A stretch of 64,000 nt of DNA from an uncultured Desulfospira sp. Its GTDB lineage: Bacteria > Desulfobacterota > Desulfobacteria > Desulfobacterales > Desulfobacteraceae. A model generated the notes under the pieces. It saw only the letters and a list, made by a program, of their open reading frames with translations. It made no database searches and was not told the origin of the DNA. A program made the position numbers and the translations under genes. Positions 1 to 64,000 of the stretch are shown in pieces. The number at the start of each line of letters is the position of its first letter. Position 1 is the stretch's first letter. The stretch is from positions 2,976,001 to 3,040,000 of the forward strand of contig OY760175.1 of NCBI GenBank assembly GCA_963663165.1, written 5' to 3'.

Positions 1-810
1 AGGGCGGCTTTCATTTTGAACCACCAGGTGGCCCCAAAAGCCTTAATTCATGAATACCGCTCGGTATGCGGCTTTGACCCGTCTCCCGGTCAGGCAGACC
101 TTATCCCGGCATGTTTTATCCAGACCCTGTTTGTTCCGCTTCTGGGCAAATATATCACATCTGCCTGTTTTCCCATCTCCCCCCTGGGCCTGATCCATAC
201 CCGGCAGACCATTGAACAGTTAAGGCCCGTTAAAACCGGCACCCCCCTTGACCTGACCTGCCGACTTGAATCCATGGTTAAAACAGATAAAGGGACGGTC
301 TCAACCTTCAGCCTGACGGCAGCCGCAACAGCCGGGCCGGTCTGGACCGGGGAAGCCCGGTTTCTCAGCCGGAACAAGACAATAAGCAAAAAAAAACCGC
401 CCCAGGACCATCCCCTTCCCATACATGAAACCATTCCGGTTCCCCGGGACACGGGCAGACGGTACGCCCGGGTTTCAGGCGATGTCAACCCCCATCACCT
501 GTGGCCGTTTGCGGCAAAGCTTTTAGGATTTAAACGGGCCATTGCCCATGGCATGTGGAGTCTTGCCCGGGTTTCGGCAAGCCTTGAGAAATGGGTTGAT
601 CCGGGGCAGCCGTTCAAGCTTGCCGCCTCTTTTAAACTGCCCGTATTTCTGCCGGGCCAGGTCACCTTGGGATATGAGCCCCTTAAGGCCCGTGAGGATT
701 CTGCCCAAAAAGAAGATCCGGCATCTGCGAAAGCCTGCGGGCTGTCCTTTGAACTCAGGGATGCCCAGGACGGGCGGCCCCACCTTAAAGGAGATCTGGT
801 TTCCCTTTAA
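1..810 (+). CDS. MaoC/PaaZ-family (double hotdog) acyl-CoA dehydratase, 5'-truncated by window edge
   Basis: Hydratase-2 motif YARVSGDVNPHH...AIAHGMW; reading frame is open from position 1. Confidence 0.85.
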   Translation, partial: RAAFILNHQVAPKALIHEYRSVCGFDPSPGQADLIPACFIQTLFVPLLGKYITSACFPISPLGLIHTRQTIEQLRPVKTGTPLDLTCRLESMVKTDKGTVSTFSLTAAATAGPVWTGEARFLSRNKTISKKKPPQDHPLPIHETIPVPRDTGRRYARVSGDVNPHHLWPFAAKLLGFKRAIAHGMWSLARVSASLEKWVDPGQPFKLAASFKLPVFLPGQVTLGYEPLKAREDSAQKEDPASAKACGLSFELRDAQDGRPHLKGDLVSL

Positions 811-873
811 AAAGCCGGTGAAATCTATCTTTAAAATTTGATTTACCCCGGGATTTGGTGGTAAAAAAGCCTC

Positions 874-1728
874 ATGAAACCGTCAAACCTTATATCATTT
901 CACGGGGGGCATTCAGGACAATTCTGCAACCATGCCCGGGACAGCTTGGAGCAGATTATCCAGGCGTATATCAGCAAAGGCTTTACCATGGTGGGGATCA
1001 GCGAGCATATCCCCCATTTGGAAGACCGGTTTCTGTTTCCTGAAGAGGTTGAAGCCGGGTTAAGCGCACTGGATATCCGCAACCGGTTTGAGCGGTATTT
1101 CCCCACCCTTGAGGCCTTAAGCCGTAAATACGCCCCTCAGATCAAAATTTTTAAAGGCATGGAAACCGAGGTATGGCCGGGGTATGAGGCTCAGGTAAAG
1201 GAACTTGTAGAGACCTGCAGGCCCGATTACATCATCGGCTCGGTCCATCATGTCAATGACCGCTGTTTTGACTATTCAAAGCAGGTTTACCAGGCCACGG
1301 CCCGGGAGTGCGGCGGGATTGAACAGATGTATATCCAGTATTTTGATCTTCAGTATGAAATGATCCGGAAGCTGACACCGTCTATTGTGGGCCATTTTGA
1401 CCTGATCCGGATTTTTGATCCCGACTACCGGCAGCGGATTCTTTTGCCCGGGATCCAGGAAAAAATCCAGCGGAACCTCGCCCTGATCAAGGCCCTTAAC
1501 CTTACCATGGACTTGAACCTTCGCCCCCTGTCAAGGGGGGAAGATGAGCCCTACCCCACCCGGTCTATATTAGAACAGATCCGGGCAGCCGGTATTCCCA
1601 TGGTTCCCGGGGATGACGCCCATTCCGCCGAACAGGCCGGGGGACATGTGGCACAGGCCATTGATCTTCTGGAGGCCATGGGGTTTGATACAAGCTGGCC
1701 CATTGAGGCCATAGTTAGCAGCTATTAG
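874..1728 (+). CDS. PHP-family histidinol-phosphatase (HisJ/HisK type)
   Basis: FHGGHSGQFCNHA, SEH, GSVHH, GHFDL and GDDAH metal-binding motifs. Confidence 0.85.
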   Translation: MKPSNLISFHGGHSGQFCNHARDSLEQIIQAYISKGFTMVGISEHIPHLEDRFLFPEEVEAGLSALDIRNRFERYFPTLEALSRKYAPQIKIFKGMETEVWPGYEAQVKELVETCRPDYIIGSVHHVNDRCFDYSKQVYQATARECGGIEQMYIQYFDLQYEMIRKLTPSIVGHFDLIRIFDPDYRQRILLPGIQEKIQRNLALIKALNLTMDLNLRPLSRGEDEPYPTRSILEQIRAAGIPMVPGDDAHSAEQAGGHVAQAIDLLEAMGFDTSWPIEAIVSSY

Positions 1729-1782
1729 CCTTTAGCTTTTAGCTGTGCGCTGCCTGAACCAGGCTAACGGCTAACAGCTAAA
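1712..1782. repeat. Heptameric TAGCnnT tandem repeats in inverted arms
   Basis: tagcctt-tagcttt-tagctgt ... ggctaac-ggctaac-agctaaa; same family at 15620-15691 and 59025-59049. Confidence 0.75.
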
Positions 1783-1807
1783 TACATTACAAAGGAGTAA
1801 TCGAATT

Positions 1808-2254
1808 TTGAAAGCAGTGGTCCAGCGGGTCACCCGGGCAGGGGTTGAGGTGGATGGAGAAACCATTTCAACCATTGGAAACGGTCTTTTGGTCCTTTTG
1901 GGGGCCCAGAAAGGAGACACCACAAAGGATGCGGATTTTCTGGCGGATAAAATCATTCATTTAAGGATTTTCGAAGATGACCAGGGAAAAATGAACCGGT
2001 CGCTTCTGGACGTTGGGGGGCAGCTGCTGGTGGTCTCCCAGTTTACCCTGCTCGGGGACTGCAGAAAAGGGCGGCGTCCGTCCTTTGTTGCGGCTGAAGC
2101 CCCGGACCTTGCCAAAGACCTTTACGAATATTTCATGGAACAGACCCAAAAAGCCGGGGTGGCTACCTTCCCTGGAAAATTCCAGGCCTTGATGTCGGTT
2201 TCCCTGGTCAACCACGGACCGGTCACCCTGATCCTGGACACGCAAAACAAATGA
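1808..2254 (+). CDS. dtd: D-aminoacyl-tRNA deacylase
   Basis: MKAVVQRV start, SQFTL, KGRRPSF and NxGPVT motifs; TTG start with AAGGAG RBS. Confidence 0.97.
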   Translation: MKAVVQRVTRAGVEVDGETISTIGNGLLVLLGAQKGDTTKDADFLADKIIHLRIFEDDQGKMNRSLLDVGGQLLVVSQFTLLGDCRKGRRPSFVAAEAPDLAKDLYEYFMEQTQKAGVATFPGKFQALMSVSLVNHGPVTLILDTQNK

Positions 2255-2991
2255 AACCGGAAAATCTAACCATCATCCTGGTGGCCCCCCAGGGCCCCAT
2301 CAACATCGGCAGCGTGTGCCGGGCCATGATGAACTTCGGGTTCAGCCGCCTTCGCCTGGTGACCCCGTGCAAAGAATACATGGGACTTGAAGCCAAAAAA
2401 ATGGCCCTTTCCGCCTTTGGCGTCCTGGAATCGGCCCAGGTCTTTGAGGACCTGCCCGGGGCCCTTCACGATATCCACATGGCCTTTGGCACCACCCGGC
2501 GGTTCGGGAAATACCGGAAAAACTTTTTTACCCCGGCCACGGCTGCCCAGAAAATCAATGAAACCCCGGATGATATCAGGTGCGCCCTGGTCATGGGGCC
2601 GGAAGATACCGGGCTTGAAACCCGGGACCTGGACCTGTGCCAGCATTTTATTACCATTCCCACCCATGACGGTTATCCGTCCATGAACTTAAGCCATGCC
2701 CTGTCCGTACTGCTTTACGAGGTCTCTTTGAAAACCGATGTGGTCAAGAATTTTTCTGACCCGGCCCCCAAAAAACAGGCCACGGGAACAGAAATGGAAT
2801 CCATGTTTGCCCACATGCGGGAGACCCTGCTTTCCATTGACTACCTGGACCCCCAGAACCCGGATCACCTGCTGCGGACCTTCAGGCGGATATTTGGTGC
2901 GGCCGGATTGACCTCAAGAGACGTTCGGATTATCCGGGGGCTCATGAGCCGGATCGACTGGACAGAAGCTCAGCGAAGGGAAAAATCATAA
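2251..2991 (+). CDS. trmJ: tRNA (cytidine/uridine-2'-O)-methyltransferase, SPOUT TrmJ/LasT group
   Basis: PQGPINIGSVCRAMMNFG, GPEDTGL, YPSMNLSHA motifs. Confidence 0.85.
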   Translation: MKPENLTIILVAPQGPINIGSVCRAMMNFGFSRLRLVTPCKEYMGLEAKKMALSAFGVLESAQVFEDLPGALHDIHMAFGTTRRFGKYRKNFFTPATAAQKINETPDDIRCALVMGPEDTGLETRDLDLCQHFITIPTHDGYPSMNLSHALSVLLYEVSLKTDVVKNFSDPAPKKQATGTEMESMFAHMRETLLSIDYLDPQNPDHLLRTFRRIFGAAGLTSRDVRIIRGLMSRIDWTEAQRREKS

Positions 2992-3040
2992 CGCCACCCC
3001 GGCCGGTCCGCTGACATCATGGCCCGCCAATGGGGTCCCG

Positions 3041-3343
3041 CTATTGGGGCGCGCAGAAAGCGGCCACGGCCGCCCGTTTAATTTCAACGGTTTCCCATAC
3101 CTTGCCCGTAACATAGGGTTCGCTGTCCAGCCACTGGCTTTTCAAGGCTTGTTCTGATTCAAAATCACAGACAATCATGGAACCGCACATGGCCCCCTGG
3201 TCGTCTAAAACGGCAGCCGCATAGAGCCATTTCCCGGATTCCTTCATTTTTTTAGCGGTTTCAAGGTGCGCCTCGCGGACAGCCATGCGCCGGTCTAAGG
3301 CACCGGCATCCGTGCCGTCCGTTCCCATAACGATAAACTGCAT
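3041..3343 (-). CDS. YciI-family protein
   Basis: RRMAVREAHL, GSMIVCDF, EPYVTGKVW; start reassigned to ATG 3343 with AGGAG RBS. Confidence 0.88.
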   Translation of the reverse strand: MQFIVMGTDGTDAGALDRRMAVREAHLETAKKMKESGKWLYAAAVLDDQGAMCGSMIVCDFESEQALKSQWLDSEPYVTGKVWETVEIKRAAVAAFCAPQ

Positions 3344-3568
3344 AAATCTTCTCCTGCTTAGTGTTTGGACGAAAAACCATCCATCTGCCGCGTTGCACAA
3401 AAACAGCTTACTGCGTTTCGTATATCCCATTTAAATCCTGGTATCAATATGGATCTTATGGATCATGCCGGGCAATGGCAGGTGGCCCGGCACATATGCC
3501 AGTCCAGGCAAATACGGTTTCAACCCCAATTGTTGCAATTTTTGACAATTCTCCACTCCGGCAAAAAT

Positions 3569-4291
3569 CTAAACCGATAAATGGGATTGAACGATTTCAG
3601 GATTATCCTCAAGCTGCCGGGTGGTCAGGTCGTTGACAATTTCTCCCCGGGTGTCCATAAGATAGTGGCGGCCTGCGACCTCGAGCGCCATTTGGTAATT
3701 TTGCTCGACAACCAAAAGGGTGATGCCCGATTGGACGCAGAATTTTAAAACCACATCGGTAATGGTCTGGACCAGGATCGGGGAAAGGCCCTGTGAGGGC
3801 TCGTCCAGTATAATGATCCGGGGATTGCTGATCAGGGCCCTGCCAATAGCCAGCATCTGCTGCTGACCACCGCTTAAGGTGGCACCGTCCTGATTGGCTC
3901 TTTCGGCCAGAACTGGAAAATATTCGCACACTTTTTCATATGTCCAGGCATGGTTACCATCTCCAGGCCTTTGAGCCAGGCGAAGGTTTTCCTCAACACT
4001 CAATCCCGGAAAAATGTGGCGTTCTGCCGGCACATAGGCCACTCCGAGCTTAGAGACTTTGTGGGGCTGCCAACCAGTGGTTTGCCGACCGTCAATATAT
4101 ATGCTGCCGGACCGGGGCGGGGTCAGGCCCATAATGGATCTTAAGGTTGTGGTTTTCCCAACACCGTTGCGCCCGATAATTGAGACGGCTTCCTGCTCGT
4201 ACACGTGCATGGAAAGCCCCTGGATAATGTGGCTTTCCCCGTAATAGGTCTGCATATCTTCAATTTCAAGGATCTTATGCCGCTTGTCCAA
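3569..4291 (-). CDS. livF: Branched-chain amino acid-type ABC transporter ATPase (LivF-like)
   Basis: GRNGVGKTT, LSGGQQQMLAIGRAL, LDEPSQGL; probable TTG start at 4291 (uncertain). Confidence 0.9.
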   Translation of the reverse strand: MDKRHKILEIEDMQTYYGESHIIQGLSMHVYEQEAVSIIGRNGVGKTTTLRSIMGLTPPRSGSIYIDGRQTTGWQPHKVSKLGVAYVPAERHIFPGLSVEENLRLAQRPGDGNHAWTYEKVCEYFPVLAERANQDGATLSGGQQQMLAIGRALISNPRIIILDEPSQGLSPILVQTITDVVLKFCVQSGITLLVVEQNYQMALEVAGRHYLMDTRGEIVNDLTTRQLEDNPEIVQSHLSV

Positions 4292-5021
4292 GATATGCCT
4301 CTCTGACCTGCTGATTGCTGCGAATTTCCTGAGGCGTCCCTTCTGAAATGATGCAGCCGTCCTGGAGGACCGTGATCCGGTCTGAAATCCGCATGACCAT
4401 ATCCATATCGTGCTCCACCAGGACAATGCTGATATCATCGGCCAAATCTTTGATCAAGTCTGCGATATGATGGGTTTCCGAAGGTGACATGCCGGCCGTG
4501 GGTTCATCAAGAAACAGGACCTTGGGGTCTGAGGCCAGGGCAATGGCGACCTCGAGCACCCGCTGATCCCCATAGGCCAGGTTTTTGGCCGGCAGGCCGG
4601 CCATTTCATCCAGCCCCAGGCGTTCCAGCATGGCCCATGTATCTTTAATGACCGATTTTAATTTTTGCTTTAAGGAAAATATGCGAAAAGAGCCCCCGAC
4701 TCTGGCCTGCCTGGCAATTCTCAGGTTTTCAAATACACTTAAGTTCTCAAACAGGCTGTTGATCTGGAAGGTCCGGCAAATCCCCATCTTAACCAGCTCA
4801 TGAGGGGGCGTGTGGGTAATGTCTTTTCCCTTATAAAAAATCCTTCCGGAGCTGGCCCCGATTTTTCCGGTGACAAGATTAATAAACGTGGTCTTTCCGG
4901 CACCGTTGGGACCGATAATCGAGGTTAATCCATTATCGTCAACATTGAAACAAACATCGTTGGTTGCCATAATGCCGCCGAATTGGCAGCATAAATTCTG
5001 TGTACAGAGCAAGCCTCTCAT
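4275..5021 (-). CDS. livG: Branched-chain amino acid-type ABC transporter ATPase (LivG-like)
   Basis: GPNGAGKTT, RTFQ, LAYGDQRVLE, LDEPTAGM, VEHDM, VREAYLG; start reassigned to ATG 5021. Confidence 0.92.
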   Translation of the reverse strand: MRGLLCTQNLCCQFGGIMATNDVCFNVDDNGLTSIIGPNGAGKTTFINLVTGKIGASSGRIFYKGKDITHTPPHELVKMGICRTFQINSLFENLSVFENLRIARQARVGGSFRIFSLKQKLKSVIKDTWAMLERLGLDEMAGLPAKNLAYGDQRVLEVAIALASDPKVLFLDEPTAGMSPSETHHIADLIKDLADDISIVLVEHDMDMVMRISDRITVLQDGCIISEGTPQEIRSNQQVREAYLGQAA

Positions 5022-5023
5022 TG

Positions 5024-6025
5024 TTATCCCTTTCTCAATCGTCTGATATGGCCGGTCAGGCCGGCAAACCCGGTCGGCAGGAACAGGACAAGAAAAATGA
5101 CCACAAGCCCGAGAAAAATTTCCCAATGCTCCGTCATGGTACTGATATAGTCCTGGATATAAATAAAGATGGCCGCACCGGCCAAAGGCCCCCAAAGCGA
5201 CCCCATGCCGCCCAAAAGGACCATCATAAGGACACCGGCCCCGGCAAAGGCGCTCATGGTGGACGGACCGATATACCCTTTATACAAGATAAACAAGGCC
5301 CCTGCGATACCGGCGAGCAGACAGGCCAGCATCCAGCCCAGCAGTTTGTATTTTTTAACATTGATCCCGATAAAGGCGGCCCGGCTCTCATTTTCCCGAA
5401 TGGCCTCAAGCACCGCGCCAAAAGGAGAGTTGATGATTCTGCGGGTGAGAAAAAAACAGACGGTCACAATGGCCAGTGTAAACATGTAAATCACCAGCGG
5501 GTCCCCGGAATTTCCCATGGTAATGCCGAACAGGCTGATATCCGGATTGGGCATTCCCATCAATCCGTCATCCCCGCCGGTGACATCATACCATTTCCAT
5601 ACAATGGTATGAAACATCATGCCGAATGCCAAGGTCAGCAAGGCAAAGGACAGCCCCCCGGTCCTGACCTGGACCCACCCCACGGGCAGGGCCACAACAC
5701 AGGTAAAGGCAATGCCGGCCAAACAGGCCAGCCAGAAGGATGCCGGGGATATATGGATTAAAAACAGTCCCACCACATAGGCACTGATGCCAAGATAAGC
5801 ATTGTGCATAAACGACAACAGGCCGGTATAGCCCAGCAGCACATCCAGGCTCATGGCCAGCAGCCCGTATATCATCATTTCAGTGATCAGGCTGATGTAA
5901 AACCGGTTTCCGGAAACAAAAGGAAATGCGGCCAGGCCGGAAATAAGAAGAAGAATAAAAACCATTTTAACGGGATGACGCCCTGATCCGGTGCCGGGTA
6001 TGGCTGTGGTTGCCTGCTTTTTCAT
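5024..6025 (-). CDS. livM: Branched-chain amino acid ABC permease (LivM-like)
   Basis: GYTGLLSF, TGGDDGL, SPFG...AIRENE, LGGMGSLWG. Confidence 0.92.
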   Translation of the reverse strand: MKKQATTAIPGTGSGRHPVKMVFILLLISGLAAFPFVSGNRFYISLITEMMIYGLLAMSLDVLLGYTGLLSFMHNAYLGISAYVVGLFLIHISPASFWLACLAGIAFTCVVALPVGWVQVRTGGLSFALLTLAFGMMFHTIVWKWYDVTGGDDGLMGMPNPDISLFGITMGNSGDPLVIYMFTLAIVTVCFFLTRRIINSPFGAVLEAIRENESRAAFIGINVKKYKLLGWMLACLLAGIAGALFILYKGYIGPSTMSAFAGAGVLMMVLLGGMGSLWGPLAGAAIFIYIQDYISTMTEHWEIFLGLVVIFLVLFLPTGFAGLTGHIRRLRKG

Positions 6026-6900
6026 TCAAACTTCCCCTCTCCAAGAATCCCCCGGGGCATGAAGGCAAGGATCACTGCCATGAGAATGTAAACGATGACC
6101 ATTGCAAGATCCGTGATAAAAAATTCAGCCAGCGTCTGGACGGCACCGATAAGTAACGCAGCAATGACGGCACCGCGAAGGCTGCCAAGACCGCCGATAA
6201 CAATGACCACAAAGGAACTGATCAGCATTTCCCCGCCCATGAGCGGATCGATGGTGGTCAACGGGCCTGCAATAATCCCGGCAAGGCCTGCCATAACGCA
6301 TCCAAGAACCAATGCCCCCATGTGCACATAGCGCATGTTGACCCCCAGACAGGAGACCATTTCCGGGATGGTACTCGATGCCCTGAGAATAATACCGACT
6401 TTGGTTTTGTTCAAAAACAGCATTAATGCGCCCATGATGAGTATGATCAGCAGCAGCGTTATCAGCCTGAAAACCGGGTAGTCCGTACCGAGTACGGGCA
6501 GCGTGCCCCGCATGAATAGAGGCAGCTCAATAAAACGGGGTTTGTTCCCCCAGATATACTTGATCGAACCGTCAAGAAAAAACATCAGTCCATAGGTTAG
6601 AATCAAGGTGTATACCATGGATCTTTTTCGCATGGGGGCAATAATGGCCCGTTCGATGATCAGCCCGATCCCCCCCACAATGAGAGGCGCAATCAAAAGT
6701 GCGGCAAAAAAATTCACCCCCGATGCCGTGAGTGTAAACCCGGTGTAAGCGCCCACGGCGTACAAGGCACCGTGGGCCATATTCATTATACGGCTTAAGC
6801 CGTAAATAATGTTTAAACCGATGGCTACTATGAGAAACACACCGCCAAGAACAAGGCTGTTCAAAGTAATATCGACTATAATCCCCAGTGTTCCGCTCAT
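6022..6900 (-). CDS. livH: Branched-chain amino acid ABC permease (LivH-like)
   Basis: GLNIIYGLSRIMNMAHG, VIGGLGSLRGA, PRGILG. Confidence 0.92.
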   Translation of the reverse strand: MSGTLGIIVDITLNSLVLGGVFLIVAIGLNIIYGLSRIMNMAHGALYAVGAYTGFTLTASGVNFFAALLIAPLIVGGIGLIIERAIIAPMRKRSMVYTLILTYGLMFFLDGSIKYIWGNKPRFIELPLFMRGTLPVLGTDYPVFRLITLLLIILIMGALMLFLNKTKVGIILRASSTIPEMVSCLGVNMRYVHMGALVLGCVMAGLAGIIAGPLTTIDPLMGGEMLISSFVVIVIGGLGSLRGAVIAALLIGAVQTLAEFFITDLAMVIVYILMAVILAFMPRGILGEGKFE

Positions 6901-6953
6901 AATTTAAAGTCACCCGTTCGTTGTGTTGTCATGAAAATATGAGGGTGGGCCGC

Positions 6954-8147
6954 CTACTCAGGCGGGCCAAGCTCAGCTGCCGGAAATGTATGCAGCACTT
7001 TCATATATACCGTGGCATTAAACGGATTGTCCGGCGCGGCCATGGTTTCCGTCAAAACGGCATCATTGCGCATGCAGTTGTCTTTTGGGCAAATCCTTAC
7101 CGTACCGTAGGGTCCGTCGTAACTGATTCCCTTGAGGGCCGACGCAATGGCCTTGGCATCCGTACTCCCGGCTTTGTCAATGGCGTTAAACAGGTTCATG
7201 GCCCCCACATAGCTGTGAACCGCCGCATCCGAGGGGATGGTTTTAAATTCGTTCCAGAACCGCATCTCCCAGTCGTTAGAGGCCGGGGTGTTGACATTCC
7301 AGGACCAGTCCGATACACCAAAAATACCATGGCAGGCCGTTCCGCCGGCTTCCAGTTCCAGGGGGCCGGGGGCTGCGGCGGAAACCAGTTTCACTTTGCT
7401 CTGCAGACCGAAATCAAACGCCTGTTTGGCAAAAACCGGAATCACGTTGGTGATGAATGCCATGTATACGCCGTCTGCTCCGGATGCCTTGATCTTGCTG
7501 ATATAAGATGACCAGTCCTTTGTCTTGATGGGGGCTTTGTCATATTTTTCGTTATAAATTTTAATCCCATTCTGTTTGGCCAGCGCGATAAATCTTTCTC
7601 CGGCATCATGTCCCCAGGAATAATCGTGGACAAGGACGTAATAGGTCCGGTCTTTCAGGTCGGGCCGTGAAAGGATTCCCTTGATATTGCCGACGGCGGT
7701 CTGGTCATTGGCCAACTGTCCGGATCTAAAAACCATGGGATGCAGGCCATACAGTTTAGTGGTCATGACATGGGTGCTTAAAAAGGGGACATTGAGCTTG
7801 TCAATGTTTTTGGCAAGGGCAAGGCCCACTCCACTGGATAAAACACCGATCAATGCCTTGCAGTCATCTTTGTAAACCAGTTTTTCCGCCTTTGAAACCG
7901 CAATGGGTGGTTTCACCTGGGTATCTTCCACCAGCAGCTTAATGGGTTTTCCAAGAACCGTTCCTTTTTCCCGGGCAGCCATTTCAATGCCGTACTTCAT
8001 TTCCAGTCCGCCCTGGGCGGCTATTCCGGTAAGGGGTACCAGCACCCCGATTTTAACCGGCTTTTTTGCACACACCGGATAGGGTGAAAGGAACATTACA
8101 GCGATCATGATACCCAATGAAACAGTGATTAATCTTTTCATCTCCAC
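6954..8147 (-). CDS. ABC transporter periplasmic substrate-binding protein (LivK/Peripla_BP_6 type)
   Basis: Signal peptide, VKIGVLVPLTG, EDTQ, DYSWG, DWSSYISKIKASGAD; start GTG 8147 or ATG 8141. Confidence 0.9.
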   Translation of the reverse strand: MEMKRLITVSLGIMIAVMFLSPYPVCAKKPVKIGVLVPLTGIAAQGGLEMKYGIEMAAREKGTVLGKPIKLLVEDTQVKPPIAVSKAEKLVYKDDCKALIGVLSSGVGLALAKNIDKLNVPFLSTHVMTTKLYGLHPMVFRSGQLANDQTAVGNIKGILSRPDLKDRTYYVLVHDYSWGHDAGERFIALAKQNGIKIYNEKYDKAPIKTKDWSSYISKIKASGADGVYMAFITNVIPVFAKQAFDFGLQSKVKLVSAAAPGPLELEAGGTACHGIFGVSDWSWNVNTPASNDWEMRFWNEFKTIPSDAAVHSYVGAMNLFNAIDKAGSTDAKAIASALKGISYDGPYGTVRICPKDNCMRNDAVLTETMAAPDNPFNATVYMKVLHTFPAAELGPPE

Positions 8148-8403
8148 CTCTCAATACTACACAGATAAGAAGTTATTTTTTGCCAAGCTTATGGTATCGC
8201 ATAAATGGAAAATGCAGCTCCCGCACCGTTGAAAAGGCGGTGTTTATTTGGCCCCCTCACGGCAAAACAGTCTGGCAAAAATGAGTTGTCCGGCAACGGT
8301 GGCACAGGGGGTGCCGGCTGCACGAACGCCCCTGGGACCGACAGTGTAACCACCGGTCCCAGGACTAAAGACGTTACGGAAACGTCTTGTTCAGGCGAGA
8401 GGT

Positions 8404-9051
8404 TTACAGTACGCGATATGCGTAGTAAACAATCTGAATTTTATCAGAAAAGTCTTTATTTCCAGGTAGATACGGTTTCGGATCGGAGACCAGAACTTCT
8501 TCCAGAATCTTGTCGGCCTTGATGACTTCGAGTTTTCCGGTAAATTCGTCATCAATCATATCTGTACGGTGGGAAAAGATAACCATGCCGCCGGGTTTGG
8601 TGATCCGGGCAAACTCGCGAACAACTTCAGGCACATCTTCAATGTAGGTGAGTGTGCCGATGCAGATCAGATTGGCAAACTGGTTGTCCTCATAACGGAA
8701 GGGTTTTTCATGCATGTTAACGATGTGTACATCTTCATACACACCTTTGTCTTTGGCAACAGCGGCAAAATCAGGGCTTAAATCAAAACCGATAATACTT
8801 TTAAAGCCGCCGGCGGACAGCGCTTCGCCCGTCAGTCCGCTGCCGCATCCGGCGTCACATACCGTACCGTCAACCTGCTTGTATTGGTTGAGCAGCTGCG
8901 TTGCTTTTTCCGGCGCATCATAATCCCAGCTTTTTACCGAGTCTTCGTAATTTTTGCCCCATTTGTTGTAATATTCTGCAACTTCTTCCTCTTTTTGACT
9001 CCCCTCTGCAAACCATTGATCATTGCCAAGAGTTTCTTCTTTAAATTCCAA
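8404..9051 (-). CDS. Class I SAM-dependent methyltransferase
   Basis: DAGCGSGLTG motif I, GFDLS, RITKPGG. Confidence 0.85.
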   Translation of the reverse strand: MEFKEETLGNDQWFAEGSQKEEEVAEYYNKWGKNYEDSVKSWDYDAPEKATQLLNQYKQVDGTVCDAGCGSGLTGEALSAGGFKSIIGFDLSPDFAAVAKDKGVYEDVHIVNMHEKPFRYEDNQFANLICIGTLTYIEDVPEVVREFARITKPGGMVIFSHRTDMIDDEFTGKLEVIKADKILEEVLVSDPKPYLPGNKDFSDKIQIVYYAYRVL

Positions 9052-9751
9052 ACCAGTCTCCTTAATTTTTGGTTAGCGGATCATTTTCACCCGCCATATA
9101 GTGGTTGCGGAACCTGCCGGTCCCGCAATAAAATCAACGCGATTGTAACTTTAATTTTATCTTTTCCTTTTCAACAAGAGATTAAGTACAATTTATTCCA
9201 TTTAAGGTCAAGAAAAAATACATAGAATTCGATATATTATTTTCTTGTTAAAATTGAAAAAATTTGGGTCCGTGTATATTTATAACCGAAATGTATCTAA
9301 ATTTAAGCTGGTTCTTGCGTGGATAACATATTACTATATAAGATAATTTTTGAAATAAAAACCTCAGAGCTGCATATATTTTTGACCCATAATTATATTG
9401 ATATCAATGCATCTTAATGCTTTGTGATAGAAATAAAAAAAGGGCGCCGCGGCCCCTTTGGGGAACTGGCCGCCTCATTTTCCGTTATCGGCATCGGCCT
9501 GCCGTCAGCCGGCCAGTGGTTAGCGGCCAATTATACCAAAGCGTGGGGCAGTGCCTTCTGGTCCGGGCAGACCATGGCCCTCATTATGGGTGCGGTCCTG
9601 TTTTTCATTCTGGAATACGATAAAAGAGGGGAAAAAGCCTTTACCGGAGCGGCCTTGTCTGACCGGTAATACGGCAGAATTTACGTTCCTGCTCTTGCTT
9701 TAAAATGATCATTTAGAGCAGGTGCAGGATTAAGAGCAAGATGCCTTACAC

Positions 9752-10534
9752 TTACTTTTTCCGGTACCCGCCCGGAAAAATCTGAACCATATCATGATCA
9801 AACCCGCGAAGGGCTTCGGACAGCCCAATAAACAAATATCCATCAGGTTTCAGGGCATTCAGCAAATGCTCTACCACCTTTTTACGGGTGACCACATCAA
9901 AATAAATCATCACATTCCGGCAAAAAATAATATCATAATTTTTTTTGGACGATCGGTTCAGCAGATTGTGCTTGGCAAATGTAACATATCGCCGGACACC
10001 GGGTTTGAGCCGGACAAACCCCTTTTGAGCGTTTTTCCCCTTTTGAAAATAGGCATGCAGCATTTTGACGGGAACTTCCCTGATCCGTTCCGTTGGATAG
10101 ATCGCCTTTTTTGCGATCTCCAGCATGGAATCAGACACATCAGACGCGAAAATTTTAAAATCATAGGACCGGTCAATCAGCTGCACAGCAATGGAAAAGG
10201 CCTCTTCCCCGCTGGAAGAGGCCGCACTCCAGATTTTTAAGGGCCTGTCATTGGGGATGGTGTTGACAATAAATTCGCAGTGCTTGTTTTCCCTGAAAAA
10301 AAAGGTATGGTTGGTGGTGGTCGCATCAATAAACCGGTCAAATTCACCCGGATTCGACAGGATCAGCTCAATATAATCGGATACGGAAGACACCCCGGCA
10401 AGCCGGACCCGCTTGGACAGCATGGCTTCAAGAAAATGGTATTTTTTCTCATTTAAAACAACACCGGATTCCCTGTAAACGATCTTGGCCAGTTGCAGGT
10501 ATTGCTCTTTGGTCATTTTTATATTAGGTGCCAT
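9752..10534 (-). CDS. cheR: Chemotaxis protein-glutamate O-methyltransferase
   Basis: TTNHTFFFRE, IWSAASSSGEEAFS, HNLL, IFCRNVMIYF, GLSE; start 10534 or 10516. Confidence 0.93.
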   Translation of the reverse strand: MAPNIKMTKEQYLQLAKIVYRESGVVLNEKKYHFLEAMLSKRVRLAGVSSVSDYIELILSNPGEFDRFIDATTTNHTFFFRENKHCEFIVNTIPNDRPLKIWSAASSSGEEAFSIAVQLIDRSYDFKIFASDVSDSMLEIAKKAIYPTERIREVPVKMLHAYFQKGKNAQKGFVRLKPGVRRYVTFAKHNLLNRSSKKNYDIIFCRNVMIYFDVVTRKKVVEHLLNALKPDGYLFIGLSEALRGFDHDMVQIFPGGYRKK

Positions 10535-10687
10535 GCGATTTTCCCGGATAATGTCTGCTGTCGTCGATTTCCCCTTTGAATGATGAGATGTGGTGGGGGA
10601 AAACCAGGGGCGACAGGACCGCCCCCTGTGTTTGTGCCATATATAGATCAAACCAGACGGTTTGATTATTGTCAATAAATAATTGAA

Positions 10688-10795
10688 GGGAGACCGAAAA
10701 CCGGAGACGGGAGACCGGAATGCGAAACCCCTAAGGATGCGCGATCCGGTCTCCGGTCTCCGGTTTCCTTCCTTCCGGTTTCCTTTCCATTCCCT
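10688..10795. repeat. Heptameric GGAGACC/CCGGTCT palindromic repeat
   Basis: ggagaccg...ggagacgggagaccgg faces ccggtctccggtctccggtttcc; related copies at 21416-21620 and 59061-59105. Confidence 0.75.
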
Positions 10796-10813
10796 TTCCT
10801 GTATAAAGGCCGG

Positions 10814-11713
10814 ATGATAAAAAAAGAGTATATGCTTGGACTGCTGACCGTTTTGTTCTGGTCAACTTCGGCCACGGCCTTTGAACTGACGCTCCGGTAT
10901 ATGGATGTTTTTCAGCTGCTGTTTTACGCTGTTGTAACCTCCACCTTGATTCTTGGCGCTTGCCTGAAAGCCTGTGGAAAATTTAACGCGGTTTTCGGGC
11001 TTAAGCCCAGGGAGTATGGCTTTTACGCAGGCCTTGGGTTTCTCAACCCCTTCATGTATTACCTGATGGTGGTCAAGGCCTATGATCTGCTGCCGGCCCA
11101 GATGGTCCAGCCCATCAATTACACCTGGGTAATCACCTTGTCTATCCTGGCCGTTCCCCTGTTAAAGCAGACCTTTGGCAAAATCCAGATGGCGGCCACC
11201 CTTATCAGCTATGCCGGGGTGGTGGTGATTTCCACGGGCACCGGCGGCGGCCCCGGGGAACCCATGAATTATTTCGGGGTGTTTCTGGCCGTGGGCTGCA
11301 CCCTGATCTGGGCGCTTTACTGGATTTTTAATATCAAGTCCCAACAGGATCCTGTGGTGGCCATTTTCCTGAATGGTTTTTTCAGCCTTCCCTTTTTGGC
11401 CCTGTCCTGTCTTGCCTTTTCTTCCTTTGCCGTGCCGCATGCCAGAGGCCTTTTGGGGGCGGTCTGGATCGGCTGCTTTGAATTGGGATTTGCCTTTATT
11501 TCCTGGATTACGGCTTTAAAATTATCAGAGAATACCGGCCGGGTGGCCAATTTAATTTTTCTGACCCCTTTTGTATCCCTGGTGTTTATCCACGAAATTC
11601 TGGGGGAAACCATCTATCCTGAGACCTTTATGGGACTGTTTCTCATCCTTTTGGGAATCGGGTTCCAGAAATATCATGAGTTTGCGCATTCAACCAAAGG
11701 AGGGCCAAGGTGA
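10814..11713 (+). CDS. DMT/EamA-family transporter
   Basis: About 10 hydrophobic segments, two EamA repeats (QPINYTWV; NLIFLTPF). Confidence 0.88.
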   Translation: MIKKEYMLGLLTVLFWSTSATAFELTLRYMDVFQLLFYAVVTSTLILGACLKACGKFNAVFGLKPREYGFYAGLGFLNPFMYYLMVVKAYDLLPAQMVQPINYTWVITLSILAVPLLKQTFGKIQMAATLISYAGVVVISTGTGGGPGEPMNYFGVFLAVGCTLIWALYWIFNIKSQQDPVVAIFLNGFFSLPFLALSCLAFSSFAVPHARGLLGAVWIGCFELGFAFISWITALKLSENTGRVANLIFLTPFVSLVFIHEILGETIYPETFMGLFLILLGIGFQKYHEFAHSTKGGPR

Positions 11714-12555
11714 TCAGTTCTCAGACCCTGGCTGTTGTATACGGCATCAGCAGTGCGGTGGCCTGGGGCGCCGCGGACTTTAACGGCGGGCTGGCTTCCC
11801 GCAAGGGAATGCTTCTGGGCGTGGTGGCATCCTCTCAGACCATTGGCGGAGCCTTCCTGCTGCTGGCCGCCATTTTCACCTTTGAACCTGTTCCTCCCCT
11901 GGCCCATTTTGCTTACGGGGGACTGGCCGGCCTGTTCGGCATCCTGGGGTTGCTGGCGTTGTACCAGGGCCTGGCCCAGGGGCGCATGGGGATTGTGGCA
12001 CCGCTGTCCGCCGTGCTGACAACCCTTGTTCCCATGGGGTATACCATGCTGCACCAGGGCATGCCCTCCATCCTGCAGATGACCGGGTTTGTCTTTTTTG
12101 TTGTTGCGGTATGGCTGTTGTCATCCGGGGATGCATCCTTTAAGATGGCCTTGAATGAACTTTTCCTGTCCGTTGCGGCAGGCCTGGGGTTCGGGCTGTT
12201 TTTCATCTTCATAGACCAGGCCAATGACGTGGCCGTATTCTGGCCCCTGGCCGGTGCCAGGCTTGTTTCCATCTCCTTTATCCTGGTGGTTATACGGATA
12301 ATGAAAAAACCGTTCATCCCCGTCCCCGGGCAATGGAAATTCATCATTCTTGCCGGAGTGCTGGACGCCGCCGGCAACTGTCTTTTTTCCATGGCGGCCC
12401 GGCTCGGCCGCCTGGACATTGCCGCGGTCTTAAGCTCCCTGTATCCGGCGGCCACCGTTCTTCTGGCCTTTGTGTTCCTTAAAGAAAAACTTCACCGGGT
12501 GCAGTGGTTGGGGGTGGCGGCCGCCTTTGTTTCCCTGGTTTTGATTTCTGTGTAA
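11710..12555 (+). CDS. DMT/EamA-family transporter
   Basis: WGAADFNGG, GRMGIVAPLSA, LSSLYPAATVLLA...EKL. Confidence 0.88.
   Translation: MISSQTLAVVYGISSAVAWGAADFNGGLASRKGMLLGVVASSQTIGGAFLLLAAIFTFEPVPPLAHFAYGGLAGLFGILGLLALYQGLAQGRMGIVAPLSAVLTTLVPMGYTMLHQGMPSILQMTGFVFFVVAVWLLSSGDASFKMALNELFLSVAAGLGFGLFFIFIDQANDVAVFWPLAGARLVSISFILVVIRIMKKPFIPVPGQWKFIILAGVLDAAGNCLFSMAARLGRLDIAAVLSSLYPAATVLLAFVFLKEKLHRVQWLGVAAAFVSLVLISV
12461..12555 (+). repeat. Direct repeat copy 1 (intact 3' end of EamA gene), left boundary of AbiE islet
   Basis: ttctggcctttgtgttccttaaagaaaaacttcaccgggtgcagtgg...tctgtgtaa recurs at 14411-14506. Confidence 0.95.
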
Positions 12556-12705
12556 ATAGAGTACCCTGAAGAATAGTATAAATACGGTTCCACAATTCAT
12601 AAAAATAGTGAAATTTTACATACAAAATATACCTTGCCCGTATCAAAAAGTATATGCTATAAGTATTTATTCATAAAAATAAATGAAAAACTACGCTTAA
12701 AATAT

Positions 12706-13524
12706 ATGCCGGAAATTTTAGAAGGTATAGGAAAAACAGATCGGCAGCGGATAGCGGCCATACTGCGCGGTACCAAGGGAACGATTTCGGTTAAGGAGGC
12801 CGCAAAAATTTTAGCTGTCCCCCCTCAGGAAGCGGCTAAGATGCTGTACAGATGGGCAAAGAAAGGCTGGGTGTCGCGGGTGCGGCAGGGGCTTTATGTA
12901 CCCGTTCCCCTGGAGTCCGAATCTGCAAATGTGAGTCTTGAGAACCCCTGGATTGTGGCCCAGCAGCTCTATTTTCCCTGTTATATCGGAGGGTGGAGCG
13001 CGGCAGAGTATTTTGACCTCACTGAGCAGATGTTCTTTACCATCATGGTGATGACCGAGCGCAAACCCAGGATAAGGCAGCCTGTATACAAAGATCAGTC
13101 CTTTTTAATCCGGACGGTTCCAAAATCTGCCATGTTCGGGCTTCAGCCGGTATGGCAGGGTCAGGTGAAGATCATGGTGTCTGATCCGGCCCGGACCCTG
13201 GCGGATATGCTGATCAATCCATCCTGCGGAGGGGGGATCCGGATGGTAAAAGAGATGCTGGCCCGCCTGATTAAAACACGGCCTGAGATGCTTGAGTACT
13301 TGATAAATTATGGAAGAAGACTTGGCAAGGGGGTTTTGTTCAAACGGCTGGGGTTTCTTTTAGAACTATTGGAATTAAGGGATGAAGCTGTTCTTGAGGG
13401 TTGCCGGAAACAATTGACATCCGGGAATGCCAAGCTGGACCCTGCTCTTGCAAATTCCAGGCTTGTGACCCGGTGGCGGCTCTGGGTACCGGAAAATTGG
13501 AAAAAGGCTCCGACCCATGATTGA
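12706..13524 (+). CDS. abiEi: Type IV TA antitoxin / transcriptional regulator, AbiEi family
   Basis: N-terminal wHTH (KKGWVSRVRQGLY), YIGGWSAAEYFDLTEQ, SDPARTLAD, KRLGFLLE, RWRLWVP; start reassigned to ATG 12706. Confidence 0.85.
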   Translation: MPEILEGIGKTDRQRIAAILRGTKGTISVKEAAKILAVPPQEAAKMLYRWAKKGWVSRVRQGLYVPVPLESESANVSLENPWIVAQQLYFPCYIGGWSAAEYFDLTEQMFFTIMVMTERKPRIRQPVYKDQSFLIRTVPKSAMFGLQPVWQGQVKIMVSDPARTLADMLINPSCGGGIRMVKEMLARLIKTRPEMLEYLINYGRRLGKGVLFKRLGFLLELLELRDEAVLEGCRKQLTSGNAKLDPALANSRLVTRWRLWVPENWKKAPTHD

Positions 13525-14365
13525 TAAGTCTGAAATCATGGCCTTTGCACGGCAGTTTCATTTAAGGGCCAGTGTGGTGGAAAAGGATTATGTCCTGGGA
13601 TGGGTGTTGGCTGGAATTTTTAACCATCCGGCCATTGGAGGGCAATGGATATTTAAAGGGGGGACCTGCCTTAAAAAATGCCATATCAATACCCAGCGGT
13701 TTTCTGAAGATCTTGATTTCACCCTGACAAAGGAGGCCGTGTTAGATCAAGCTACGCTCACAGTTGTATTCAAAGGGATCAGTGCATGGGTCTATGACGC
13801 GTCCGGTATAGAACTGCCTGAATCTTTGATCCGCTTCAATGGATATGAAAATCACATGGGAGGCATATCGGCCCAAGGCAAGGTTGGCTATAAAGGGCCT
13901 TTGATGCCGGGAGGGGATCTGCCCCGCATCAAGCTTGATCTGACCCTGGATGAAATTGTGGTACAATCCCCTTTAACACTTGAGGTGTCACATCCTTATT
14001 CAGACTTTCCCCAAGGGGGGATCCACATCCTGGGGTATTCATTTGAAGAGGTTTTTGCAGAAAAGATCAGGGCTTTGGCTGAGCGGGAGCGGCCCAGGGA
14101 TCTTTATGATGTGGTCTGCCTTTATCGCCAGTGTGGGGATACCTGTGATCTTAAACAGATCCGGGATATCCTGAAAAAGAAATGCCGGTTTAAGCATATT
14201 GCCTTTCCTACCCTGGAAGGATTGAAGAACAGGCCGGAACAGCAGGAACTGGAAGCCGAATGGAAGAACATGCTGGGGCATCAAATAGGTGTCTTACCGG
14301 AATTTAAAATATTTTGGAAAGACCTTGAAATGGTGATGGCATGGCTGAACCAAGACGTCAAATGA
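13517..14365 (+). CDS. abiEii: Type IV TA nucleotidyltransferase toxin, AbiEii/AbiGii family
   Basis: VEKDYVL, FKGGTCLKK, RFSEDLDF, AEKIRAL, RPRDLYD; overlaps the antitoxin stop. Confidence 0.92.
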   Translation: MIDKSEIMAFARQFHLRASVVEKDYVLGWVLAGIFNHPAIGGQWIFKGGTCLKKCHINTQRFSEDLDFTLTKEAVLDQATLTVVFKGISAWVYDASGIELPESLIRFNGYENHMGGISAQGKVGYKGPLMPGGDLPRIKLDLTLDEIVVQSPLTLEVSHPYSDFPQGGIHILGYSFEEVFAEKIRALAERERPRDLYDVVCLYRQCGDTCDLKQIRDILKKKCRFKHIAFPTLEGLKNRPEQQELEAEWKNMLGHQIGVLPEFKIFWKDLEMVMAWLNQDVK

Positions 14366-14410
14366 AAATGTCTGTATATTCTCATTTTTCAATGACTTTG
14401 CCATCTGTTT

Positions 14411-14506
14411 TTCTGGCCTTTGTGTTCCTTAAAGAAAAACTTCACCGGGTGCAGTGGCTGGGGGGTAGCGGCCGCCTTTGTTTCCCTGGTTTTGATGTCT
14501 GTGTGA
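14411..14506 (+). repeat. Direct repeat copy 2 (displaced, frameshifted EamA 3' end), right boundary of AbiE islet
   Basis: Matches 12461-12555 with 4 substitutions and one extra G in a G-run. Confidence 0.95.
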
Positions 14507-14555
14507 GGGGAGGGGAAGAATCATACACTTTGGCAGCCGTCCCGCGGTGCTGCCA

Positions 14556-14857
14556 CAGGGCAATCGCATGTAAAAAAATTATCCTCGATGATTTTTATTT
14601 ATATAGGCATTCAAGGTCCCCCCCTCTGTGGTGTTTGGCGTAAGCCAAATCTCTGTGCCCTCTGTGGTTTAAAAATATGAAATCCCGAAGGGGTTGAATT
14701 ATTCTTCTTTAACCTCCTGGTTTTATAAATTGTGGGCTTCGCCCACTCTTTAAATTTAACCACAGAGGGGCACAGAGAAACACAGAGTTTCAGTGCTGCG
14801 CACTGAAATTACATTCGGTAAGCTTAAACAGTGGGAAAGTCACATGCGATTGCCCTG
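14556..14857. mobile_element. 302-bp non-autonomous MITE with ISAs1-like termini
   Basis: Perfect 16-bp TIR CAGGGCAATCGCATGT / ACATGCGATTGCCCTG; perfect 10-bp target duplication GGTGCTGCCA at 14546-14555 and 14858-14867. Confidence 0.9.
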
Positions 14858-15158
14858 GGTGCTGCCAGCTTTAACTGGACAAAAAAAAATTTTTGTACTA
14901 TTGATCGGTTTATAAGAAACTGGAGACAAGAAAAAAGAGACAAGAGGGCGAAGCACCTGCGGTGCCCAATTTATAGTCTACCGTTGCTGGTATCTTCAGT
15001 TTCATTATTCGTTGTGGGCTTGTGGCCCATGGCCGTTTATATGGAAACCGCAACAGAACGGGGCCATATAAATTAAATTTTCAGATTCCCAGGATAACCC
15101 TGATTTTAAAGTGATGTTTTATCATCGTCGATATGTGCAAAACCCTAAGGAGTCTTTT

Positions 15159-15347
15159 ATGGCTAAAAGAAAAAGAAAAGTTATTGAAAGGCGCTTTCAA
15201 GACCGCCGGAAAGGATATAACCTTGAACTCATGGACCGGATTGGACTGGAACGACGGAAAAGCGAAAGACGGGACCGGGCCGAACGGCGCAGCGGCTGGC
15301 TCCGCCTTGACGGGTTTACCAGTATAAGGACCAACCAGGAAGTTTGA
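15159..15347 (+). CDS. 62-aa Arg-rich small protein with ERR/DRR repeats
   Basis: TAAGGAG RBS before ATG 15159; ERRFQDRR, ERRKSERRDRAERRSGW. Confidence 0.7.
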   Translation: MAKRKRKVIERRFQDRRKGYNLELMDRIGLERRKSERRDRAERRSGWLRLDGFTSIRTNQEV

Positions 15348-15362
15348 CAAAAAGAATTTCGC

Positions 15363-15602
15363 TTATTTTTTTTTGCGCCACATTTTTGCAAGGTCTTCGT
15401 CTGTCGGTGCCTCACGGGTCTCCACAGGGGTGCCCGGGTATTGGGTAATAGTATCCCTGTCCGGGTCTTCTTTGGGCAGGTACCGGACAACTTTGCCGTC
15501 TTCATCCCGGTAAATATAGGTTCCTCCTGAGGCGGTGCCGCAGAAGGCCCCAAGGAGGATTGCCATAATTATCACTGTGGCACTGGTTGTCATATATTTC
15601 AT
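15363..15602 (-). CDS. Small exported protein, DUF4124-like
   Basis: Signal peptide then TYIYRDEDGKVVRY; GGAG RBS; co-directional with pilus genes. Confidence 0.65.
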   Translation of the reverse strand: MKYMTTSATVIIMAILLGAFCGTASGGTYIYRDEDGKVVRYLPKEDPDRDTITQYPGTPVETREAPTDEDLAKMWRKKK

Positions 15603-15619
15603 GTTTGGTTCTCCGTTTT

Positions 15620-15691
15620 TTAGCCGTTAGCTGTTAGCCGGTGGATACAAGCCCAAAAGCTAACCACTAAAGGCTAACAGCTAAAAGCTGA
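15620..15691. repeat. Heptameric TAGCnnT inverted tandem repeats
   Basis: tagccgt-tagctgt-tagccgg ... agctaac-cactaaa-ggctaac-agctaaa-agctgat. Confidence 0.75.
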
Positions 15692-15695
15692 TTTA

Positions 15696-18600
15696 TCATT
15701 GAAGGCCGCCGAAACTGCTGTCCGTGGAATCCCCGTCGCAGTCTACCCCGAGTTGGACCCCGAAATCCGCCAGGCTTAACAGGGACTGGCTGCCGTTATC
15801 ACCAATATCCCCCATGACAAAGACGGCGATCTCGCTTCTTTCGGACTGGCTGCCGAAATCTTCGCCGCTGGGCGAGGTAAACCGGCCGGTTCTGAGGGTA
15901 TACCCGTCGCTCTGGCGGGTACAGTCCGTATTCGGGTTGACAATCCAGTAGGTTCCCTCTACCGGGGTTTCTTCAACGGATACGTTATCCACCAGTGTAA
16001 ATTTGTCGACGTTCTGGCAGTCAATTCTTCCCGAACAACCCGACCATTCATCAATGTCAAATACCGGCCATTTCAACGCACCTGGACTGTTTGTCCCAAA
16101 GGTTGCATTGTACGGATACCGGATGGTATTGTTATAAAGGTTGTCTGCCCTGGCCCGCCTGGGATCAAAACTGACCAGAGGATTGGCATAATAGACCGTA
16201 ATATCATTCACCTTCCGGCCGTCAATACTCTTTTCATGTACCCTGACAAACAAACTGGACAGGTCCACCGGGGTGCCGTTGGTTTTGACCATTGCCGCAT
16301 CGGCAGAAATATCTTTATAGGCCACCCACCGCCGGTTTTCCGCGCCCCCCTGGACATACTGTTCCCACAGGACCACCAGAAGCCTGTTGTTTACCTCGCC
16401 GGTCCCTTTGAAGTACGGTTTGATGGAGTCGGGGATCATATCATTGACATCGTTGCTGCTCGGATCATACCGCATGAAGGAAATCCCGTAACCGGCATAC
16501 TTTCCCGATTCTTCTTCATGCCACCTAAAACAGATGCCGGCTGCGGCATAGTTGAGTTCATCGCCCCAGATCTGTTTGACCTGAATGGTGTAACTTAAAT
16601 AATGGCTGGCAGACTCCCATTTTGCGGAAATATCGCTGTTCCGGCTCAAGGGAAGAATATACTCGCCAATGGTGTTTTTGGGATATCCCAAAAAGACAAT
16701 GGTTCCGTTGTCTCCCACGGCATAGATGCCGGTCAGGTCTTTTCCCCAGATAGAGTTTAAATCTTCGGTCACCTCATCATCGGGGTCGTCTACAATTTCA
16801 AACCCTTCTCCTTTATTGTACAGGATGGTGCCGTTGTCCCCGACCACATAAAAATCTGTGGCACTGTTGCCGTATATGCCGTTAAGATTCTCCGTGGTGG
16901 GAATAAGGCTTGGGGAAATCTGATTCCAGCCGTTTCTCCAGTTGGTGGCCCCCTGGGTATTTTGAAGAATGGCCCCGTTATCGCCCACGGCATACTGGTT
17001 TGCCCATTCGCTTCCCCAGATCCCCCTTAAAGGGATGCCGGATATGATCACATACGTAAAAAACTCATGCTGGATGAGGCCGTCGCCCTCATAAAACGAA
17101 GGCGCTTTGCTGCCGGAAAATTCCCCGACCATGACATTCTGGTTTGAATAGCCCCCGTAAGATTCGGTAACAGCCCAAAGGCACCGGAAATTGGCTTTCC
17201 CGCCAAACTGGCTGATGTAAGCGTTGTAATGGCTGAACTGGTGGTAAGCGTTCCAGCTGTTACTCCAATGATAAGGATTGGTACCGGCTTCGCCGTATCC
17301 GTCAAAATGGTTCCAGGCGGTCCCGTTGGCGGCATAGACATCATAGGTTCTCGAATTTCTCCCCAGAATCCAGCCGCTTCCCTCGTTGATCATGACTGTC
17401 CCGTCCGCCCCCCCGATAAAAATTTGATCCTTTTCTGTGGCGTCATCCTTTTCATCGGGCAACCCCCATATGGCGTAAAGGGTTTTTCCGTTGCAGGTTG
17501 TCACGGCATCGTCTTCAAGGGTGATGTCGGTACCGTCAAAATGGAGCACGGTTCCGTCTTCACCCACAAAATACATGTTATCCGAGGCATTTCCCCATAT
17601 GCCGTATAAATCCTTATCCCGGACCGCCTCGGGAATCCGCTCCTTGTCAATCACCTCCATGGTATAGCCGGCATCCTGGTCTTCTTCGCTGAAGTTCTGA
17701 AAGGTCAGCACGGAACTGGTGGGTTCGTCCGTATACTCGGTCTGTATTTCCTGGGTCGTGGAGACGTACAGATCCCTTTCAGACAGTCCCTCACTGTTGT
17801 CAAACTCCCAGTTTTTCAGGACGGTTTTTGCACTAGGGCCAATCCCTTCTTCGTCGTCAAAGGTATCAGCACCCCCGGTACCGCCGAGATCAAGGGTTTC
17901 TGCCGTGTCCGGCGGCACGTACAATTCATCGGTTAAGTAAACGTTTAAATCCAGTTCCCGGCTGGCTTCCATATTTCCGCTTCCCGCAGCGCCCACCGAT
18001 TCAATCCGGACCTGTTTTTTCATGACCACCCTGGAACCCGAATCAAGATTCAGGGGCAGGCTTGCGTCATCAACCGGCTGGATATCCGATAATACGATAC
18101 GGTTATTGGCGTCTGTTGTCCGCTGGCGGTACCGGTATGATCCTTCATGGGTGTCTTCATCCTCGTACAGGTCAATAAATCCGTTTCTCTCGGGTAAAAG
18201 CTCCTCTAAGCTTGCATCCACAGAAATAGAAAAGTCCCCGCCTTCTTCAACCCTGGTGCCGTCAGGAGGGGAAAATGCCAGATACACACAGGTATGGGAA
18301 TCAACTTCAACCGTCTCGCTGCCGGTCAGGGTAATGGAAAATTCGTCTGAATCCATGGCCGATGCCTTGGCGTCGGGGGTGCCTGCTCCATACGGATAAA
18401 ATTTACCGTTAATGCAGACGGTACCGGATTCGGGAAGCACATTCTCAAATCCGTCAGGAAACTTGCCAGGCACCCGCATGCTCAGGGAGGTGAATTCTCC
18501 ATCTGAATTGGCCACAAAAAAATAGGGGTAAATGGAGAGCTGGAAACTGCCGTTGTTGTTCCGCAGGGTCACCTTTTCCTGGTTCATGGCCTCTAACCGG

Positions 18601-18827
18601 TCAAGCTTGTCATCAAAGTCCCCGGCACTGATGTATTCCCCGCCGGCATACCGGTATCCGGCCTCAGCCACATTAACGGCCCGAAGCTCAATATTCTTTT
18701 CCGCTGTTTCCAGGGAAGAAGAGTTGAGCATCAAACCGGCCCCGACCCCCAAAGAAAGGACCACCATCATGACCATAACCGTTATCAGTATGGCACCGGC
18801 TTCCCTGTTTTGATGTGTTACCCTCAT
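15696..18827 (-). CDS. Large pilus-tip adhesin-like protein: PilX-like N-terminus plus beta-propeller repeats
   Basis: EAG|AILITVMVMM prepilin-like helix lacking E5, AEAGYRYA; seven IWG...VGDNGT-type repeats. Confidence 0.7.
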   Translation of the reverse strand: MRVTHQNREAGAILITVMVMMVVLSLGVGAGLMLNSSSLETAEKNIELRAVNVAEAGYRYAGGEYISAGDFDDKLDRLEAMNQEKVTLRNNNGSFQLSIYPYFFVANSDGEFTSLSMRVPGKFPDGFENVLPESGTVCINGKFYPYGAGTPDAKASAMDSDEFSITLTGSETVEVDSHTCVYLAFSPPDGTRVEEGGDFSISVDASLEELLPERNGFIDLYEDEDTHEGSYRYRQRTTDANNRIVLSDIQPVDDASLPLNLDSGSRVVMKKQVRIESVGAAGSGNMEASRELDLNVYLTDELYVPPDTAETLDLGGTGGADTFDDEEGIGPSAKTVLKNWEFDNSEGLSERDLYVSTTQEIQTEYTDEPTSSVLTFQNFSEEDQDAGYTMEVIDKERIPEAVRDKDLYGIWGNASDNMYFVGEDGTVLHFDGTDITLEDDAVTTCNGKTLYAIWGLPDEKDDATEKDQIFIGGADGTVMINEGSGWILGRNSRTYDVYAANGTAWNHFDGYGEAGTNPYHWSNSWNAYHQFSHYNAYISQFGGKANFRCLWAVTESYGGYSNQNVMVGEFSGSKAPSFYEGDGLIQHEFFTYVIISGIPLRGIWGSEWANQYAVGDNGAILQNTQGATNWRNGWNQISPSLIPTTENLNGIYGNSATDFYVVGDNGTILYNKGEGFEIVDDPDDEVTEDLNSIWGKDLTGIYAVGDNGTIVFLGYPKNTIGEYILPLSRNSDISAKWESASHYLSYTIQVKQIWGDELNYAAAGICFRWHEEESGKYAGYGISFMRYDPSSNDVNDMIPDSIKPYFKGTGEVNNRLLVVLWEQYVQGGAENRRWVAYKDISADAAMVKTNGTPVDLSSLFVRVHEKSIDGRKVNDITVYYANPLVSFDPRRARADNLYNNTIRYPYNATFGTNSPGALKWPVFDIDEWSGCSGRIDCQNVDKFTLVDNVSVEETPVEGTYWIVNPNTDCTRQSDGYTLRTGRFTSPSGEDFGSQSERSEIAVFVMGDIGDNGSQSLLSLADFGVQLGVDCDGDSTDSSFGGLQ

Positions 18828-18854
18828 GTTTTGCTGCCTTTATCTTAAATATGG

Positions 18855-19397
18855 TTATGGTGCGGTGGGGCTGTTAACCGTGCTGTTGAACAGGGGATTG
18901 ATATCTATGGAAATGGTCTGGGATGAGCTGTACACCCCCACGGTCAGGGTAATGGCCACCCTTGAAAGGCCGTCAATGGTCTGATCGGCCAGGGTGGTCC
19001 AGGCATTGCCGTCCCCATCGTAAAAATCCAGGGTAAATGCATTGACACCGTCAATGAGGGCTGCTGCGGTTTCCGACTCCCGGGTCATCGTAACATTGCT
19101 CCCGGACAGGGCAACACAAAAATCCGTGCCATCCCGGGTATAACAGATGCTGTTGGCACCGGTGCTGGACACGGCATCCATATATTTCATCTCCCGGGCC
19201 AGCCGTTCCACGGCCAGGGCCATTTTCTGGAAAGCCTCGTTATTGGCCCTGGCCAGCAAAAAGCCTTCCACACTGTTCACGAAATACATGGCAATGCCCG
19301 CACCGATAATGCCCATGATCACCAGGGTGGCGATCATTTCAATGAAGCTGAACCCCTCTTGCCCACCTAAAATTCCTTTGTTTTTTATCATCATCAA
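18855..19397 (-). CDS. Minor type IV pilin (PilW/MshO-like)
   Basis: EG|FSFIEMIATLVIMGIIG, AVERLAREM. Confidence 0.85.
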   Translation of the reverse strand: MMMIKNKGILGGQEGFSFIEMIATLVIMGIIGAGIAMYFVNSVEGFLLARANNEAFQKMALAVERLAREMKYMDAVSSTGANSICYTRDGTDFCVALSGSNVTMTRESETAAALIDGVNAFTLDFYDGDGNAWTTLADQTIDGLSRVAITLTVGVYSSSQTISIDINPLFNSTVNSPTAP

Positions 19398-19801
19398 TTT
19401 CCCAGCAAAGTGACCATCCGGCTGTTGTTTTTCTGTGCCGTAATCAGGACATACCGGGTTCCGGCTGCAGACAGTTCATCAACCTCCCGGCTGGCATTCG
19501 GCGCACTGAAGCTGGTAAAACTGCCGCTGACCATACCGGATTCAAGGCCGGTAACCACAGTGGCAACATCCCTTCTGGCATACATGCTGATATCGGCATG
19601 GGAATCTTTTTCCAGCTGGTCCCGGTAATGGGCGTTGACCTTTTCAATGGCCTGAAGCACGGCATAATTGTCCTTTAAGGTCATCAGCGGATCAGAACTG
19701 TGGGAAATGCCGTATTTGGTGCTGATCAAAAGGGAGGCGGCAAGGCCGATGAGCACAATAATGATAATGAGCTCTATCAGGGTAAATCCGTTTTCTTTCA
19801 T
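19394..19801 (-). CDS. Minor type IV pilin (PilV/MshD-like)
   Basis: NG|FTLIELIIIIVLIG. Confidence 0.85.
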   Translation of the reverse strand: MKENGFTLIELIIIIVLIGLAASLLISTKYGISHSSDPLMTLKDNYAVLQAIEKVNAHYRDQLEKDSHADISMYARRDVATVVTGLESGMVSGSFTSFSAPNASREVDELSAAGTRYVLITAQKNNSRMVTLLGN

Positions 19802-20385
19802 GGTACGAATCCTGTTTCATGGGTTACGGTAATGGTTCTCGTATTTCCGTCATACGTCGAATTATCCATTAAAACGATACGGATGTCCGAGGTGGCCCGG
19901 GTCAAGGAACCATTGTCCATAAGAGGGCCGTTAATGGTAATGCTGCCGGTTGAGGCGGTGTAGAAAGGAATACCCATATTATCAAACAGCAGGATCAGGC
20001 TGTTGCCTGCGGAAACACTGTCAATGGCCACATTCATCATGTTTGTGTTCATTCTGCCCTGGGCATCCATCATGTCCGAGGCATCGGCCCCAAAGGGTTT
20101 TGTGATGCTGGTCCAGGCCACTACACCGCTTTGCTCCCGGGCCAGCCAGTATGTTTCGCTATTGGCATCAATGCAGATGCCCCATATGCCGGTATCCGAG
20201 AACATGGATTTTGACTGGGCATACCGGATGTGATTTTTTAAGGTCGCTTCCACAGAAAACAGGTCTGAATTTTTACCGTCAAAACTGGCAATGGCCAGGG
20301 CCGATAAAAAGCCTGCGATGACCAGAATGGCAATGGCTTCAATCAGGGTGAACCCCCGATTGTTATTAAGCTGGTTTAGTTTCAT
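19798..20385 (-). CDS. Minor type IV pilin (FimT/MshC-like)
   Basis: RG|FTLIEAIAILVIAG, HIRYAQSKSM, C-terminal TITVTHETGFVP; start reassigned to ATG 20385. Confidence 0.85.
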   Translation of the reverse strand: MKLNQLNNNRGFTLIEAIAILVIAGFLSALAIASFDGKNSDLFSVEATLKNHIRYAQSKSMFSDTGIWGICIDANSETYWLAREQSGVVAWTSITKPFGADASDMMDAQGRMNTNMMNVAIDSVSAGNSLILLFDNMGIPFYTASTGSITINGPLMDNGSLTRATSDIRIVLMDNSTYDGNTRTITVTHETGFVP

Positions 20386-20470
20386 TTTTTGCCTGATCCC
20401 CTCAATCCCCCCATCCAAAATTATATATATTTTATTATATTGGTAATTTTTGTCAATGCCGGGTTATGGA

Positions 20471-21160
20471 TCACTCAATAACAATCACCCCGTCTTTTCC
20501 CTTGGTAATTTTGAAATCTGTATGTTTTTGTGTGGTTCCTTTCCCGGAGACCAGGTCTCGGACCGGGATGGCAAAATTTAAATTCTGTCCTTTGATGCAC
20601 TGAAAGGAGACAATCCCGACCACCTCGCCCTCCATATTCAGAACCGGGCCGCCGCTGGACCCCGGGGACACCGGCGCACTCATCTGGAACACATCGCCAA
20701 GGGTCTCATGCTTTCGCCATGCCGACACAATCCCGCTGGAAATGGTCTGTTCCAACCCCATGGGACTGCCGGCCACCACCACCTTCTCGCCCACCCGGGG
20801 CAGGTTCTCGGCAATTTTCAAAGGTTTTATCTGATTTTTTGGCATGGTGGTGCCCACCTGGAGGAAATCCTTGTATTTCATTCGTTTAACCGTATATGTG
20901 GTCCGGTACCGCTTCTGGTCCCAGGTTTTGATCTGGGCGGTCATCCCGGACGGAATCACATGGTCATTGGTAAGAATCTCCCCTTTTTCATTTAAGAAAA
21001 ACCCACTGCCGACTTTGCCTTTCCCGTCATAGGAATTGAGCATCACCGTTACCAGGCTGGGCCGGATCTGATCGGCAATGGCCTCAACGGTCTGGCAAAA
21101 AGCCGTTGACGCCGGAAGAATCATGGCCAGAACACACCATATTTGGAAAATAATTTTCAT
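20471..21160 (-). CDS. Exported trypsin-like serine protease (S1, no PDZ)
   Basis: Signal peptide, GSGFF, LTNDHV (His), SPGSSGGP (Ser). Confidence 0.9.
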   Translation of the reverse strand: MKIIFQIWCVLAMILPASTAFCQTVEAIADQIRPSLVTVMLNSYDGKGKVGSGFFLNEKGEILTNDHVIPSGMTAQIKTWDQKRYRTTYTVKRMKYKDFLQVGTTMPKNQIKPLKIAENLPRVGEKVVVAGSPMGLEQTISSGIVSAWRKHETLGDVFQMSAPVSPGSSGGPVLNMEGEVVGIVSFQCIKGQNLNFAIPVRDLVSGKGTTQKHTDFKITKGKDGVIVIE

Positions 21161-21369
21161 GATATGTAACTTTTCAAATTAGATTATGGATTGGATCCCC
21201 CCCTTCCGTTTACCGGACAGTATAATGCGGTCAACGCCCAATTGGCAAGCTTATTTAGCCCGTTTCCATACAGCTCCCCCAAAAAAATCGCGCCGCCCCA
21301 TGGCATTTCGCTTTGTCGCCGCAACATTTCGCCGGGGACCGGCAGCCTTTAAGGGCCCCGTGGGAAGCA

Positions 21370-21687
21370 CAGGGCAATCGCATGTAAAAATAAGTTAAAT
21401 CTTCAATAAAATGCAGGGAGACCGGAGGAAAGGAGACCGCAGACCGGAATGCGCTCCTCCAAGGGAACCCGGCATCCGGCAGCTATCGCTCCATTTTGGG
21501 TCAATGCAAGGTTGGAGCGGGCCATGCCCACGATTCGATCGCGGGCATGGCCCGCTCCAACCCTACCGCTCAAACCAGGGAACTTGACGTTTTCGGTCTC
21601 CCGTTCCCGGTCTCCGGTCTTCATTCTATACATTATCATCCATACTCACACATCAAACTATCGGCAGGTTACATGCGATTTGCCTTG
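21370..21687. mobile_element. 318-bp decayed MITE with the same ISAs1-like termini
   Basis: CAGGGCAATCGCATGTAA left, TTACATGCGATTTGCCTTG right; flanks GTGGGAAGCA / AGGGGAACCA match 7/10 (degenerate TSD). Confidence 0.75.
21510..21562. repeat. REP doublet (REPIN-like) inside the MITE
   Basis: ggttggagcgggccatgcccacga-ttcga-tcgcgggcatggcccgctccaacc: 24-bp arms, one mismatch, each arm internally palindromic. Confidence 0.8.
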
Positions 21688-21864
21688 AGGGGAACCATTC
21701 TTCCCTTGACTTTGAGTCAAATAACACTAACAATCGACTCAACATATGAGTCGAAAATGATGGTTAAACGGCTTAGATTATCTGGTATTTGGGGTCAACG
21801 TAAAATCAAGCGGCATGCCGTTTAATTTTACGGTGACCCCCATTATTGAAAAGAAGACTCATCT

Positions 21865-22263
21865 ATGATTTTAGCCAAATTAAACACAAGCCCCCGGCTT
21901 AAATTTATCCGGTTCTGTCTGGTGGGCGGATTTGGTTTTTCCGCAAGCCTGCTGCTCATGGTGATCTGGGTGGAATGCGGACATCTGTCATATTTAACCG
22001 CCACGGCACTGACCTGGCTTTGCGGCAACCTGATGACCTTTTATCTGAACAAGTCCTATACCTTTCAAAAAAGGGGCACCCGCTGGTGGTTTGAACTGCT
22101 TAAATACCTTATGGTGATGGGGGCAAGCCTCGGGTTAACCTTAGGCCTTATGGCATTTCTTTTAAATGGTCTTCATATGAATTACATTGTGGCGACCATA
22201 TGCCTGGCGGTCCTGGTCATGGGGCCAAACTACCTGCTGCATTTGTTATGGAGTTTTAAATAG
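21865..22263 (+). CDS. GtrA-family lipid-linked sugar flippase
   Basis: KFIRFCLVGG, FYLNKSYTF, NYLLHLLWSFK; four TM segments in 132 aa. Confidence 0.9.
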   Translation: MILAKLNTSPRLKFIRFCLVGGFGFSASLLLMVIWVECGHLSYLTATALTWLCGNLMTFYLNKSYTFQKRGTRWWFELLKYLMVMGASLGLTLGLMAFLLNGLHMNYIVATICLAVLVMGPNYLLHLLWSFK

Positions 22264-22266
22264 GCC

Positions 22267-23334
22267 ATGTTAAAGCTGATCAAACGAAACCTCATTGATA
22301 ACCGGCCATACCGCCTCAGGGTGATGCTCAAAGGCGGCCGGATCCTGTTAAAGGCCAGGCTGTTTAAAAAGCCAACCTTAAAATATGTGGATGTGGCCAT
22401 TGATTACCGCTGCAACATGAAATGCGAGCATTGCTTTGCCATCTACAAACTTAAAGACGACACCAGGCCCCAACTGACCATAAAAGAGTTCCGGCAGTTT
22501 GCCGGCCAGATCCAGGCCATGGGGTGTGTTCATGTCAACCTTCAGGGCGGAGAACCGTTGATCATCCCGAACCTTGAAGATTACATCAAAGCCTTTAACC
22601 CGGCCCGATGCCATGTATCGGTCACCACCAACGGGTTTTTCTTTAACGAAGAATGGGCCGTTAAATTAAAAACCGCCGGGGCGGCCCAGCTGGTCTTCAG
22701 CATGGACAGCATGGACGCCGATGCCCATGACCGGTTCAGGCGATGCAGGGGGGCCCATCAACGGGTCCTTGACGCCATAAAACTTGCCAGAAAGCATCAA
22801 TTCTACACCACGGTGAACGTTACGGTCAGTTCAAAGTCCCTGAGAAGCCCGGGCCAGCATGACCTGTTTGACTGGCTGGAGAAACACCATATCCCTTACA
22901 ACCCCATTCTGGCCTGTTCCGTGGGGGGGTATGAAACAGACCGGCTTCTGGTTACCGAACAGGATGCGGCATTGGTGGAAGGCCTTTGCCAAAACGGGAT
23001 CGGCCAGCGGGATATCCACGCCTCCCTGATTAAAACCGGATGCGCCGCCACTTTAGAGCAGGTCTACATCACCCCTTACGGGGATGTGATCCCCTGCCCG
23101 TTTATCCAGATATCCCTGGGCAATATCCGGGAAACCCCCATCCAAAAGATCTGGGCAACAGCGGTTCAAGAGGGGCTTCACGGCCATTACCACGGCAAAT
23201 GCTGGGTGGCCCAGGAAACCGGATTTGTAAAAGCCCTGACCCGGGGCACGGCCCCATACCATACGCTGCCCATTCACCATACGGTTCCCCATGGCCATAA
23301 TATTTTAAGACCATTCTGGGGCCAGGAATCATGA
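22267..23334 (+). CDS. Radical SAM protein with SPASM/Twitch domain
   Basis: CNMKCEHC, GGEP, TTNG, CAA...YITPYGDVIPCPF...LGNI. Confidence 0.92.
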   Translation: MLKLIKRNLIDNRPYRLRVMLKGGRILLKARLFKKPTLKYVDVAIDYRCNMKCEHCFAIYKLKDDTRPQLTIKEFRQFAGQIQAMGCVHVNLQGGEPLIIPNLEDYIKAFNPARCHVSVTTNGFFFNEEWAVKLKTAGAAQLVFSMDSMDADAHDRFRRCRGAHQRVLDAIKLARKHQFYTTVNVTVSSKSLRSPGQHDLFDWLEKHHIPYNPILACSVGGYETDRLLVTEQDAALVEGLCQNGIGQRDIHASLIKTGCAATLEQVYITPYGDVIPCPFIQISLGNIRETPIQKIWATAVQEGLHGHYHGKCWVAQETGFVKALTRGTAPYHTLPIHHTVPHGHNILRPFWGQES

Positions 23335-24032
23335 ACCAGGGGGTTCAAAAAAAATATTATGACCAACGTTCAGCAGCCTATGATCGGGATTTTTTTACCC
23401 CCACCCCCACGGCGGCCCGGAAGCGGTTTAACAAACTGATTCCACCTGACCTTAACCAGACAGACTTTCAAACCATATTGGAGGTTGGGGCCGGCACCGG
23501 GGGATACACAAGGCTTTTAAAAAAACTGCCCCACCATCAAATGGTGGTTTCCGAACTGTCATTTAACATGCTCACGATTTTAAAAGGAAAGGAACAGCCC
23601 CCAAACCGATCTGCTTATCTGGCGGCCGATGCCGCGGGCCTTCCCTTTTTTGATGAAACCTTTGATAATGTCTTTGCCTTTGCCTGTTTTCATCATATAT
23701 CGGATACCGCCGGGGCCTTTAAAGAAATTTACCGGATCTTAAAGCCCAAAGGCCGTTTTTTTTTGATGGAACCCAACCCCGCATTCCCCCTGAACAGCCT
23801 GATGGGCATCTTAAAAAAACATGAGCGGGGAATGGTGTCATCATGGCCGGCCAAATGGAAAGCCCAGGCCTCGTCAGCCGGATTCCACTGCACCCGGGCG
23901 GCGTTTGGGTCCTTTTTTCCGGGAAAGCCGTCATGGATGGAACCGGTTTACCAGGCGGTGGAACCGGTAATGGAAAAAATGCCCGTTATCAGAAACATGG
24001 CTATTTTTTGTTTTTTTACCTTTGAAAAATAA
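23331..24032 (+). CDS. Class I SAM-dependent methyltransferase
   Basis: LEVGAGTG, LPFFDETFD, RILKPKG. Confidence 0.9.
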   Translation: MNQGVQKKYYDQRSAAYDRDFFTPTPTAARKRFNKLIPPDLNQTDFQTILEVGAGTGGYTRLLKKLPHHQMVVSELSFNMLTILKGKEQPPNRSAYLAADAAGLPFFDETFDNVFAFACFHHISDTAGAFKEIYRILKPKGRFFLMEPNPAFPLNSLMGILKKHERGMVSSWPAKWKAQASSAGFHCTRAAFGSFFPGKPSWMEPVYQAVEPVMEKMPVIRNMAIFCFFTFEK

Positions 24033-24049
24033 ACAAACGGACACCCATA

Positions 24050-25498
24050 ATGAAGGTCTTCTTCCTAAACCCGCCGTTCAAACCGTTTTTTTCCAGATCG
24101 GAAAGAAGCCCCCAGGTGGCCAAAAGCCGGACCCTTTACTTTCCGGTATGGCTGGCCCAAAGCGCGGCTTATATTGAAAAAAACGGCCACACCATTGATT
24201 TTGCCGATGCCGTGGCCCAGGACCTGTCGCCGGGTCAATGCCTTGAACGGATTCAACGGTTTGGCCCGGGCCTTGTCATCATGGAGACATCCACGGCCAG
24301 CATTATGTCTGACCTGGGCGTTGTCAAAAAACTTAAAGAACGCCTTCCCGCCATAAAAACCGCCCTGTGCGGGACCCATGTGTCTGCCCTGCCCGAGTGG
24401 ACCCTGAAGGCCTGTCCTGAGTTGGACCATGTGATCATGGGCGAATATGAGACCGCCACATTAAGCCTGATACAGGCCATGGAAAAGGGGCAGGCTGAGT
24501 CGGCACAGGGCACGGCCTGCCACACCGGCGGCCGGATAAGGGTGAACCCGGGAGCGGGGGTTATTCAGAACCTGGATGACATCCCTTTTGCCAGTGCCAT
24601 ATACAAACGGTTCCTCAACCATAAAGATTATTTTTTTGCGGCTGCCGATTATCCGGGAATCATGCTGATGACCGGCCGGGGGTGTCCCAACCAATGCGTC
24701 TGGTGCCTGTTCAACCAGACCCTTCACGGGCGAAGGTACCGGTTCCGCAGCCCGGAAAAGATCATTGCGGAATTTGAATATATCATCCAAAATTTCCCCG
24801 ATGTAAAAGAGATCTGGATTGATGACGACACCTTCACGGCCAATAGAAAACACCTGCATAAGGTCTGTGAGCTGATCATTGAGCGAAAGCTTAAATTCAA
24901 GACCGGACCCTTTAAGTGGTACTGCAATGCCAGGCCCCCGGTCAGCCTGGAGTCTTTAAAGCTGATGAAAAAAGCGGGCTGCCGGCTGATCGTGGTAGGG
25001 TTTGAAAGCGGCTCTGAAGCCATCTTAACCCGGATGAAAAAAGGGTATACCCTGGATAAGGGCATTGCACTGATGCAACACACCAAAAAGGCCGGCATCC
25101 TGGTCCATGGGTGTTTTATGGTGGGCAATGACGGGGAAACCAAAGAGACCATGGAACAAACCCTTGCCCATGCCAAAAAGCTGCTCCCGGACAGTGCCCA
25201 GTTTTATTTTGTCCACCCTTATCCCGGCACCCGCTACTACGCCTGGGCCGCCCAAAAAGGCGTTCTGGCTTCAGATAATTTTAACGACTGGCTTAAGCCC
25301 AACGGGCAGCACCGGTGTGTGATAAACCTTCCCGGCCTTGGGGCGGAACAGCTTGAGGATTTCTGCAACAGGGCTTATAAACGGTACCACTTTTGCGCGC
25401 CCTATCTTTTCATGAAATTAAAGCAGTTGTTCACCCATCCGGCCGAAGGGATCCGCAGCCTCAGGTCTGCCCTTAACTTTATCGCCGGTGCCCTGTAA
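24050..25498 (+). CDS. Cobalamin-binding radical SAM protein (HpnJ-like)
   Basis: FLNPP...YFPVWLAQ B12-domain start, GRGCPNQCVWC, DDDTF, GFESG, PYPGT. Confidence 0.9.
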   Translation: MKVFFLNPPFKPFFSRSERSPQVAKSRTLYFPVWLAQSAAYIEKNGHTIDFADAVAQDLSPGQCLERIQRFGPGLVIMETSTASIMSDLGVVKKLKERLPAIKTALCGTHVSALPEWTLKACPELDHVIMGEYETATLSLIQAMEKGQAESAQGTACHTGGRIRVNPGAGVIQNLDDIPFASAIYKRFLNHKDYFFAAADYPGIMLMTGRGCPNQCVWCLFNQTLHGRRYRFRSPEKIIAEFEYIIQNFPDVKEIWIDDDTFTANRKHLHKVCELIIERKLKFKTGPFKWYCNARPPVSLESLKLMKKAGCRLIVVGFESGSEAILTRMKKGYTLDKGIALMQHTKKAGILVHGCFMVGNDGETKETMEQTLAHAKKLLPDSAQFYFVHPYPGTRYYAWAAQKGVLASDNFNDWLKPNGQHRCVINLPGLGAEQLEDFCNRAYKRYHFCAPYLFMKLKQLFTHPAEGIRSLRSALNFIAGAL

Positions 25499-25499
25499 C

Positions 25500-26534
25500 A
25501 TGGCCGAACCAATTGACATCACGGTGGTGATTGTCTGCCTGAACGAGGCGGCCAACATTGAAAGATGCCTGAACTCGGTTTTGAACCAGGATTTAGATGC
25601 CCCCTATGGGGTCAGTGTTATTGACGGCGGCTCCAGTGACGGCACCATTGAAATCATCAAAAATTTTCAAAAAAAACACCCTGGTTTAAGGCTGCTCAAC
25701 AACCCTGAACAGGTCATTTCACCGGCCAGGAATATGGGCTGGCAAACGGCCCAGACACCGTTTATCGCCTATATTGATGCCGACTGCAAGGCCCCTTCGA
25801 ACTGGTTGAGGACCCTTCTGGCCGGGTTTAAACATCTTGAGGCCAAAGGGGTTAACCCGGCCTGTGTGGGCGGCGGCAACTATCCGCCGGGCCAGGCCGG
25901 CGACTTTTATAAAGCCATTGATATTTTCACCTCCTCGCCGTTCGGGAACAGGGGAACGCTTCAGACCCATATGCCGGAGGATATCACCCAAATTAACCAT
26001 GCCCCGACCTTAAACACCCTGTATCGGCGAAAGGCAGTGGAACAGGCCGGCGGCTTTGATGAAAAAAGGTTCCCCCTGGTCGGAGAGGATGAAGATCTGA
26101 ATACCAGGCTTTCGGACATGGGCTTAGGGATATACTTTATTCCCGGTGCCCCGGTGGCACACTACCAGAAAAACGACATCCGGTCCTGGGCGAAAAACAT
26201 GGTGACCTATGGTTTTGGAAGGGTTAAGCTCATGAAGCGGCACAAACGGCTTTTCAGCCTTAAAAATTTTATGCCGCTGCTGCTGCCCGTTGTGATGGGG
26301 CTGCCGCTTCTTTCTGTTCTATCCTTTAACACCGGTATTTTTTTGGGGTCTTTATGCCCGCTTGCCTTTTATCTGCTTTTTTTTCTTTTCCACAGTTTTA
26401 CCCTGACCCGTAAAGCAAAACGACCGAACCTCTTTAAAACCGTATTCGCCCTTTTCCCGGTCACCCATTTTTTTTATGCCGCAGGCATGGCAAAAGCCTA
26501 TTGGGAATCGGTAAAAGAAGTCTTCTCCACATAG
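25500..26534 (+). CDS. GT2 glycosyltransferase with C-terminal TM helices
   Basis: CLNEA, DGGSSDGT, ARN, IDAD, GGFDE, GEDEDL. Confidence 0.92.
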   Translation: MAEPIDITVVIVCLNEAANIERCLNSVLNQDLDAPYGVSVIDGGSSDGTIEIIKNFQKKHPGLRLLNNPEQVISPARNMGWQTAQTPFIAYIDADCKAPSNWLRTLLAGFKHLEAKGVNPACVGGGNYPPGQAGDFYKAIDIFTSSPFGNRGTLQTHMPEDITQINHAPTLNTLYRRKAVEQAGGFDEKRFPLVGEDEDLNTRLSDMGLGIYFIPGAPVAHYQKNDIRSWAKNMVTYGFGRVKLMKRHKRLFSLKNFMPLLLPVVMGLPLLSVLSFNTGIFLGSLCPLAFYLLFFLFHSFTLTRKAKRPNLFKTVFALFPVTHFFYAAGMAKAYWESVKEVFST

Positions 26535-27688
26535 GTTTCAACACAAAACAGGAACAAGGATGTGCCGATAATCTGAAATCCCACGATCAGGCAGGTAACC
26601 GACGGGACCACCCACCGCATGGTCATGGCATTGTCAAGCCCCCCGAAATGTTTTGAGCCCCAGTAGCCAAAGGCAATGGCGAACAACACCGCCCCAAGGC
26701 AGATAAACAGGGCGCCAATGGTCAGCCATGACTCCATTTTATAATATTTCAATATCTTATGGGAGATGCTCTTTTTTCTGAGCAAGGGGATATTGCGATG
26801 GATCAGGACCTTTGAATACAGGCCGATCTGGATGAACTGAAGCCCGATGATAAAGACCACGGCCATGTACAGGAGCCTTTGGGGGCCGGCATCAAACCCG
26901 AGCACCGAATAGGGGGTGATCACCATGGAGGCGCTGGAAAAAAAACCGATAACGGCCATGATAATCCCGGGATAAATAAACAAAAACTGGGGGCTGTACA
27001 CAAACAAAAACCGCAAATGCCGCCAGCCGTCCCGGAAGGGATTTAAGTGGGGCGGCCGGTCCCGGCCGTCTTTGCGAAGGGTGACCGGGACCTCCATTCG
27101 CCGGATATCCAGCAATGCGGCTTTAACGATAATTTCCGAGGCAAATTCCATTCCCGAAGAATTTAAGTCCATGGCGTCATAGGCTTTTTTCGTAAATGCC
27201 CTGAGGCCGCAATGGGCGTCGGAAAGCCCGGACTTGAAAAACAGATTTAACACGCCGGTCAGCAGCGGGTTCCCGATATACCGGTTTTTCCAGGGCATGG
27301 CCCCTTTTTCAATCTGTCCTTTCAAGCGGGTGCCCATGACCAGGCCGAACCCGTCTTCATGAAGGTGCTTTATCATGTCAAAGGCCTGGCGGAAATCGTA
27401 TGACCCGTCAGAATCCCCCATGACGATGTATGTCCCGAGGCTTTTTTTGATGCCGTACCGGATGGCGTTGCCGTACCCTTTGTCCGGGCAGTTGACCACC
27501 CGGCCCCCCAAGCGTTCCCCAAGTTCCTGGCTGCCGTCAATGGACCCGTTATCCGAAATAATGATCTCGCCTTGAAGCCCCAGTTGTTCACGGCATTTTT
27601 CAAGGCATTCCCCGGCCCATCCCATGCAGGTGCCCAGGGTCTTCACTTCATTGAGACACGGCATTACAATGGAAATATCAATCGGCAT
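26498..27688 (-). CDS. GT2 polyprenol-phosphate glycosyltransferase (DPM1/GtrB-like) with C-terminal TMs
   Basis: MPCLNE, DNGSIDGS, GYGNA, GDSDGSYD, SDAHCGLRAF, GMEFASE, RDGWRHL; start reassigned to ATG 27688. Confidence 0.92.
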   Translation of the reverse strand: MPIDISIVMPCLNEVKTLGTCMGWAGECLEKCREQLGLQGEIIISDNGSIDGSQELGERLGGRVVNCPDKGYGNAIRYGIKKSLGTYIVMGDSDGSYDFRQAFDMIKHLHEDGFGLVMGTRLKGQIEKGAMPWKNRYIGNPLLTGVLNLFFKSGLSDAHCGLRAFTKKAYDAMDLNSSGMEFASEIIVKAALLDIRRMEVPVTLRKDGRDRPPHLNPFRDGWRHLRFLFVYSPQFLFIYPGIIMAVIGFFSSASMVITPYSVLGFDAGPQRLLYMAVVFIIGLQFIQIGLYSKVLIHRNIPLLRKKSISHKILKYYKMESWLTIGALFICLGAVLFAIAFGYWGSKHFGGLDNAMTMRWVVPSVTCLIVGFQIIGTSLFLFCVETYVEKTSFTDSQ

Positions 27689-27719
27689 TTTTTTGATTCC
27701 AATTAAGGGGGTCCCCCTG

Positions 27720-29246
27720 TTATCTGGGAATCCTTCCACTCCAGATCTGAGGTTTTATTTCAAACCACTCCAGGCCGGCAATATCGGGTTTAGCCTTGCC
27801 TTCCAGGACAAACCGGTCCTTTGGGGTCATTTTAAAAACAATAAGCGAAAGCTTTTCTTTGGCCCCCAGAGAAAACATGATCTGATGGTAAATATCCAGG
27901 TTTTCTTTGGGCATGACCGTTGCATCCGGCCCCAGAAAATACCGCCAGGGCGCATTGGGGTTGGCGTAAAAGGTTTTATAAAACAGGTCCATGGAAATAT
28001 TGTAAAAAATCCCGTCAGGCTCCGGTAGCCACTGGCGGGTCTTCTCGTCGGCCAGATCCGGTGCCTTGTTATACATGGACTTGCTCCAGCGGCCGTCAAA
28101 ATCCCCGGATAGCACCAGGCAGAAAACCAACCCCGTACAAAGGGCAATCAAAGGCCGTTTAAAGGACAGCAGGGGGATGCAAAGGTCCTGGTTAAAAATT
28201 TCTTCAACCTCTTCATACAGCCAGACAAAGTAGGCGGGCACCCCGAAATCCGGCCAGAACCGGTTGACCTTCATGGACAAAACCCAGGACAGGCAGACAA
28301 GGATAAACATGGGGTTCAACATCCGGGACCGGATCTCTTTGCCCGAGGCTTTCCGCCATAAAATCAGCAAAATCATGGGCAAAAAATCCAGGATGGACTG
28401 AAGCCTTGGCACCAGCTCGCCCACCCGCATCCAGGACAGCACCGGCCGCTGGGCCGACCCGAAAACCTCTTTGGTGGTGGCAACAAAAAACTCGTAAGGC
28501 TCCAGGGACAAGGCTGCGGCCGTGACAACGGCCAAGGCCCAGACAATGGCCAGTCTATAACATTTTTTGGCCTCCCCTGCCATCAGATAGCAGCCGATGG
28601 GCAGCAGAAACAGGAACCATACCGCCCTTAAGGTCATGGACAGGGTCAGGACCAGGTATAAAAAGACCAGATACCTTAAATCAAATTTATCCCGGTAATG
28701 CTGGGCCGAAAGGCCGATCAGGGCCACGGCCGCCACCTGTGAAAGAAAGGGCCTTCCCAGCATATACCGCATGGGATTGACAATCACGCACAGTCCGATG
28801 ATCAGACAAAGGGCCCATACTTCAGGCCGCTTGACCACAAACGCCGGCAGGGCAAAGTTCAGGGCCAGCATAAACACGATGGAGAAATACAGCAGACTCT
28901 CCTTTGGCATGCCATGGTCAAACAGAAAAAACAGGATGGTTTTCCAACCGAAATGGATATCAAACAGCGGCCATGACCCCATTACCAGGATCTGGTTCCA
29001 GTCCTTCTGGCAGACGGCCTGGCCCACATGCCTTAACCCGTCATCGGTGGGCATGTAATCCAGGCTGATGATGACCACCGCGCTCCACAAAAAGAACCAG
29101 AGAAATACCAGAAGACAGGCGGCCGGGATACGCTGCTTGATAAGTTCCAATTTAGATCCCAAGGCAGCTGATGAAAAATAACGAAGACCGCTGGGCCGGC
29201 CTTCATTATTTTCCTCAGGCAAATGGTGGTATTGGGCAGGGCCCAA
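27720..29246 (-). CDS. Multi-pass membrane protein, GT-C-fold-like glycosyl/oligosaccharyltransferase candidate
   Basis: About 10-11 TMs, acidic PTDDGLRH loop after first TM, soluble C-terminal tail; start codon uncertain (TTG). Confidence 0.55.
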   Translation of the reverse strand: MGPAQYHHLPEENNEGRPSGLRYFSSAALGSKLELIKQRIPAACLLVFLWFFLWSAVVIISLDYMPTDDGLRHVGQAVCQKDWNQILVMGSWPLFDIHFGWKTILFFLFDHGMPKESLLYFSIVFMLALNFALPAFVVKRPEVWALCLIIGLCVIVNPMRYMLGRPFLSQVAAVALIGLSAQHYRDKFDLRYLVFLYLVLTLSMTLRAVWFLFLLPIGCYLMAGEAKKCYRLAIVWALAVVTAAALSLEPYEFFVATTKEVFGSAQRPVLSWMRVGELVPRLQSILDFLPMILLILWRKASGKEIRSRMLNPMFILVCLSWVLSMKVNRFWPDFGVPAYFVWLYEEVEEIFNQDLCIPLLSFKRPLIALCTGLVFCLVLSGDFDGRWSKSMYNKAPDLADEKTRQWLPEPDGIFYNISMDLFYKTFYANPNAPWRYFLGPDATVMPKENLDIYHQIMFSLGAKEKLSLIVFKMTPKDRFVLEGKAKPDIAGLEWFEIKPQIWSGRIPR

Positions 29247-29249
29247 GGG

Positions 29250-29630
29250 TTAGTATAGCTCGACCCCGCTTTTGGTATTGGTCATGGTACCGTCGTCGCT
29301 GGTTACCGTAATATCGACACTTCCGGCGTTTCTGACGTAAGTGGCCATGTAATCGCCAAGGTCATTGTCCACAGAAGACATGGCTGCGGTCAATGCCGCA
29401 TTGGTATCACCGTTCTGGACCATCAGCTGCCGGGAATATTCCATGGTGATGTTGCTGATAGCGGCGGCCATGGCACCCTGGGCTGCCTTTTCTTTGGCCT
29501 GTTCAACCATATCCAGGTATTTGGGAACGGCAACGGCCGCTAGAATACCCAGAATGATCAAAACGGCGATGATTTCAATCAAGGTAAAGCCCTGTTCGTT
29601 TTTAAGCACTTTTCTCATGGATTTTTTCAT
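29250..29630 (-). CDS. Major type IV pilin (MshA-like)
   Basis: EQG|FTLIEIIAVLIILGILAAVAVPKYLDM; GGAGA RBS before ATG 29630; own sigma-54 promoter. Confidence 0.9.
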   Translation of the reverse strand: MKKSMRKVLKNEQGFTLIEIIAVLIILGILAAVAVPKYLDMVEQAKEKAAQGAMAAAISNITMEYSRQLMVQNGDTNAALTAAMSSVDNDLGDYMATYVRNAGSVDITVTSDDGTMTNTKSGVELY

Positions 29631-29718
29631 TTTTCTCTCCTTTAGTTTGGGTATAAACATTAAACCACATTTATTTAGCCTCGGCCATGGGTCAGATTGC
29701 CTTTCATTGAACAATCGT

Positions 29719-29735
29719 AGCACAAGCCGTGCCAA
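29719..29735 (-). promoter_or_regulatory. Sigma-54 (-24/-12) promoter of the major pilin
   Basis: Minus strand TTGGCACGGCTTGTGCT = GG-N10-GC, about 90 bp upstream of the pilin ATG. Confidence 0.85.
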
Positions 29736-29842
29736 AATCAAAGAAAACGAAAACTTTGCAGCGGCATCGTCTTCTCTTTATTAACAAGCTCTTATTTTGG
29801 CAGGCCATTTGGATTGAAACCCGCCAGGATAAATGATAATTC

Positions 29843-29875
29843 CTCCATTATTTGAAGCCGCTTCATAAAGTGGAG
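29843..29875. promoter_or_regulatory. Imperfect inverted repeat: candidate enhancer (UAS) or terminator
   Basis: ctcca-ttatt-tgaagc-c-gcttca-taaag-tggag, 110-140 bp upstream of the -24 box. Confidence 0.45.
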
Positions 29876-29878
29876 ATT

Positions 29879-31237
29879 TCATTTGAACTCCCCGGCATTG
29901 ATCCCATATTTTTTAATCCGGTTCCATAGGCTCCTGGGTTTGATCCCGAGCATATCGGCTGCCCTGGCCTGAACCCCGTTGTTCTGTTTAAGGGCCTGGA
30001 CAATGAACGCCACCTCAATCCGGCCCAGTTCGTCATTTAAGCTGAAACCTTCTTCATCAGGCAATACAACCGGATCCTCCTGGGCTTTGGCCGGTGTTGC
30101 CAAACCGGCGGCCTGCTGAAAATCAAAATGCTCTTTTTGCAGCACCTCCGTGTCACAGCAGATGACGGCCTGTTCAATTTTATTTTCAAGTTCCCGGATA
30201 TTCCCCTTCCAGTCATGGGATTTTAAAAACCCCATGGTGTCATCGGAAATTTTTTTGCCTTTTTTCTGGGCAAAGTGTCCGGCCAATAGTTCGATATCGT
30301 TTTCCCGCCGGGCCAGGGGCGGCAGAATGATATTGAACACGTTGAGCCGGTAAAACAAATCTTCCCTGAACCGCCCCTGGGCCACCAGGGCTTCAAGGTT
30401 TTTATTGGTGGCGGCGATAACCCTGACGTCGACCTTAAAGGGTTTCTGTCCGCCGACACGAAAAAATTCGCCGTTCTGCAACACACGGAGGAGCTTCACC
30501 TGAACCTCCTGGGGCATTTCGCCGACTTCATCCAGAAAGATGCTCCCCTTGTCCGAGCGTTCAAAACAGCCTTTGTGAAGGGCCACCGCTCCGGTAAAGG
30601 CGCCTTTTTCATGGCCGAACAATTCGCTTTCAAGGAGGCCCGGGGATATGGCGCCGCAGTTTACCTTGATCAGGGGCCCGTCCTTTCGGGGGCTTTTTTC
30701 ATGAACCGCATCGGCGATCAGTTCTTTTCCGGTTCCGCTCTGGCCCAAGATCAACACCCCGGCAGGGGACGGTGCAACCTTGAGGACCTGCTCCAGGACA
30801 TAGGCCATTTCCCGGCTTTTAAATAAAATATGGGGAAACTGGTCCTGGAGCTTTTTAATATCGCTTCCAACGGCGATTTTTCCGAACACTTTCCTGTATT
30901 CGTCAAGCTCATCCAAAAAAAACCAGTTGCGATGCCGGTTTTTGTTCATCCGGGTTTCCCTGCCCGTTTCCGTTCCGGTATTTTCCGACAGGGAAATGTT
31001 CTTGTTTAACCGCTCCAGCAGCTCTTCCGTTGGTTTTAAGACAAACCTCAAGACCGCGTACCCCGTGGCAAAGGACCCGCTGAAAATTAAAAACCCGGCC
31101 AGGCTGTGGATCTGGCCGGTATAGGGTGAATTCCCCAATACCGCTGAAATCTGAAAAGAAACAATATACGCAAACACAGAGCCCATCCCCCAGACAAAGG
31201 GAACGAGAAAGTATATGCTGATATTGATTCCGCTCAT
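29879..31237 (-). CDS. Sigma-54-dependent activator (bEBP) with N-terminal transmembrane input
   Basis: GQSGTGKE, ESELFGHEKGAFTGA, FLDEVGE, FREDLFYRL, WKGNIREL, Fis HTH; two hydrophobic N-terminal segments and no receiver domain. Confidence 0.9.
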   Translation of the reverse strand: MSGINISIYFLVPFVWGMGSVFAYIVSFQISAVLGNSPYTGQIHSLAGFLIFSGSFATGYAVLRFVLKPTEELLERLNKNISLSENTGTETGRETRMNKNRHRNWFFLDELDEYRKVFGKIAVGSDIKKLQDQFPHILFKSREMAYVLEQVLKVAPSPAGVLILGQSGTGKELIADAVHEKSPRKDGPLIKVNCGAISPGLLESELFGHEKGAFTGAVALHKGCFERSDKGSIFLDEVGEMPQEVQVKLLRVLQNGEFFRVGGQKPFKVDVRVIAATNKNLEALVAQGRFREDLFYRLNVFNIILPPLARRENDIELLAGHFAQKKGKKISDDTMGFLKSHDWKGNIRELENKIEQAVICCDTEVLQKEHFDFQQAAGLATPAKAQEDPVVLPDEEGFSLNDELGRIEVAFIVQALKQNNGVQARAADMLGIKPRSLWNRIKKYGINAGEFK

Positions 31238-31269
31238 ATCGTTGCAAACCGGATGAAAGATTAAAATGG

Positions 31270-32499
31270 CTATTGCACCATCTGGGTCAAATCCCACATG
31301 GGCAGGAAAATCGCCATGGCAAAAAAACCGACCACACTGGCCAGGCCGACCACCAGGATCGGCCCGATGGCTTCGGACATGGCTTTGGTGCTGTATTCCA
31401 CCTCTGTATCATAATGGGATGATATCTCTGCCAGCATATCATCCAGGTTACCGGATTCCTCTCCAATGGCCACCATATTGATCACCATGGGGGGAAAATA
31501 TTTGGACGACCGCAAGGGCTGGGAAATCCCCCGGCCTTCAGTGAGCATTTCCTTTATCCGGTTAAATTCCAGGGTAATGGCGTCATTGCTGATGGTCTTG
31601 GACAAGACGTCCATGGAATCCAGAACCGTTACCCCGCTCATCTGAAGAATGGAAAAGATAGAAGCAAACCGGGACATGGCCGCTTTGAGCATTACCGGCC
31701 CGACCAGGGGCATTCTCAAAAGGGTCCGGTCTTTGACGACCCGTCCGTTGTGGGTTTTAAAAAAATAATAGTGGCTTAAAAACAGCACCGCCGCCACACT
31801 GATGATCCCCACATGCCAGTAGTTGTGGATCACATGATACAACATCAGGCACATCTTGGTGGGAAGGGGAAGGGCAATCCCCACCTTCTCAAAAATAGAG
31901 ATAAACTTGGGGATAACAAAATTTAAAAGCACCATAAAGGCCACGCCCAGAAAGCCCAGCACCATCATGGGATACCGCATGGCCGATTTGATATCCGCCT
32001 TGATTTTGGTTTCATGCTCAATGATGTAGATCAGCCGTTCAAGCACCTCGGGCAGGGCGCCGGAGGCTTCACCGGCATTGATCATGTTGCAGTAAAGTTC
32101 GCTGAACACGTTGTCGTGTTTGGAAAATGCCCGGTAAAGGTTGGCCCCTTCCCGGACATCTTCCCTGATCTGGGAAATCACCTTTTGCAACCGCTTATTC
32201 TCGGTCTGAAGTTCCATGGTGCTCATCACATCCATCAGCGGCACCCCGGCCTGGACCAGGGTTTTGAACTGCTTGGTAAACAGGATCATATCCCGGGGCT
32301 TGACCGGGGTGAGCCGGTCCGAAAATTTTTCCATAAACCCGCCGCCGCCCAGGCCGCCATGGCCCTTTTCTTTGACGGTTTCCGGGATATACCCCCTGGC
32401 AGACAGCATATCAAAGGCAAGGTCCCGGGACGGGGCCTCTATGTCTCCTTTGACCTGGGAGCCGTTTTCATTAATGGCTGTATAAGAAAAAAGCGTCAT
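31270..32499 (-). CDS. Type IV pilus/T2SS inner-membrane platform protein (PilC/MshG/GspF)
   Basis: AGEASGAL, AMRYP, LPLPT, GEESGNLD, AIFLPMW. Confidence 0.95.
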   Translation of the reverse strand: MTLFSYTAINENGSQVKGDIEAPSRDLAFDMLSARGYIPETVKEKGHGGLGGGGFMEKFSDRLTPVKPRDMILFTKQFKTLVQAGVPLMDVMSTMELQTENKRLQKVISQIREDVREGANLYRAFSKHDNVFSELYCNMINAGEASGALPEVLERLIYIIEHETKIKADIKSAMRYPMMVLGFLGVAFMVLLNFVIPKFISIFEKVGIALPLPTKMCLMLYHVIHNYWHVGIISVAAVLFLSHYYFFKTHNGRVVKDRTLLRMPLVGPVMLKAAMSRFASIFSILQMSGVTVLDSMDVLSKTISNDAITLEFNRIKEMLTEGRGISQPLRSSKYFPPMVINMVAIGEESGNLDDMLAEISSHYDTEVEYSTKAMSEAIGPILVVGLASVVGFFAMAIFLPMWDLTQMVQ

Positions 32500-32502
32500 G
32501 GC

Positions 32503-34209
32503 TTACATCATTACGGCGGAAGCCGCCTCCTCCGGGCTGGTTATGCCATTGGCCACCTTAATGGCGGCATCCTGTTTCAGGGTCTTAAGATGCCCTGAAG
32601 CTTCACAGATCCGGGTGATCTCCTGGGCCGGTTTTCCGGACAGGATCATCTGCTGGACATCCTGGTTGATGTGCAGGACCTCATAGAGCCCGGTCCGGCC
32701 GGAATATCCCGTATCCTTGCACTGAAGACACCCTTTTCCCCGGACAAAATCAACCCCCTGGGCCTGGTCAAGCTCCCAGAATTTACGGACCGGTTCGGGA
32801 GGGGAGTAGGACTCCTTGCAATGGGGGCAGACCCGCCGGATCAGCCGCTGGGCAATGGCCACCAGCATGACCGAGGATACCAGGAAAGGCTCAATGCCCA
32901 TGTCCACAAACCGGGTGACGGCCCCGGCCGCATCATTGGTATGCACGGTGCTGAGCACCATATGGCCGGTCAGGGCGGCCTGGACCGCAACCCCGGCGGT
33001 TTCGCCGTCCCGGATCTCACCGATCATGACCACGTCCGGGTCCTGGCGCAGGATGGCCCGAAGTCCCGAGGCAAACGTCATCCCGGCCTTTTTGTTGAGC
33101 TGGCCCTGGCGGACATGCTCCATCCGGTATTCCACGGGATCTTCAAGAGTGATGATGTTCACGTCCGGGGTATTGATGATCTTGAGCATGGAAAACAGCG
33201 AGGTGCTTTTCCCGGACCCGGTGGGGCCCGTGGCCAGGATCATGCCATAGGGCATTTTGATCATCTTTTCGATGAGCGCGATATCTTTGGGATCTACCCC
33301 AAGCTTGTCCAGAGAATAAATCCCGGCGCTGGTGTCCAGAAGGCGAAGCACCACGTTTTCCCCGTATACCGTGGGGATGGTGGACACACGGATATTGATC
33401 TCTTTGTCCTGGACAAAGATAGTGAACCGCCCGTCCTGGGGAATCCTTGACACTGAAATGTCCAGGGAGGCCAGAATTTTAAGACGGGAGACAATAGACA
33501 TGAACATGCCCTTGGGCGGGGCCGGTATATTGTGCAGTTTTCCGTCCACCCTGAACCGGATTTCCACGTAGGTCTTTTCCGGGCTTAAGTGGACATCCGA
33601 GGCGCCTTCTTTGACGGCCTGGGTTAGAATAGAGTTGACCAGACGGATGACCGGGGCTTCTTCGGCCATGTCCATGAGTGAGGAAATGGCATTCTGGCGC
33701 TGTTCCTCCATCTCGTCCTGAACATCCATCCCCTCCATTTCCTGGATGTTTTCCATCACCCCGTCGGAACCCGAATAGGTACCGTAAACCGAGGAAATCA
33801 GGATCCCGAGTTCCTGCTCCGTGCAGATCACTGGCTCGACTTCCGTGTCTGTATAGACCTCAATATGATCCAGGGCATTGATGTCCAGAGGGTCAGTCAT
33901 GGCCAGGAACAATACCGTGCCTTCGGTATGAATGGGAACGGCCTGGTATTTTCTGGCCGTATCCACATCAATAATATCGGCAAGGGCCGTGGTAACCGCA
34001 AATTCACTGGGGTCGTACCGTTTGATTTTAACCTGGTCGGAAATCAGCTCTACAATGGCTTTCTCACTGACGATGCCTTCTGAAATCAAGTGCTGCCCCA
34101 GGCGTTTGCCGCTTCCCCTCATGGCCTTCAACGCCTGTTCGAGCTGCGCCTTTTCCAGTATTCCGGCTTCAACGAGCATTTCACCCAGGCGCTTGCGTTT
34201 ATTTATCAT
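32503..34209 (-). CDS. Pilus extension ATPase (PilB/MshE) with MshEN domain
   Basis: RLGEMLVEAG / RLGQHLISEG, ASDVH, PQDGR, GPTGSGKST, EDPVEY, LRQDPD, CxxC...CxxC. Confidence 0.95.
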   Translation of the reverse strand: MINKRKRLGEMLVEAGILEKAQLEQALKAMRGSGKRLGQHLISEGIVSEKAIVELISDQVKIKRYDPSEFAVTTALADIIDVDTARKYQAVPIHTEGTVLFLAMTDPLDINALDHIEVYTDTEVEPVICTEQELGILISSVYGTYSGSDGVMENIQEMEGMDVQDEMEEQRQNAISSLMDMAEEAPVIRLVNSILTQAVKEGASDVHLSPEKTYVEIRFRVDGKLHNIPAPPKGMFMSIVSRLKILASLDISVSRIPQDGRFTIFVQDKEINIRVSTIPTVYGENVVLRLLDTSAGIYSLDKLGVDPKDIALIEKMIKMPYGMILATGPTGSGKSTSLFSMLKIINTPDVNIITLEDPVEYRMEHVRQGQLNKKAGMTFASGLRAILRQDPDVVMIGEIRDGETAGVAVQAALTGHMVLSTVHTNDAAGAVTRFVDMGIEPFLVSSVMLVAIAQRLIRRVCPHCKESYSPPEPVRKFWELDQAQGVDFVRGKGCLQCKDTGYSGRTGLYEVLHINQDVQQMILSGKPAQEITRICEASGHLKTLKQDAAIKVANGITSPEEAASAVMM

Positions 34210-34242
34210 TCATTTCCTCTCTTGCGCTTATAAATCCAATCG

Positions 34243-35910
34243 CTACAAAATTTTCCGGTCCTGAATCAGATCGGCAATATGGGTTTCCTTAAACATCCAG
34301 GCAGATGCCGGCTGATGAAATAAAAAGAACCGGGCGGTCCTGGCATCGGCAAACACCCGGTCCATGACCACATAAAACACAAACCCGGTAGAACGGTTCC
34401 ATGCCGGCAAAATCCGGGCATCCAGCCCCTCCTGGATGCACTGCCTTGTTTTATCATAGGCCTGGCCAAAATTTAGAAACCGGCCGGCCGAGAGACAGGC
34501 CTTATCCTTGGTCCACGGGTATGTGGATGTCCGGATCACCGGGAAATGGATATGCTGTCCTTTCATGACCCAATTGGGATTCTCAATTCCCGGGTTCTGT
34601 GCCAGTACCTGGTTGATAAAATCAAGGGAACATGATCCATAAATAGCTGTGATCATGGAATAAAGGGTTTCCTGCCCCCCAACGGTGACCGTGCCCAGCA
34701 GCAGCGGCATATCCGCTGCCGGGCCGATGTTTTCGATGGCGTTGGCCCCTGGTCCCGGCATGTGGGATTCCTCGGCCAGAATCGGCTCATGGACCGGGTT
34801 GACCGGCGGTGCCGTGGTGACCGGGGCCGCTTTGGGGACCGGGGCTCTGAGAATGGGTCTGATCACCGTGGCCGGGGCCGCCATGGCCTGCTGGACCGGC
34901 ATGTTTTGTTCTGCATGAAGCCCGGCCGCCACCGGTCCGGTGGCGCCTGACAGCCAGCCGAATAATCTATTGTCAAAAAGCATCCCGCTGTTGATGGCCA
35001 CCAGCAGGATCAGGACGGCTGCGGCCAGGGAAACTGCCGGCATCATGGAGACTTTGGTCTTCCGGTCATGGGGAAACACCTCAGCCCCGCAGTGATGGAC
35101 AAAATAAGAGCCGGCCACAGGCTGGTTCCGGATAATCATGGCCAGAATAACATCATGGCACAGGTTGATAATTTTCCGGGGATACCCCCTTGTGATCCGG
35201 TACACGGCCCAGAATCCGGAAAATGTAAACCGCGGCAGGTCACTGCTGTCAAAGTATTCGGGGGAGGCACTGCTGGAGATCCTGAACCGGATCAGGTTCC
35301 GGGTTTCGGCAAACCCCAAAGGAGAAAACGTGTACCGAAAGTTGATCCGGTCTACAAAGTTTTCCATATCCGCGACCATGGGATCAAACTCTTTCTGGGC
35401 AAAGATGACGATCTGTAACAATTTTTTGTCGTTGGTTTCGTAATTGAGCAGTTCCCTTAAAGTCTCCAGACAGGAGACGGGAAGCTTCTGGCCTTCATCT
35501 ATCAACAGCACCGTGGTCATATCTTTGTCCACCCCGTGGGAGAATAAGTCTGTTTTGATTTTCTCCTTAAGGGATAACGCATCATCTTCAAGCCGTTCTT
35601 CCGGATCGATTCCGGCAAAGTGGCGGTAAATACAGGCCAGGAATTCAAGCGGCGAAGCAAACCCGGGATCCAGGATTAAAAAATGGCGGATTTTCTTATC
35701 ATTGGAAATCTTACGGATCAACTGCCGGCATACGGTGGTTTTTCCCGTCCCCACATCCCCTGTGACCACATTGAGCCCCCGGCGCAGCCGAAGGGAAAGC
35801 TCAAGCTTCTGCAAAACGTGCCAGTGCTGCCTGGAGTGAAAAAACAACCCCGGGTCAGGGGAATTGGAAAAGGGTTCCTTTTCCAGGTGAAGGGTCCGGT
35901 AATAGGTCAT
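34243..35910 (-). CDS. ExeA/MshM-like AAA ATPase with TM, LysM-like and SPOR-like C-terminal domains
   Basis: EPFSNSPDP, GDVGTGKT, LLIDEGQ, GYPRKINLC-like motif; NPGIENPNWVMKGQHIHFP LysM-like. Confidence 0.85.
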   Translation of the reverse strand: MTYYRTLHLEKEPFSNSPDPGLFFHSRQHWHVLQKLELSLRLRRGLNVVTGDVGTGKTTVCRQLIRKISNDKKIRHFLILDPGFASPLEFLACIYRHFAGIDPEERLEDDALSLKEKIKTDLFSHGVDKDMTTVLLIDEGQKLPVSCLETLRELLNYETNDKKLLQIVIFAQKEFDPMVADMENFVDRINFRYTFSPLGFAETRNLIRFRISSSASPEYFDSSDLPRFTFSGFWAVYRITRGYPRKIINLCHDVILAMIIRNQPVAGSYFVHHCGAEVFPHDRKTKVSMMPAVSLAAAVLILLVAINSGMLFDNRLFGWLSGATGPVAAGLHAEQNMPVQQAMAAPATVIRPILRAPVPKAAPVTTAPPVNPVHEPILAEESHMPGPGANAIENIGPAADMPLLLGTVTVGGQETLYSMITAIYGSCSLDFINQVLAQNPGIENPNWVMKGQHIHFPVIRTSTYPWTKDKACLSAGRFLNFGQAYDKTRQCIQEGLDARILPAWNRSTGFVFYVVMDRVFADARTARFFLFHQPASAWMFKETHIADLIQDRKIL

Positions 35911-35916
35911 TTCGTC

Positions 35917-37629
35917 TTACTCAACTGTTTTTTCGGAAGCCGAAGCGGCGGCGGCTTCGTCGACTGTCCGGCCTTTCAAAATATGGGGCGTGATAAAAAT
36001 GAGCAGCTCCTCCATTTCCGAAGAATTGCCCTGGGTCTTAAACAGCCAGCCCAGGCCCGGTACATCCTTTAGGTAGGGCACCCCGGATTCGGATTCTTCG
36101 AGATTCTCTTTATTCAGCCCGCCGATGACCGTTGTCTGGCCGTCAAACAGGTTCACCATGGTTTCCGCATTTTTGGTGGTAATGGTGGGGTTGCCGTCCA
36201 CAGTGTTGGTAAAGTCCAGTTCATCCTTGTGGGTGAGGATCTCCAGCCGGACAATATTGTCATCAATGACATGGGGGGTCACTTCAAGGCTGATAACGGC
36301 TTTTCGCCACTCAATGCTGACCTCCCCGTCCTCAACGGTCTGAAAGGGCACGTCCTTGCCCGACTCAATACTGGCGGTATGGTGGTCCAGGGTGGTGATG
36401 GAGGGTTTGGACAAAATATTAACCTTGCCTTCCTGCTCCAAGGCGGTCAGTTCCGTATAAAGCATCCAGTCCCCGACTTTCTGGGTAAGCATACCAAAAG
36501 ACAGGCCGCCCGAACTTGCCGTCGCCTCGGCCGCATCCTGAAGAAAAGAGCTGACCATATTGAGTTCATTTTCCCCGGCATCATTCTCTTCCGTGGTAAA
36601 GGCCGATGTCCCGAGCATGCCCGTGGTACTCTTACTCCCGTCACTGTTGGTTCCGATGCCAAGTCCGCCCCACTGGACCCCAAGCTCTCTGGCCGTATCC
36701 GATGTGGCTTCCACAATGTGGGCCTCAATGAGTACCTGCCGGCTGGGCTGGTCGATTTTCCGGATCAACGGTAAAATTTTGTCCAGATCCGACCGGGTCG
36801 CATTAACGATGAGAGAGTTGGTATTTTTATCCTTTAAGATAGACCCCCGGAAATCTATTTCCGATCCGGATTCACCTTTTTTGCCGCTGCCCTCGGTAAC
36901 GGATTTTTTAAGGGCCGCTTCCTTTGAATTGGTCACCAGATACTTTTCTAAGTTTTCCCGCAGCTCGTCCAGATCGGAAAAGTTAATCTTGACCACCCGG
37001 GTCACCAGGGGCTCAAGCTGCTCCTGCTTTCTGGCGATTTCCTGCATGGCCAGCACATGTTCTTTTTTGCTTTTCTGGTATTTTTGCTTGGCCTCCATCA
37101 GGGCGATCTCCCGGTTCAGGTCTTCCACGGTCACGACCCTGAGAATGTCCCCGCTCCACTTATAGGTCAGGCCATAGGTCCCTAACAGCCCCAAAAATGC
37201 CTCGTCCCAGGGCACATTGACAATATTGATCTTGGCCTGGCCGGAAACGGTTTCATTGATGAGAATATTGACATCTGCGGCCCTGGCCAGGGTGCGCAGC
37301 AAAACCGCCACCGGGACATCATGCATTTTCATGGTCAGCCGCATTTTGGGCAGGGCCTTTTCCGGAACATCATCCGAATCAGACGCTTCAGGCGCATGTT
37401 GTTTTTCTTCCATCTGCCTGACGGTTTCCGCAATTTCCCTGTCTGCCTGCTCAATATAGGGGCGGGGGTCAGGGGTTGCCTTGGGCGAATTTTCGGCCAT
37501 AATCCGCCATCTTTCGAACCGGTCCGTTTTCTCGGCCTCCTTCTGGGTTGCCTGGCAGCCGGAATTGAAGGCCATGAAGATCAACGCTAAAAAGCCGATT
37601 TGGATGCATTTTTTCATTTTGTTTTCCAT
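35917..37629 (-). CDS. Secretin (PilQ/MshL type), probable lipoprotein
   Basis: FNSGC lipobox-like, QVLIEAHIVE, GVQWG, LEVTPHV, GQTTVIGGL, GVPYLKDVPGLGWLFK, LLIFITP. Confidence 0.93.
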   Translation of the reverse strand: MENKMKKCIQIGFLALIFMAFNSGCQATQKEAEKTDRFERWRIMAENSPKATPDPRPYIEQADREIAETVRQMEEKQHAPEASDSDDVPEKALPKMRLTMKMHDVPVAVLLRTLARAADVNILINETVSGQAKINIVNVPWDEAFLGLLGTYGLTYKWSGDILRVVTVEDLNREIALMEAKQKYQKSKKEHVLAMQEIARKQEQLEPLVTRVVKINFSDLDELRENLEKYLVTNSKEAALKKSVTEGSGKKGESGSEIDFRGSILKDKNTNSLIVNATRSDLDKILPLIRKIDQPSRQVLIEAHIVEATSDTARELGVQWGGLGIGTNSDGSKSTTGMLGTSAFTTEENDAGENELNMVSSFLQDAAEATASSGGLSFGMLTQKVGDWMLYTELTALEQEGKVNILSKPSITTLDHHTASIESGKDVPFQTVEDGEVSIEWRKAVISLEVTPHVIDDNIVRLEILTHKDELDFTNTVDGNPTITTKNAETMVNLFDGQTTVIGGLNKENLEESESGVPYLKDVPGLGWLFKTQGNSSEMEELLIFITPHILKGRTVDEAAAASASEKTVE

Positions 37630-37657
37630 TACCTGTATTGGTTTTAAGCCTCTTAAT

Positions 37658-38152
37658 TTACTCTTCTTGAAGATAAAGCGTGACCTTTTTACCGGTCTGG
37701 GTGACCAGCACCACCTTTAACGGGGTGATCTGGCTGACCTTGTACCCGGCATCCAGGATGAGTTCCCCGATGCTGTATTCCATTCCGTTAATGACCCCTA
37801 AAATGGTTTCCCCGACCTGGATAAACCCCGAGTAAATCAGGGCCGGCATGTCCTTTTCCTTTTCCCGGTCCTGATCGGCTGAATCGCCGGTGTACAGGAT
37901 AAACGGGTCACTCAGCCACATGCTTTCAGCCCTTGTTTTAATGTAAGCCAGGGCCTCTTTGCCTTTCCCGGCTTTTAATGCGGTCAGATTGGCATTGGCT
38001 TTCTGGGTAACGGCTTCAGCCTCGGTGGCAGCGGCGGCAATTTGCTGTTCAGCAGACCCTTGTTTGTCATTGCCCAGCACAAAGTAATCCAGCAGGCCGT
38101 AAAGGGCCAGCAGTCCTGCCAAAACGATGATGATGGTTTCTCTTTTATTCAT
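37658..38152 (-). CDS. Pilus alignment protein (PilP/MshK-like)
   Basis: N-terminal TM, DPF motif, VINGMEYSIGE; lies between PilO-like gene and secretin. Confidence 0.65.
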   Translation of the reverse strand: MNKRETIIIVLAGLLALYGLLDYFVLGNDKQGSAEQQIAAAATEAEAVTQKANANLTALKAGKGKEALAYIKTRAESMWLSDPFILYTGDSADQDREKEKDMPALIYSGFIQVGETILGVINGMEYSIGELILDAGYKVSQITPLKVVLVTQTGKKVTLYLQEE

Positions 38153-38169
38153 TGGTCCGCGTCATTTTT

Positions 38170-38739
38170 TTAATTGGAATGGTTATCGGCTATGGCCACC
38201 TGAACCCGTATATTGCATTGCCGGATATTCTCCTGATTTGTCGTAATTTCCATATTCTCAACGATTTTAAAACAGGGCAGCCCGGCGATGTCGATCAGGC
38301 AGGGCCTGAACCGGGTAAGCTCCCCTTTAAAGGTCAGGTCCAGGGCAATCATGCTGGCCCCGATATTAAAAGACTCCGTGTCCAGCCGGTTTTCCGACAG
38401 GATCACCCCGTGTTTCCGGGCGATATCATTAAACACCTGGGACAGGCCCGATACCTGGCCCCTTGAAATGGCCTGGCGCTCGGGAAAGGGAAGGGCCGCC
38501 TCAAAGGCCTGGTCGGCCAGGACCTGGGCTGCCGCATATACCGGGAAAAACCGTTTCTGTTCTTCCAGGCGGATGGATTGTTTAACCCAGGCCTCATTGA
38601 TATTCCGGATACGCCGGTACTTGGGGTACAACAGCCCCAAGGCCACCGCCACAATGAGAAGGACTGACCCGATAATCAGCCAGACCGTCAGGGAAAACTT
38701 TTTCTTATTCCCCTTTTCTCCCTTTTGTTTTCCTGCCAT
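38170..38739 (-). CDS. Pilus alignment protein (PilO/MshJ-like)
   Basis: Single TM, coiled coil, ferredoxin-like C-terminus; operon position. Confidence 0.65.
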   Translation of the reverse strand: MAGKQKGEKGNKKKFSLTVWLIIGSVLLIVAVALGLLYPKYRRIRNINEAWVKQSIRLEEQKRFFPVYAAAQVLADQAFEAALPFPERQAISRGQVSGLSQVFNDIARKHGVILSENRLDTESFNIGASMIALDLTFKGELTRFRPCLIDIAGLPCFKIVENMEITTNQENIRQCNIRVQVAIADNHSN

Positions 38740-40524
38740 CTAAAGTATCTCCATGTCTGCAATGAACTTAAGCACATTGGTGTCCCCGCTGTATTCCACT
38801 TTTTTATCCTCAAGCACCACATTCCCGAACAAGGGGGAGTCTCCAAGGGCGATCACATATCCGGTCAGAGAAGATTCAAGGGCTGTAAACTCCGCATTCA
38901 CCACGCCATGAAGCCTGAAGTGCCGCTTTTTCTCCGACATCTTCCGGCTCTTTTTTCCATTGGTATTCCCGGCATTGTCCTCTTTTGACGAAATCAGGCC
39001 GGCATCCACAGAAACAATGGAAATATTCTCCGGCGTCAGGGAACACAATTCGCTGACCACGGCAAGGGACAGATAATCACTGGTATAAGAACGAATCATC
39101 TCCACCTTTTTTTGGGCCTGGTGGATTTTCAGGTCCAGCACCCGGGGGGTGACCTCGGTTTCATACTGGGCCAGCTGGGCTTGAACCTGGTTGAGTTTTC
39201 TGGTTTCCTGATTCTGCACCTGGCCAAGCCAGGCCCAGACACCGCCGCAAATCAACAGTCCGGAAAGCCCGGCGGCAACCACCAGCATGTTGATCTTTCT
39301 GGCCTTTGCGGCCAGCTCCTTTTCTTTATGGGTGTAAAGGAAATTCGGGGTATAGGCGTTATCAGACAGGGCAATGCCGACGGCCGGAATGACACCGTTC
39401 CTTTCTACGGCCCTGCCGGGCGGTTCCAGGCCCAATGGCGTGCCGGTGCTTTCCCAGGGGGTAAACAGGGCGGCCCGGTCAGGCATCATTTCGCCGGCAA
39501 AGGTTAAAAACGCCTGGCTGTCATCGGTCTCCCCGAAAAAATAGTACTTTGAAATGGGCTCATTGGCCAGGTAAACGTTGGAGCAATACTCACCGGTTCT
39601 CTGGATTTTGCCCACCAGCCGGCCGGCAGCCCCGGCCAGATCCTCATACCCGGGGTCATCCAGTCTTTTCCTTTCCGCCAGAAACCCGGGGACATCGGCC
39701 GCATCCTGGGCAAGGGCGGTTCCTTCAAAGGCTTCAACCAGGCTGTGGGAACCGGTTTTAATACTTCTGGCCACCAGGACACCTTCCTGGGACAGGCAGA
39801 AAATTTCAGACCGGTGCCGCCGGATATTCACCAGGACAACCGGGTTTTCACCGATGTCCGGCTGTCCGGTCAGAATGCAGTTCTGGAGGGCAAAGGGCGT
39901 GCCGGTCACACCGGCAAGGGAATACCCGGCCGATGAAAACAGCCTCTTTAGGTTTTGTATGGCGGCCCGGCTGCCGGCAAAGGCCACCACATTTTTCTTT
40001 TTGGCCCCGCTTTCGGTGATATCGGAAATCGCCTCATAATCAAACACTTCTTCAACAGGATCAAATTCGATTTCTTTTTTCAATGCCCACATGGCCGCAT
40101 TGGCAAGCTTTGATTCCGGCAGGTTGGGAACAACGATTTTTCTTAATTTAATGTCTTTTGTATCAATGGCGGCCCATATGGAAACGTTTTTATAGCCTTT
40201 TAAAAAGCCGGACAGGCCGGACCTGAGGAATGCGGGAAACCGGCTGTCCTTCATATCCATATTGCCGGGATAGGGCAGGTTTTCCCATTTGACCAGTTCC
40301 TTTACCCCGCCCCGTTTCTGTTCCCCGGTCAACGCCATTGAAAGGCAGTTGGCCCCAAACTGAACACCGGCACAAAGGTTAAACCGGACGTTATTTTTAA
40401 GGGAGGCCCCCCCTGAAGCATCCGGAGAAATGGAGACCGGTTCCTGTGCCGAAAGCGGCGGATTCTCACTCCGAATGGAGTCCAACAATTTTTCGGTTGA
40501 ATTTAAGTCATTTGAATCTGTCAC
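38740..40524 (-). CDS. Fused PilM-PilN (MshI/GspL-like) pilus assembly protein
   Basis: Actin-like PilM region, GIAL...PNFLY junction, TM, PilN region (LCSLTPENISI...LHG...SPLFGNV). Confidence 0.75.
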   Translation of the reverse strand: MTDSNDLNSTEKLLDSIRSENPPLSAQEPVSISPDASGGASLKNNVRFNLCAGVQFGANCLSMALTGEQKRGGVKELVKWENLPYPGNMDMKDSRFPAFLRSGLSGFLKGYKNVSIWAAIDTKDIKLRKIVVPNLPESKLANAAMWALKKEIEFDPVEEVFDYEAISDITESGAKKKNVVAFAGSRAAIQNLKRLFSSAGYSLAGVTGTPFALQNCILTGQPDIGENPVVLVNIRRHRSEIFCLSQEGVLVARSIKTGSHSLVEAFEGTALAQDAADVPGFLAERKRLDDPGYEDLAGAAGRLVGKIQRTGEYCSNVYLANEPISKYYFFGETDDSQAFLTFAGEMMPDRAALFTPWESTGTPLGLEPPGRAVERNGVIPAVGIALSDNAYTPNFLYTHKEKELAAKARKINMLVVAAGLSGLLICGGVWAWLGQVQNQETRKLNQVQAQLAQYETEVTPRVLDLKIHQAQKKVEMIRSYTSDYLSLAVVSELCSLTPENISIVSVDAGLISSKEDNAGNTNGKKSRKMSEKKRHFRLHGVVNAEFTALESSLTGYVIALGDSPLFGNVVLEDKKVEYSGDTNVLKFIADMEIL

Positions 40525-41142
40525 AACAACCCCTTTAGGTATATGTCAATTCTGAGCACTTTTAACCTAAATGATGTCTAATTATCTGCCTTTAAATGCC
40601 AAAACGAAAGTGACGATATCCCAAAACGGATCCGGCCTTTCTATGTTCTAATTTCCAAACTTTCCCAAGACATTTTTTTCAACTTCTAGCGTGATGCCGG
40701 GCTCCTTTAGATACGGAAATAACAAGCATTATCCGTTGCTTTCACCCGGGCTTTAATTAAGCCTGTTTCACCGGTCTTGTCAATACCATTTCGGCCTTTG
40801 CAGGCAGATTATCCCCAATGGAGATGAATGAATAATTTTTTAAAAAAAGAAAACCTAAGTTGATCCTGCTGTAAAAGAACATCACCACCCATATAATGTA
40901 CTAAAAATACATAAAGATTTTTATTTTGACAACCCTTAAATGACATCCGGCCGCTTTTTCCTCTCATCCGGGCTGTTTTTTATCCATAAAAATTAAATAT
41001 GGACTTTCCAGGCTGATCCCGGGTATATTTTAACAGATTTCGCCATCGCCCTGATTATGACAGGATTAAAAACTTTTTTTACTTCAACGCAATTAAAGCA
41101 AAGAAAGTACTGTATATTTAAGGAACCTAGGAAAACAAATCA

Positions 41143-43215
41143 ATGCCGGAACAAGAAAATCACTTAGCGCCTTTCTTACAAAGCACCCCGACCATCCTGG
41201 CGGTGAATAATTCTAAAGTACTTTGCAAAGAAATTCAAAATGCTCTGGGCGAACAGGGGTTTAACGTCATTACAGCCGAGGACGGCGTTCAGGCCTTAGA
41301 AATGTTTGAACAGGGAAACGGTCCGGATATTGATATTATTCTCACGGAAAGGTCCCTGCCCCGGATGGACGGTATTACCTTTTGCCGGAAAGTAAAAATG
41401 GACCCGGATCTGTCGGCCATTCCGGTCATTTTCCTAACCTCTAAAACCCAACCGGAAATTCAATCCCTTATTTTTGAGGCCGGTGCCAGTGATTACATTG
41501 AAAAGCCCTTTATGCCCGATGTGCTGGCTGCCAGGATATACGTTCACCTTCAAAGCCGGGTATCCAAACGATACCTGAAAAACCAGATCCGCGAACAGAC
41601 CCTTATCCTGAAAAAAGCCAAAGAAGGGGCGGAAGAGGCCAACCAGGCCAAGTCCACTTTTCTGGCCAACATGAGCCACGAAATCCGGACCCCCATGAAC
41701 GGGATCATCGGGTATACCGACCTGCTGATGGAAACCGCCTTGTCATCCCAGCAGACCGAATACGCTGAAGCCATCCGGCAAAGTGCCGAGTCGCTGCTTT
41801 CCCTCATTAACGGAATCCTGGATTTTTCAAAAATCGAAGCCGGGAAAATGGAGATCGAGGCCATCGACATGGATCTTGGCCAGACCCTGGAACCGGTATG
41901 CAAGCTCATGGCGGCCCAGGCCAGCCGGAAAAATGTGGAATTTGTCCTGACGGTCAGGGAAAACGTCCCCAATTTCTTTAAAGGTGATCCCACCCGGCTT
42001 CAACAGATCCTCACCAACCTTTGCGGCAATGCCGTTAAATTTGTGGAAAAAGGAGAAATTCTTCTCGAAATCTCCTTAGCTGAATCATCAGGGGATGATC
42101 TCCTGCTCCGGTTTGAGGTCAGCGACACGGGCATCGGTATTGGCAAAAACCAAATCAAAAGACTGTTCCAGTCCTTTACCCAAGCCGACTCATCCACCAC
42201 CAGAAAATACGGGGGAACCGGTCTTGGGCTTACGATTTCCAAACAGCTCACCGAACTCATGGGCGGCGAAATCGGCGTGGAAAGCATCCCGGGGAAAGGC
42301 TCTAATTTCTGGTTTACGGCCAAATTTAAAAAATCGCCGGACAGCGACCGGTTTGACCCCAAAATCCCCCCTGAGTTCAAATCCCTTAAATGCCTGGTGG
42401 TAGACGATACCGACTCGGTAAGACGAAGCATGAGCCGGCTGCTCATCGCCTTGGGGTGCCGGGCAGACCATGCCCAGAACGCGACCATGGCCATGGAAAA
42501 AATCATGGATGCCCAGCTTGAATCCGATCCTTATGATACGGTTTTTATTGATCAGGACATGCCCGGGCAGGACGGCAAGGCCCTGGCCGCCATGCTCCCC
42601 AATACCGAAGGCCTCCAATTGCCCGGCCTGATTTTAATGGGATATGAATCCAACCGGCTGTCCGACACAGAGCTTGAAAGTTCCGGATTCAAGGCCTGTA
42701 TCTCCAAACCGGTCAACCGGTCCAACACCATGGAAGTCCTGGCCCATGCCCACGGGATTGCCTTTGAAAAGCCGGCCGTTACACTGCCCAAAGAGCCGTC
42801 ATCCCCGCCGCCTCCCCCTGCACCGCTGCCCAAAGGCCGGGGCCTGAACGTTCTTCTGGCAGAGGACAACAAGATGAACCAGCGGGTGGCCACCAACATG
42901 CTCAAAAAAATGGGGCATACGGTCACCCTGGCCCAGAACGGCAAAGAAGCGGTGGAGCTGTTTGCAGCATCAACCTTCCACCTGATTCTCATGGACGGGC
43001 AGATGCCGGTTTTAGACGGGCTTGAAGCCACACGGATGATCCGAAAATTAGAAGCCGAAAACAAGTCCCCGAGAATCCCCATTATCGCTTTGACCGCCAA
43101 TGCCATGGCCGGAGACCGGGAACGGTTCCTGGCGTCGGGAATGGATGATTATATCCCCAAACCGTTTAAACGCGAGGCCCTTTCAAAGGTTTTAGACCAA
43201 TTCCAACTTCAATGA
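41143..43215 (+). CDS. Cytoplasmic hybrid histidine kinase (REC-HisKA-HATPase-REC-REC)
   Basis: [33 protein letters not shown]-terminal REC atypical (ILTERSLP). Confidence 0.93.
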
Positions 43216-44957
43216 ACCTGATTCTTCCTTACTTTAAAAAAAACATTGATAAAATTCTTCTGGGAGTGGTCTGCATGATCCTGGTGGACGCCGCCCAGAT
43301 CCTGATTCCCCAGATTATCAAAAAAGCCGTGGACGCCCTTGCCCAGTCCCGGATGGACCCGTCCGCCCTCATGACCCAGTCCGCCATCATCTTTGCTTTG
43401 GCCATGGCCATGGCCCTGCTTCGGTATGTCTGGCGGGTCCTTCTCATGGGCAGTGCCAGGGATGTTGAAACCGGTTTGCGGGGCCAGTTGTTCAGCCATA
43501 TTCTAAAACTCCCCCCCCGCTTTTTTGACCAGACCCGGACCGGGGATATCATGTCCCATGCCACCTCGGATATCAACCATGTGCGCATGGCCTTTGGATT
43601 CGGTATTATTGTCCTGGTGGACACCATTCTTATGGGCGGGGCCACCATAGGGATTATGATCGCAACCCACCCCAAGCTTACGCTCCTTTCCATGCTCCCC
43701 ATGCCCTTTCTCATTTATTTTACCAAAATTCTGGGGCGAAAGATGCACGATTATCATAAGACCGCCCAGGAATCCCTGTCCATGCTTACGGAAATGGTCC
43801 GGGAAAGTTTTTTCGGAATCCGGGTGATCAAGGTGTTTAACTTTGAACCGGCAGCAGATAAAAAGCTGGCCCTTGCCGCCGGGGATTATTTTACGAAAAA
43901 TCTGAAACGGGCGGTTGTCACCGCGCTGTTAAAGCCGTTAATGGTCTTTTTTTTCAACCTCTCCACCCTGGCCATTATCGGTTACGGGGGCGTTCTGGTC
44001 ATGGAGCAGCAGCTTACCCCCGGGGAACTGGTGGCCTTTCTCCAGTACATAGGGCTTCTGGCCTGGCCGGCCATTGCCGTGGGCTGGATGATCAACCTGT
44101 ACCAGCGGGGCATGGCCTCTTTAAAACGGATCGGCACCCTTTTGGAAGCCCGCCCTGAAGCCCTGGATTCAGATGATCTGGTTCATGGCGTTGCCCTCAA
44201 AGGAGACATGGTGTTTGAAAACGCCTGTTTTGAATACACGGCGGCCGTTCCGGTCCTGTCGGACATCAGCCTTGCCGTAAAGCCGGGCATGCCCGTGGGC
44301 ATCACAGGCCCCCCGGGATCGGGAAAAACCAGCCTGGTTCAGCTCATTGCCGGGCTGTATCCTTTAACCAAGGGACGGCTTCTTATAGACGGCCGCAACA
44401 TTGGCGAATTTCAAACCAGTGACTTGAGAAGACAAATCAATTTCATGTCCCAGGAACCGTTTTTATTTTCCGGAACCCTGAAGGAAAACATTCTCATGGG
44501 CCGGGATATCAAAGGCCCTGACTTAGACCGGATTATCAATATCTGCGACCTTGCCCGGACCATTGACCGGATGCCGGACAAGCTGGATACCGTGGTGGGA
44601 GAACGGGGGGTGACCCTGTCCGGGGGGCAGAAACAGCGCCTGGCCCTGGCAAGGACCCTGGCAAGCCCTGCGCCCATTACCATTCTGGATGACCCCGTAA
44701 GCCAGCTCGATATTGATACAGCCCAAAGGGTTATGGCCGGCATCGCCGCAGAATTTAAAAAAATGAGCCCCTGCCCCAGCCTGATCATCATCTCCCACAG
44801 GCTTTCGGCCCTGGCAGAATGTGAACGGATTTTTATTCTCGATAACGGGCGGATTACGGACCAGGGAAGGCATGAGGACCTGATCCGGACCAGCCAGTAT
44901 TACCGGAAAACCTTCAACATCCAGCAGTTCGAAAAAGAGGCGGCCGCTCATGGATAA
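43212..44957 (+). CDS. Heterodimeric ABC exporter, subunit 1 (MdlA/TM287-like)
   Basis: TMD+[19 protein letters not shown], degenerate Walker B LDDP. Confidence 0.92.
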
Positions 44958-46755
44958 CACCGTCTTAGAAGAAAAAGAGGTCAAGCTGGCCAACACGGCC
45001 CTTGCCCGGGCCCTGTGGCCCTATATCCGGCCCTATGCCTGGATGCTGCTGATCTCCTCGTTTCTGGCCCTGGCCGTTACCGGTTTTGAACTGATCATTC
45101 CCCTGTTGATTCAAAAGGCCCTGGACGGATTTATTCTGCCGGCAGGCCCGGTCCCCGGCACCCGATTCTTTGGCATTGAATTTACGACATTCAAAGGCTT
45201 TGGCCTTCTTTTTTTCGGCCTGGTCCTGGCCGAGTTCGGCATCAGTTTTTTCCAGACCCTGTTCATGGAGTATACGGGCCAGAAAATCATTTTAAACCTG
45301 CGGTGCCGTCTTTTTTCCCATATGGCCCGGCTGCCCGTGGCCTACTTTGACAAAAACGCCAGCGGCCGGCTGGTGTCAAGGGTGGCTTCAGACATTGAAA
45401 ACATGAACGAAATGTTCACATCGGTCCTGATATTCATGGCCAAGGACATGGTTCTCATGGCCGGGGGCATAGCGGCCATGATTTATCTTGCCCCGGGGGC
45501 GGCCTTGCCCCTCATGGGGACGATTCCCATTATCCTGGCAGCGGCCATCCTCTTTTCAAGGGCGGCCCGGGGGGCTTTCAGGACCATCCGCCAGAAAATC
45601 GGGGAAATCAACCACCAGTTTTCAGAGGCCGTTACCGGCATTAAAGTGATCCAGACCATTCCGGCCGGGCCCGCCTTTATCAGGCGGTTCAACCGCCTCA
45701 ATCTGGCACATTTCAAGGCAGCTTTGTTCCAGATCAAGCTGTTTGCCCTGTTCATGCCCTTTATCGGATTCATGGCCACGGCCATGACGGCGGGCATGCT
45801 CTGGAAAGGCGGATTCTCCGTTATGGAAAACGCCCTGACCATTGGGGAGCTGACCGCCATTTTAACCTACATTAAAATATTTTTCCGTCCCCTAAGGGAG
45901 CTTGCCGAAAAGTTCAACCTGCTCCAGAACGCCCTGGCCTCGGCCGAGCGGATCGTTACAGTGTTAAATCAACGCCAGGCAAACAGTGCTGACCATATCC
46001 CCCAAAGGAAGATACCGGCCCCCATTACCGCCATCACCCGGATTGAATTTGACCATATCGGGTTTTCCTATAAAAAAGGAATACCGGTATTAAAGGACAT
46101 CTCCTTTTGTCTTGAGCAGGGAAAATCCATAGGAATCGCCGGCCGGACCGGGGCGGGGAAAAGCTCGATCATCAACCTGTTGACCGGATTTTACCCGCCC
46201 GATTCAGGCCAAATCCTCATCAACGGAACCGACCTTGGAAGGCTTGACATCGCAGCGGTCCGGGCCAGAACCGCCCTGGTCATGCAGGACCCCATCCTGT
46301 TTTCCGGAACCATCCGGGACAATATCCGCTCCTGGGGCACCGACCTTGGCGATACCCTTCTTGAATCCGCCCTGGAAAAGGCGGGATGCCGGTTTTTGTT
46401 TGAAAAATTTAAGGGCCTTGACACAGAACTCAAAGAAGGTGGCAATCCGCTTTCCAGCGGAGAAAAGCAGCTGGTCTGCATTGCCCGGGCATTTGCCTTT
46501 GACCCGGATCTGATTATCTTTGACGAGGCCACCTCTTATATGGATTCTGCTTCTGAGCAGGCCATTCACCAGGCCATGGAAAAACTGCTCTGCAACCGGA
46601 TGTCCATCCTCATCGCCCACCGCCTGTCCACCATCCGGAACTGCGACACCATCCTGCTGCTGTCCAAAGGCACCATCCGGGAACAGGGCTCCCACCAGAA
46701 GCTGGTGGGTCTTGGCGGGGAATACTTTCATCTGCTGCAAAAAGAGAATATATAG
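44950..46755 (+). CDS. Heterodimeric ABC exporter, subunit 2 (MdlB/TM288-like)
   Basis: TMD+NBD; GRTGAGKS, LSSGEKQ, FDEATS, AHRLST. Confidence 0.92.
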   Translation: MDNTVLEEKEVKLANTALARALWPYIRPYAWMLLISSFLALAVTGFELIIPLLIQKALDGFILPAGPVPGTRFFGIEFTTFKGFGLLFFGLVLAEFGISFFQTLFMEYTGQKIILNLRCRLFSHMARLPVAYFDKNASGRLVSRVASDIENMNEMFTSVLIFMAKDMVLMAGGIAAMIYLAPGAALPLMGTIPIILAAAILFSRAARGAFRTIRQKIGEINHQFSEAVTGIKVIQTIPAGPAFIRRFNRLNLAHFKAALFQIKLFALFMPFIGFMATAMTAGMLWKGGFSVMENALTIGELTAILTYIKIFFRPLRELAEKFNLLQNALASAERIVTVLNQRQANSADHIPQRKIPAPITAITRIEFDHIGFSYKKGIPVLKDISFCLEQGKSIGIAGRTGAGKSSIINLLTGFYPPDSGQILINGTDLGRLDIAAVRARTALVMQDPILFSGTIRDNIRSWGTDLGDTLLESALEKAGCRFLFEKFKGLDTELKEGGNPLSSGEKQLVCIARAFAFDPDLIIFDEATSYMDSASEQAIHQAMEKLLCNRMSILIAHRLSTIRNCDTILLLSKGTIREQGSHQKLVGLGGEYFHLLQKENI

Positions 46756-46785
46756 ATGGACTGGGCCGTATGGAAATACATTGAC

Positions 46786-46963
46786 TAACGGCCACGGGCC
46801 GATTGGATTGTTAATCCGGTTCGGCCCACAACAAAGCATGAAAGAATTACAGCAGCTTGCAGATTCTTTCATATAACCGTCACGGACGGCTTGGATTATC
46901 CAACCAAGCACCGTCCACAACAAATATTGAAAGTCTTCTCAGGACGTTAGTGAGACTTTCATA
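46786..46963 (+). repeat. Two tandem ~89-bp units, each with two hairpins (candidate structured ncRNA)
   Basis: Units 46786-46873 and 46874-46963 share taac..cacgg, ttggatt, cacaacaaa, tgaaag...ctttcata; stems covary. Confidence 0.75.
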
Positions 46964-46966
46964 TAA

Positions 46967-46999
46967 AAACAACCACCGGCTCAAAGCCGGTGGTTGTTT
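46967..46999. terminator. Strong hairpin, probable intrinsic (possibly bidirectional) terminator
   Basis: aaacaaccaccggc-tcaaa-gccggtggttgttt, perfect 14-bp stem. Confidence 0.7.
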
Positions 47000-47081
47000 A
47001 GTTCATATAAAGATTTTGACAACTCTGCGGCCCTGATAAAGATTCTGGACAAAACCGGGAGAGGATACTATTTTCAGGATT

Positions 47082-47494
47082 ATGATAATGACCAACCCCG
47101 GCAGGGTAACCGACCCCAACAGTATGGAAACAACCCTCACCTATGACGGCCGGAACCGGCTGCTGAACATGGTTACGGATGGAAAGACCGAGTCCAGAAC
47201 CTATACGGCAGCCGGGCTGGTCAAGACACTGACCGACGGGGCCGGCCGGACCCTTCAGTATGGTTACAACAGCAGCCACGGCCTGCCGGAAACGCTTGCA
47301 AATCCAACCGGGGAGTACGTATCCTATGCCTATGATATCAACTACAACCTGATCTCAAAAACCCTGAACAATGGCCAGGGAATCCGGACATGGTACCTGG
47401 GCCGGGATTATGGTGACCCTGCAAGCAACACGGATCTTTCAGCAGGGAAGCCCTGGAAAACCATTGTCCGCAACCAGGCTGACACGGAAGATCT
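47082..47494 (+). pseudogene. Rhs/YD-repeat protein fragment truncated by transposase element
   Basis: TDPNSMETTLTYDGRNRL, YTAAGLVKTLTDGAGRTLQYGY, YAYD repeats; no N-terminus; runs into the element end. Confidence 0.8.
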
Positions 47495-48320
47495 GGAAAA
47501 TGGGGTCAGAGTAAAATTAGGAAAATGGGGTCAGAGTAAAATTAAATATTGAATTATTTCATTACAATGATAAATTAAGCCCATGGCACGATTACAACGA
47601 ATAGCTCCAAAAAATATTCCAATTCATATCGTCAGAGGGGAAACAACCGACAGGTGTGTTTTGGGTCGGATGATAATCACGCGGCATATGTAGCGTGGTT
47701 AAAGGAATACTCAAAGAAATATAAAGTTGATGTGCATGCCTGGGCAATGATGAGCAACCACGTTCACCTGTTGTGCACTCCCCGGCAGGAAAAATCAATA
47801 AGCAGCATGATGCAGGCTTTGGGCCGCCGGTATGTTCGTTATTTTAATTATGAATACCAGCGAACCGGTACCCTTTGGGAAGGACGTTATAAATCATGCC
47901 TGATTGAATCGGAAACCTATCTTCTTACGGTCTATAGATATATTGAGCTTAATCCGGTGAGAGCCGGAATGGTTTTATCTCCAGGAGACTATCGCTGGTC
48001 CAGCTACCGAATTAATGCCTTGGGAAAAGCATCTGATTTGTGCGTACCCCACCCGGAGTATATGATGCTTGGAAGAAATTCCAGGGAACGTTGTGAAAAA
48101 TACAATTTATTATTTGAACACGATATTCATAAACAAGAAGTAGAGCTGATCAGAAAAGCTACCAATAAAGGCATGGTTGTGGGTAATGACCGATTCAGAA
48201 ACGAGATTGAGACATTGACGGGCAGAAGGGTCAGGGAAAAAAGGAGGGGCAGGCCCCCTGGATGGCGAAAGTCTGATATTTAATTTTACTCTGACCCCAT
48301 GACCCCGACCCCATGACCCC
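47495..48320 (+). mobile_element. TIR-bounded Y1/HUH (RAYT-like) transposase element
   Basis: Perfect 25-bp inverted repeats 47525-47549 / 48276-48300 (ATGGGGTCAGAGTAAAATTAAATAT); tandem-duplicated left end and stuttered TGACCCC right end. Confidence 0.85.
47583..48283 (+). pseudogene. REP-associated tyrosine transposase (RAYT-like), frameshifted
   Basis: MARLQR...HIV then -1 frameshift near 47633 restores QRGNNRQVCF; MSNHVHLL HUH, GTLWEGRYKS, YIELNPVRAG, YRWSSY. Confidence 0.85.
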
Positions 48321-48682
48321 AATTTTTTCTGTTCGTCCGTGTGAGTCCCTGTTTTTCTATCCTGTCCAAAATTGAGATTACTCTAAAGGACCGTTCGATT
48401 TCGATTTCGATTTCAACTATCCAGGCAGGAGGATAGATTAAAATTACAAACGATGAATAATTGGGATCAAAGCAAAATTAAACTTACCGGGAACGGATAC
48501 GGTATCTTGCTTTTAATCATGCCAGATTATCATTGCATGAACAAAACACGCGCGATATAACCCCACAGCAGGAATTGACATGACAGGGATCTGGGACATA
48601 CCGACCCGGGCGTCTTCCGATATGGAATGACAGATAAGACCCGTTGACCATAACATTAACTTAAAATAATACTCATAAATCC

Positions 48683-49414
48683 ATGGAATCAAAATCTTCG
48701 ATAGTCAAATTAGTGGTGGAAAAACATGCGGGATTCTTGCTGGGCCTGATTTTATTAGGACTGGCCCTGGTTTACTTTGGCGCACAGAATGGAAGCAATC
48801 TTCTCATTGCCGTCGGCGGCTCTTTATTTGGCGGCGGTGTCAGCAGCTTTATTGCAAAACTGGATGGGGATGAATTCCAAAACAAAACATTGGCCATTAT
48901 CACAGAATCACTGGATGCCAAACTCATATCTGAGGAATCAAAAATAAAAAAATACCGTCAAAAATGGCATTTTTATTACCGGACATCTGTAGAGAAACGG
49001 CATCAATGGCGCCATGTCCTGTGGGATTTCCAGGAGGTTAAAATAATCGGACAATTAACCGGTGTCGAACAAACCGTTGACCTTGATGGAGAAACGGTTG
49101 AATATATAATGGAAGGGGTGGTACGGGATAACCGGCTGGTTGTTTTTGACAAAGCCAAAGACAGCGATGAAATAGCCGCTGTGATTGTTATTCCATTTAT
49201 GGGCGACCGGTTTTACAAATTTCACCCCGGTCTGCAGATTCATAAAACATGGGACGGCGGCGACAGCATCAGTCCTGTTCTGATTTCGAAAACACCATTG
49301 TCGTTCTGCCCCCAGGACGGCATTATTGATGAAACATATGAAACAGAGCTTGATCAATTGTGGAAAGATAATATGCTGGCTCAAACAGATGTTTTTAAAG
49401 ATATTTTAAATTAA
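48683..49414 (+). CDS. Hypothetical protein, two N-terminal TM helices plus beta-strand-rich domain
   Basis: 243-aa ORF, more AT-rich than neighbours; hydrophobic residues ~16-58. Confidence 0.7.
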   Translation: MESKSSIVKLVVEKHAGFLLGLILLGLALVYFGAQNGSNLLIAVGGSLFGGGVSSFIAKLDGDEFQNKTLAIITESLDAKLISEESKIKKYRQKWHFYYRTSVEKRHQWRHVLWDFQEVKIIGQLTGVEQTVDLDGETVEYIMEGVVRDNRLVVFDKAKDSDEIAAVIVIPFMGDRFYKFHPGLQIHKTWDGGDSISPVLISKTPLSFCPQDGIIDETYETELDQLWKDNMLAQTDVFKDILN

Positions 49415-49487
49415 AAAACGGGGTGCCCCTTCACCCGGAAATATCCGGACGATGGGGGATTTGGGCCGGAAGCGAAAAGAGGATGGA

Positions 49488-51050
49488 ATGCCATTGTTAA
49501 AATCGCGCGTTATCTTGCGAAACATCATGCTGGCCGGCAATACGGCCGTTGGCCTGTATGGACTGGCCGTATTCTTTGCCATCAAAGAATTCGGGGTGGC
49601 CCTTGCCCCGGACAGGGTGGCCCCGAATTTGTTTCACATCCACCTGGTCTGTTTTGGCATGGTGTTCCTGGTTCAGGCGGGGGCAACCGTTTATTATGAG
49701 GCCCCGCTGCGGTTATTTTTATCCAGAGGGCAAAACATAGAAGACACGGATGACGGCGTTTTGCTGGTATGCCGGAAACGCATCTTAAACGAGCCTTTTT
49801 TCCTTTTGCTCCTGGATATGGGGGCATGGACTCTGGCGGCGTTGCTGCATGGCCTGTTCTTTTATTTTTACGGCGTGACCGTCACGTTCCTGATTCGCAT
49901 TTCCTGCCAGATTATCCTGATCGGCGTAGTCACAACGGCCATGGCCTTTTTCGTGCTGGAGTGGATTTTGACCGCCTGCCTGGTTCACACCTTTTTTCCC
50001 CGGGGCGGTCTGCACAAGACCCCCGGCACCTTCAGGATCAAAATCAGCACCCGCCTGATCGCCCTGTTTATCGGCATCAGCTTTATTCCTTTGACGGCTT
50101 TTTTCCTGATGAGCATGTCCACCCGGTCATCGCCGCTGCCGGCCGAAGCGCTGATTGATCTTTACCGCACGGCCATTGAGTACAACACGGCCGGATTCCT
50201 CCTGGAGGGGATTATCCTGGTCTGGCTGGTGGGAACCAGCCTCACCCGGCCTTTTTCGGACATCATCCGGCAGTTGTCCCGCATCAGCAGCGGGGAGTTT
50301 GCCGGCCGGATACCGGTTTCCACCAACGATGAAATCGGGTACACCTCAGAAATTATCAATGAGATGACCGAAGGGCTGATGGAGCGGGAGCTGATTAAAG
50401 ACGCCTTTGGCCGATACGTTTCTGAAGATATCCGGGATGCGGTCCTGTCCGGAAGCATTCCCCTGGACGGCGAACAAAAGGAGGTGACCGTCCTGTTTGC
50501 CGATCTGGCAAATTTTACCCCGCTGATCGAAAACCATGATCCCAAACAGTCCGTTGCCATGATGAACCGGTATTTTTCCCAAATGGAGCAGGCGGTGAAG
50601 GCTAACAACGGCCTGGTTCTCCAGTTTATCGGCGATGAAATTTATGCAGTCTTCGGGGCGCCGGTGGCAGATGAGAACCATCCCGCCAACGCCGTTAAGG
50701 CCGCCCTGGAAATGGAACATAACCTTGCCGCCTTAAACCGGCAGTTTGAGGCCGAAGGCCTGCCGGCATTCTCCCACCGCATAGGGCTTCATTCGGGCAG
50801 CGCCCTGGCGGCCAACATGGGAAGCCCGGACCGGATGTCCTACCTTTTGGTGGGCAATACCGTGAACATCGCCGCCCGGCTCCAGGAACTCAACAAAACC
50901 TTTGGCACCCGGATCATCATATCGGGAAAGATGTTTGAAAAACTGTTACCGGACGCGCGTGCCGCCATTAAGTCCGTTTCATTAGGACAAGCCCCTGTAA
51001 AAGGGATCAAAGACCCCATTGCGGTATATTCTATAACGGCCATACCCTAA
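49488..51050 (+). CDS. Membrane-bound class III nucleotide cyclase with HAMP domain
   Basis: About 6 TMs, HAMP (DEIGYTSEIINEM), FGRYV, VLFADL, FIGD, VNIAARL; start reassigned to ATG 49488. Confidence 0.9.
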   Translation: MPLLKSRVILRNIMLAGNTAVGLYGLAVFFAIKEFGVALAPDRVAPNLFHIHLVCFGMVFLVQAGATVYYEAPLRLFLSRGQNIEDTDDGVLLVCRKRILNEPFFLLLLDMGAWTLAALLHGLFFYFYGVTVTFLIRISCQIILIGVVTTAMAFFVLEWILTACLVHTFFPRGGLHKTPGTFRIKISTRLIALFIGISFIPLTAFFLMSMSTRSSPLPAEALIDLYRTAIEYNTAGFLLEGIILVWLVGTSLTRPFSDIIRQLSRISSGEFAGRIPVSTNDEIGYTSEIINEMTEGLMERELIKDAFGRYVSEDIRDAVLSGSIPLDGEQKEVTVLFADLANFTPLIENHDPKQSVAMMNRYFSQMEQAVKANNGLVLQFIGDEIYAVFGAPVADENHPANAVKAALEMEHNLAALNRQFEAEGLPAFSHRIGLHSGSALAANMGSPDRMSYLLVGNTVNIAARLQELNKTFGTRIIISGKMFEKLLPDARAAIKSVSLGQAPVKGIKDPIAVYSITAIP

Positions 51051-51296
51051 AGGGCAGAAATCGGGCCGCTTTGGTTATCCAGCCGGGAACCGCCCTTAAC
51101 GAATATTGTTAATTTCTTAAAAAAACATTATCCTGACCACCGTCAGGCATGATAGTCATAAATATCTGCATGGGCCGACAGCCCATTACCCGAAATGAAA
51201 GTCATGAAGGTCACGGAACCTGCGGCCCTAACAGCCTTTTGCCCCAAACCCCTTCAGCCTTTCACAAAAATATTCAAGCATGAAAGGAACCTTGCC

Positions 51297-54200
51297 ATGA
51301 AACCCTTCCAACTGCTTATCCTCATCCTTTTGGTCTGCCTGCTGCCGATGCCGGCATCTGCCGGTGAATTTGAAGCCCTGTTCGCAGGCCAGCAAACCGT
51401 GGATGGCGAAAATACCATTGCCGTTACGTTTTCCGATCCTGTGGACGGCAGGCAGAACCTGTCCGCCTTTCTGGGCATCAGAACAGAGGAGAACGAACCC
51501 GTTAAAGGGGCATGGGTCCTGACCGAAGATTCCCAGGTGGCCTATTTCTCAGGCATTGAACCAGACACGGCCTACAAAATCAGGGTCATGCCCGGGCTCA
51601 AATCCGAAACCGGCCATTCCCTGGGAAAGGAATACACCTACAAAATCAGGACCCGGGAGGCCGACCCCATGATCTCCTTTGGGTCCACGGGGTTTGTCCT
51701 GGCCTCGGAACTGACTTCCGGCCTGCCGGTGAACAGCCTGAATATCCCCCAGGCCGATATTGACTTTTTCAGGGTCAAACCCGGCAAAACCGCAAAGTTT
51801 CTGGACACCTTCCGGTCTTACAACCGGATCGGGTGCTATGACAGCAAAGACCTCAACCGGCTGGCCGATCTGGTGTATACGGGGCGGTGGCAGTTTGATA
51901 TCAAAAAGAACCTGCGCACCCAGGTCAACCTGCCCATCACCCATATCCAGGAGTTGAAACCCTGCGGGATTTACTTTGCGGTCCTGCGGGGGGCCGGCCA
52001 TTATGAATACGAACACAGTACGGCCTGGTTCACCATCTCGGACTTAGGGCTCCATGCCAGGGTGTACAGCCAGAGCCTGGTCTTCCATGCCCAGAGCCTT
52101 AAAACTGCGGATCCCCTGGCAACTGTCACGGTTAAGGGCGTTGATGAAAAGGGAAACCGTCTGTTCTCGGGCACCACGGATGACCAGGGGCGGCTGGCCA
52201 TCAAAGGCCGGTTTGACGGCCTTTCCCTGGTGACCGCATTCCGCGGTGACCATATTACCTTGCTGCCCATGAATGTCCCGGCCCTGGACCTGTCCGAATT
52301 TGCCATGGGAAAAGATGCATTCCGGCCGGTGGAGCTGTTTGTCTACGGCCCCAGGAATATTTACCGTCCCGGCGAAACCGTTGTCATGGACGGCATTTTA
52401 AGGGACCAGGACGGCGGTCCCACACTGGCGGTTCCCATCAAGGCAAAGGTGATACAGCCCGACGGCAAGATGATCCGGGAGTTTACCTGGAAGCCCGGGG
52501 CCGGCAACCATTTTTTCACCCGTTTTTCCCTGCCGGGAAACGCCCTGACCGGCAATTGGAAGGTTGAGTTTTCCAACGGCACCGGGGAACTGTCCCCATA
52601 CCTGTTTCTGGTGTCTGAATTTCTGCCCGAACGGATCAAGCTTGAACTTGAAGACAGCCAGGACAAAATCCTGTCCCCGAAATCGGATTTTAACATTAAA
52701 CTGCAGGGCGATTTCTTATACGGCGCCCCTGCCGCAGGAACCGAAGCCGATGCCATGATCCATGTCAAACCGGCCCGGGAACTGTTTAAAGACCAGTGGC
52801 CCGATGTGGAGTTCGGCAGTTTGAAAGACCTGATCAATACCTCCTACAGCACGGATCAGATCACCCTGGACGGCCAGGGACAGGGCACCATCTCCGTGGA
52901 AAAGGAATGGGCGGATGTCACCTCTCCCCACTGGGTCACCGCCAATGTCAGCCTGTACGATTCCGGGGGGCGGCCCGTTGTCCGGAACATTTCAAGACAG
53001 ATCTGGCCTGGGGACATGCTAACGGGGATCCGGAACCTCACCCCCTTAAAAGACGAAGCCCACCGGGTGCCCTATGATTCAACGGCCGAGTTTGAGGTGA
53101 TCCTGGTGGACAAACAAGGCACCCTTCAGCCGGCAAAAGGCCTGAAAGCAACCGTTATCCGGGAACACAGAGAATATTACTGGGAATACAAAAACGAAGA
53201 CTGGCACTGGGGATACACCAGCCAGCACTACCCCGTTGACCGGTTTTCTTTTGACATCGACCAGGACAGCAGGGGGAAGGTCAGCTTTCCGGTGCAGTGG
53301 GGGGGATACCGCCTGGAGATTTTAAACCCGGCCACGGGCCTGACCACAACCTATGCCGTCCGGGCCGGGTGGGACCCGGACCCGGAAGCCCGGGAAGGCA
53401 ATAACCGGCCGGACCGGGTGGACCTGATCCTGGACAAGCCCGCCTACTTGCCCGGGGACACGGCAAAGGTCACGGTAAAACCGCCCCGGGGCGGCAAAGG
53501 CTGGCTGTTTGTTGACGGGGACCAGAACCTGCTCACCCTTCCCATTGAGATCCCGGAACAGGGCAAAACGGTTGAATTTACCGTTGACCCGTCCTGGAAC
53601 CGGCATGACCTTTATGTGTCGGCCCTGATCATCCGGCAGGCGGAACCTGACGCCGGGGACAAGGCAGACAAACTGCCCAAGCGAAGCCTGGGACTGATCC
53701 CCCTGCCCCTTGACCGGAGTTCAAGACAGCTGGTTGTGGACATCAAGGCCCCGGACAAAATCGAACCCAACCAGACCGTTGAGGTCACGGTGAACCTTGG
53801 CAACACCAACGGCGAAAAAGCCCTGGTGACCCTGGCGGCCGTGGATGTGGGCATCCTTAACCTGACACAGTTTGAAACCCCTTGCGCCTTTGACTATTTT
53901 TTCAGGACAAGGACTTACGAGACAGAGCTGTTTGATATTTATCAGAAACTCATTGAACCCAATGACGGGGCCTATGGCCGCCACAGGTTCGGCGGGGACG
54001 CCCCAAGCCTTACCCGGGGCGGGGACCGGCCGTCCACGGATGTCCAGATTGTGGCCCTGCACTGCCAGGCCATGGAAACCGATGACCGGGGCAATGCAAG
54101 GTTTACCCTGGACCTTCCGGATTTTAACGGCACCCTGCGCCTCATGGCCGTGGCCCATACAGCCAACGGGTTCGGTTCCGGGGACAAGGAGATGATCCTG

Positions 54201-56204
54201 GCCTCGCCCTTAGTGGTTCAGGCCACCATGCCGCGGTTCCTTTCCACCGGCGACAAGGCCTTCCTCATGCTGGACCTGCACAACCTGACCGATACGGCCC
54301 AGCACCTGACCCTTAATGCTCAGATTTTCGGCCCGGTCTCCTTTGACGGCGAAACGATGTCCCAAACCATCGCCCTTGAACCATCCGGAAAATCCGTACG
54401 CCAACTGCCCATGACCGCCGGGACCCAGTCCGGCCGGGCAAATATTACATGCACCATAAAAGGAATCCAACACCAGGGCAAAACCCGGGACCTGACCAAA
54501 AAATGGTTTATAGAAACAAGGTCTCCCTATCCGCCCTTAACCCAAAGATGGGCCAGACAGCTGGCCCCGGGTGAAACCTTAGCGTTGGCTGACGCCGACC
54601 TGGAAGCCCTTGTTTCCGAAACCATCGGGGTCAAGGCCTGCCTGGACGCCCAGCCGCCCATCAACCTTTCCGACCACATTGCCAGCCTCATGGCATATCC
54701 TTACGGCTGCCTGGAACAGACCGTGTCCGGGCTGTTTGCCCATGTGCTGCTCTCAGGTGAACAGTTTGACCGGCTGGGCGTGGCCACCTCAGGCCCTGAG
54801 GAAACCACAAAGAAAATCAACCTGGGCATCCAGGGGCTCATGGAAAAACAGAAAAGCACGGGCGGATTCGGGCTGTGGGACAGCAACAGCCATGAAGAGG
54901 CCTGGCTGACCGCCTATACGGCCCATTTTCTGATCAACGCGGCCGATGCCGGATTCCAGGTGCCGGATACCGTTTTGGAAGACGCGGTCAAGCGGCTGGC
55001 CACCTACGTGCGCAAACCCCGCCGAATCCCGACCCCCTCCTGGGTAGACAGGAATGCCTTCAGGGCACAGGTCTGTGCCTATTCCGCCTTTGTCCTGGCC
55101 CGGGTCCAGGCCTTAGGGCTCGGGGATGCCAGAACGGTCCTGGCCTATGCCCAAAAATATGGGGGCACCCCCCTGGCCCTGGTCCAGGCCGGCGCTGCCC
55201 TGTCCCTGGCCGGGGATTTTCCCGGGGCGGCCAAGGCCTTTGACCTGGCCCTGAAAACCGACCGGGATACCCGAAACTATCACGGCGATTACGGTTCTGA
55301 AGTCCGGGACAGGGCTGCTGCCTATTATTATATTGCCACCTGGTCCCCCCAGTACGAGGACAAGGGCAGCTTTCTCATTGAACTGAACACGGCCATCCAA
55401 GACCGCCAATGGCTGTCCACCCAGGAGCGAAACGCCCTGGTCATGGCCGGCGCGGCAAGGCTCAACGCCACGGGGACACCCTGGCAGGCCGGTGTGACGG
55501 TCAGCGGCAAATCCGAAACCCGCAGCGGCGATCAGCCCGGCCAGGTCATTTTTACCCGGGGGACAGCGGCCAAAGGCTTTGCGGTTGAAAACAAGGGCAG
55601 CGATAACCTGTACGTGGACCTGGTCCTCACCGGATATCCCCGGACCGCACCAGCGCCTTCGGCATCCGTGGTCTGCATCTCCCGCAGGTTCCTGGATCCC
55701 CGGGGAAAGCCCATGGATATCACCCGGGTCCGGTCCGGGGACCGGATTATTGTGGAACTGTCCGTCAAAACGGATAAACGGCTGCCCCATGCCCTGGTGG
55801 TGGATATGGTGCCGGCGGGCATTGAACTGGAAGATCCCCATGTATCCGGCGCCTTTATCATTGACGGCATTGACGTGGACGGCGAACTCATAGAAGACTG
55901 GCATCACCAATACCACCGCTTCCATGACGAATACAGGGACGACCGGTTTGTGGCGGCCATGGATTTAAAACCCGGACAGGCCCGCCGCATTTTTTACGGG
56001 GCCCGGGTGGTCAGCCCGGGTCTGTTCAAGGTGCCGCCTTCCCTTGTGGAAGACATGTACCGGCCCTATATCCGGAGTGTCGGCAACACGGTGGATGAAA
56101 TGGAAGTGGTCAAGAGACAAGATACCGGAAACAAGAAACAAGACGTCGAGGACACGGCACCAGAAAACGGTGCGGCTGAGAAAACGGGCGGTGCTGATTC
56201 ATAG
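51297..56204 (+). CDS. Bacterial alpha-2-macroglobulin (YfhM-like)
   Basis: YRPGETV, AAVDVGIL, PDFNGTLRLMAVA, thioester YPYGCLEQ, STQE, EDMYRP; start reassigned to ATG 51297; adjacent pbpC. Confidence 0.95.
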   Translation: MKPFQLLILILLVCLLPMPASAGEFEALFAGQQTVDGENTIAVTFSDPVDGRQNLSAFLGIRTEENEPVKGAWVLTEDSQVAYFSGIEPDTAYKIRVMPGLKSETGHSLGKEYTYKIRTREADPMISFGSTGFVLASELTSGLPVNSLNIPQADIDFFRVKPGKTAKFLDTFRSYNRIGCYDSKDLNRLADLVYTGRWQFDIKKNLRTQVNLPITHIQELKPCGIYFAVLRGAGHYEYEHSTAWFTISDLGLHARVYSQSLVFHAQSLKTADPLATVTVKGVDEKGNRLFSGTTDDQGRLAIKGRFDGLSLVTAFRGDHITLLPMNVPALDLSEFAMGKDAFRPVELFVYGPRNIYRPGETVVMDGILRDQDGGPTLAVPIKAKVIQPDGKMIREFTWKPGAGNHFFTRFSLPGNALTGNWKVEFSNGTGELSPYLFLVSEFLPERIKLELEDSQDKILSPKSDFNIKLQGDFLYGAPAAGTEADAMIHVKPARELFKDQWPDVEFGSLKDLINTSYSTDQITLDGQGQGTISVEKEWADVTSPHWVTANVSLYDSGGRPVVRNISRQIWPGDMLTGIRNLTPLKDEAHRVPYDSTAEFEVILVDKQGTLQPAKGLKATVIREHREYYWEYKNEDWHWGYTSQHYPVDRFSFDIDQDSRGKVSFPVQWGGYRLEILNPATGLTTTYAVRAGWDPDPEAREGNNRPDRVDLILDKPAYLPGDTAKVTVKPPRGGKGWLFVDGDQNLLTLPIEIPEQGKTVEFTVDPSWNRHDLYVSALIIRQAEPDAGDKADKLPKRSLGLIPLPLDRSSRQLVVDIKAPDKIEPNQTVEVTVNLGNTNGEKALVTLAAVDVGILNLTQFETPCAFDYFFRTRTYETELFDIYQKLIEPNDGAYGRHRFGGDAPSLTRGGDRPSTDVQIVALHCQAMETDDRGNARFTLDLPDFNGTLRLMAVAHTANGFGSGDKEMILASPLVVQATMPRFLSTGDKAFLMLDLHNLTDTAQHLTLNAQIFGPVSFDGETMSQTIALEPSGKSVRQLPMTAGTQSGRANITCTIKGIQHQGKTRDLTKKWFIETRSPYPPLTQRWARQLAPGETLALADADLEALVSETIGVKACLDAQPPINLSDHIASLMAYPYGCLEQTVSGLFAHVLLSGEQFDRLGVATSGPEETTKKINLGIQGLMEKQKSTGGFGLWDSNSHEEAWLTAYTAHFLINAADAGFQVPDTVLEDAVKRLATYVRKPRRIPTPSWVDRNAFRAQVCAYSAFVLARVQALGLGDARTVLAYAQKYGGTPLALVQAGAALSLAGDFPGAAKAFDLALKTDRDTRNYHGDYGSEVRDRAAAYYYIATWSPQYEDKGSFLIELNTAIQDRQWLSTQERNALVMAGAARLNATGTPWQAGVTVSGKSETRSGDQPGQVIFTRGTAAKGFAVENKGSDNLYVDLVLTGYPRTAPAPSASVVCISRRFLDPRGKPMDITRVRSGDRIIVELSVKTDKRLPHALVVDMVPAGIELEDPHVSGAFIIDGIDVDGELIEDWHHQYHRFHDEYRDDRFVAAMDLKPGQARRIFYGARVVSPGLFKVPPSLVEDMYRPYIRSVGNTVDEMEVVKRQDTGNKKQDVEDTAPENGAAEKTGGADS

Positions 56205-56205
56205 A

Positions 56206-58527
56206 ATGGGCCGGATCAAGGCCATTGGGTTTGGCCTTGGCCTGGTTCTCATCCTTGGGGGAATGGCCGGGGTGGTGCTGGATCGGCTGTTTCCCCTGGA
56301 TCTGTCGGGACGGCCTGTGGCCACCGTGGTGACGGACCGCAACGGCATGCCCCTGCGGATCTTTGCCGACCACCGGGGGATCTGGCGGTTTCCGGCCGTG
56401 CCGTCACAGGTATCGCCCCTCTACCTTGAGGCCCTGCTGGCTTATGAGGATCGGTATTTCTATTATCATCCCGGCGTCAACCCCCTTTCCATGGCCCGGG
56501 CCCTGGTCCAGAACCTGACCAGAGGACAGGTGGTCTCGGGGGGGTCCACCCTGACCATGCAGGTGGCCAGAATCCTGGACAACGATTTAAAAGACGGACA
56601 GGAACGGCTTTGGATAAAATTTATCCAGGTACTCAGGGCCTTCCAGTTGGAATGCCACTGCTCCAAGGATGAGATCCTGGGTCTTTATCTGACCCTGGCC
56701 CCTTTTGGTGCCAATATCGAGGGGGTCCGGGCGGCAGCCTTAACCTGGCTGGGCAAGGATGCCGATAACTTGAGCCACGCCGAAGCCGCCTTGCTGGCAG
56801 TCCTGCCCCAGGCCCCGTCCCGGTACCGGCCGGACCGGCATCCGGATCTCGCCCAAAAAGCCAGAAACAAAGTTCTGGAGCGGCTAAACCGCTTTGGTGT
56901 CTGGTCTGGCCAGGACATTGCCGCGGCCAGGCAGGAGCCGGTCCTGCCGTTCCGGTTTCCCAACCCGGTATCCGCCCCCCTGGCGGCCCGGCGGCTGAAA
57001 AACAAATTTCCGGTAAAACGGGTGATCCCCACCTTCCTGGATCAGGAATTTCAGCTTCATGTGGAAGATATTTTAAAAAACAGCATGGCGGCCATGCCCC
57101 CGAAACAGTCCGGGGCGGTTCTGGTGGTCAACCATAAAACCTTGGGAGTACGGGCCTATGCCGGATCCGCCGACTTTTTTGATACCCGTCGCCTGGGCCA
57201 TGTGGACATGGTCAGGGCCTTCAGGTCTCCCGGATCCACCCTTAAACCCTTTGTATACGGACTGGCCATAGACAAAGGAATTGTCCATTCCCACTCCCTG
57301 CTGCTGGATGTGCCAAGGTTCCAGAAAACCTATGACCCGGGAAATTTCACCCAGGGGTTTGCCGGCCCCGTCACCCTGGAAAGAGCCTTGCAGGATTCCT
57401 TGAACCTGCCGGCGGTCCAGGTGCTTGAAGTCCTGGGGCCGGAAATGTTTCACGGTATTTTGAAAAACGGCGGGGCCCGGTTCAGGTTTGCCGGAAGTCC
57501 CAACCTGTCCATGGCCTTAGGGGGGGTGGGCACATCCCTGGAATCCCTGGTGACCCTGTACACGGCCCTGGCCCGGGAGGGGATCTGCGGCAAACCAAGG
57601 CTGTGCCCCTCAGATCCAGTGGTTGAACGGTACTTGATGAGTCCCGGCACCGCCTGGATCATCCGGCGCATCCTGTCCCGCCCCCTGCCGGGACAGGAAC
57701 AGGCCTCAAGGCTTTCAGGCCGTTTTTCCCTGGCCTGGAAAACCGGGACCAGTTACGGGTTCAGAGATGCCTGGGCCTTGGGGCTCAAAGGCGATTATGT
57801 GGCCGGGGTCTGGGTGGGCCGGCCGGACGGGTCCCCGTCGCCGGGGCAGTACGGCGCGGTCACGGCCCTGCCCCTGCTTTCCCAGGTCATGGAAGGCCTT
57901 GATACCCCTTCGGCCCTGCCGGCCATGCCGGACTCGGTGACCAGGGAAACGGTCTGCTGGCCTTCCGGGCTTGCCGCCGACGCCATTGACGGCAGGGCCA
58001 AGGGGGCCTGTGCCAAAAAATTCAACGCCTGGATCCTGGACCATAAGATTCCGCCAACCCTTACCGGAGAGAATGGGATTGCCGGATCTCTTGTCAAAAC
58101 CATCTGGGTCAACGACAAAGGGGAGCGGGCAAGCCCGGTGTGCGGCGGGATTAAAAAAACAGCCGTGGCCTTCTGGCCCTGGCAGGCCGAGCCCTTTATC
58201 CCCAAGCAGTGGCGGAGGGAAGCCCTCATACCGGAAGATTCCGGGGCGTGTCCGGATTTAGCCCCCATGCGGTTGTCCGGGATAACAATCGTCTCCATCA
58301 CCGACCAGAGCGTGATCACCCGACAGCCCGGGGATCAGGGGCAGATCCGTCTGCCCCTCAGGGCCATGGGCGGCCAGGGAGAACGGCTCTGGTTTTTAAA
58401 CCGAAAACCCGTGGGCAGCCTTACGGCCATTGACATACCGCCCCCGGGCACCTACCAGCTTGCCGTGACGGACGAAACCGGCGCCTGTGATCAGGTCCGT
58501 TTCCGGGTGATCTGCCTGGGGCCTTGA
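56206..58527 (+). CDS. pbpC: Penicillin-binding protein 1C
   Basis: EDRYFYYHPGVNP, GGSTLTMQVAR, RSPGSTLKPF (SxxK), SLN, WKTGTSYGFRDAW. Confidence 0.95.
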   Translation: MGRIKAIGFGLGLVLILGGMAGVVLDRLFPLDLSGRPVATVVTDRNGMPLRIFADHRGIWRFPAVPSQVSPLYLEALLAYEDRYFYYHPGVNPLSMARALVQNLTRGQVVSGGSTLTMQVARILDNDLKDGQERLWIKFIQVLRAFQLECHCSKDEILGLYLTLAPFGANIEGVRAAALTWLGKDADNLSHAEAALLAVLPQAPSRYRPDRHPDLAQKARNKVLERLNRFGVWSGQDIAAARQEPVLPFRFPNPVSAPLAARRLKNKFPVKRVIPTFLDQEFQLHVEDILKNSMAAMPPKQSGAVLVVNHKTLGVRAYAGSADFFDTRRLGHVDMVRAFRSPGSTLKPFVYGLAIDKGIVHSHSLLLDVPRFQKTYDPGNFTQGFAGPVTLERALQDSLNLPAVQVLEVLGPEMFHGILKNGGARFRFAGSPNLSMALGGVGTSLESLVTLYTALAREGICGKPRLCPSDPVVERYLMSPGTAWIIRRILSRPLPGQEQASRLSGRFSLAWKTGTSYGFRDAWALGLKGDYVAGVWVGRPDGSPSPGQYGAVTALPLLSQVMEGLDTPSALPAMPDSVTRETVCWPSGLAADAIDGRAKGACAKKFNAWILDHKIPPTLTGENGIAGSLVKTIWVNDKGERASPVCGGIKKTAVAFWPWQAEPFIPKQWRREALIPEDSGACPDLAPMRLSGITIVSITDQSVITRQPGDQGQIRLPLRAMGGQGERLWFLNRKPVGSLTAIDIPPPGTYQLAVTDETGACDQVRFRVICLGP

Positions 58528-59010
58528 TCAGGACCCGGCAATGGGGGCCACAAATTGTGATTCCGAATCCCAGGGAAAAAGAATCCAGGTATCCTGGCCC
58601 ACTTCGGTGACATAGGCGTCCACCATGGGTTTTCCGGCAGGCTTGGCATATACGGTGGCAAAATAAGCTTTGGGCAGCATTTGCCGGACCACTTTGGCGG
58701 TTCCCCCGGTGTCCACCAGATCATCTATGATCAAGAGGTCCTCCCCGGTTCCCCGGATCTCCTTTAAAATGGTAATCTGTCCCTGGTCCTGCCAGTCATA
58801 GCTGGTGATACAGACCGTATCAATGGTGTGGATGTCCAGTTCCCGGGCAATCACGGCGGCCGGGACCAGCCCGCCCCGGGTGATGGCCACGATCCCCTTC
58901 CATTTCCGGTTCATGTCATGAAGCCGCCAGGACAAGGCCCTGGCATCCCTGTGAAGCTGGTCCCAGGAAATGGGATAACTTCTCTTATATCTGTCTGCTT
59001 TGCCGACCAT
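58528..59010 (-). CDS. gpt: Xanthine-guanine phosphoribosyltransferase
   Basis: [40 protein letters not shown]. Confidence 0.95.
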
Positions 59011-59024
59011 AAGGTTGCCTTTTC

Positions 59025-59105
59025 TAGCTGTTAGCCGTTAGCTTTTAGCGGTTTTTCGATTTCCAGTCTCCCGCCTTCCGGTCTCCGGTTTCCCTTCCTT
59101 CCGTT
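59025..59105. repeat. Adjacent arms of both heptamer families (TAGCnnT and CCGGTCT)
   Basis: tagctgt-tagccgt-tagcttt-tagc, then ccggtctccggtttcccttccttccg nearly identical to 10753-10777. Confidence 0.7.
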
Positions 59106-59190
59106 TGACTTTTTTCCAGGCTGTTTTAATGTATCTTTCATTAAAAAAAAAGGCTTAAAAAACAACGCCTCACGCCAAGGAACGAAACCA

Positions 59191-59373
59191 TTGGAAGAAA
59201 TCAACGGCAGGTGCCCTGCCTGCAAGGGAAAACTGTTCATTCGCCGGACCTGAACCCGGGTCTATCTTTGCTGCAGGTCCTGCGGCAAAAAATATCCCGA
59301 AGACAAATATAAAGGCCTCATGGACGAGTTTTTAGAAGAACAGCTGGCCAATGTGCCGGTGAACCGGCTCTGA
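59191..59373 (+). CDS. 60-aa dual-CxxC small selenoprotein (Sec at codon 21), absent from ORF track
   Basis: TTG start with AAGGA RBS; MEEINGRCPACKGKLFIRRT-U-TRVYLCCRSCGKKYPEDKYKGLMDEFLEEQLANVPVNRL; in-frame TGA 59251-59253 followed by SECIS-like hairpin. Confidence 0.85.
59267..59289 (+). promoter_or_regulatory. Bacterial SECIS-like hairpin
   Basis: tttgctgcag-gtc-ctgcggcaaa starting 13 nt after the UGA; apex GCAGGUC resembles the E. coli fdhF SECIS. Confidence 0.75.
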
Positions 59374-59383
59374 CCCGGATATT

Positions 59384-61750
59384 TCATACCCCATCCGGGT
59401 CTAACAGTTTAAGCACTTCTCCAAATTTGTATTTTTCTACCAGCGGTGTGATTTGATGTAACAATTGTGCGGCATGGTCATTCAGTTCATACTGGTTCAT
59501 CTCGTCGATAATGGGCTTGATCAGCTGGGGCCTGCGTTTTTTAACCGCCTCAACCAGCTGTGCGGTCAGGGCATCCTGCCGGGATGGGGAAATGGGGGAT
59601 TTATGATCCCGGTGTAATGCCGGGGTGTTTTTGCCCAGGCCGCTTTCTTTGATCTCATCGACCACCTGCTGCAAGGCGGTTTTGAAAGGGCCGAACTGAG
59701 TAAGGCAAAGCCCGTCTTCAAACAGAACGCTCTGCTCATGAAGGTCCCGGGCACCGATATTGGCGCTTAACCCTTTTATGGTGTGAACAATCCGTTTGGC
59801 CTTATTCCGGTCATGTTGAATATAACCGGGCAGTTTTTGGGCCATCCCGTCATAGTTTTCAGAGAAATCTTTCAGAATTTTCACATATAGATCCGCATCT
59901 CCGGCCATCCGGGCAAGACCTGCCCTGGTGTCAATGGATTTGAATTTTAGAAAGGCCGCCGGTGTTCGGGATTGAGAATCTCCTGATCCGTTTTCGAATG
60001 ACAGGTCGCACTTTTTGGGGATATGGGCCAGAATGGCCTCAAAAAGTTCCTCCGCATCAATGGGCTTGTTGATATGATCATTCATCCCAAACTGCTTGGA
60101 TTTTTCAATATCGCTTTTCATTGCATTGGCGCTGACGGCAATGATGGGAACCGTTGCGTCCGCATCTCTGATCTTCTTTGTGGCGGTATACCCATCCATG
60201 ACCGGCATTTGCAGATCCATGAGAATCATCTCGTATTGGTCCGGATCAGCGGTATAGATGTCAACGGCCTCTTTCCCATTGACGGCTTCGGTAATGATAA
60301 TCCCGCTGTTTTCCAGCATGCCCCGGATGATTTCACGGTTCAGGGCATTGTCTTCAACCAGCAGCACGCGGCTGCCTTTTCTGGTGGAAAGCTGTGTTTG
60401 CAAACAACGGGTTTCGGCCTTGTGTGACAGGGGCCGGACCATGCCGGAGCCAAAACAGCCGGCAATGATATCATACAGAACAGACGGATTCACCGGTTTT
60501 TGCAAATACACATCAAACCCGTATTCCCTGGCCGCCTGTTCTAAAATTTCCTTTTGGCAGGCCGACACCATGATAATGGCCGCCGGCATGGCCGGGCACT
60601 GGTCCTGAAGATCTCCCACCGCCTGAATCCCGTCCGTACCGGGCATATCCCAGTCCATTAAAATCAAATCATATGGATCTTCACAGCCGGTGAGCAGGGC
60701 CTTTGCTTCCTGGGTGTTGCCGGCCACATCGGCATGAATGGACACCTGGCAAAGCATGCCCTTTAAAATCACCTGCCATGACGGGGCACTGTCAACGATG
60801 AGAACCCGTTTGCCTTTAAACTGCTGAACCTGGGGGGTCATGGGCTCAATGTCTTTGAGCCTGATTTCAAAAATAAACCGGCTGCCCCTGCCGGCCTCGC
60901 TTTCCACCCAGATCCGGCCGTCCATCATTTCCACCAAATGTTTGCAGATGGACAGGCCAAGGCCGGTACCGCCATATTGCCGGGTGGTGCTGGTATCGGC
61001 CTGGCTAAAGGACTGAAACAGTCTGGCCTGCTGTTCTTGGGTCAGGCCGATGCCGGTATCGGTGACCTCAAACCGGTACCGGTCTTTGGCCAGTTTTTCA
61101 ACATACACCCCCACCTCACCTGTTTCCGTGAATTTGACGGCATTGTTCACCAGGTTGGTCAGGATCTGGGAAAGCCGCAACGGATCGCCGTGGAACACCA
61201 TGTTGGTGACATTGCCATAGGACACCACAAAATCCAGGTTCTTCTCAGAGGCTGTGGTTTCAATGAGCACGGTCACATCTTCAATAACCTTGTGAAGGTT
61301 AAAGTCGATCTCCTCTAAGTCCAGCCGCCCGGCTTCAATTTTTGAAAGATCCAGGATATCGTTGATAATGCCCAGCAGGGATCTGGCAGAAGAATCAATT
61401 TTGGAAATATAATTCTGCTGCCGGGATGTGGGGCTGGTCTGCTTTAACAGATAGGTCATGCCGGTGATGGCGTTCATGGGGGTCCGGATTTCATGGCTCA
61501 TATTGGCCAGGAACTCGCTTTTGGCCCGGGTGGATGCCGTGGCTTCGGCAATGGCCTTTTCAAGCTCCCGGGTCTTTCTGGCCACGGCATCCTCAAGCAG
61601 GATATTGCTTTCAAACAGGGAATAGGCGTTGCCGGCGGATTTGACGCTTTTTTTGACCCGGTCTTTGAGGGCATCAATGACTTTTTGTGACCGGTCTAAT
61701 TTTTCCTTTAGATCGGCCACCTCTTTGCGTAAATCGTCCTGGTCCGGCAT
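59384..61750 (-). CDS. FIST/NosP-associated hybrid histidine kinase (HisKA-HATPase-REC-REC-HPt)
   Basis: N-terminal coiled coil ALKDRV...[21 protein letters not shown], two REC domains, [12 protein letters not shown]t. Confidence 0.92.
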
Positions 61751-61753
61751 GGG

Positions 61754-62890
61754 TTATGCCTCTCCTATCACCACGCCGGTCAGGGTCTGGTTAACGTGAA
61801 TGGCGTTAAACTGTTCCCCGAAACTGCTGAATCCCACAAATTTCAGCCGGGCCAGGGTGGCTTCAATTTTACCGGCCTTGCCGGTTTTAAACAGGTCGAT
61901 GCGGCGGCGCAGGCAGTCAAATCCAATGGTGCAGAAAACCGTTGAAAATTCTTTGGCCAGCGCTTTGCCGGCTTTCTCAAAGTGTTCCACAAACCCGAGC
62001 CCTTTGGCCACCACCAGCACCAGGCCGTTGTCAACGGCACAATAAAAGGTGAGGCCGCCGTCAGGGTTCACTTTCTGGATGGTCCGCACGTACCACTGGT
62101 CCCCGATTTCCACCATGAGCGGATAGGCGGCAAACACCTCCGGGTTTAACTGCAGGGTTTCAAGCCCGATGGTTCTGGCATACTCCTCGGCCGCGGGGCC
62201 GCCATTGATTTCCGACACGGTCCGGGTCATGGGATCGGCTTTGGTGATGATCAGATCTGTTTGGGACGGAATAAAATTCTGGAGCTTGAATGTTTTAAAT
62301 GCCGGCCTGGATTCGATCAGGATCAGGGCACCGGCCCCCGTGTAAAAATCGCCGTTGGCAAATATATGGGTTTCTTGAAATTCCGTACTGTTGCCGGCTG
62401 ATCCGCCCACTAAAGGAACCCCCTTTAGAACCGTACTGATATTGGCGGCCACGGCCTCTTCCATGGCGGAAAGGCCGTCCAGAAGGACCATGGCAAACAT
62501 CTTTTCAGGATTAAAATCATCGGATATTTCCAGCTCGTTACGAATACTGTCCCCCAATTTAAAGGCGGCTTCCGCATCAAAGCGTTCTATGGAAGGGATC
62601 AGGCGGGAATGAAAACAAAAATCAGACCTTGCAAAACTTGCCGCCACAATGCCGTTTTCCTGGTAACGGGTCCCGATTTCCCCGGCCGTGGTACACCCCA
62701 CCACCGGGCAGTCAAAGGCCTGCCGGAATTCAGCGGCCAGGGCGGCCGGATTATAATTGGCCGAGCAGAAAAAGACCACGCCCGCAGGATCATCCTGATA
62801 AAGCTGTTCTGAAAGGGATGCCACCGCAATGGCAGGGTCCGGCGCCACCACCTCGGCCCGCTTGATTTTGTCACTTTTTGCCCTGGGCAT
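61754..62890 (-). CDS. FIST-domain protein (NosP-like)
   Basis: FFCS, GCTTAGEI, DGLS, GGSAG, EINGGPAA, FDCLRRR, GFSSFGEQ...HVNQT. Confidence 0.9.
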   Translation of the reverse strand: MPRAKSDKIKRAEVVAPDPAIAVASLSEQLYQDDPAGVVFFCSANYNPAALAAEFRQAFDCPVVGCTTAGEIGTRYQENGIVAASFARSDFCFHSRLIPSIERFDAEAAFKLGDSIRNELEISDDFNPEKMFAMVLLDGLSAMEEAVAANISTVLKGVPLVGGSAGNSTEFQETHIFANGDFYTGAGALILIESRPAFKTFKLQNFIPSQTDLIITKADPMTRTVSEINGGPAAEEYARTIGLETLQLNPEVFAAYPLMVEIGDQWYVRTIQKVNPDGGLTFYCAVDNGLVLVVAKGLGFVEHFEKAGKALAKEFSTVFCTIGFDCLRRRIDLFKTGKAGKIEATLARLKFVGFSSFGEQFNAIHVNQTLTGVVIGEA

Positions 62891-62917
62891 ATTGGTTTTC
62901 CTTTGTTTTAAAAAGGC

Positions 62918-64000
62918 TTACTTTTCACCGATCACAACCCCGGTCAAGGTATGGTTGACATGAACGGCGTTGATCTGTTCCCCGTAGGTGCTGAACCCCA
63001 CAAATTTCATCTGGGCCAGTGCCGCTTCAACATCAGCGGCCTCCCCTTTTTTGTGCAGTTCCAGGCGGCGATGAAGGCAGTCAAACCCAATGGTACAAAA
63101 AATCGTCGAGAATTCGCGATTCAACTCTCTGGCCAGGGCCTCCAGATTTTCCACAAATCCGCCCCCTTTTCCCAAGGCCACCACCAGCCCGCTGTCAATG
63201 GCACAGGAAAAGGTCAGGCTGTTATCGGGATTTGCATCCATAATGGACCGGACATACCACTGGTCCCCGATCTCCAGCATCAGGGGGTTGTCGGCGAACA
63301 CCTCAAAGGACAAATCCTTGACGTCAAGCCCCAGGGTCCTGGCATACTCCAGGGCAGCCGGCCCGCCGTTGATCTCCGACACCATCCGGGTTTTGGGATC
63401 GGCCTCAGTGATGATCAGGTCAATGTCCGACGGAACAAAATCCTGGTGCTTAAAGATTTTAAAATCCTTCCGGGTTTCGATCAGGATCACCAGGCCTGCC
63501 CCGGTGTGAAACCGGCCATTGGCAAACACCCGGGTTTCTTTAAAAATCATGTTGTCCGCCGCAGACCCGCCCACCAGGGAGACACCGTTTAAGGCGGCGG
63601 TAATATGGGGGATCACAGTTTCCTCCATGAGCGAAAGGCCGTCAAACAGGCCCATGGCAAACATTTTGCCGGAATCAAAATCATTTGAGAATTCAAGTTG
63701 TTTGCGCATGGCATCTGCCTGGGCAAAAGCGGCTTTGGCGTCAAAATCACGAATGGGGGAAATTAAATGGGGGTGCAACCGGAAATCAGATCCGGCAAAA
63801 CTTAAGGCCACAATACTGTTTTCCTGGTAACAGGTTCCGATTTCTCCGGCCGTGGTACACCCAGCCACCGGACAGTCAAACCGGGCGTTGAATTCGGCGG
63901 CCAGGGCCTTTGGATCATAATATTCAGCAGAGCAGAAAAAGATCACACCGGCGGTCTCATCCTGGGAAAGCTGCTCTGCCAGGGATGCTACCGCGACAGC
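62918..64000 (-). CDS. Second FIST-domain protein (NosP-like), 5' end beyond window
   Basis: Same motifs (GCTTAGEI, GFSTYGEQ...HVNHT); frame stays open to 64000 (AVAVASLAEQLSQDETAG). Confidence 0.9.
   Translation of the reverse strand, partial: AVAVASLAEQLSQDETAGVIFFCSAEYYDPKALAAEFNARFDCPVAGCTTAGEIGTCYQENSIVALSFAGSDFRLHPHLISPIRDFDAKAAFAQADAMRKQLEFSNDFDSGKMFAMGLFDGLSLMEETVIPHITAALNGVSLVGGSAADNMIFKETRVFANGRFHTGAGLVILIETRKDFKIFKHQDFVPSDIDLIITEADPKTRMVSEINGGPAALEYARTLGLDVKDLSFEVFADNPLMLEIGDQWYVRSIMDANPDNSLTFSCAIDSGLVVALGKGGGFVENLEALARELNREFSTIFCTIGFDCLHRRLELHKKGEAADVEAALAQMKFVGFSTYGEQINAVHVNHTLTGVVIGEK

Follow-up and report, generated by a model that had tools for sequence, protein, structure and literature searches.

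A candidate TfpW-like system for pilin glycosylation, with a new family of GT-C enzymes and predicted radical SAM sugar tailoring, in an uncultured Desulfospira species

Introduction

The window analyzed here (the whole 64,000-nucleotide stretch), from a sulfate reducer, contains a pilus locus in which glycosyltransferase and radical SAM genes lie between the major and the minor pilin genes. This arrangement raises the question of whether the pilin is glycosylated and whether radical enzymes shape its glycan. The original prediction proposed that a lipid-linked glycan is built by two family 2 glycosyltransferases (GT2s), remodelled by two radical SAM enzymes and a methyltransferase, flipped, and transferred to pilin. 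We give roughly even odds (about 0.5) to glycosylation of the pilin by a three-component system of the TfpW type, with a GT-C from a new family and predicted radical SAM tailoring of the sugar. The GT-C fold, the pairing of the GT-C with a GT2 and a GtrA, its recurrence beside pilins and the existence of cassettes elsewhere all agree with that pathway, whereas the radical SAM module is general and not specific to pilins.

Organization of the locus

Open reading frame calls and Pfam and NCBIfam matches agreed with the genes and domains first described. The number of genes between the major and minor pilins had to be corrected from seven to eight, since a trypsin-like protease is also encoded there. 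The features are as follows.

15696-18827, minus strand: 1043-aa protein without a family match
18855-19397, 19394-19801 and 19798-20418, minus strand: three minor pilins (N_methyl matches)
20471-21160, minus strand: trypsin-like serine protease (PF13365, Trypsin_2, 89.2 bits)
21865-22263, plus strand: GtrA-family small membrane protein (PF04138, 83.7 bits)
22267-23334, plus strand: radical SAM/SPASM enzyme (PF04055, 74.9 bits; PF13186, 35 bits)
23331-24032, plus strand: class I SAM-dependent methyltransferase (Methyltransf_11, 76.6 bits)
24050-25498, plus strand: B12-binding radical SAM protein, HpnJ-like (TIGR03471)
25488-26534, plus strand: membrane-anchored GT2 (PF00535, 90.7 bits)
26498-27739, minus strand: DPMS/GtrB-like GT2 (AglJ TIGR04182, PpgS)
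27720-29150, minus strand: GT-C-fold membrane protein, 476 aa (start as in the database copy; frame open to 29246, 508 aa)
29250-29630, minus strand: major prepilin (N_methyl PF07963, 32.4 bits)
29719-29734, minus strand: sigma-54-type promoter-like site TGGCACGGCTTGTGCT (one mismatch to TGGCAC-N5-TTGCW)
29879-31297, minus strand: sigma-54 activator
31270-32499, minus strand: PilC/GspF platform protein
32503-34209, minus strand: MshE-type ATPase with a c-di-GMP-binding MshEN domain
34243-35910, minus strand: ExeA/MshM-like AAA protein
35917-37629, minus strand: PilQ-type secretin

The plus-strand operon is tightly coupled, as proposed, with intergenic gaps of 3, -4, 17 and -11 nt in gene order, the last being the 11-nt overlap of the HpnJ-like gene with its GT2. 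The coordinates also confirm a 37-nt convergent 3' overlap with the minus-strand GT2, kept identically in a same-genus genome, and that GT2 in turn begins 20 nt inside the end of the GT-C gene. Synteny extends over the entire block in a second species of the genus, where every gene is intact. Against this species the cassette genes show dN/dS values of 0.11-0.25 and are under purifying selection. The genome contains seven T2SSE-family matches.

The prepilin comprises 126 aa, with a 14-aa leader ending G|FTLIE and a mature protein of 112 aa. A ribosome-binding site and ATG are readable at its start; a longer frame reaching 29741 represents upstream read-through and not the gene. The C-terminal half of the mature pilin had been described as Ser/Thr-rich and Cys-free, and it holds 13 Ser and Thr residues in 56 positions, against 4 in 56 for the N-terminal half, with no Cys anywhere in the mature protein. 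The major pilin is the predicted glycan acceptor. The promoter-like site TGGCACGGCTTGTGCT precedes the pilin ATG by about 88 nt. Its pattern is not enriched across the window (26 matches, 36 expected), and the site is therefore weighted solely by its position beside the sigma-54 activator gene.

A GT-C family recurring beside pilins

The multi-pass membrane protein encoded next to the pilin has no Pfam or NCBIfam match. With its predicted model (pLDDT 87.9, pTM 0.85), Foldseek rows 1-33 are all GT-C enzymes or complexes containing one, including AftA, STT3, AglB, PglB, DPY19, ArnT, ALG3/9/12, AftD, Pmt4 and EmbC. An independent all-against-all comparison with VIA-align gave ArnT (Z 14.3), STT3B (12.7), Pmt1/2 (12.7), DPY19 (12.4) and PglB (11.9), with Z falling to 4.4 at rank 21. 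Both searches bear out the earlier "GT-C-like" label, and judging by its model the protein is a GT-C-fold enzyme of an unannotated family. A DD-x-x-RH motif directly follows TM1; among 17 homologous sequences D37, R40 and H41 are conserved in at least 90% and D64 is invariant. GT-C enzymes, including TfpW, are described as bearing a DDX motif at the corresponding place after TM1 (preprint 10.1101/2020.04.19.049825). Its C-terminal part forms a small alpha/beta domain on the periplasmic side and lacks a TPR region. The protein, present in one copy in the genome, is predicted to be a pilin glycosyltransferase that transfers a lipid-carried sugar to pilin in the periplasm.

The family comprises 621 representatives, and its neighborhoods were sampled in 49 loci outside the genus, 20 from Omnitrophota and 29 from a separate search. 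A prepilin-motif gene directly adjoins the GT-C gene in 10 of them, mostly in Omnitrophota, and Pfam N_methyl is found in nine of these pilins, the tenth (locus L139) lying outside that scan. The commonest order is MshE-PilC-pilin-GT-C. The identical motif applied to 589 open reading frames of control loci matched four, all of them from L016, the syntenic locus of the same genus; the 50 other loci gave no match. Pilin adjacency is spread over several deep branches of the family's tree and requires six label changes, a value that none of 500 shuffles matched, on a quick tree whose kin are not independent. The GT-C family thus repeatedly adjoins major pilins in other phyla. Pilin or MshE/PilC/secretin genes occur in 14 of the 49 loci and pilus genes are absent from the other 35, and a Verrucomicrobiota clade is flanked by a Ser/Thr kinase, a CN-hydrolase and an RmlD-like gene, so the family is not confined to pilins.

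Glycosyltransferase and GtrA partners

The minus-strand GT2 falls closest to AglJ (TIGR04182, 126 bits; cut-off 325), PpgS (73 bits) and dolichyl-P hexose transferase. Among solved structures it is closest to dolichol-P-mannose synthase (5mlz, E 1.6e-6), and hydropathy indicates about four C-terminal membrane segments. On these matches it is predicted to be a polyprenyl-phosphate sugar synthase. A GT2 of the same type directly adjoins GT-C homologues in loci L044, L047 (41% identity to the window's GT2) and L039, and GT2s labelled by BLAST lie near the GT-C in L142 and L144. The GtrA gene opens the plus-strand operon and is the only one in the locus and one of two in the genome; its product is proposed to act as a flippase or partner for the lipid-linked sugar. 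The three-component pairing of a GT-C with a DPMS/GtrB-like GT2 and GtrA consequently holds. The plus-strand GT2 carries two to three C-terminal hydrophobic segments by hydropathy and scores 121.9 bits as MftF-like, under the cut-off of 280.

Radical SAM enzymes and tailoring cassettes

The radical SAM/SPASM protein contains CNMKCEHC and C259-X12-G-X4-C277 motifs. Its SPASM domain is truncated to one auxiliary cluster (the PF13186 match spans positions 1-46 of 67), and the family is rare, with 29 matches. The HpnJ-like protein, which carries a CPNQCVWC motif, scores 353.5 bits over 1-478 of TIGR03471 (HpnJ; cut-off 577.6), followed by BchE at 157. The closest solved relatives of both enzymes act on sugars, namely cytosylglucuronate decarboxylase BlsE (7vob, E 8e-10) for the former and AprD4 (6fd2, E 8e-13) for the latter. 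The radical SAM/SPASM protein is hence predicted to tailor a sugar, and the HpnJ-like protein to remodel, by radical chemistry, a sugar bound to a lipid or a glycan.

Cassettes also adjoin pilin/GT-C pairs elsewhere, two of them with radical SAM genes. Locus L042 reads pilin, GT-C, radical SAM, radical SAM/SPASM, GT9, E1 alpha and beta, GT2, radical SAM/SPASM and a pilin-like gene, tightly packed on a single strand in a sandwich layout like that of the window. L138 likewise has a radical SAM gene, together with a GT2, close to GT-C and pilin. In L143 the pilin and GT-C genes are followed by those for an unknown protein, an NAD epimerase and a methyltransferase, then by transketolase N and C parts and two GT2s, and L141 shows the mirror order. 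The HpnJ-like/GT2 module follows a different distribution. HpnJ-like homologues (25-51% identity) were examined in 44 metagenome loci; a GT2 directly adjoins the gene in 18, and none has a pilin motif or a GT-C of the present family nearby. The loci that were annotated are either polysaccharide loci of the Wzx/Wzy type or generic three-component clusters, and in family relatives the homologues lie in EPS-like loci. The caveat attached to the original prediction, that such cassettes might usually be unlinked to pilins, therefore applies in part, namely to the HpnJ-like/GT2 pair. Five contig sizes (17501, 3790, 17886, 14690 and 15925) recur among close homologues of both the radical SAM/SPASM protein and the HpnJ-like protein, which suggests that the two travel together elsewhere; none of these sizes occurs among the contigs of GT-C matches, and the pair thus seems to travel without the present GT-C.

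Relation to known systems

Pilin O-glycosylation in Neisseria, Pseudomonas group I and Acinetobacter is carried out by the O-oligosaccharyltransferases PglL, PilO and TfpO, which contain a Wzy_C domain, use undecaprenyl-diphosphate-linked glycans and are encoded close to the pilin gene. The same layout is proposed here, but a Pfam scan found no Wzy_C domain in the locus. A close described counterpart is P. aeruginosa group IV pilin glycosylation, outlined in the preprint as involving TfpW (a GT-C), a GtrA-like protein and a lipid-linked D-arabinofuranose pathway with DprE1/DprE2 (10.1101/2020.04.19.049825). Shared with it, as described there, are a GT-C encoded immediately 3' of the pilin gene, an acidic motif of the DDX type in that enzyme's first loop on the periplasmic side, a GtrA-family protein and, as proposed or predicted here, a sugar built and remodelled on polyprenyl phosphate and Ser/Thr acceptors. 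TfpW, however, has 646 aa and a TPR domain, whereas the present GT-C has 476 aa and none, and the two are likened by description and not by sequence. DprE1/E2 and phosphoribosyltransferase genes are absent from the locus, where two radical SAM enzymes and a methyltransferase take the tailoring role.

Three-component extracytoplasmic glycosylation, as presented for GtrA/GtrB/Gtr* and the Citrobacter pentofuranose system (PMC11127046), likewise combines a GT2-type polyprenyl-P sugar synthase, a small GtrA-type protein and a GT-C transferase with optional enzymes that edit the sugar on the lipid. The acceptors given there are O-antigens and other glycans rather than pilins, the editing enzymes are epimerases rather than radical SAM proteins, and the present locus adds a second membrane GT2. 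HpnI/HpnK/HpnJ of bacteriohopanetetrol cyclitol ether synthesis and the calditol synthase Cds offer a parallel to the full-length HpnJ homologue coupled to a membrane GT2, and to a lipid-bound sugar as likely substrate; HpnJ itself is proposed there to remodel lipid-bound glucosamine (PMC13459092). The locus differs in its pilus context, in the HpnJ score below the equivalog cut-off, in lacking an HpnK-like deacetylase gene, and in a genome where no hopene cyclase was found.

Alternative explanations

A tentative alternative, to which we give about half the weight of the main reading, is that the minus-strand GT2 and GT-C place a plain sugar on pilin, while the plus-strand operon is a separate tailoring module for another envelope polymer (EPS, LPS or a capsule-like glycan) that arrived in the same accessory block. 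The polysaccharide-locus distribution of HpnJ-like/GT2 pairs (GT2 adjacent in 18/44, pilin in 0/44) and the shared contig sizes favor it, as do the four-segment membrane domain that the GT-C-adjacent GT2 has of its own and the position of the operon on the strand opposite to pilin and GT-C, with its own upstream region, in which neither a sigma-54 site nor a shared regulator was found. Yet the operon is flanked by the major pilin gene and the minor ones, a placement like that of the L042 cassette; it contains the only GtrA of the locus and converges on the GT2 through an overlap kept in two species. Two GT2s also accompany the pilin/GT-C pairs of L141 and L143, and the 18 genes scanned (15696-37629) include no Wzx, Wzy, Wzz, initiating transferase or export gene.

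It is rather unlikely that the GT-C decorates something other than pilin in the periplasm or on the outer surface, for instance a glycan of LPS or EPS or a different envelope protein, with pilin proximity reflecting hitch-hiking. The 35 loci without a pilus gene, the Verrucomicrobiota clade beside RmlD-like and housekeeping genes, and the O-antigen targets described for classical three-component systems (PMC11127046) point that way. Direct adjacency in 10 of 49 loci, against none in the control loci, argues for pilin, as does its spread over deep branches, with the tree limits given above; the pilin-then-GT-C order is also that of the pilin-modifying TfpW, described as encoded just downstream of pilA. 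A membrane glycolipid with a radically remodelled head group, made by the plus-strand operon with no protein glycosylation and comparable to the HpnI/HpnJ hopanoid cyclitol ether or the calditol synthase product, appears very improbable. HpnJ is by far the closest named family, its gene is translationally coupled to that of a membrane GT2, and lipid-bound sugars are the substrates described for HpnJ and Cds (PMC13459092). These points are countered by the sub-cut-off score, the lack of a detected hopene cyclase in a 96.7%-complete genome, homologues in polysaccharide rather than lipid loci, and the placement inside a pilus locus.

Proposed pathway

In the preferred TfpW-like pathway, synthesis would start on the cytoplasmic side, where the DPMS/GtrB-like GT2 would join a sugar to polyprenyl phosphate, and the second membrane GT2, from the converging operon, would likely extend it. 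The BlsE-like radical SAM enzyme, the methyltransferase and the HpnJ-like B12 radical SAM enzyme would likely tailor the sugar, and GtrA would assist the product across the membrane. The GT-C would then attach it to Ser/Thr residues in the Cys-free C-terminal half of the pilin before MshE-driven assembly. Donor and acceptor are inferred, as are the sequence of the steps, the reaction that each radical SAM enzyme carries out and the connection between the two strands. If the HpnJ-like enzyme contracted the ring, as proposed for HpnJ, its product would have no anomeric center; the contracted sugar could then not be the linkage sugar of the GT-C donor, and a second sugar would be needed. Because the HpnJ-like/GT2 pair usually lies in pilin-free polysaccharide loci, the radical SAM module appears to be a general glycan-tailoring unit, found here within a pilus locus.

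Organization and conservation of the pilus locus

An ORF map and domain scans of both strands support the gene list of the original prediction, with one correction. Eight genes, rather than seven, separate the major pilin from the minor pilins, the extra one encoding a trypsin-like protease. The region is organized as follows:

20471-21160, minus strand, trypsin-like protease gene
21865-22263, plus strand, GtrA, first gene of the plus-strand operon
22267-23334, plus strand, radical SAM/SPASM protein (gap to the preceding gene, 3 nt)
23331-24032, plus strand, class I methyltransferase (gap, -4 nt)
24050-25498, plus strand, B12-binding, HpnJ-like radical SAM protein (gap, 17 nt)
25488-26534, plus strand, GT2 (gap, -11 nt)
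26498-27739, minus strand, GT2; best families AglJ, PpgS, and dolichyl-phosphate hexose transferase
27720-29246, minus strand, multi-pass membrane protein (GT-C), no Pfam or NCBIfam match
29630-29250, minus strand, major pilin gene; real start at the ATG at 29630, preceded by aaggagag; stop at 29250
About 88 nt upstream of the pilin start, minus strand, sigma-54-type site with one mismatch

The last plus-strand gene and the minus-strand GT2 gene overlap tail to tail by 37 nt, as originally described. The C-terminal half of the pilin is likewise Ser/Thr-rich (Ser plus Thr 13/56, versus 4/56 in the N-terminal half), and by its composition the mature protein of 112 aa contains no Cys. Surrounding pilus genes encode a sigma-54 activator, PilC, an MshE-type ATPase, an ExeA/MshM-like AAA protein, a PilQ-type secretin, three minor pilins, and a 1043-aa protein without a family match. 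The description of this pilus as MSHA-like holds for the ATPase, which carries an N-terminal c-di-GMP-binding MshEN domain (PF05157, 55.9 bits; NF053729, 57.9 bits, cut-off 38), but not for the secretin, which falls below the MshL cut-off (TIGR02519, 122 bits versus 250.2) and passes the PilQ subfamily model (337.9 versus 284.35). The genome contains seven T2SSE-family matches, two GtrA genes, and one copy of the GT-C gene.

The sigma-54 pattern is not enriched in the window (26 matches found, 36 expected), and the site upstream of the pilin is the only one that is meaningfully positioned; the same scan of the window revealed none upstream of GtrA. No Rfam family matched positions 20000-31000 at E up to 0.1, and thus no riboswitch was found upstream of the plus-strand operon. 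Between the protease gene and GtrA lie 700 bp that contain a perfect inverted repeat of 20 bp around a 13-nt loop (21510-21562), located within a 109-aa ORF without a family match and without an Rfam match. The protease itself has an HtrA core and no PDZ domain. Its gene heads the minor-pilin operon and is kept in the same-genus locus.

The whole block, 37-nt overlap included, is conserved in a second species of the genus (genome G001), where all cassette genes are intact, with dN/dS of 0.11-0.25 at dS of 0.2-0.3. Matches to the HpnJ-like protein at E up to 1e-60 occur in 8 of 61 genomes of relatives, the window's own counted, and are syntenic only in G001. In another genome of the genus (G002), PilC has no close relative (35% identity at best) and the polyprenyl-phosphate-type GT2 is unmatched; this genome seems to be without the pilus locus of the window. 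Among 400 sampled genomes of the phylum, nothing exceeded 35% identity to the radical SAM/SPASM protein.

Within the pilus genes, positions 31127-33126, covering PilC and most of the MshE gene, share 98-99% DNA identity with the second species, whereas the flanks share 86-95%. The PilC proteins are 100% identical, with dS of 0.033 versus 0.2-0.3 in neighboring genes. Such values suggest that the two species have recently exchanged this segment.

The GT-C membrane protein and its family

The membrane protein, originally termed GT-C-like, is by its modeled structure a GT-C enzyme, and the family to which it belongs has no name. When its profile was run against PDB sequences, only chance-level matches emerged (E of 0.36 or worse), so the fold had to come from a model. 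AlphaFold2, supplied with a 17-sequence alignment, produced a model with pLDDT of 87.9 and pTM of 0.85. The first 33 rows of a Foldseek search with this model are GT-C enzymes or complexes containing one. VIA-align, which is independent of Foldseek, gave Z scores of 14.3 for ArnT (rmsd 5.7, 422 aligned), 12.7 for STT3B, 12.7 for Pmt1/2, 12.4 for DPY19, and 11.9 for PglB, and after 20 related rows the scores fell to Z 4.4. The initial assignment is therefore borne out by the model and both structural comparisons.

Only 17 relatives emerged from a word-indexed search of 5.8 billion clusters; searched with a profile, 1.84 billion representatives yielded 621 at an E value of 1e-3 or lower and 325 at 1e-30 or lower. 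In the ESM Atlas, the nearest clusters are unnamed and mostly from Verrucomicrobiota, and the nearest ones with a Pfam family carry PMT_2, which may serve as a lead. Across the 17 sequences, a DD-x-x-RH motif is conserved directly after the first membrane helix (residues 8-29 in the model). The two aspartates are residues 36-37, and D37 is at least 90% conserved. From the fold, the loop with this acidic motif is predicted to face the periplasm. The DDX motif of GT-C enzymes, including TfpW, the group IV pilin GT-C of Pseudomonas aeruginosa, occupies the same position after TM1 according to the preprint (10.1101/2020.04.19.049825). Residues 370-476 form a small alpha/beta domain in the model, and Pfam gave no TPR match.

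Genomic neighborhoods of the GT-C family

A pattern scan of one genome per species provided 31 loci (designated by L numbers). In a profile search centered on one Omnitrophota match, 19 of 81 genomes contained the family, and 20 of the 23 listed places were taken; those omitted were the query's own locus, one contig of 2.1 kb, and an incomplete match at the end of a contig. After removal of L023, a near-identical same-genus locus, and L053, a 1.8-kb fragment, 49 loci were counted.

The neighborhood analysis proposed with the original prediction revealed that the family recurs beside pilins. A gene with a prepilin motif directly adjoins the GT-C gene in 10 of the 49 loci (L025, L038, L042, L132, L136, L138, L139, L141, L142, and L143), a count that, like the others from this sample, overstates independence because the loci are related to one another. 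In control loci, 4 of 589 ORFs carry the same motif, all of them in the syntenic same-genus L016, and none occurs in the 50 other loci. Nine of these ten pilins (all but that of L139) were scanned with Pfam, and N_methyl was confirmed in each. A pilin or MshE/PilC/secretin gene is present within 14/49 loci, L024 being included only through a weak secretin-like BLAST match. The commonest gene order is MshE-PilC-pilin-GT-C. The GT-C gene directly follows the pilin gene in L025, L042, L141, L142, L143, and the window, where the pilin gene stops at 29250 and is followed by an open GT-C frame from 29246. A DPMS/AglJ-like GT2 directly adjoins the GT-C gene in L044, L047, and L039, and GT2s labeled as DPMS/AglJ-like by BLAST lie near it in L142 and L144.

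An alignment of 15 GT-C-adjacent pilins revealed short proteins (108-156 aa as prepilins) of two types, one with a Cys pair near the C-terminus and one Cys-free, the latter including the pilin of the window. All 15 share one Tyr, Y94 of the window prepilin.

A quick tree of 49 GT-C sequences (L135 and L147 were excluded by a length and stop filter) places the window enzyme and its same-genus copy on a long branch whose neighbors are two Victivallales sequences, of which one comes from a pilus locus. An Omnitrophota-rich clade is mixed, and a Verrucomicrobiota clade displays no pilin link. The loci of the latter (L024, L027, L028, L032, L036, L037, L043, and L046) have no pilus genes and share a run of Ser/Thr kinase, CN-hydrolase, and GT-C, followed in several by an RmlD-like reductase, a GluRS-like gene, and ATP synthase subunit a.

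Sugar-related genes adjoin the pilin and GT-C genes in varied combinations. In L042, one tightly packed strand encodes a pilin, GT-C, radical SAM, radical SAM/SPASM, GT9, TPP-dependent E1 alpha and beta, GT2, radical SAM/SPASM, and a pilin-like protein. This cassette is sandwiched between pilin genes, like that of the window, with non-orthologous radical SAM enzymes: the sole BLAST match to the window radical SAM/SPASM enzyme has 26% identity over 153 residues. L138 contains a radical SAM gene and a GT2 near GT-C and pilin. In L143, the order is pilin, GT-C, a protein of unknown function, NAD epimerase, methyltransferase, a split transketolase-like enzyme, and two GT2s, and L141 has the mirror order. 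In L038 (3817-7518), a pilin adjoins the GT-C homolog, and two membrane proteins that combine PMT_2 with TPR come after this pilin. Together, these cassettes indicate a recurring design in which a pilin/GT-C core is joined by a variable sugar cassette, often with two GT2s. The PMT_2-plus-TPR proteins of L038 also recall the GT-C-plus-TPR layout of TfpW.

The radical SAM module

The B12 radical SAM protein aligns over its full length with the HpnJ equivalog model (TIGR03471) at 353.5 bits, short of its 577.6-bit cut-off; BchE is the next family, with 157. A hopanoid role was rejected on the basis of this score and because no hopene cyclase (TIGR01507) was found in the organism's own genome, which is 96.7% complete. 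The nearest solved relatives by sequence are AprD4 for the B12 enzyme and BlsE for the radical SAM/SPASM enzyme, both of them sugar-acting radical SAM enzymes, and dolichol-phosphate-mannose synthase for the polyprenyl-type GT2.

HpnJ-like homologs are very common: of 8000 scored sequences, 3810 have E of 1e-3 or lower, and the best non-self match has 61% identity. In 44 metagenome loci with homologs at 25-51% identity, a GT2 is the direct neighbor in 18, and neither a pilin motif nor the window-type GT-C family lies near the homolog in any. Annotated HpnJ-like loci are Wzx/Wzy-type polysaccharide clusters or generic three-component clusters (e.g., PMT_2, GT2, DUF2304, and two HpnJ-like genes). 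In family relatives of the window, the homologs occupy EPS-like loci that also encode an initiating sugar transferase, an AMP-binding enzyme, and a molybdopterin oxidoreductase. The original prediction had named in advance the location of such cassettes away from pilins as evidence against it, and this is partly the case, since HpnJ-like/GT2 homologs lie mostly in polysaccharide loci. By its neighborhoods, the radical SAM module appears to be a general glycan-tailoring unit that is mostly found without pilins.

The radical SAM/SPASM enzyme is rare, with 29 matches. Five of its closest matches lie on contigs equal in size to those of five of the closest HpnJ-like matches, which suggests that the pair travels together elsewhere. 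None of these contigs equals in size a contig with a GT-C match.

Two further arrangements were observed. In L017, L019, L020, and L075, the HpnJ-like gene directly adjoins the molybdopterin oxidoreductase gene as a conserved EPS-type module; three of these loci, from window-related genomes, have the initiating sugar transferase and AMP-binding enzyme upstream. L018, from the related genome G003, is a 14-kb single-strand cluster without a pilin. It encodes three radical SAM/SPASM-type and two B12 radical SAM proteins, two SDRs, two DUF218 proteins, an LPG_synthase_TM protein, two GT2s, and a DUF2304 protein, among them the closest in-family homologs of three plus-strand genes of the window (45%, 33%, and 28% identity).

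A model of pilin glycosylation and its alternatives

By analogy, TfpW is the closest system in how the locus would work. The likeness, drawn from layout and motif rather than from sequence comparison, comprises gene order, a DDX motif in the GT-C enzyme, the presence of a GtrA-like protein, and remodeling of a lipid-linked sugar, as presented in the TfpW preprint (10.1101/2020.04.19.049825). The placement of the GT-C gene immediately downstream of the major pilin gene, a criterion for TfpW, is found in the window. In contrast, the window enzyme comprises 476 aa and has no TPR, whereas TfpW is described in that preprint as having about 646 aa with a large C-terminal TPR domain. The sugar pathway also differs, as no DprE-like domain of the kind in the D-Araf pathway of TfpW (DprE1/DprE2) was detected among 18 genes scanned in the locus. 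Unlike PglL/TfpO O-oligosaccharyltransferases, none of the 18 proteins scanned carries a Wzy_C (O-antigen ligase-like) domain. All components of a three-component Gtr system, as defined in PMC11127046, are present: GtrA (PF04138, 83.7 bits), a GtrB/DPMS-type GT2 (similar to AglJ, PpgS, and DPMS), and a protein of GT-C fold. In the window, these three genes are split over two converging operons.

TfpW-like three-component pilin glycosylation with radical SAM tailoring is the best-supported model, with a probability of about 50%. Its core, glycosylation of the pilin, is plausible and has been strengthened. In this scheme, the GT2 whose gene overlaps that of GT-C would make a polyprenyl-phosphate sugar, which the products of the converging plus-strand operon likely extend and tailor. 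GtrA would help to export it, and the GT-C enzyme would place it on the pilin, the predicted acceptor. A ring-contracted sugar has no anomeric center. Hence, if the HpnJ-like enzyme acts like HpnJ, we infer that the edited residue would be the second sugar, which would provide a role for the second GT2. In a specific and rather improbable version, a polyprenyl-phosphate-linked disaccharide would have one of its sugars contracted or otherwise rearranged by the HpnJ-like enzyme, so that the pilin would carry a carbocyclic (cyclitol-type) or otherwise radical-edited pseudo-sugar.

The weakest part of the model is the link between the two strands. In its favor, the operon lies between pilin genes and provides the shared GtrA, the arrangement is conserved in two related species, and Omnitrophota have analogous cassettes; the link is opposed by the general, mostly pilin-free occurrence of the radical SAM module. 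On that account, the minus-strand genes might add a plain sugar to the pilin while the plus-strand operon serves another envelope polymer, an alternative that is doubtful but deserves serious attention; assignment of the same operon to a glycolipid pathway is highly improbable. The acceptor may also be questioned, as the Verrucomicrobiota clade hints at a different one in that phylum. A non-pilin target for the GT-C enzyme of the window is nonetheless unlikely, given the direct adjacency of pilin and GT-C genes here and in other loci.

Implications

Pilin glycans influence phage adsorption, surface attachment, and recognition by immune systems or predators. To our knowledge, their enzymology is known from a few aerobic or facultative pathogens. 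The literature searched contained no description of radical SAM chemistry in pilin glycosylation or in polyprenyl-phosphate/GT-C systems, in agreement with the original prediction, and no product described for the GT2-paired B12 radical SAM enzymes of HpnJ type, a widespread group. An Omnitrophota preprint mentions pilins and glycosyltransferases and draws no connection between the two.

The analysis names a target for further study, namely a GT-C family of 621 representative clusters that has no Pfam or NCBIfam model and is found next to major pilin genes of Desulfobacterota, Omnitrophota, and other uncultured lineages. With one pilin/GT-C core and varied sugar-tailoring cassettes, these loci form a natural series suited to comparative glycochemistry. 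The locus also offers a test case for the unstudied HpnJ-like/GT2 enzymes, as their product would land on a small, abundant, and shearable protein that is easily analyzed by mass spectrometry. If the improbable pseudo-sugar version of the model is correct, the modification would be one without described precedent on a protein and made without oxygen, and the enzyme would represent a new pilin-dedicated GT-C family, common to anaerobes of several phyla and equipped with interchangeable tailoring cassettes.
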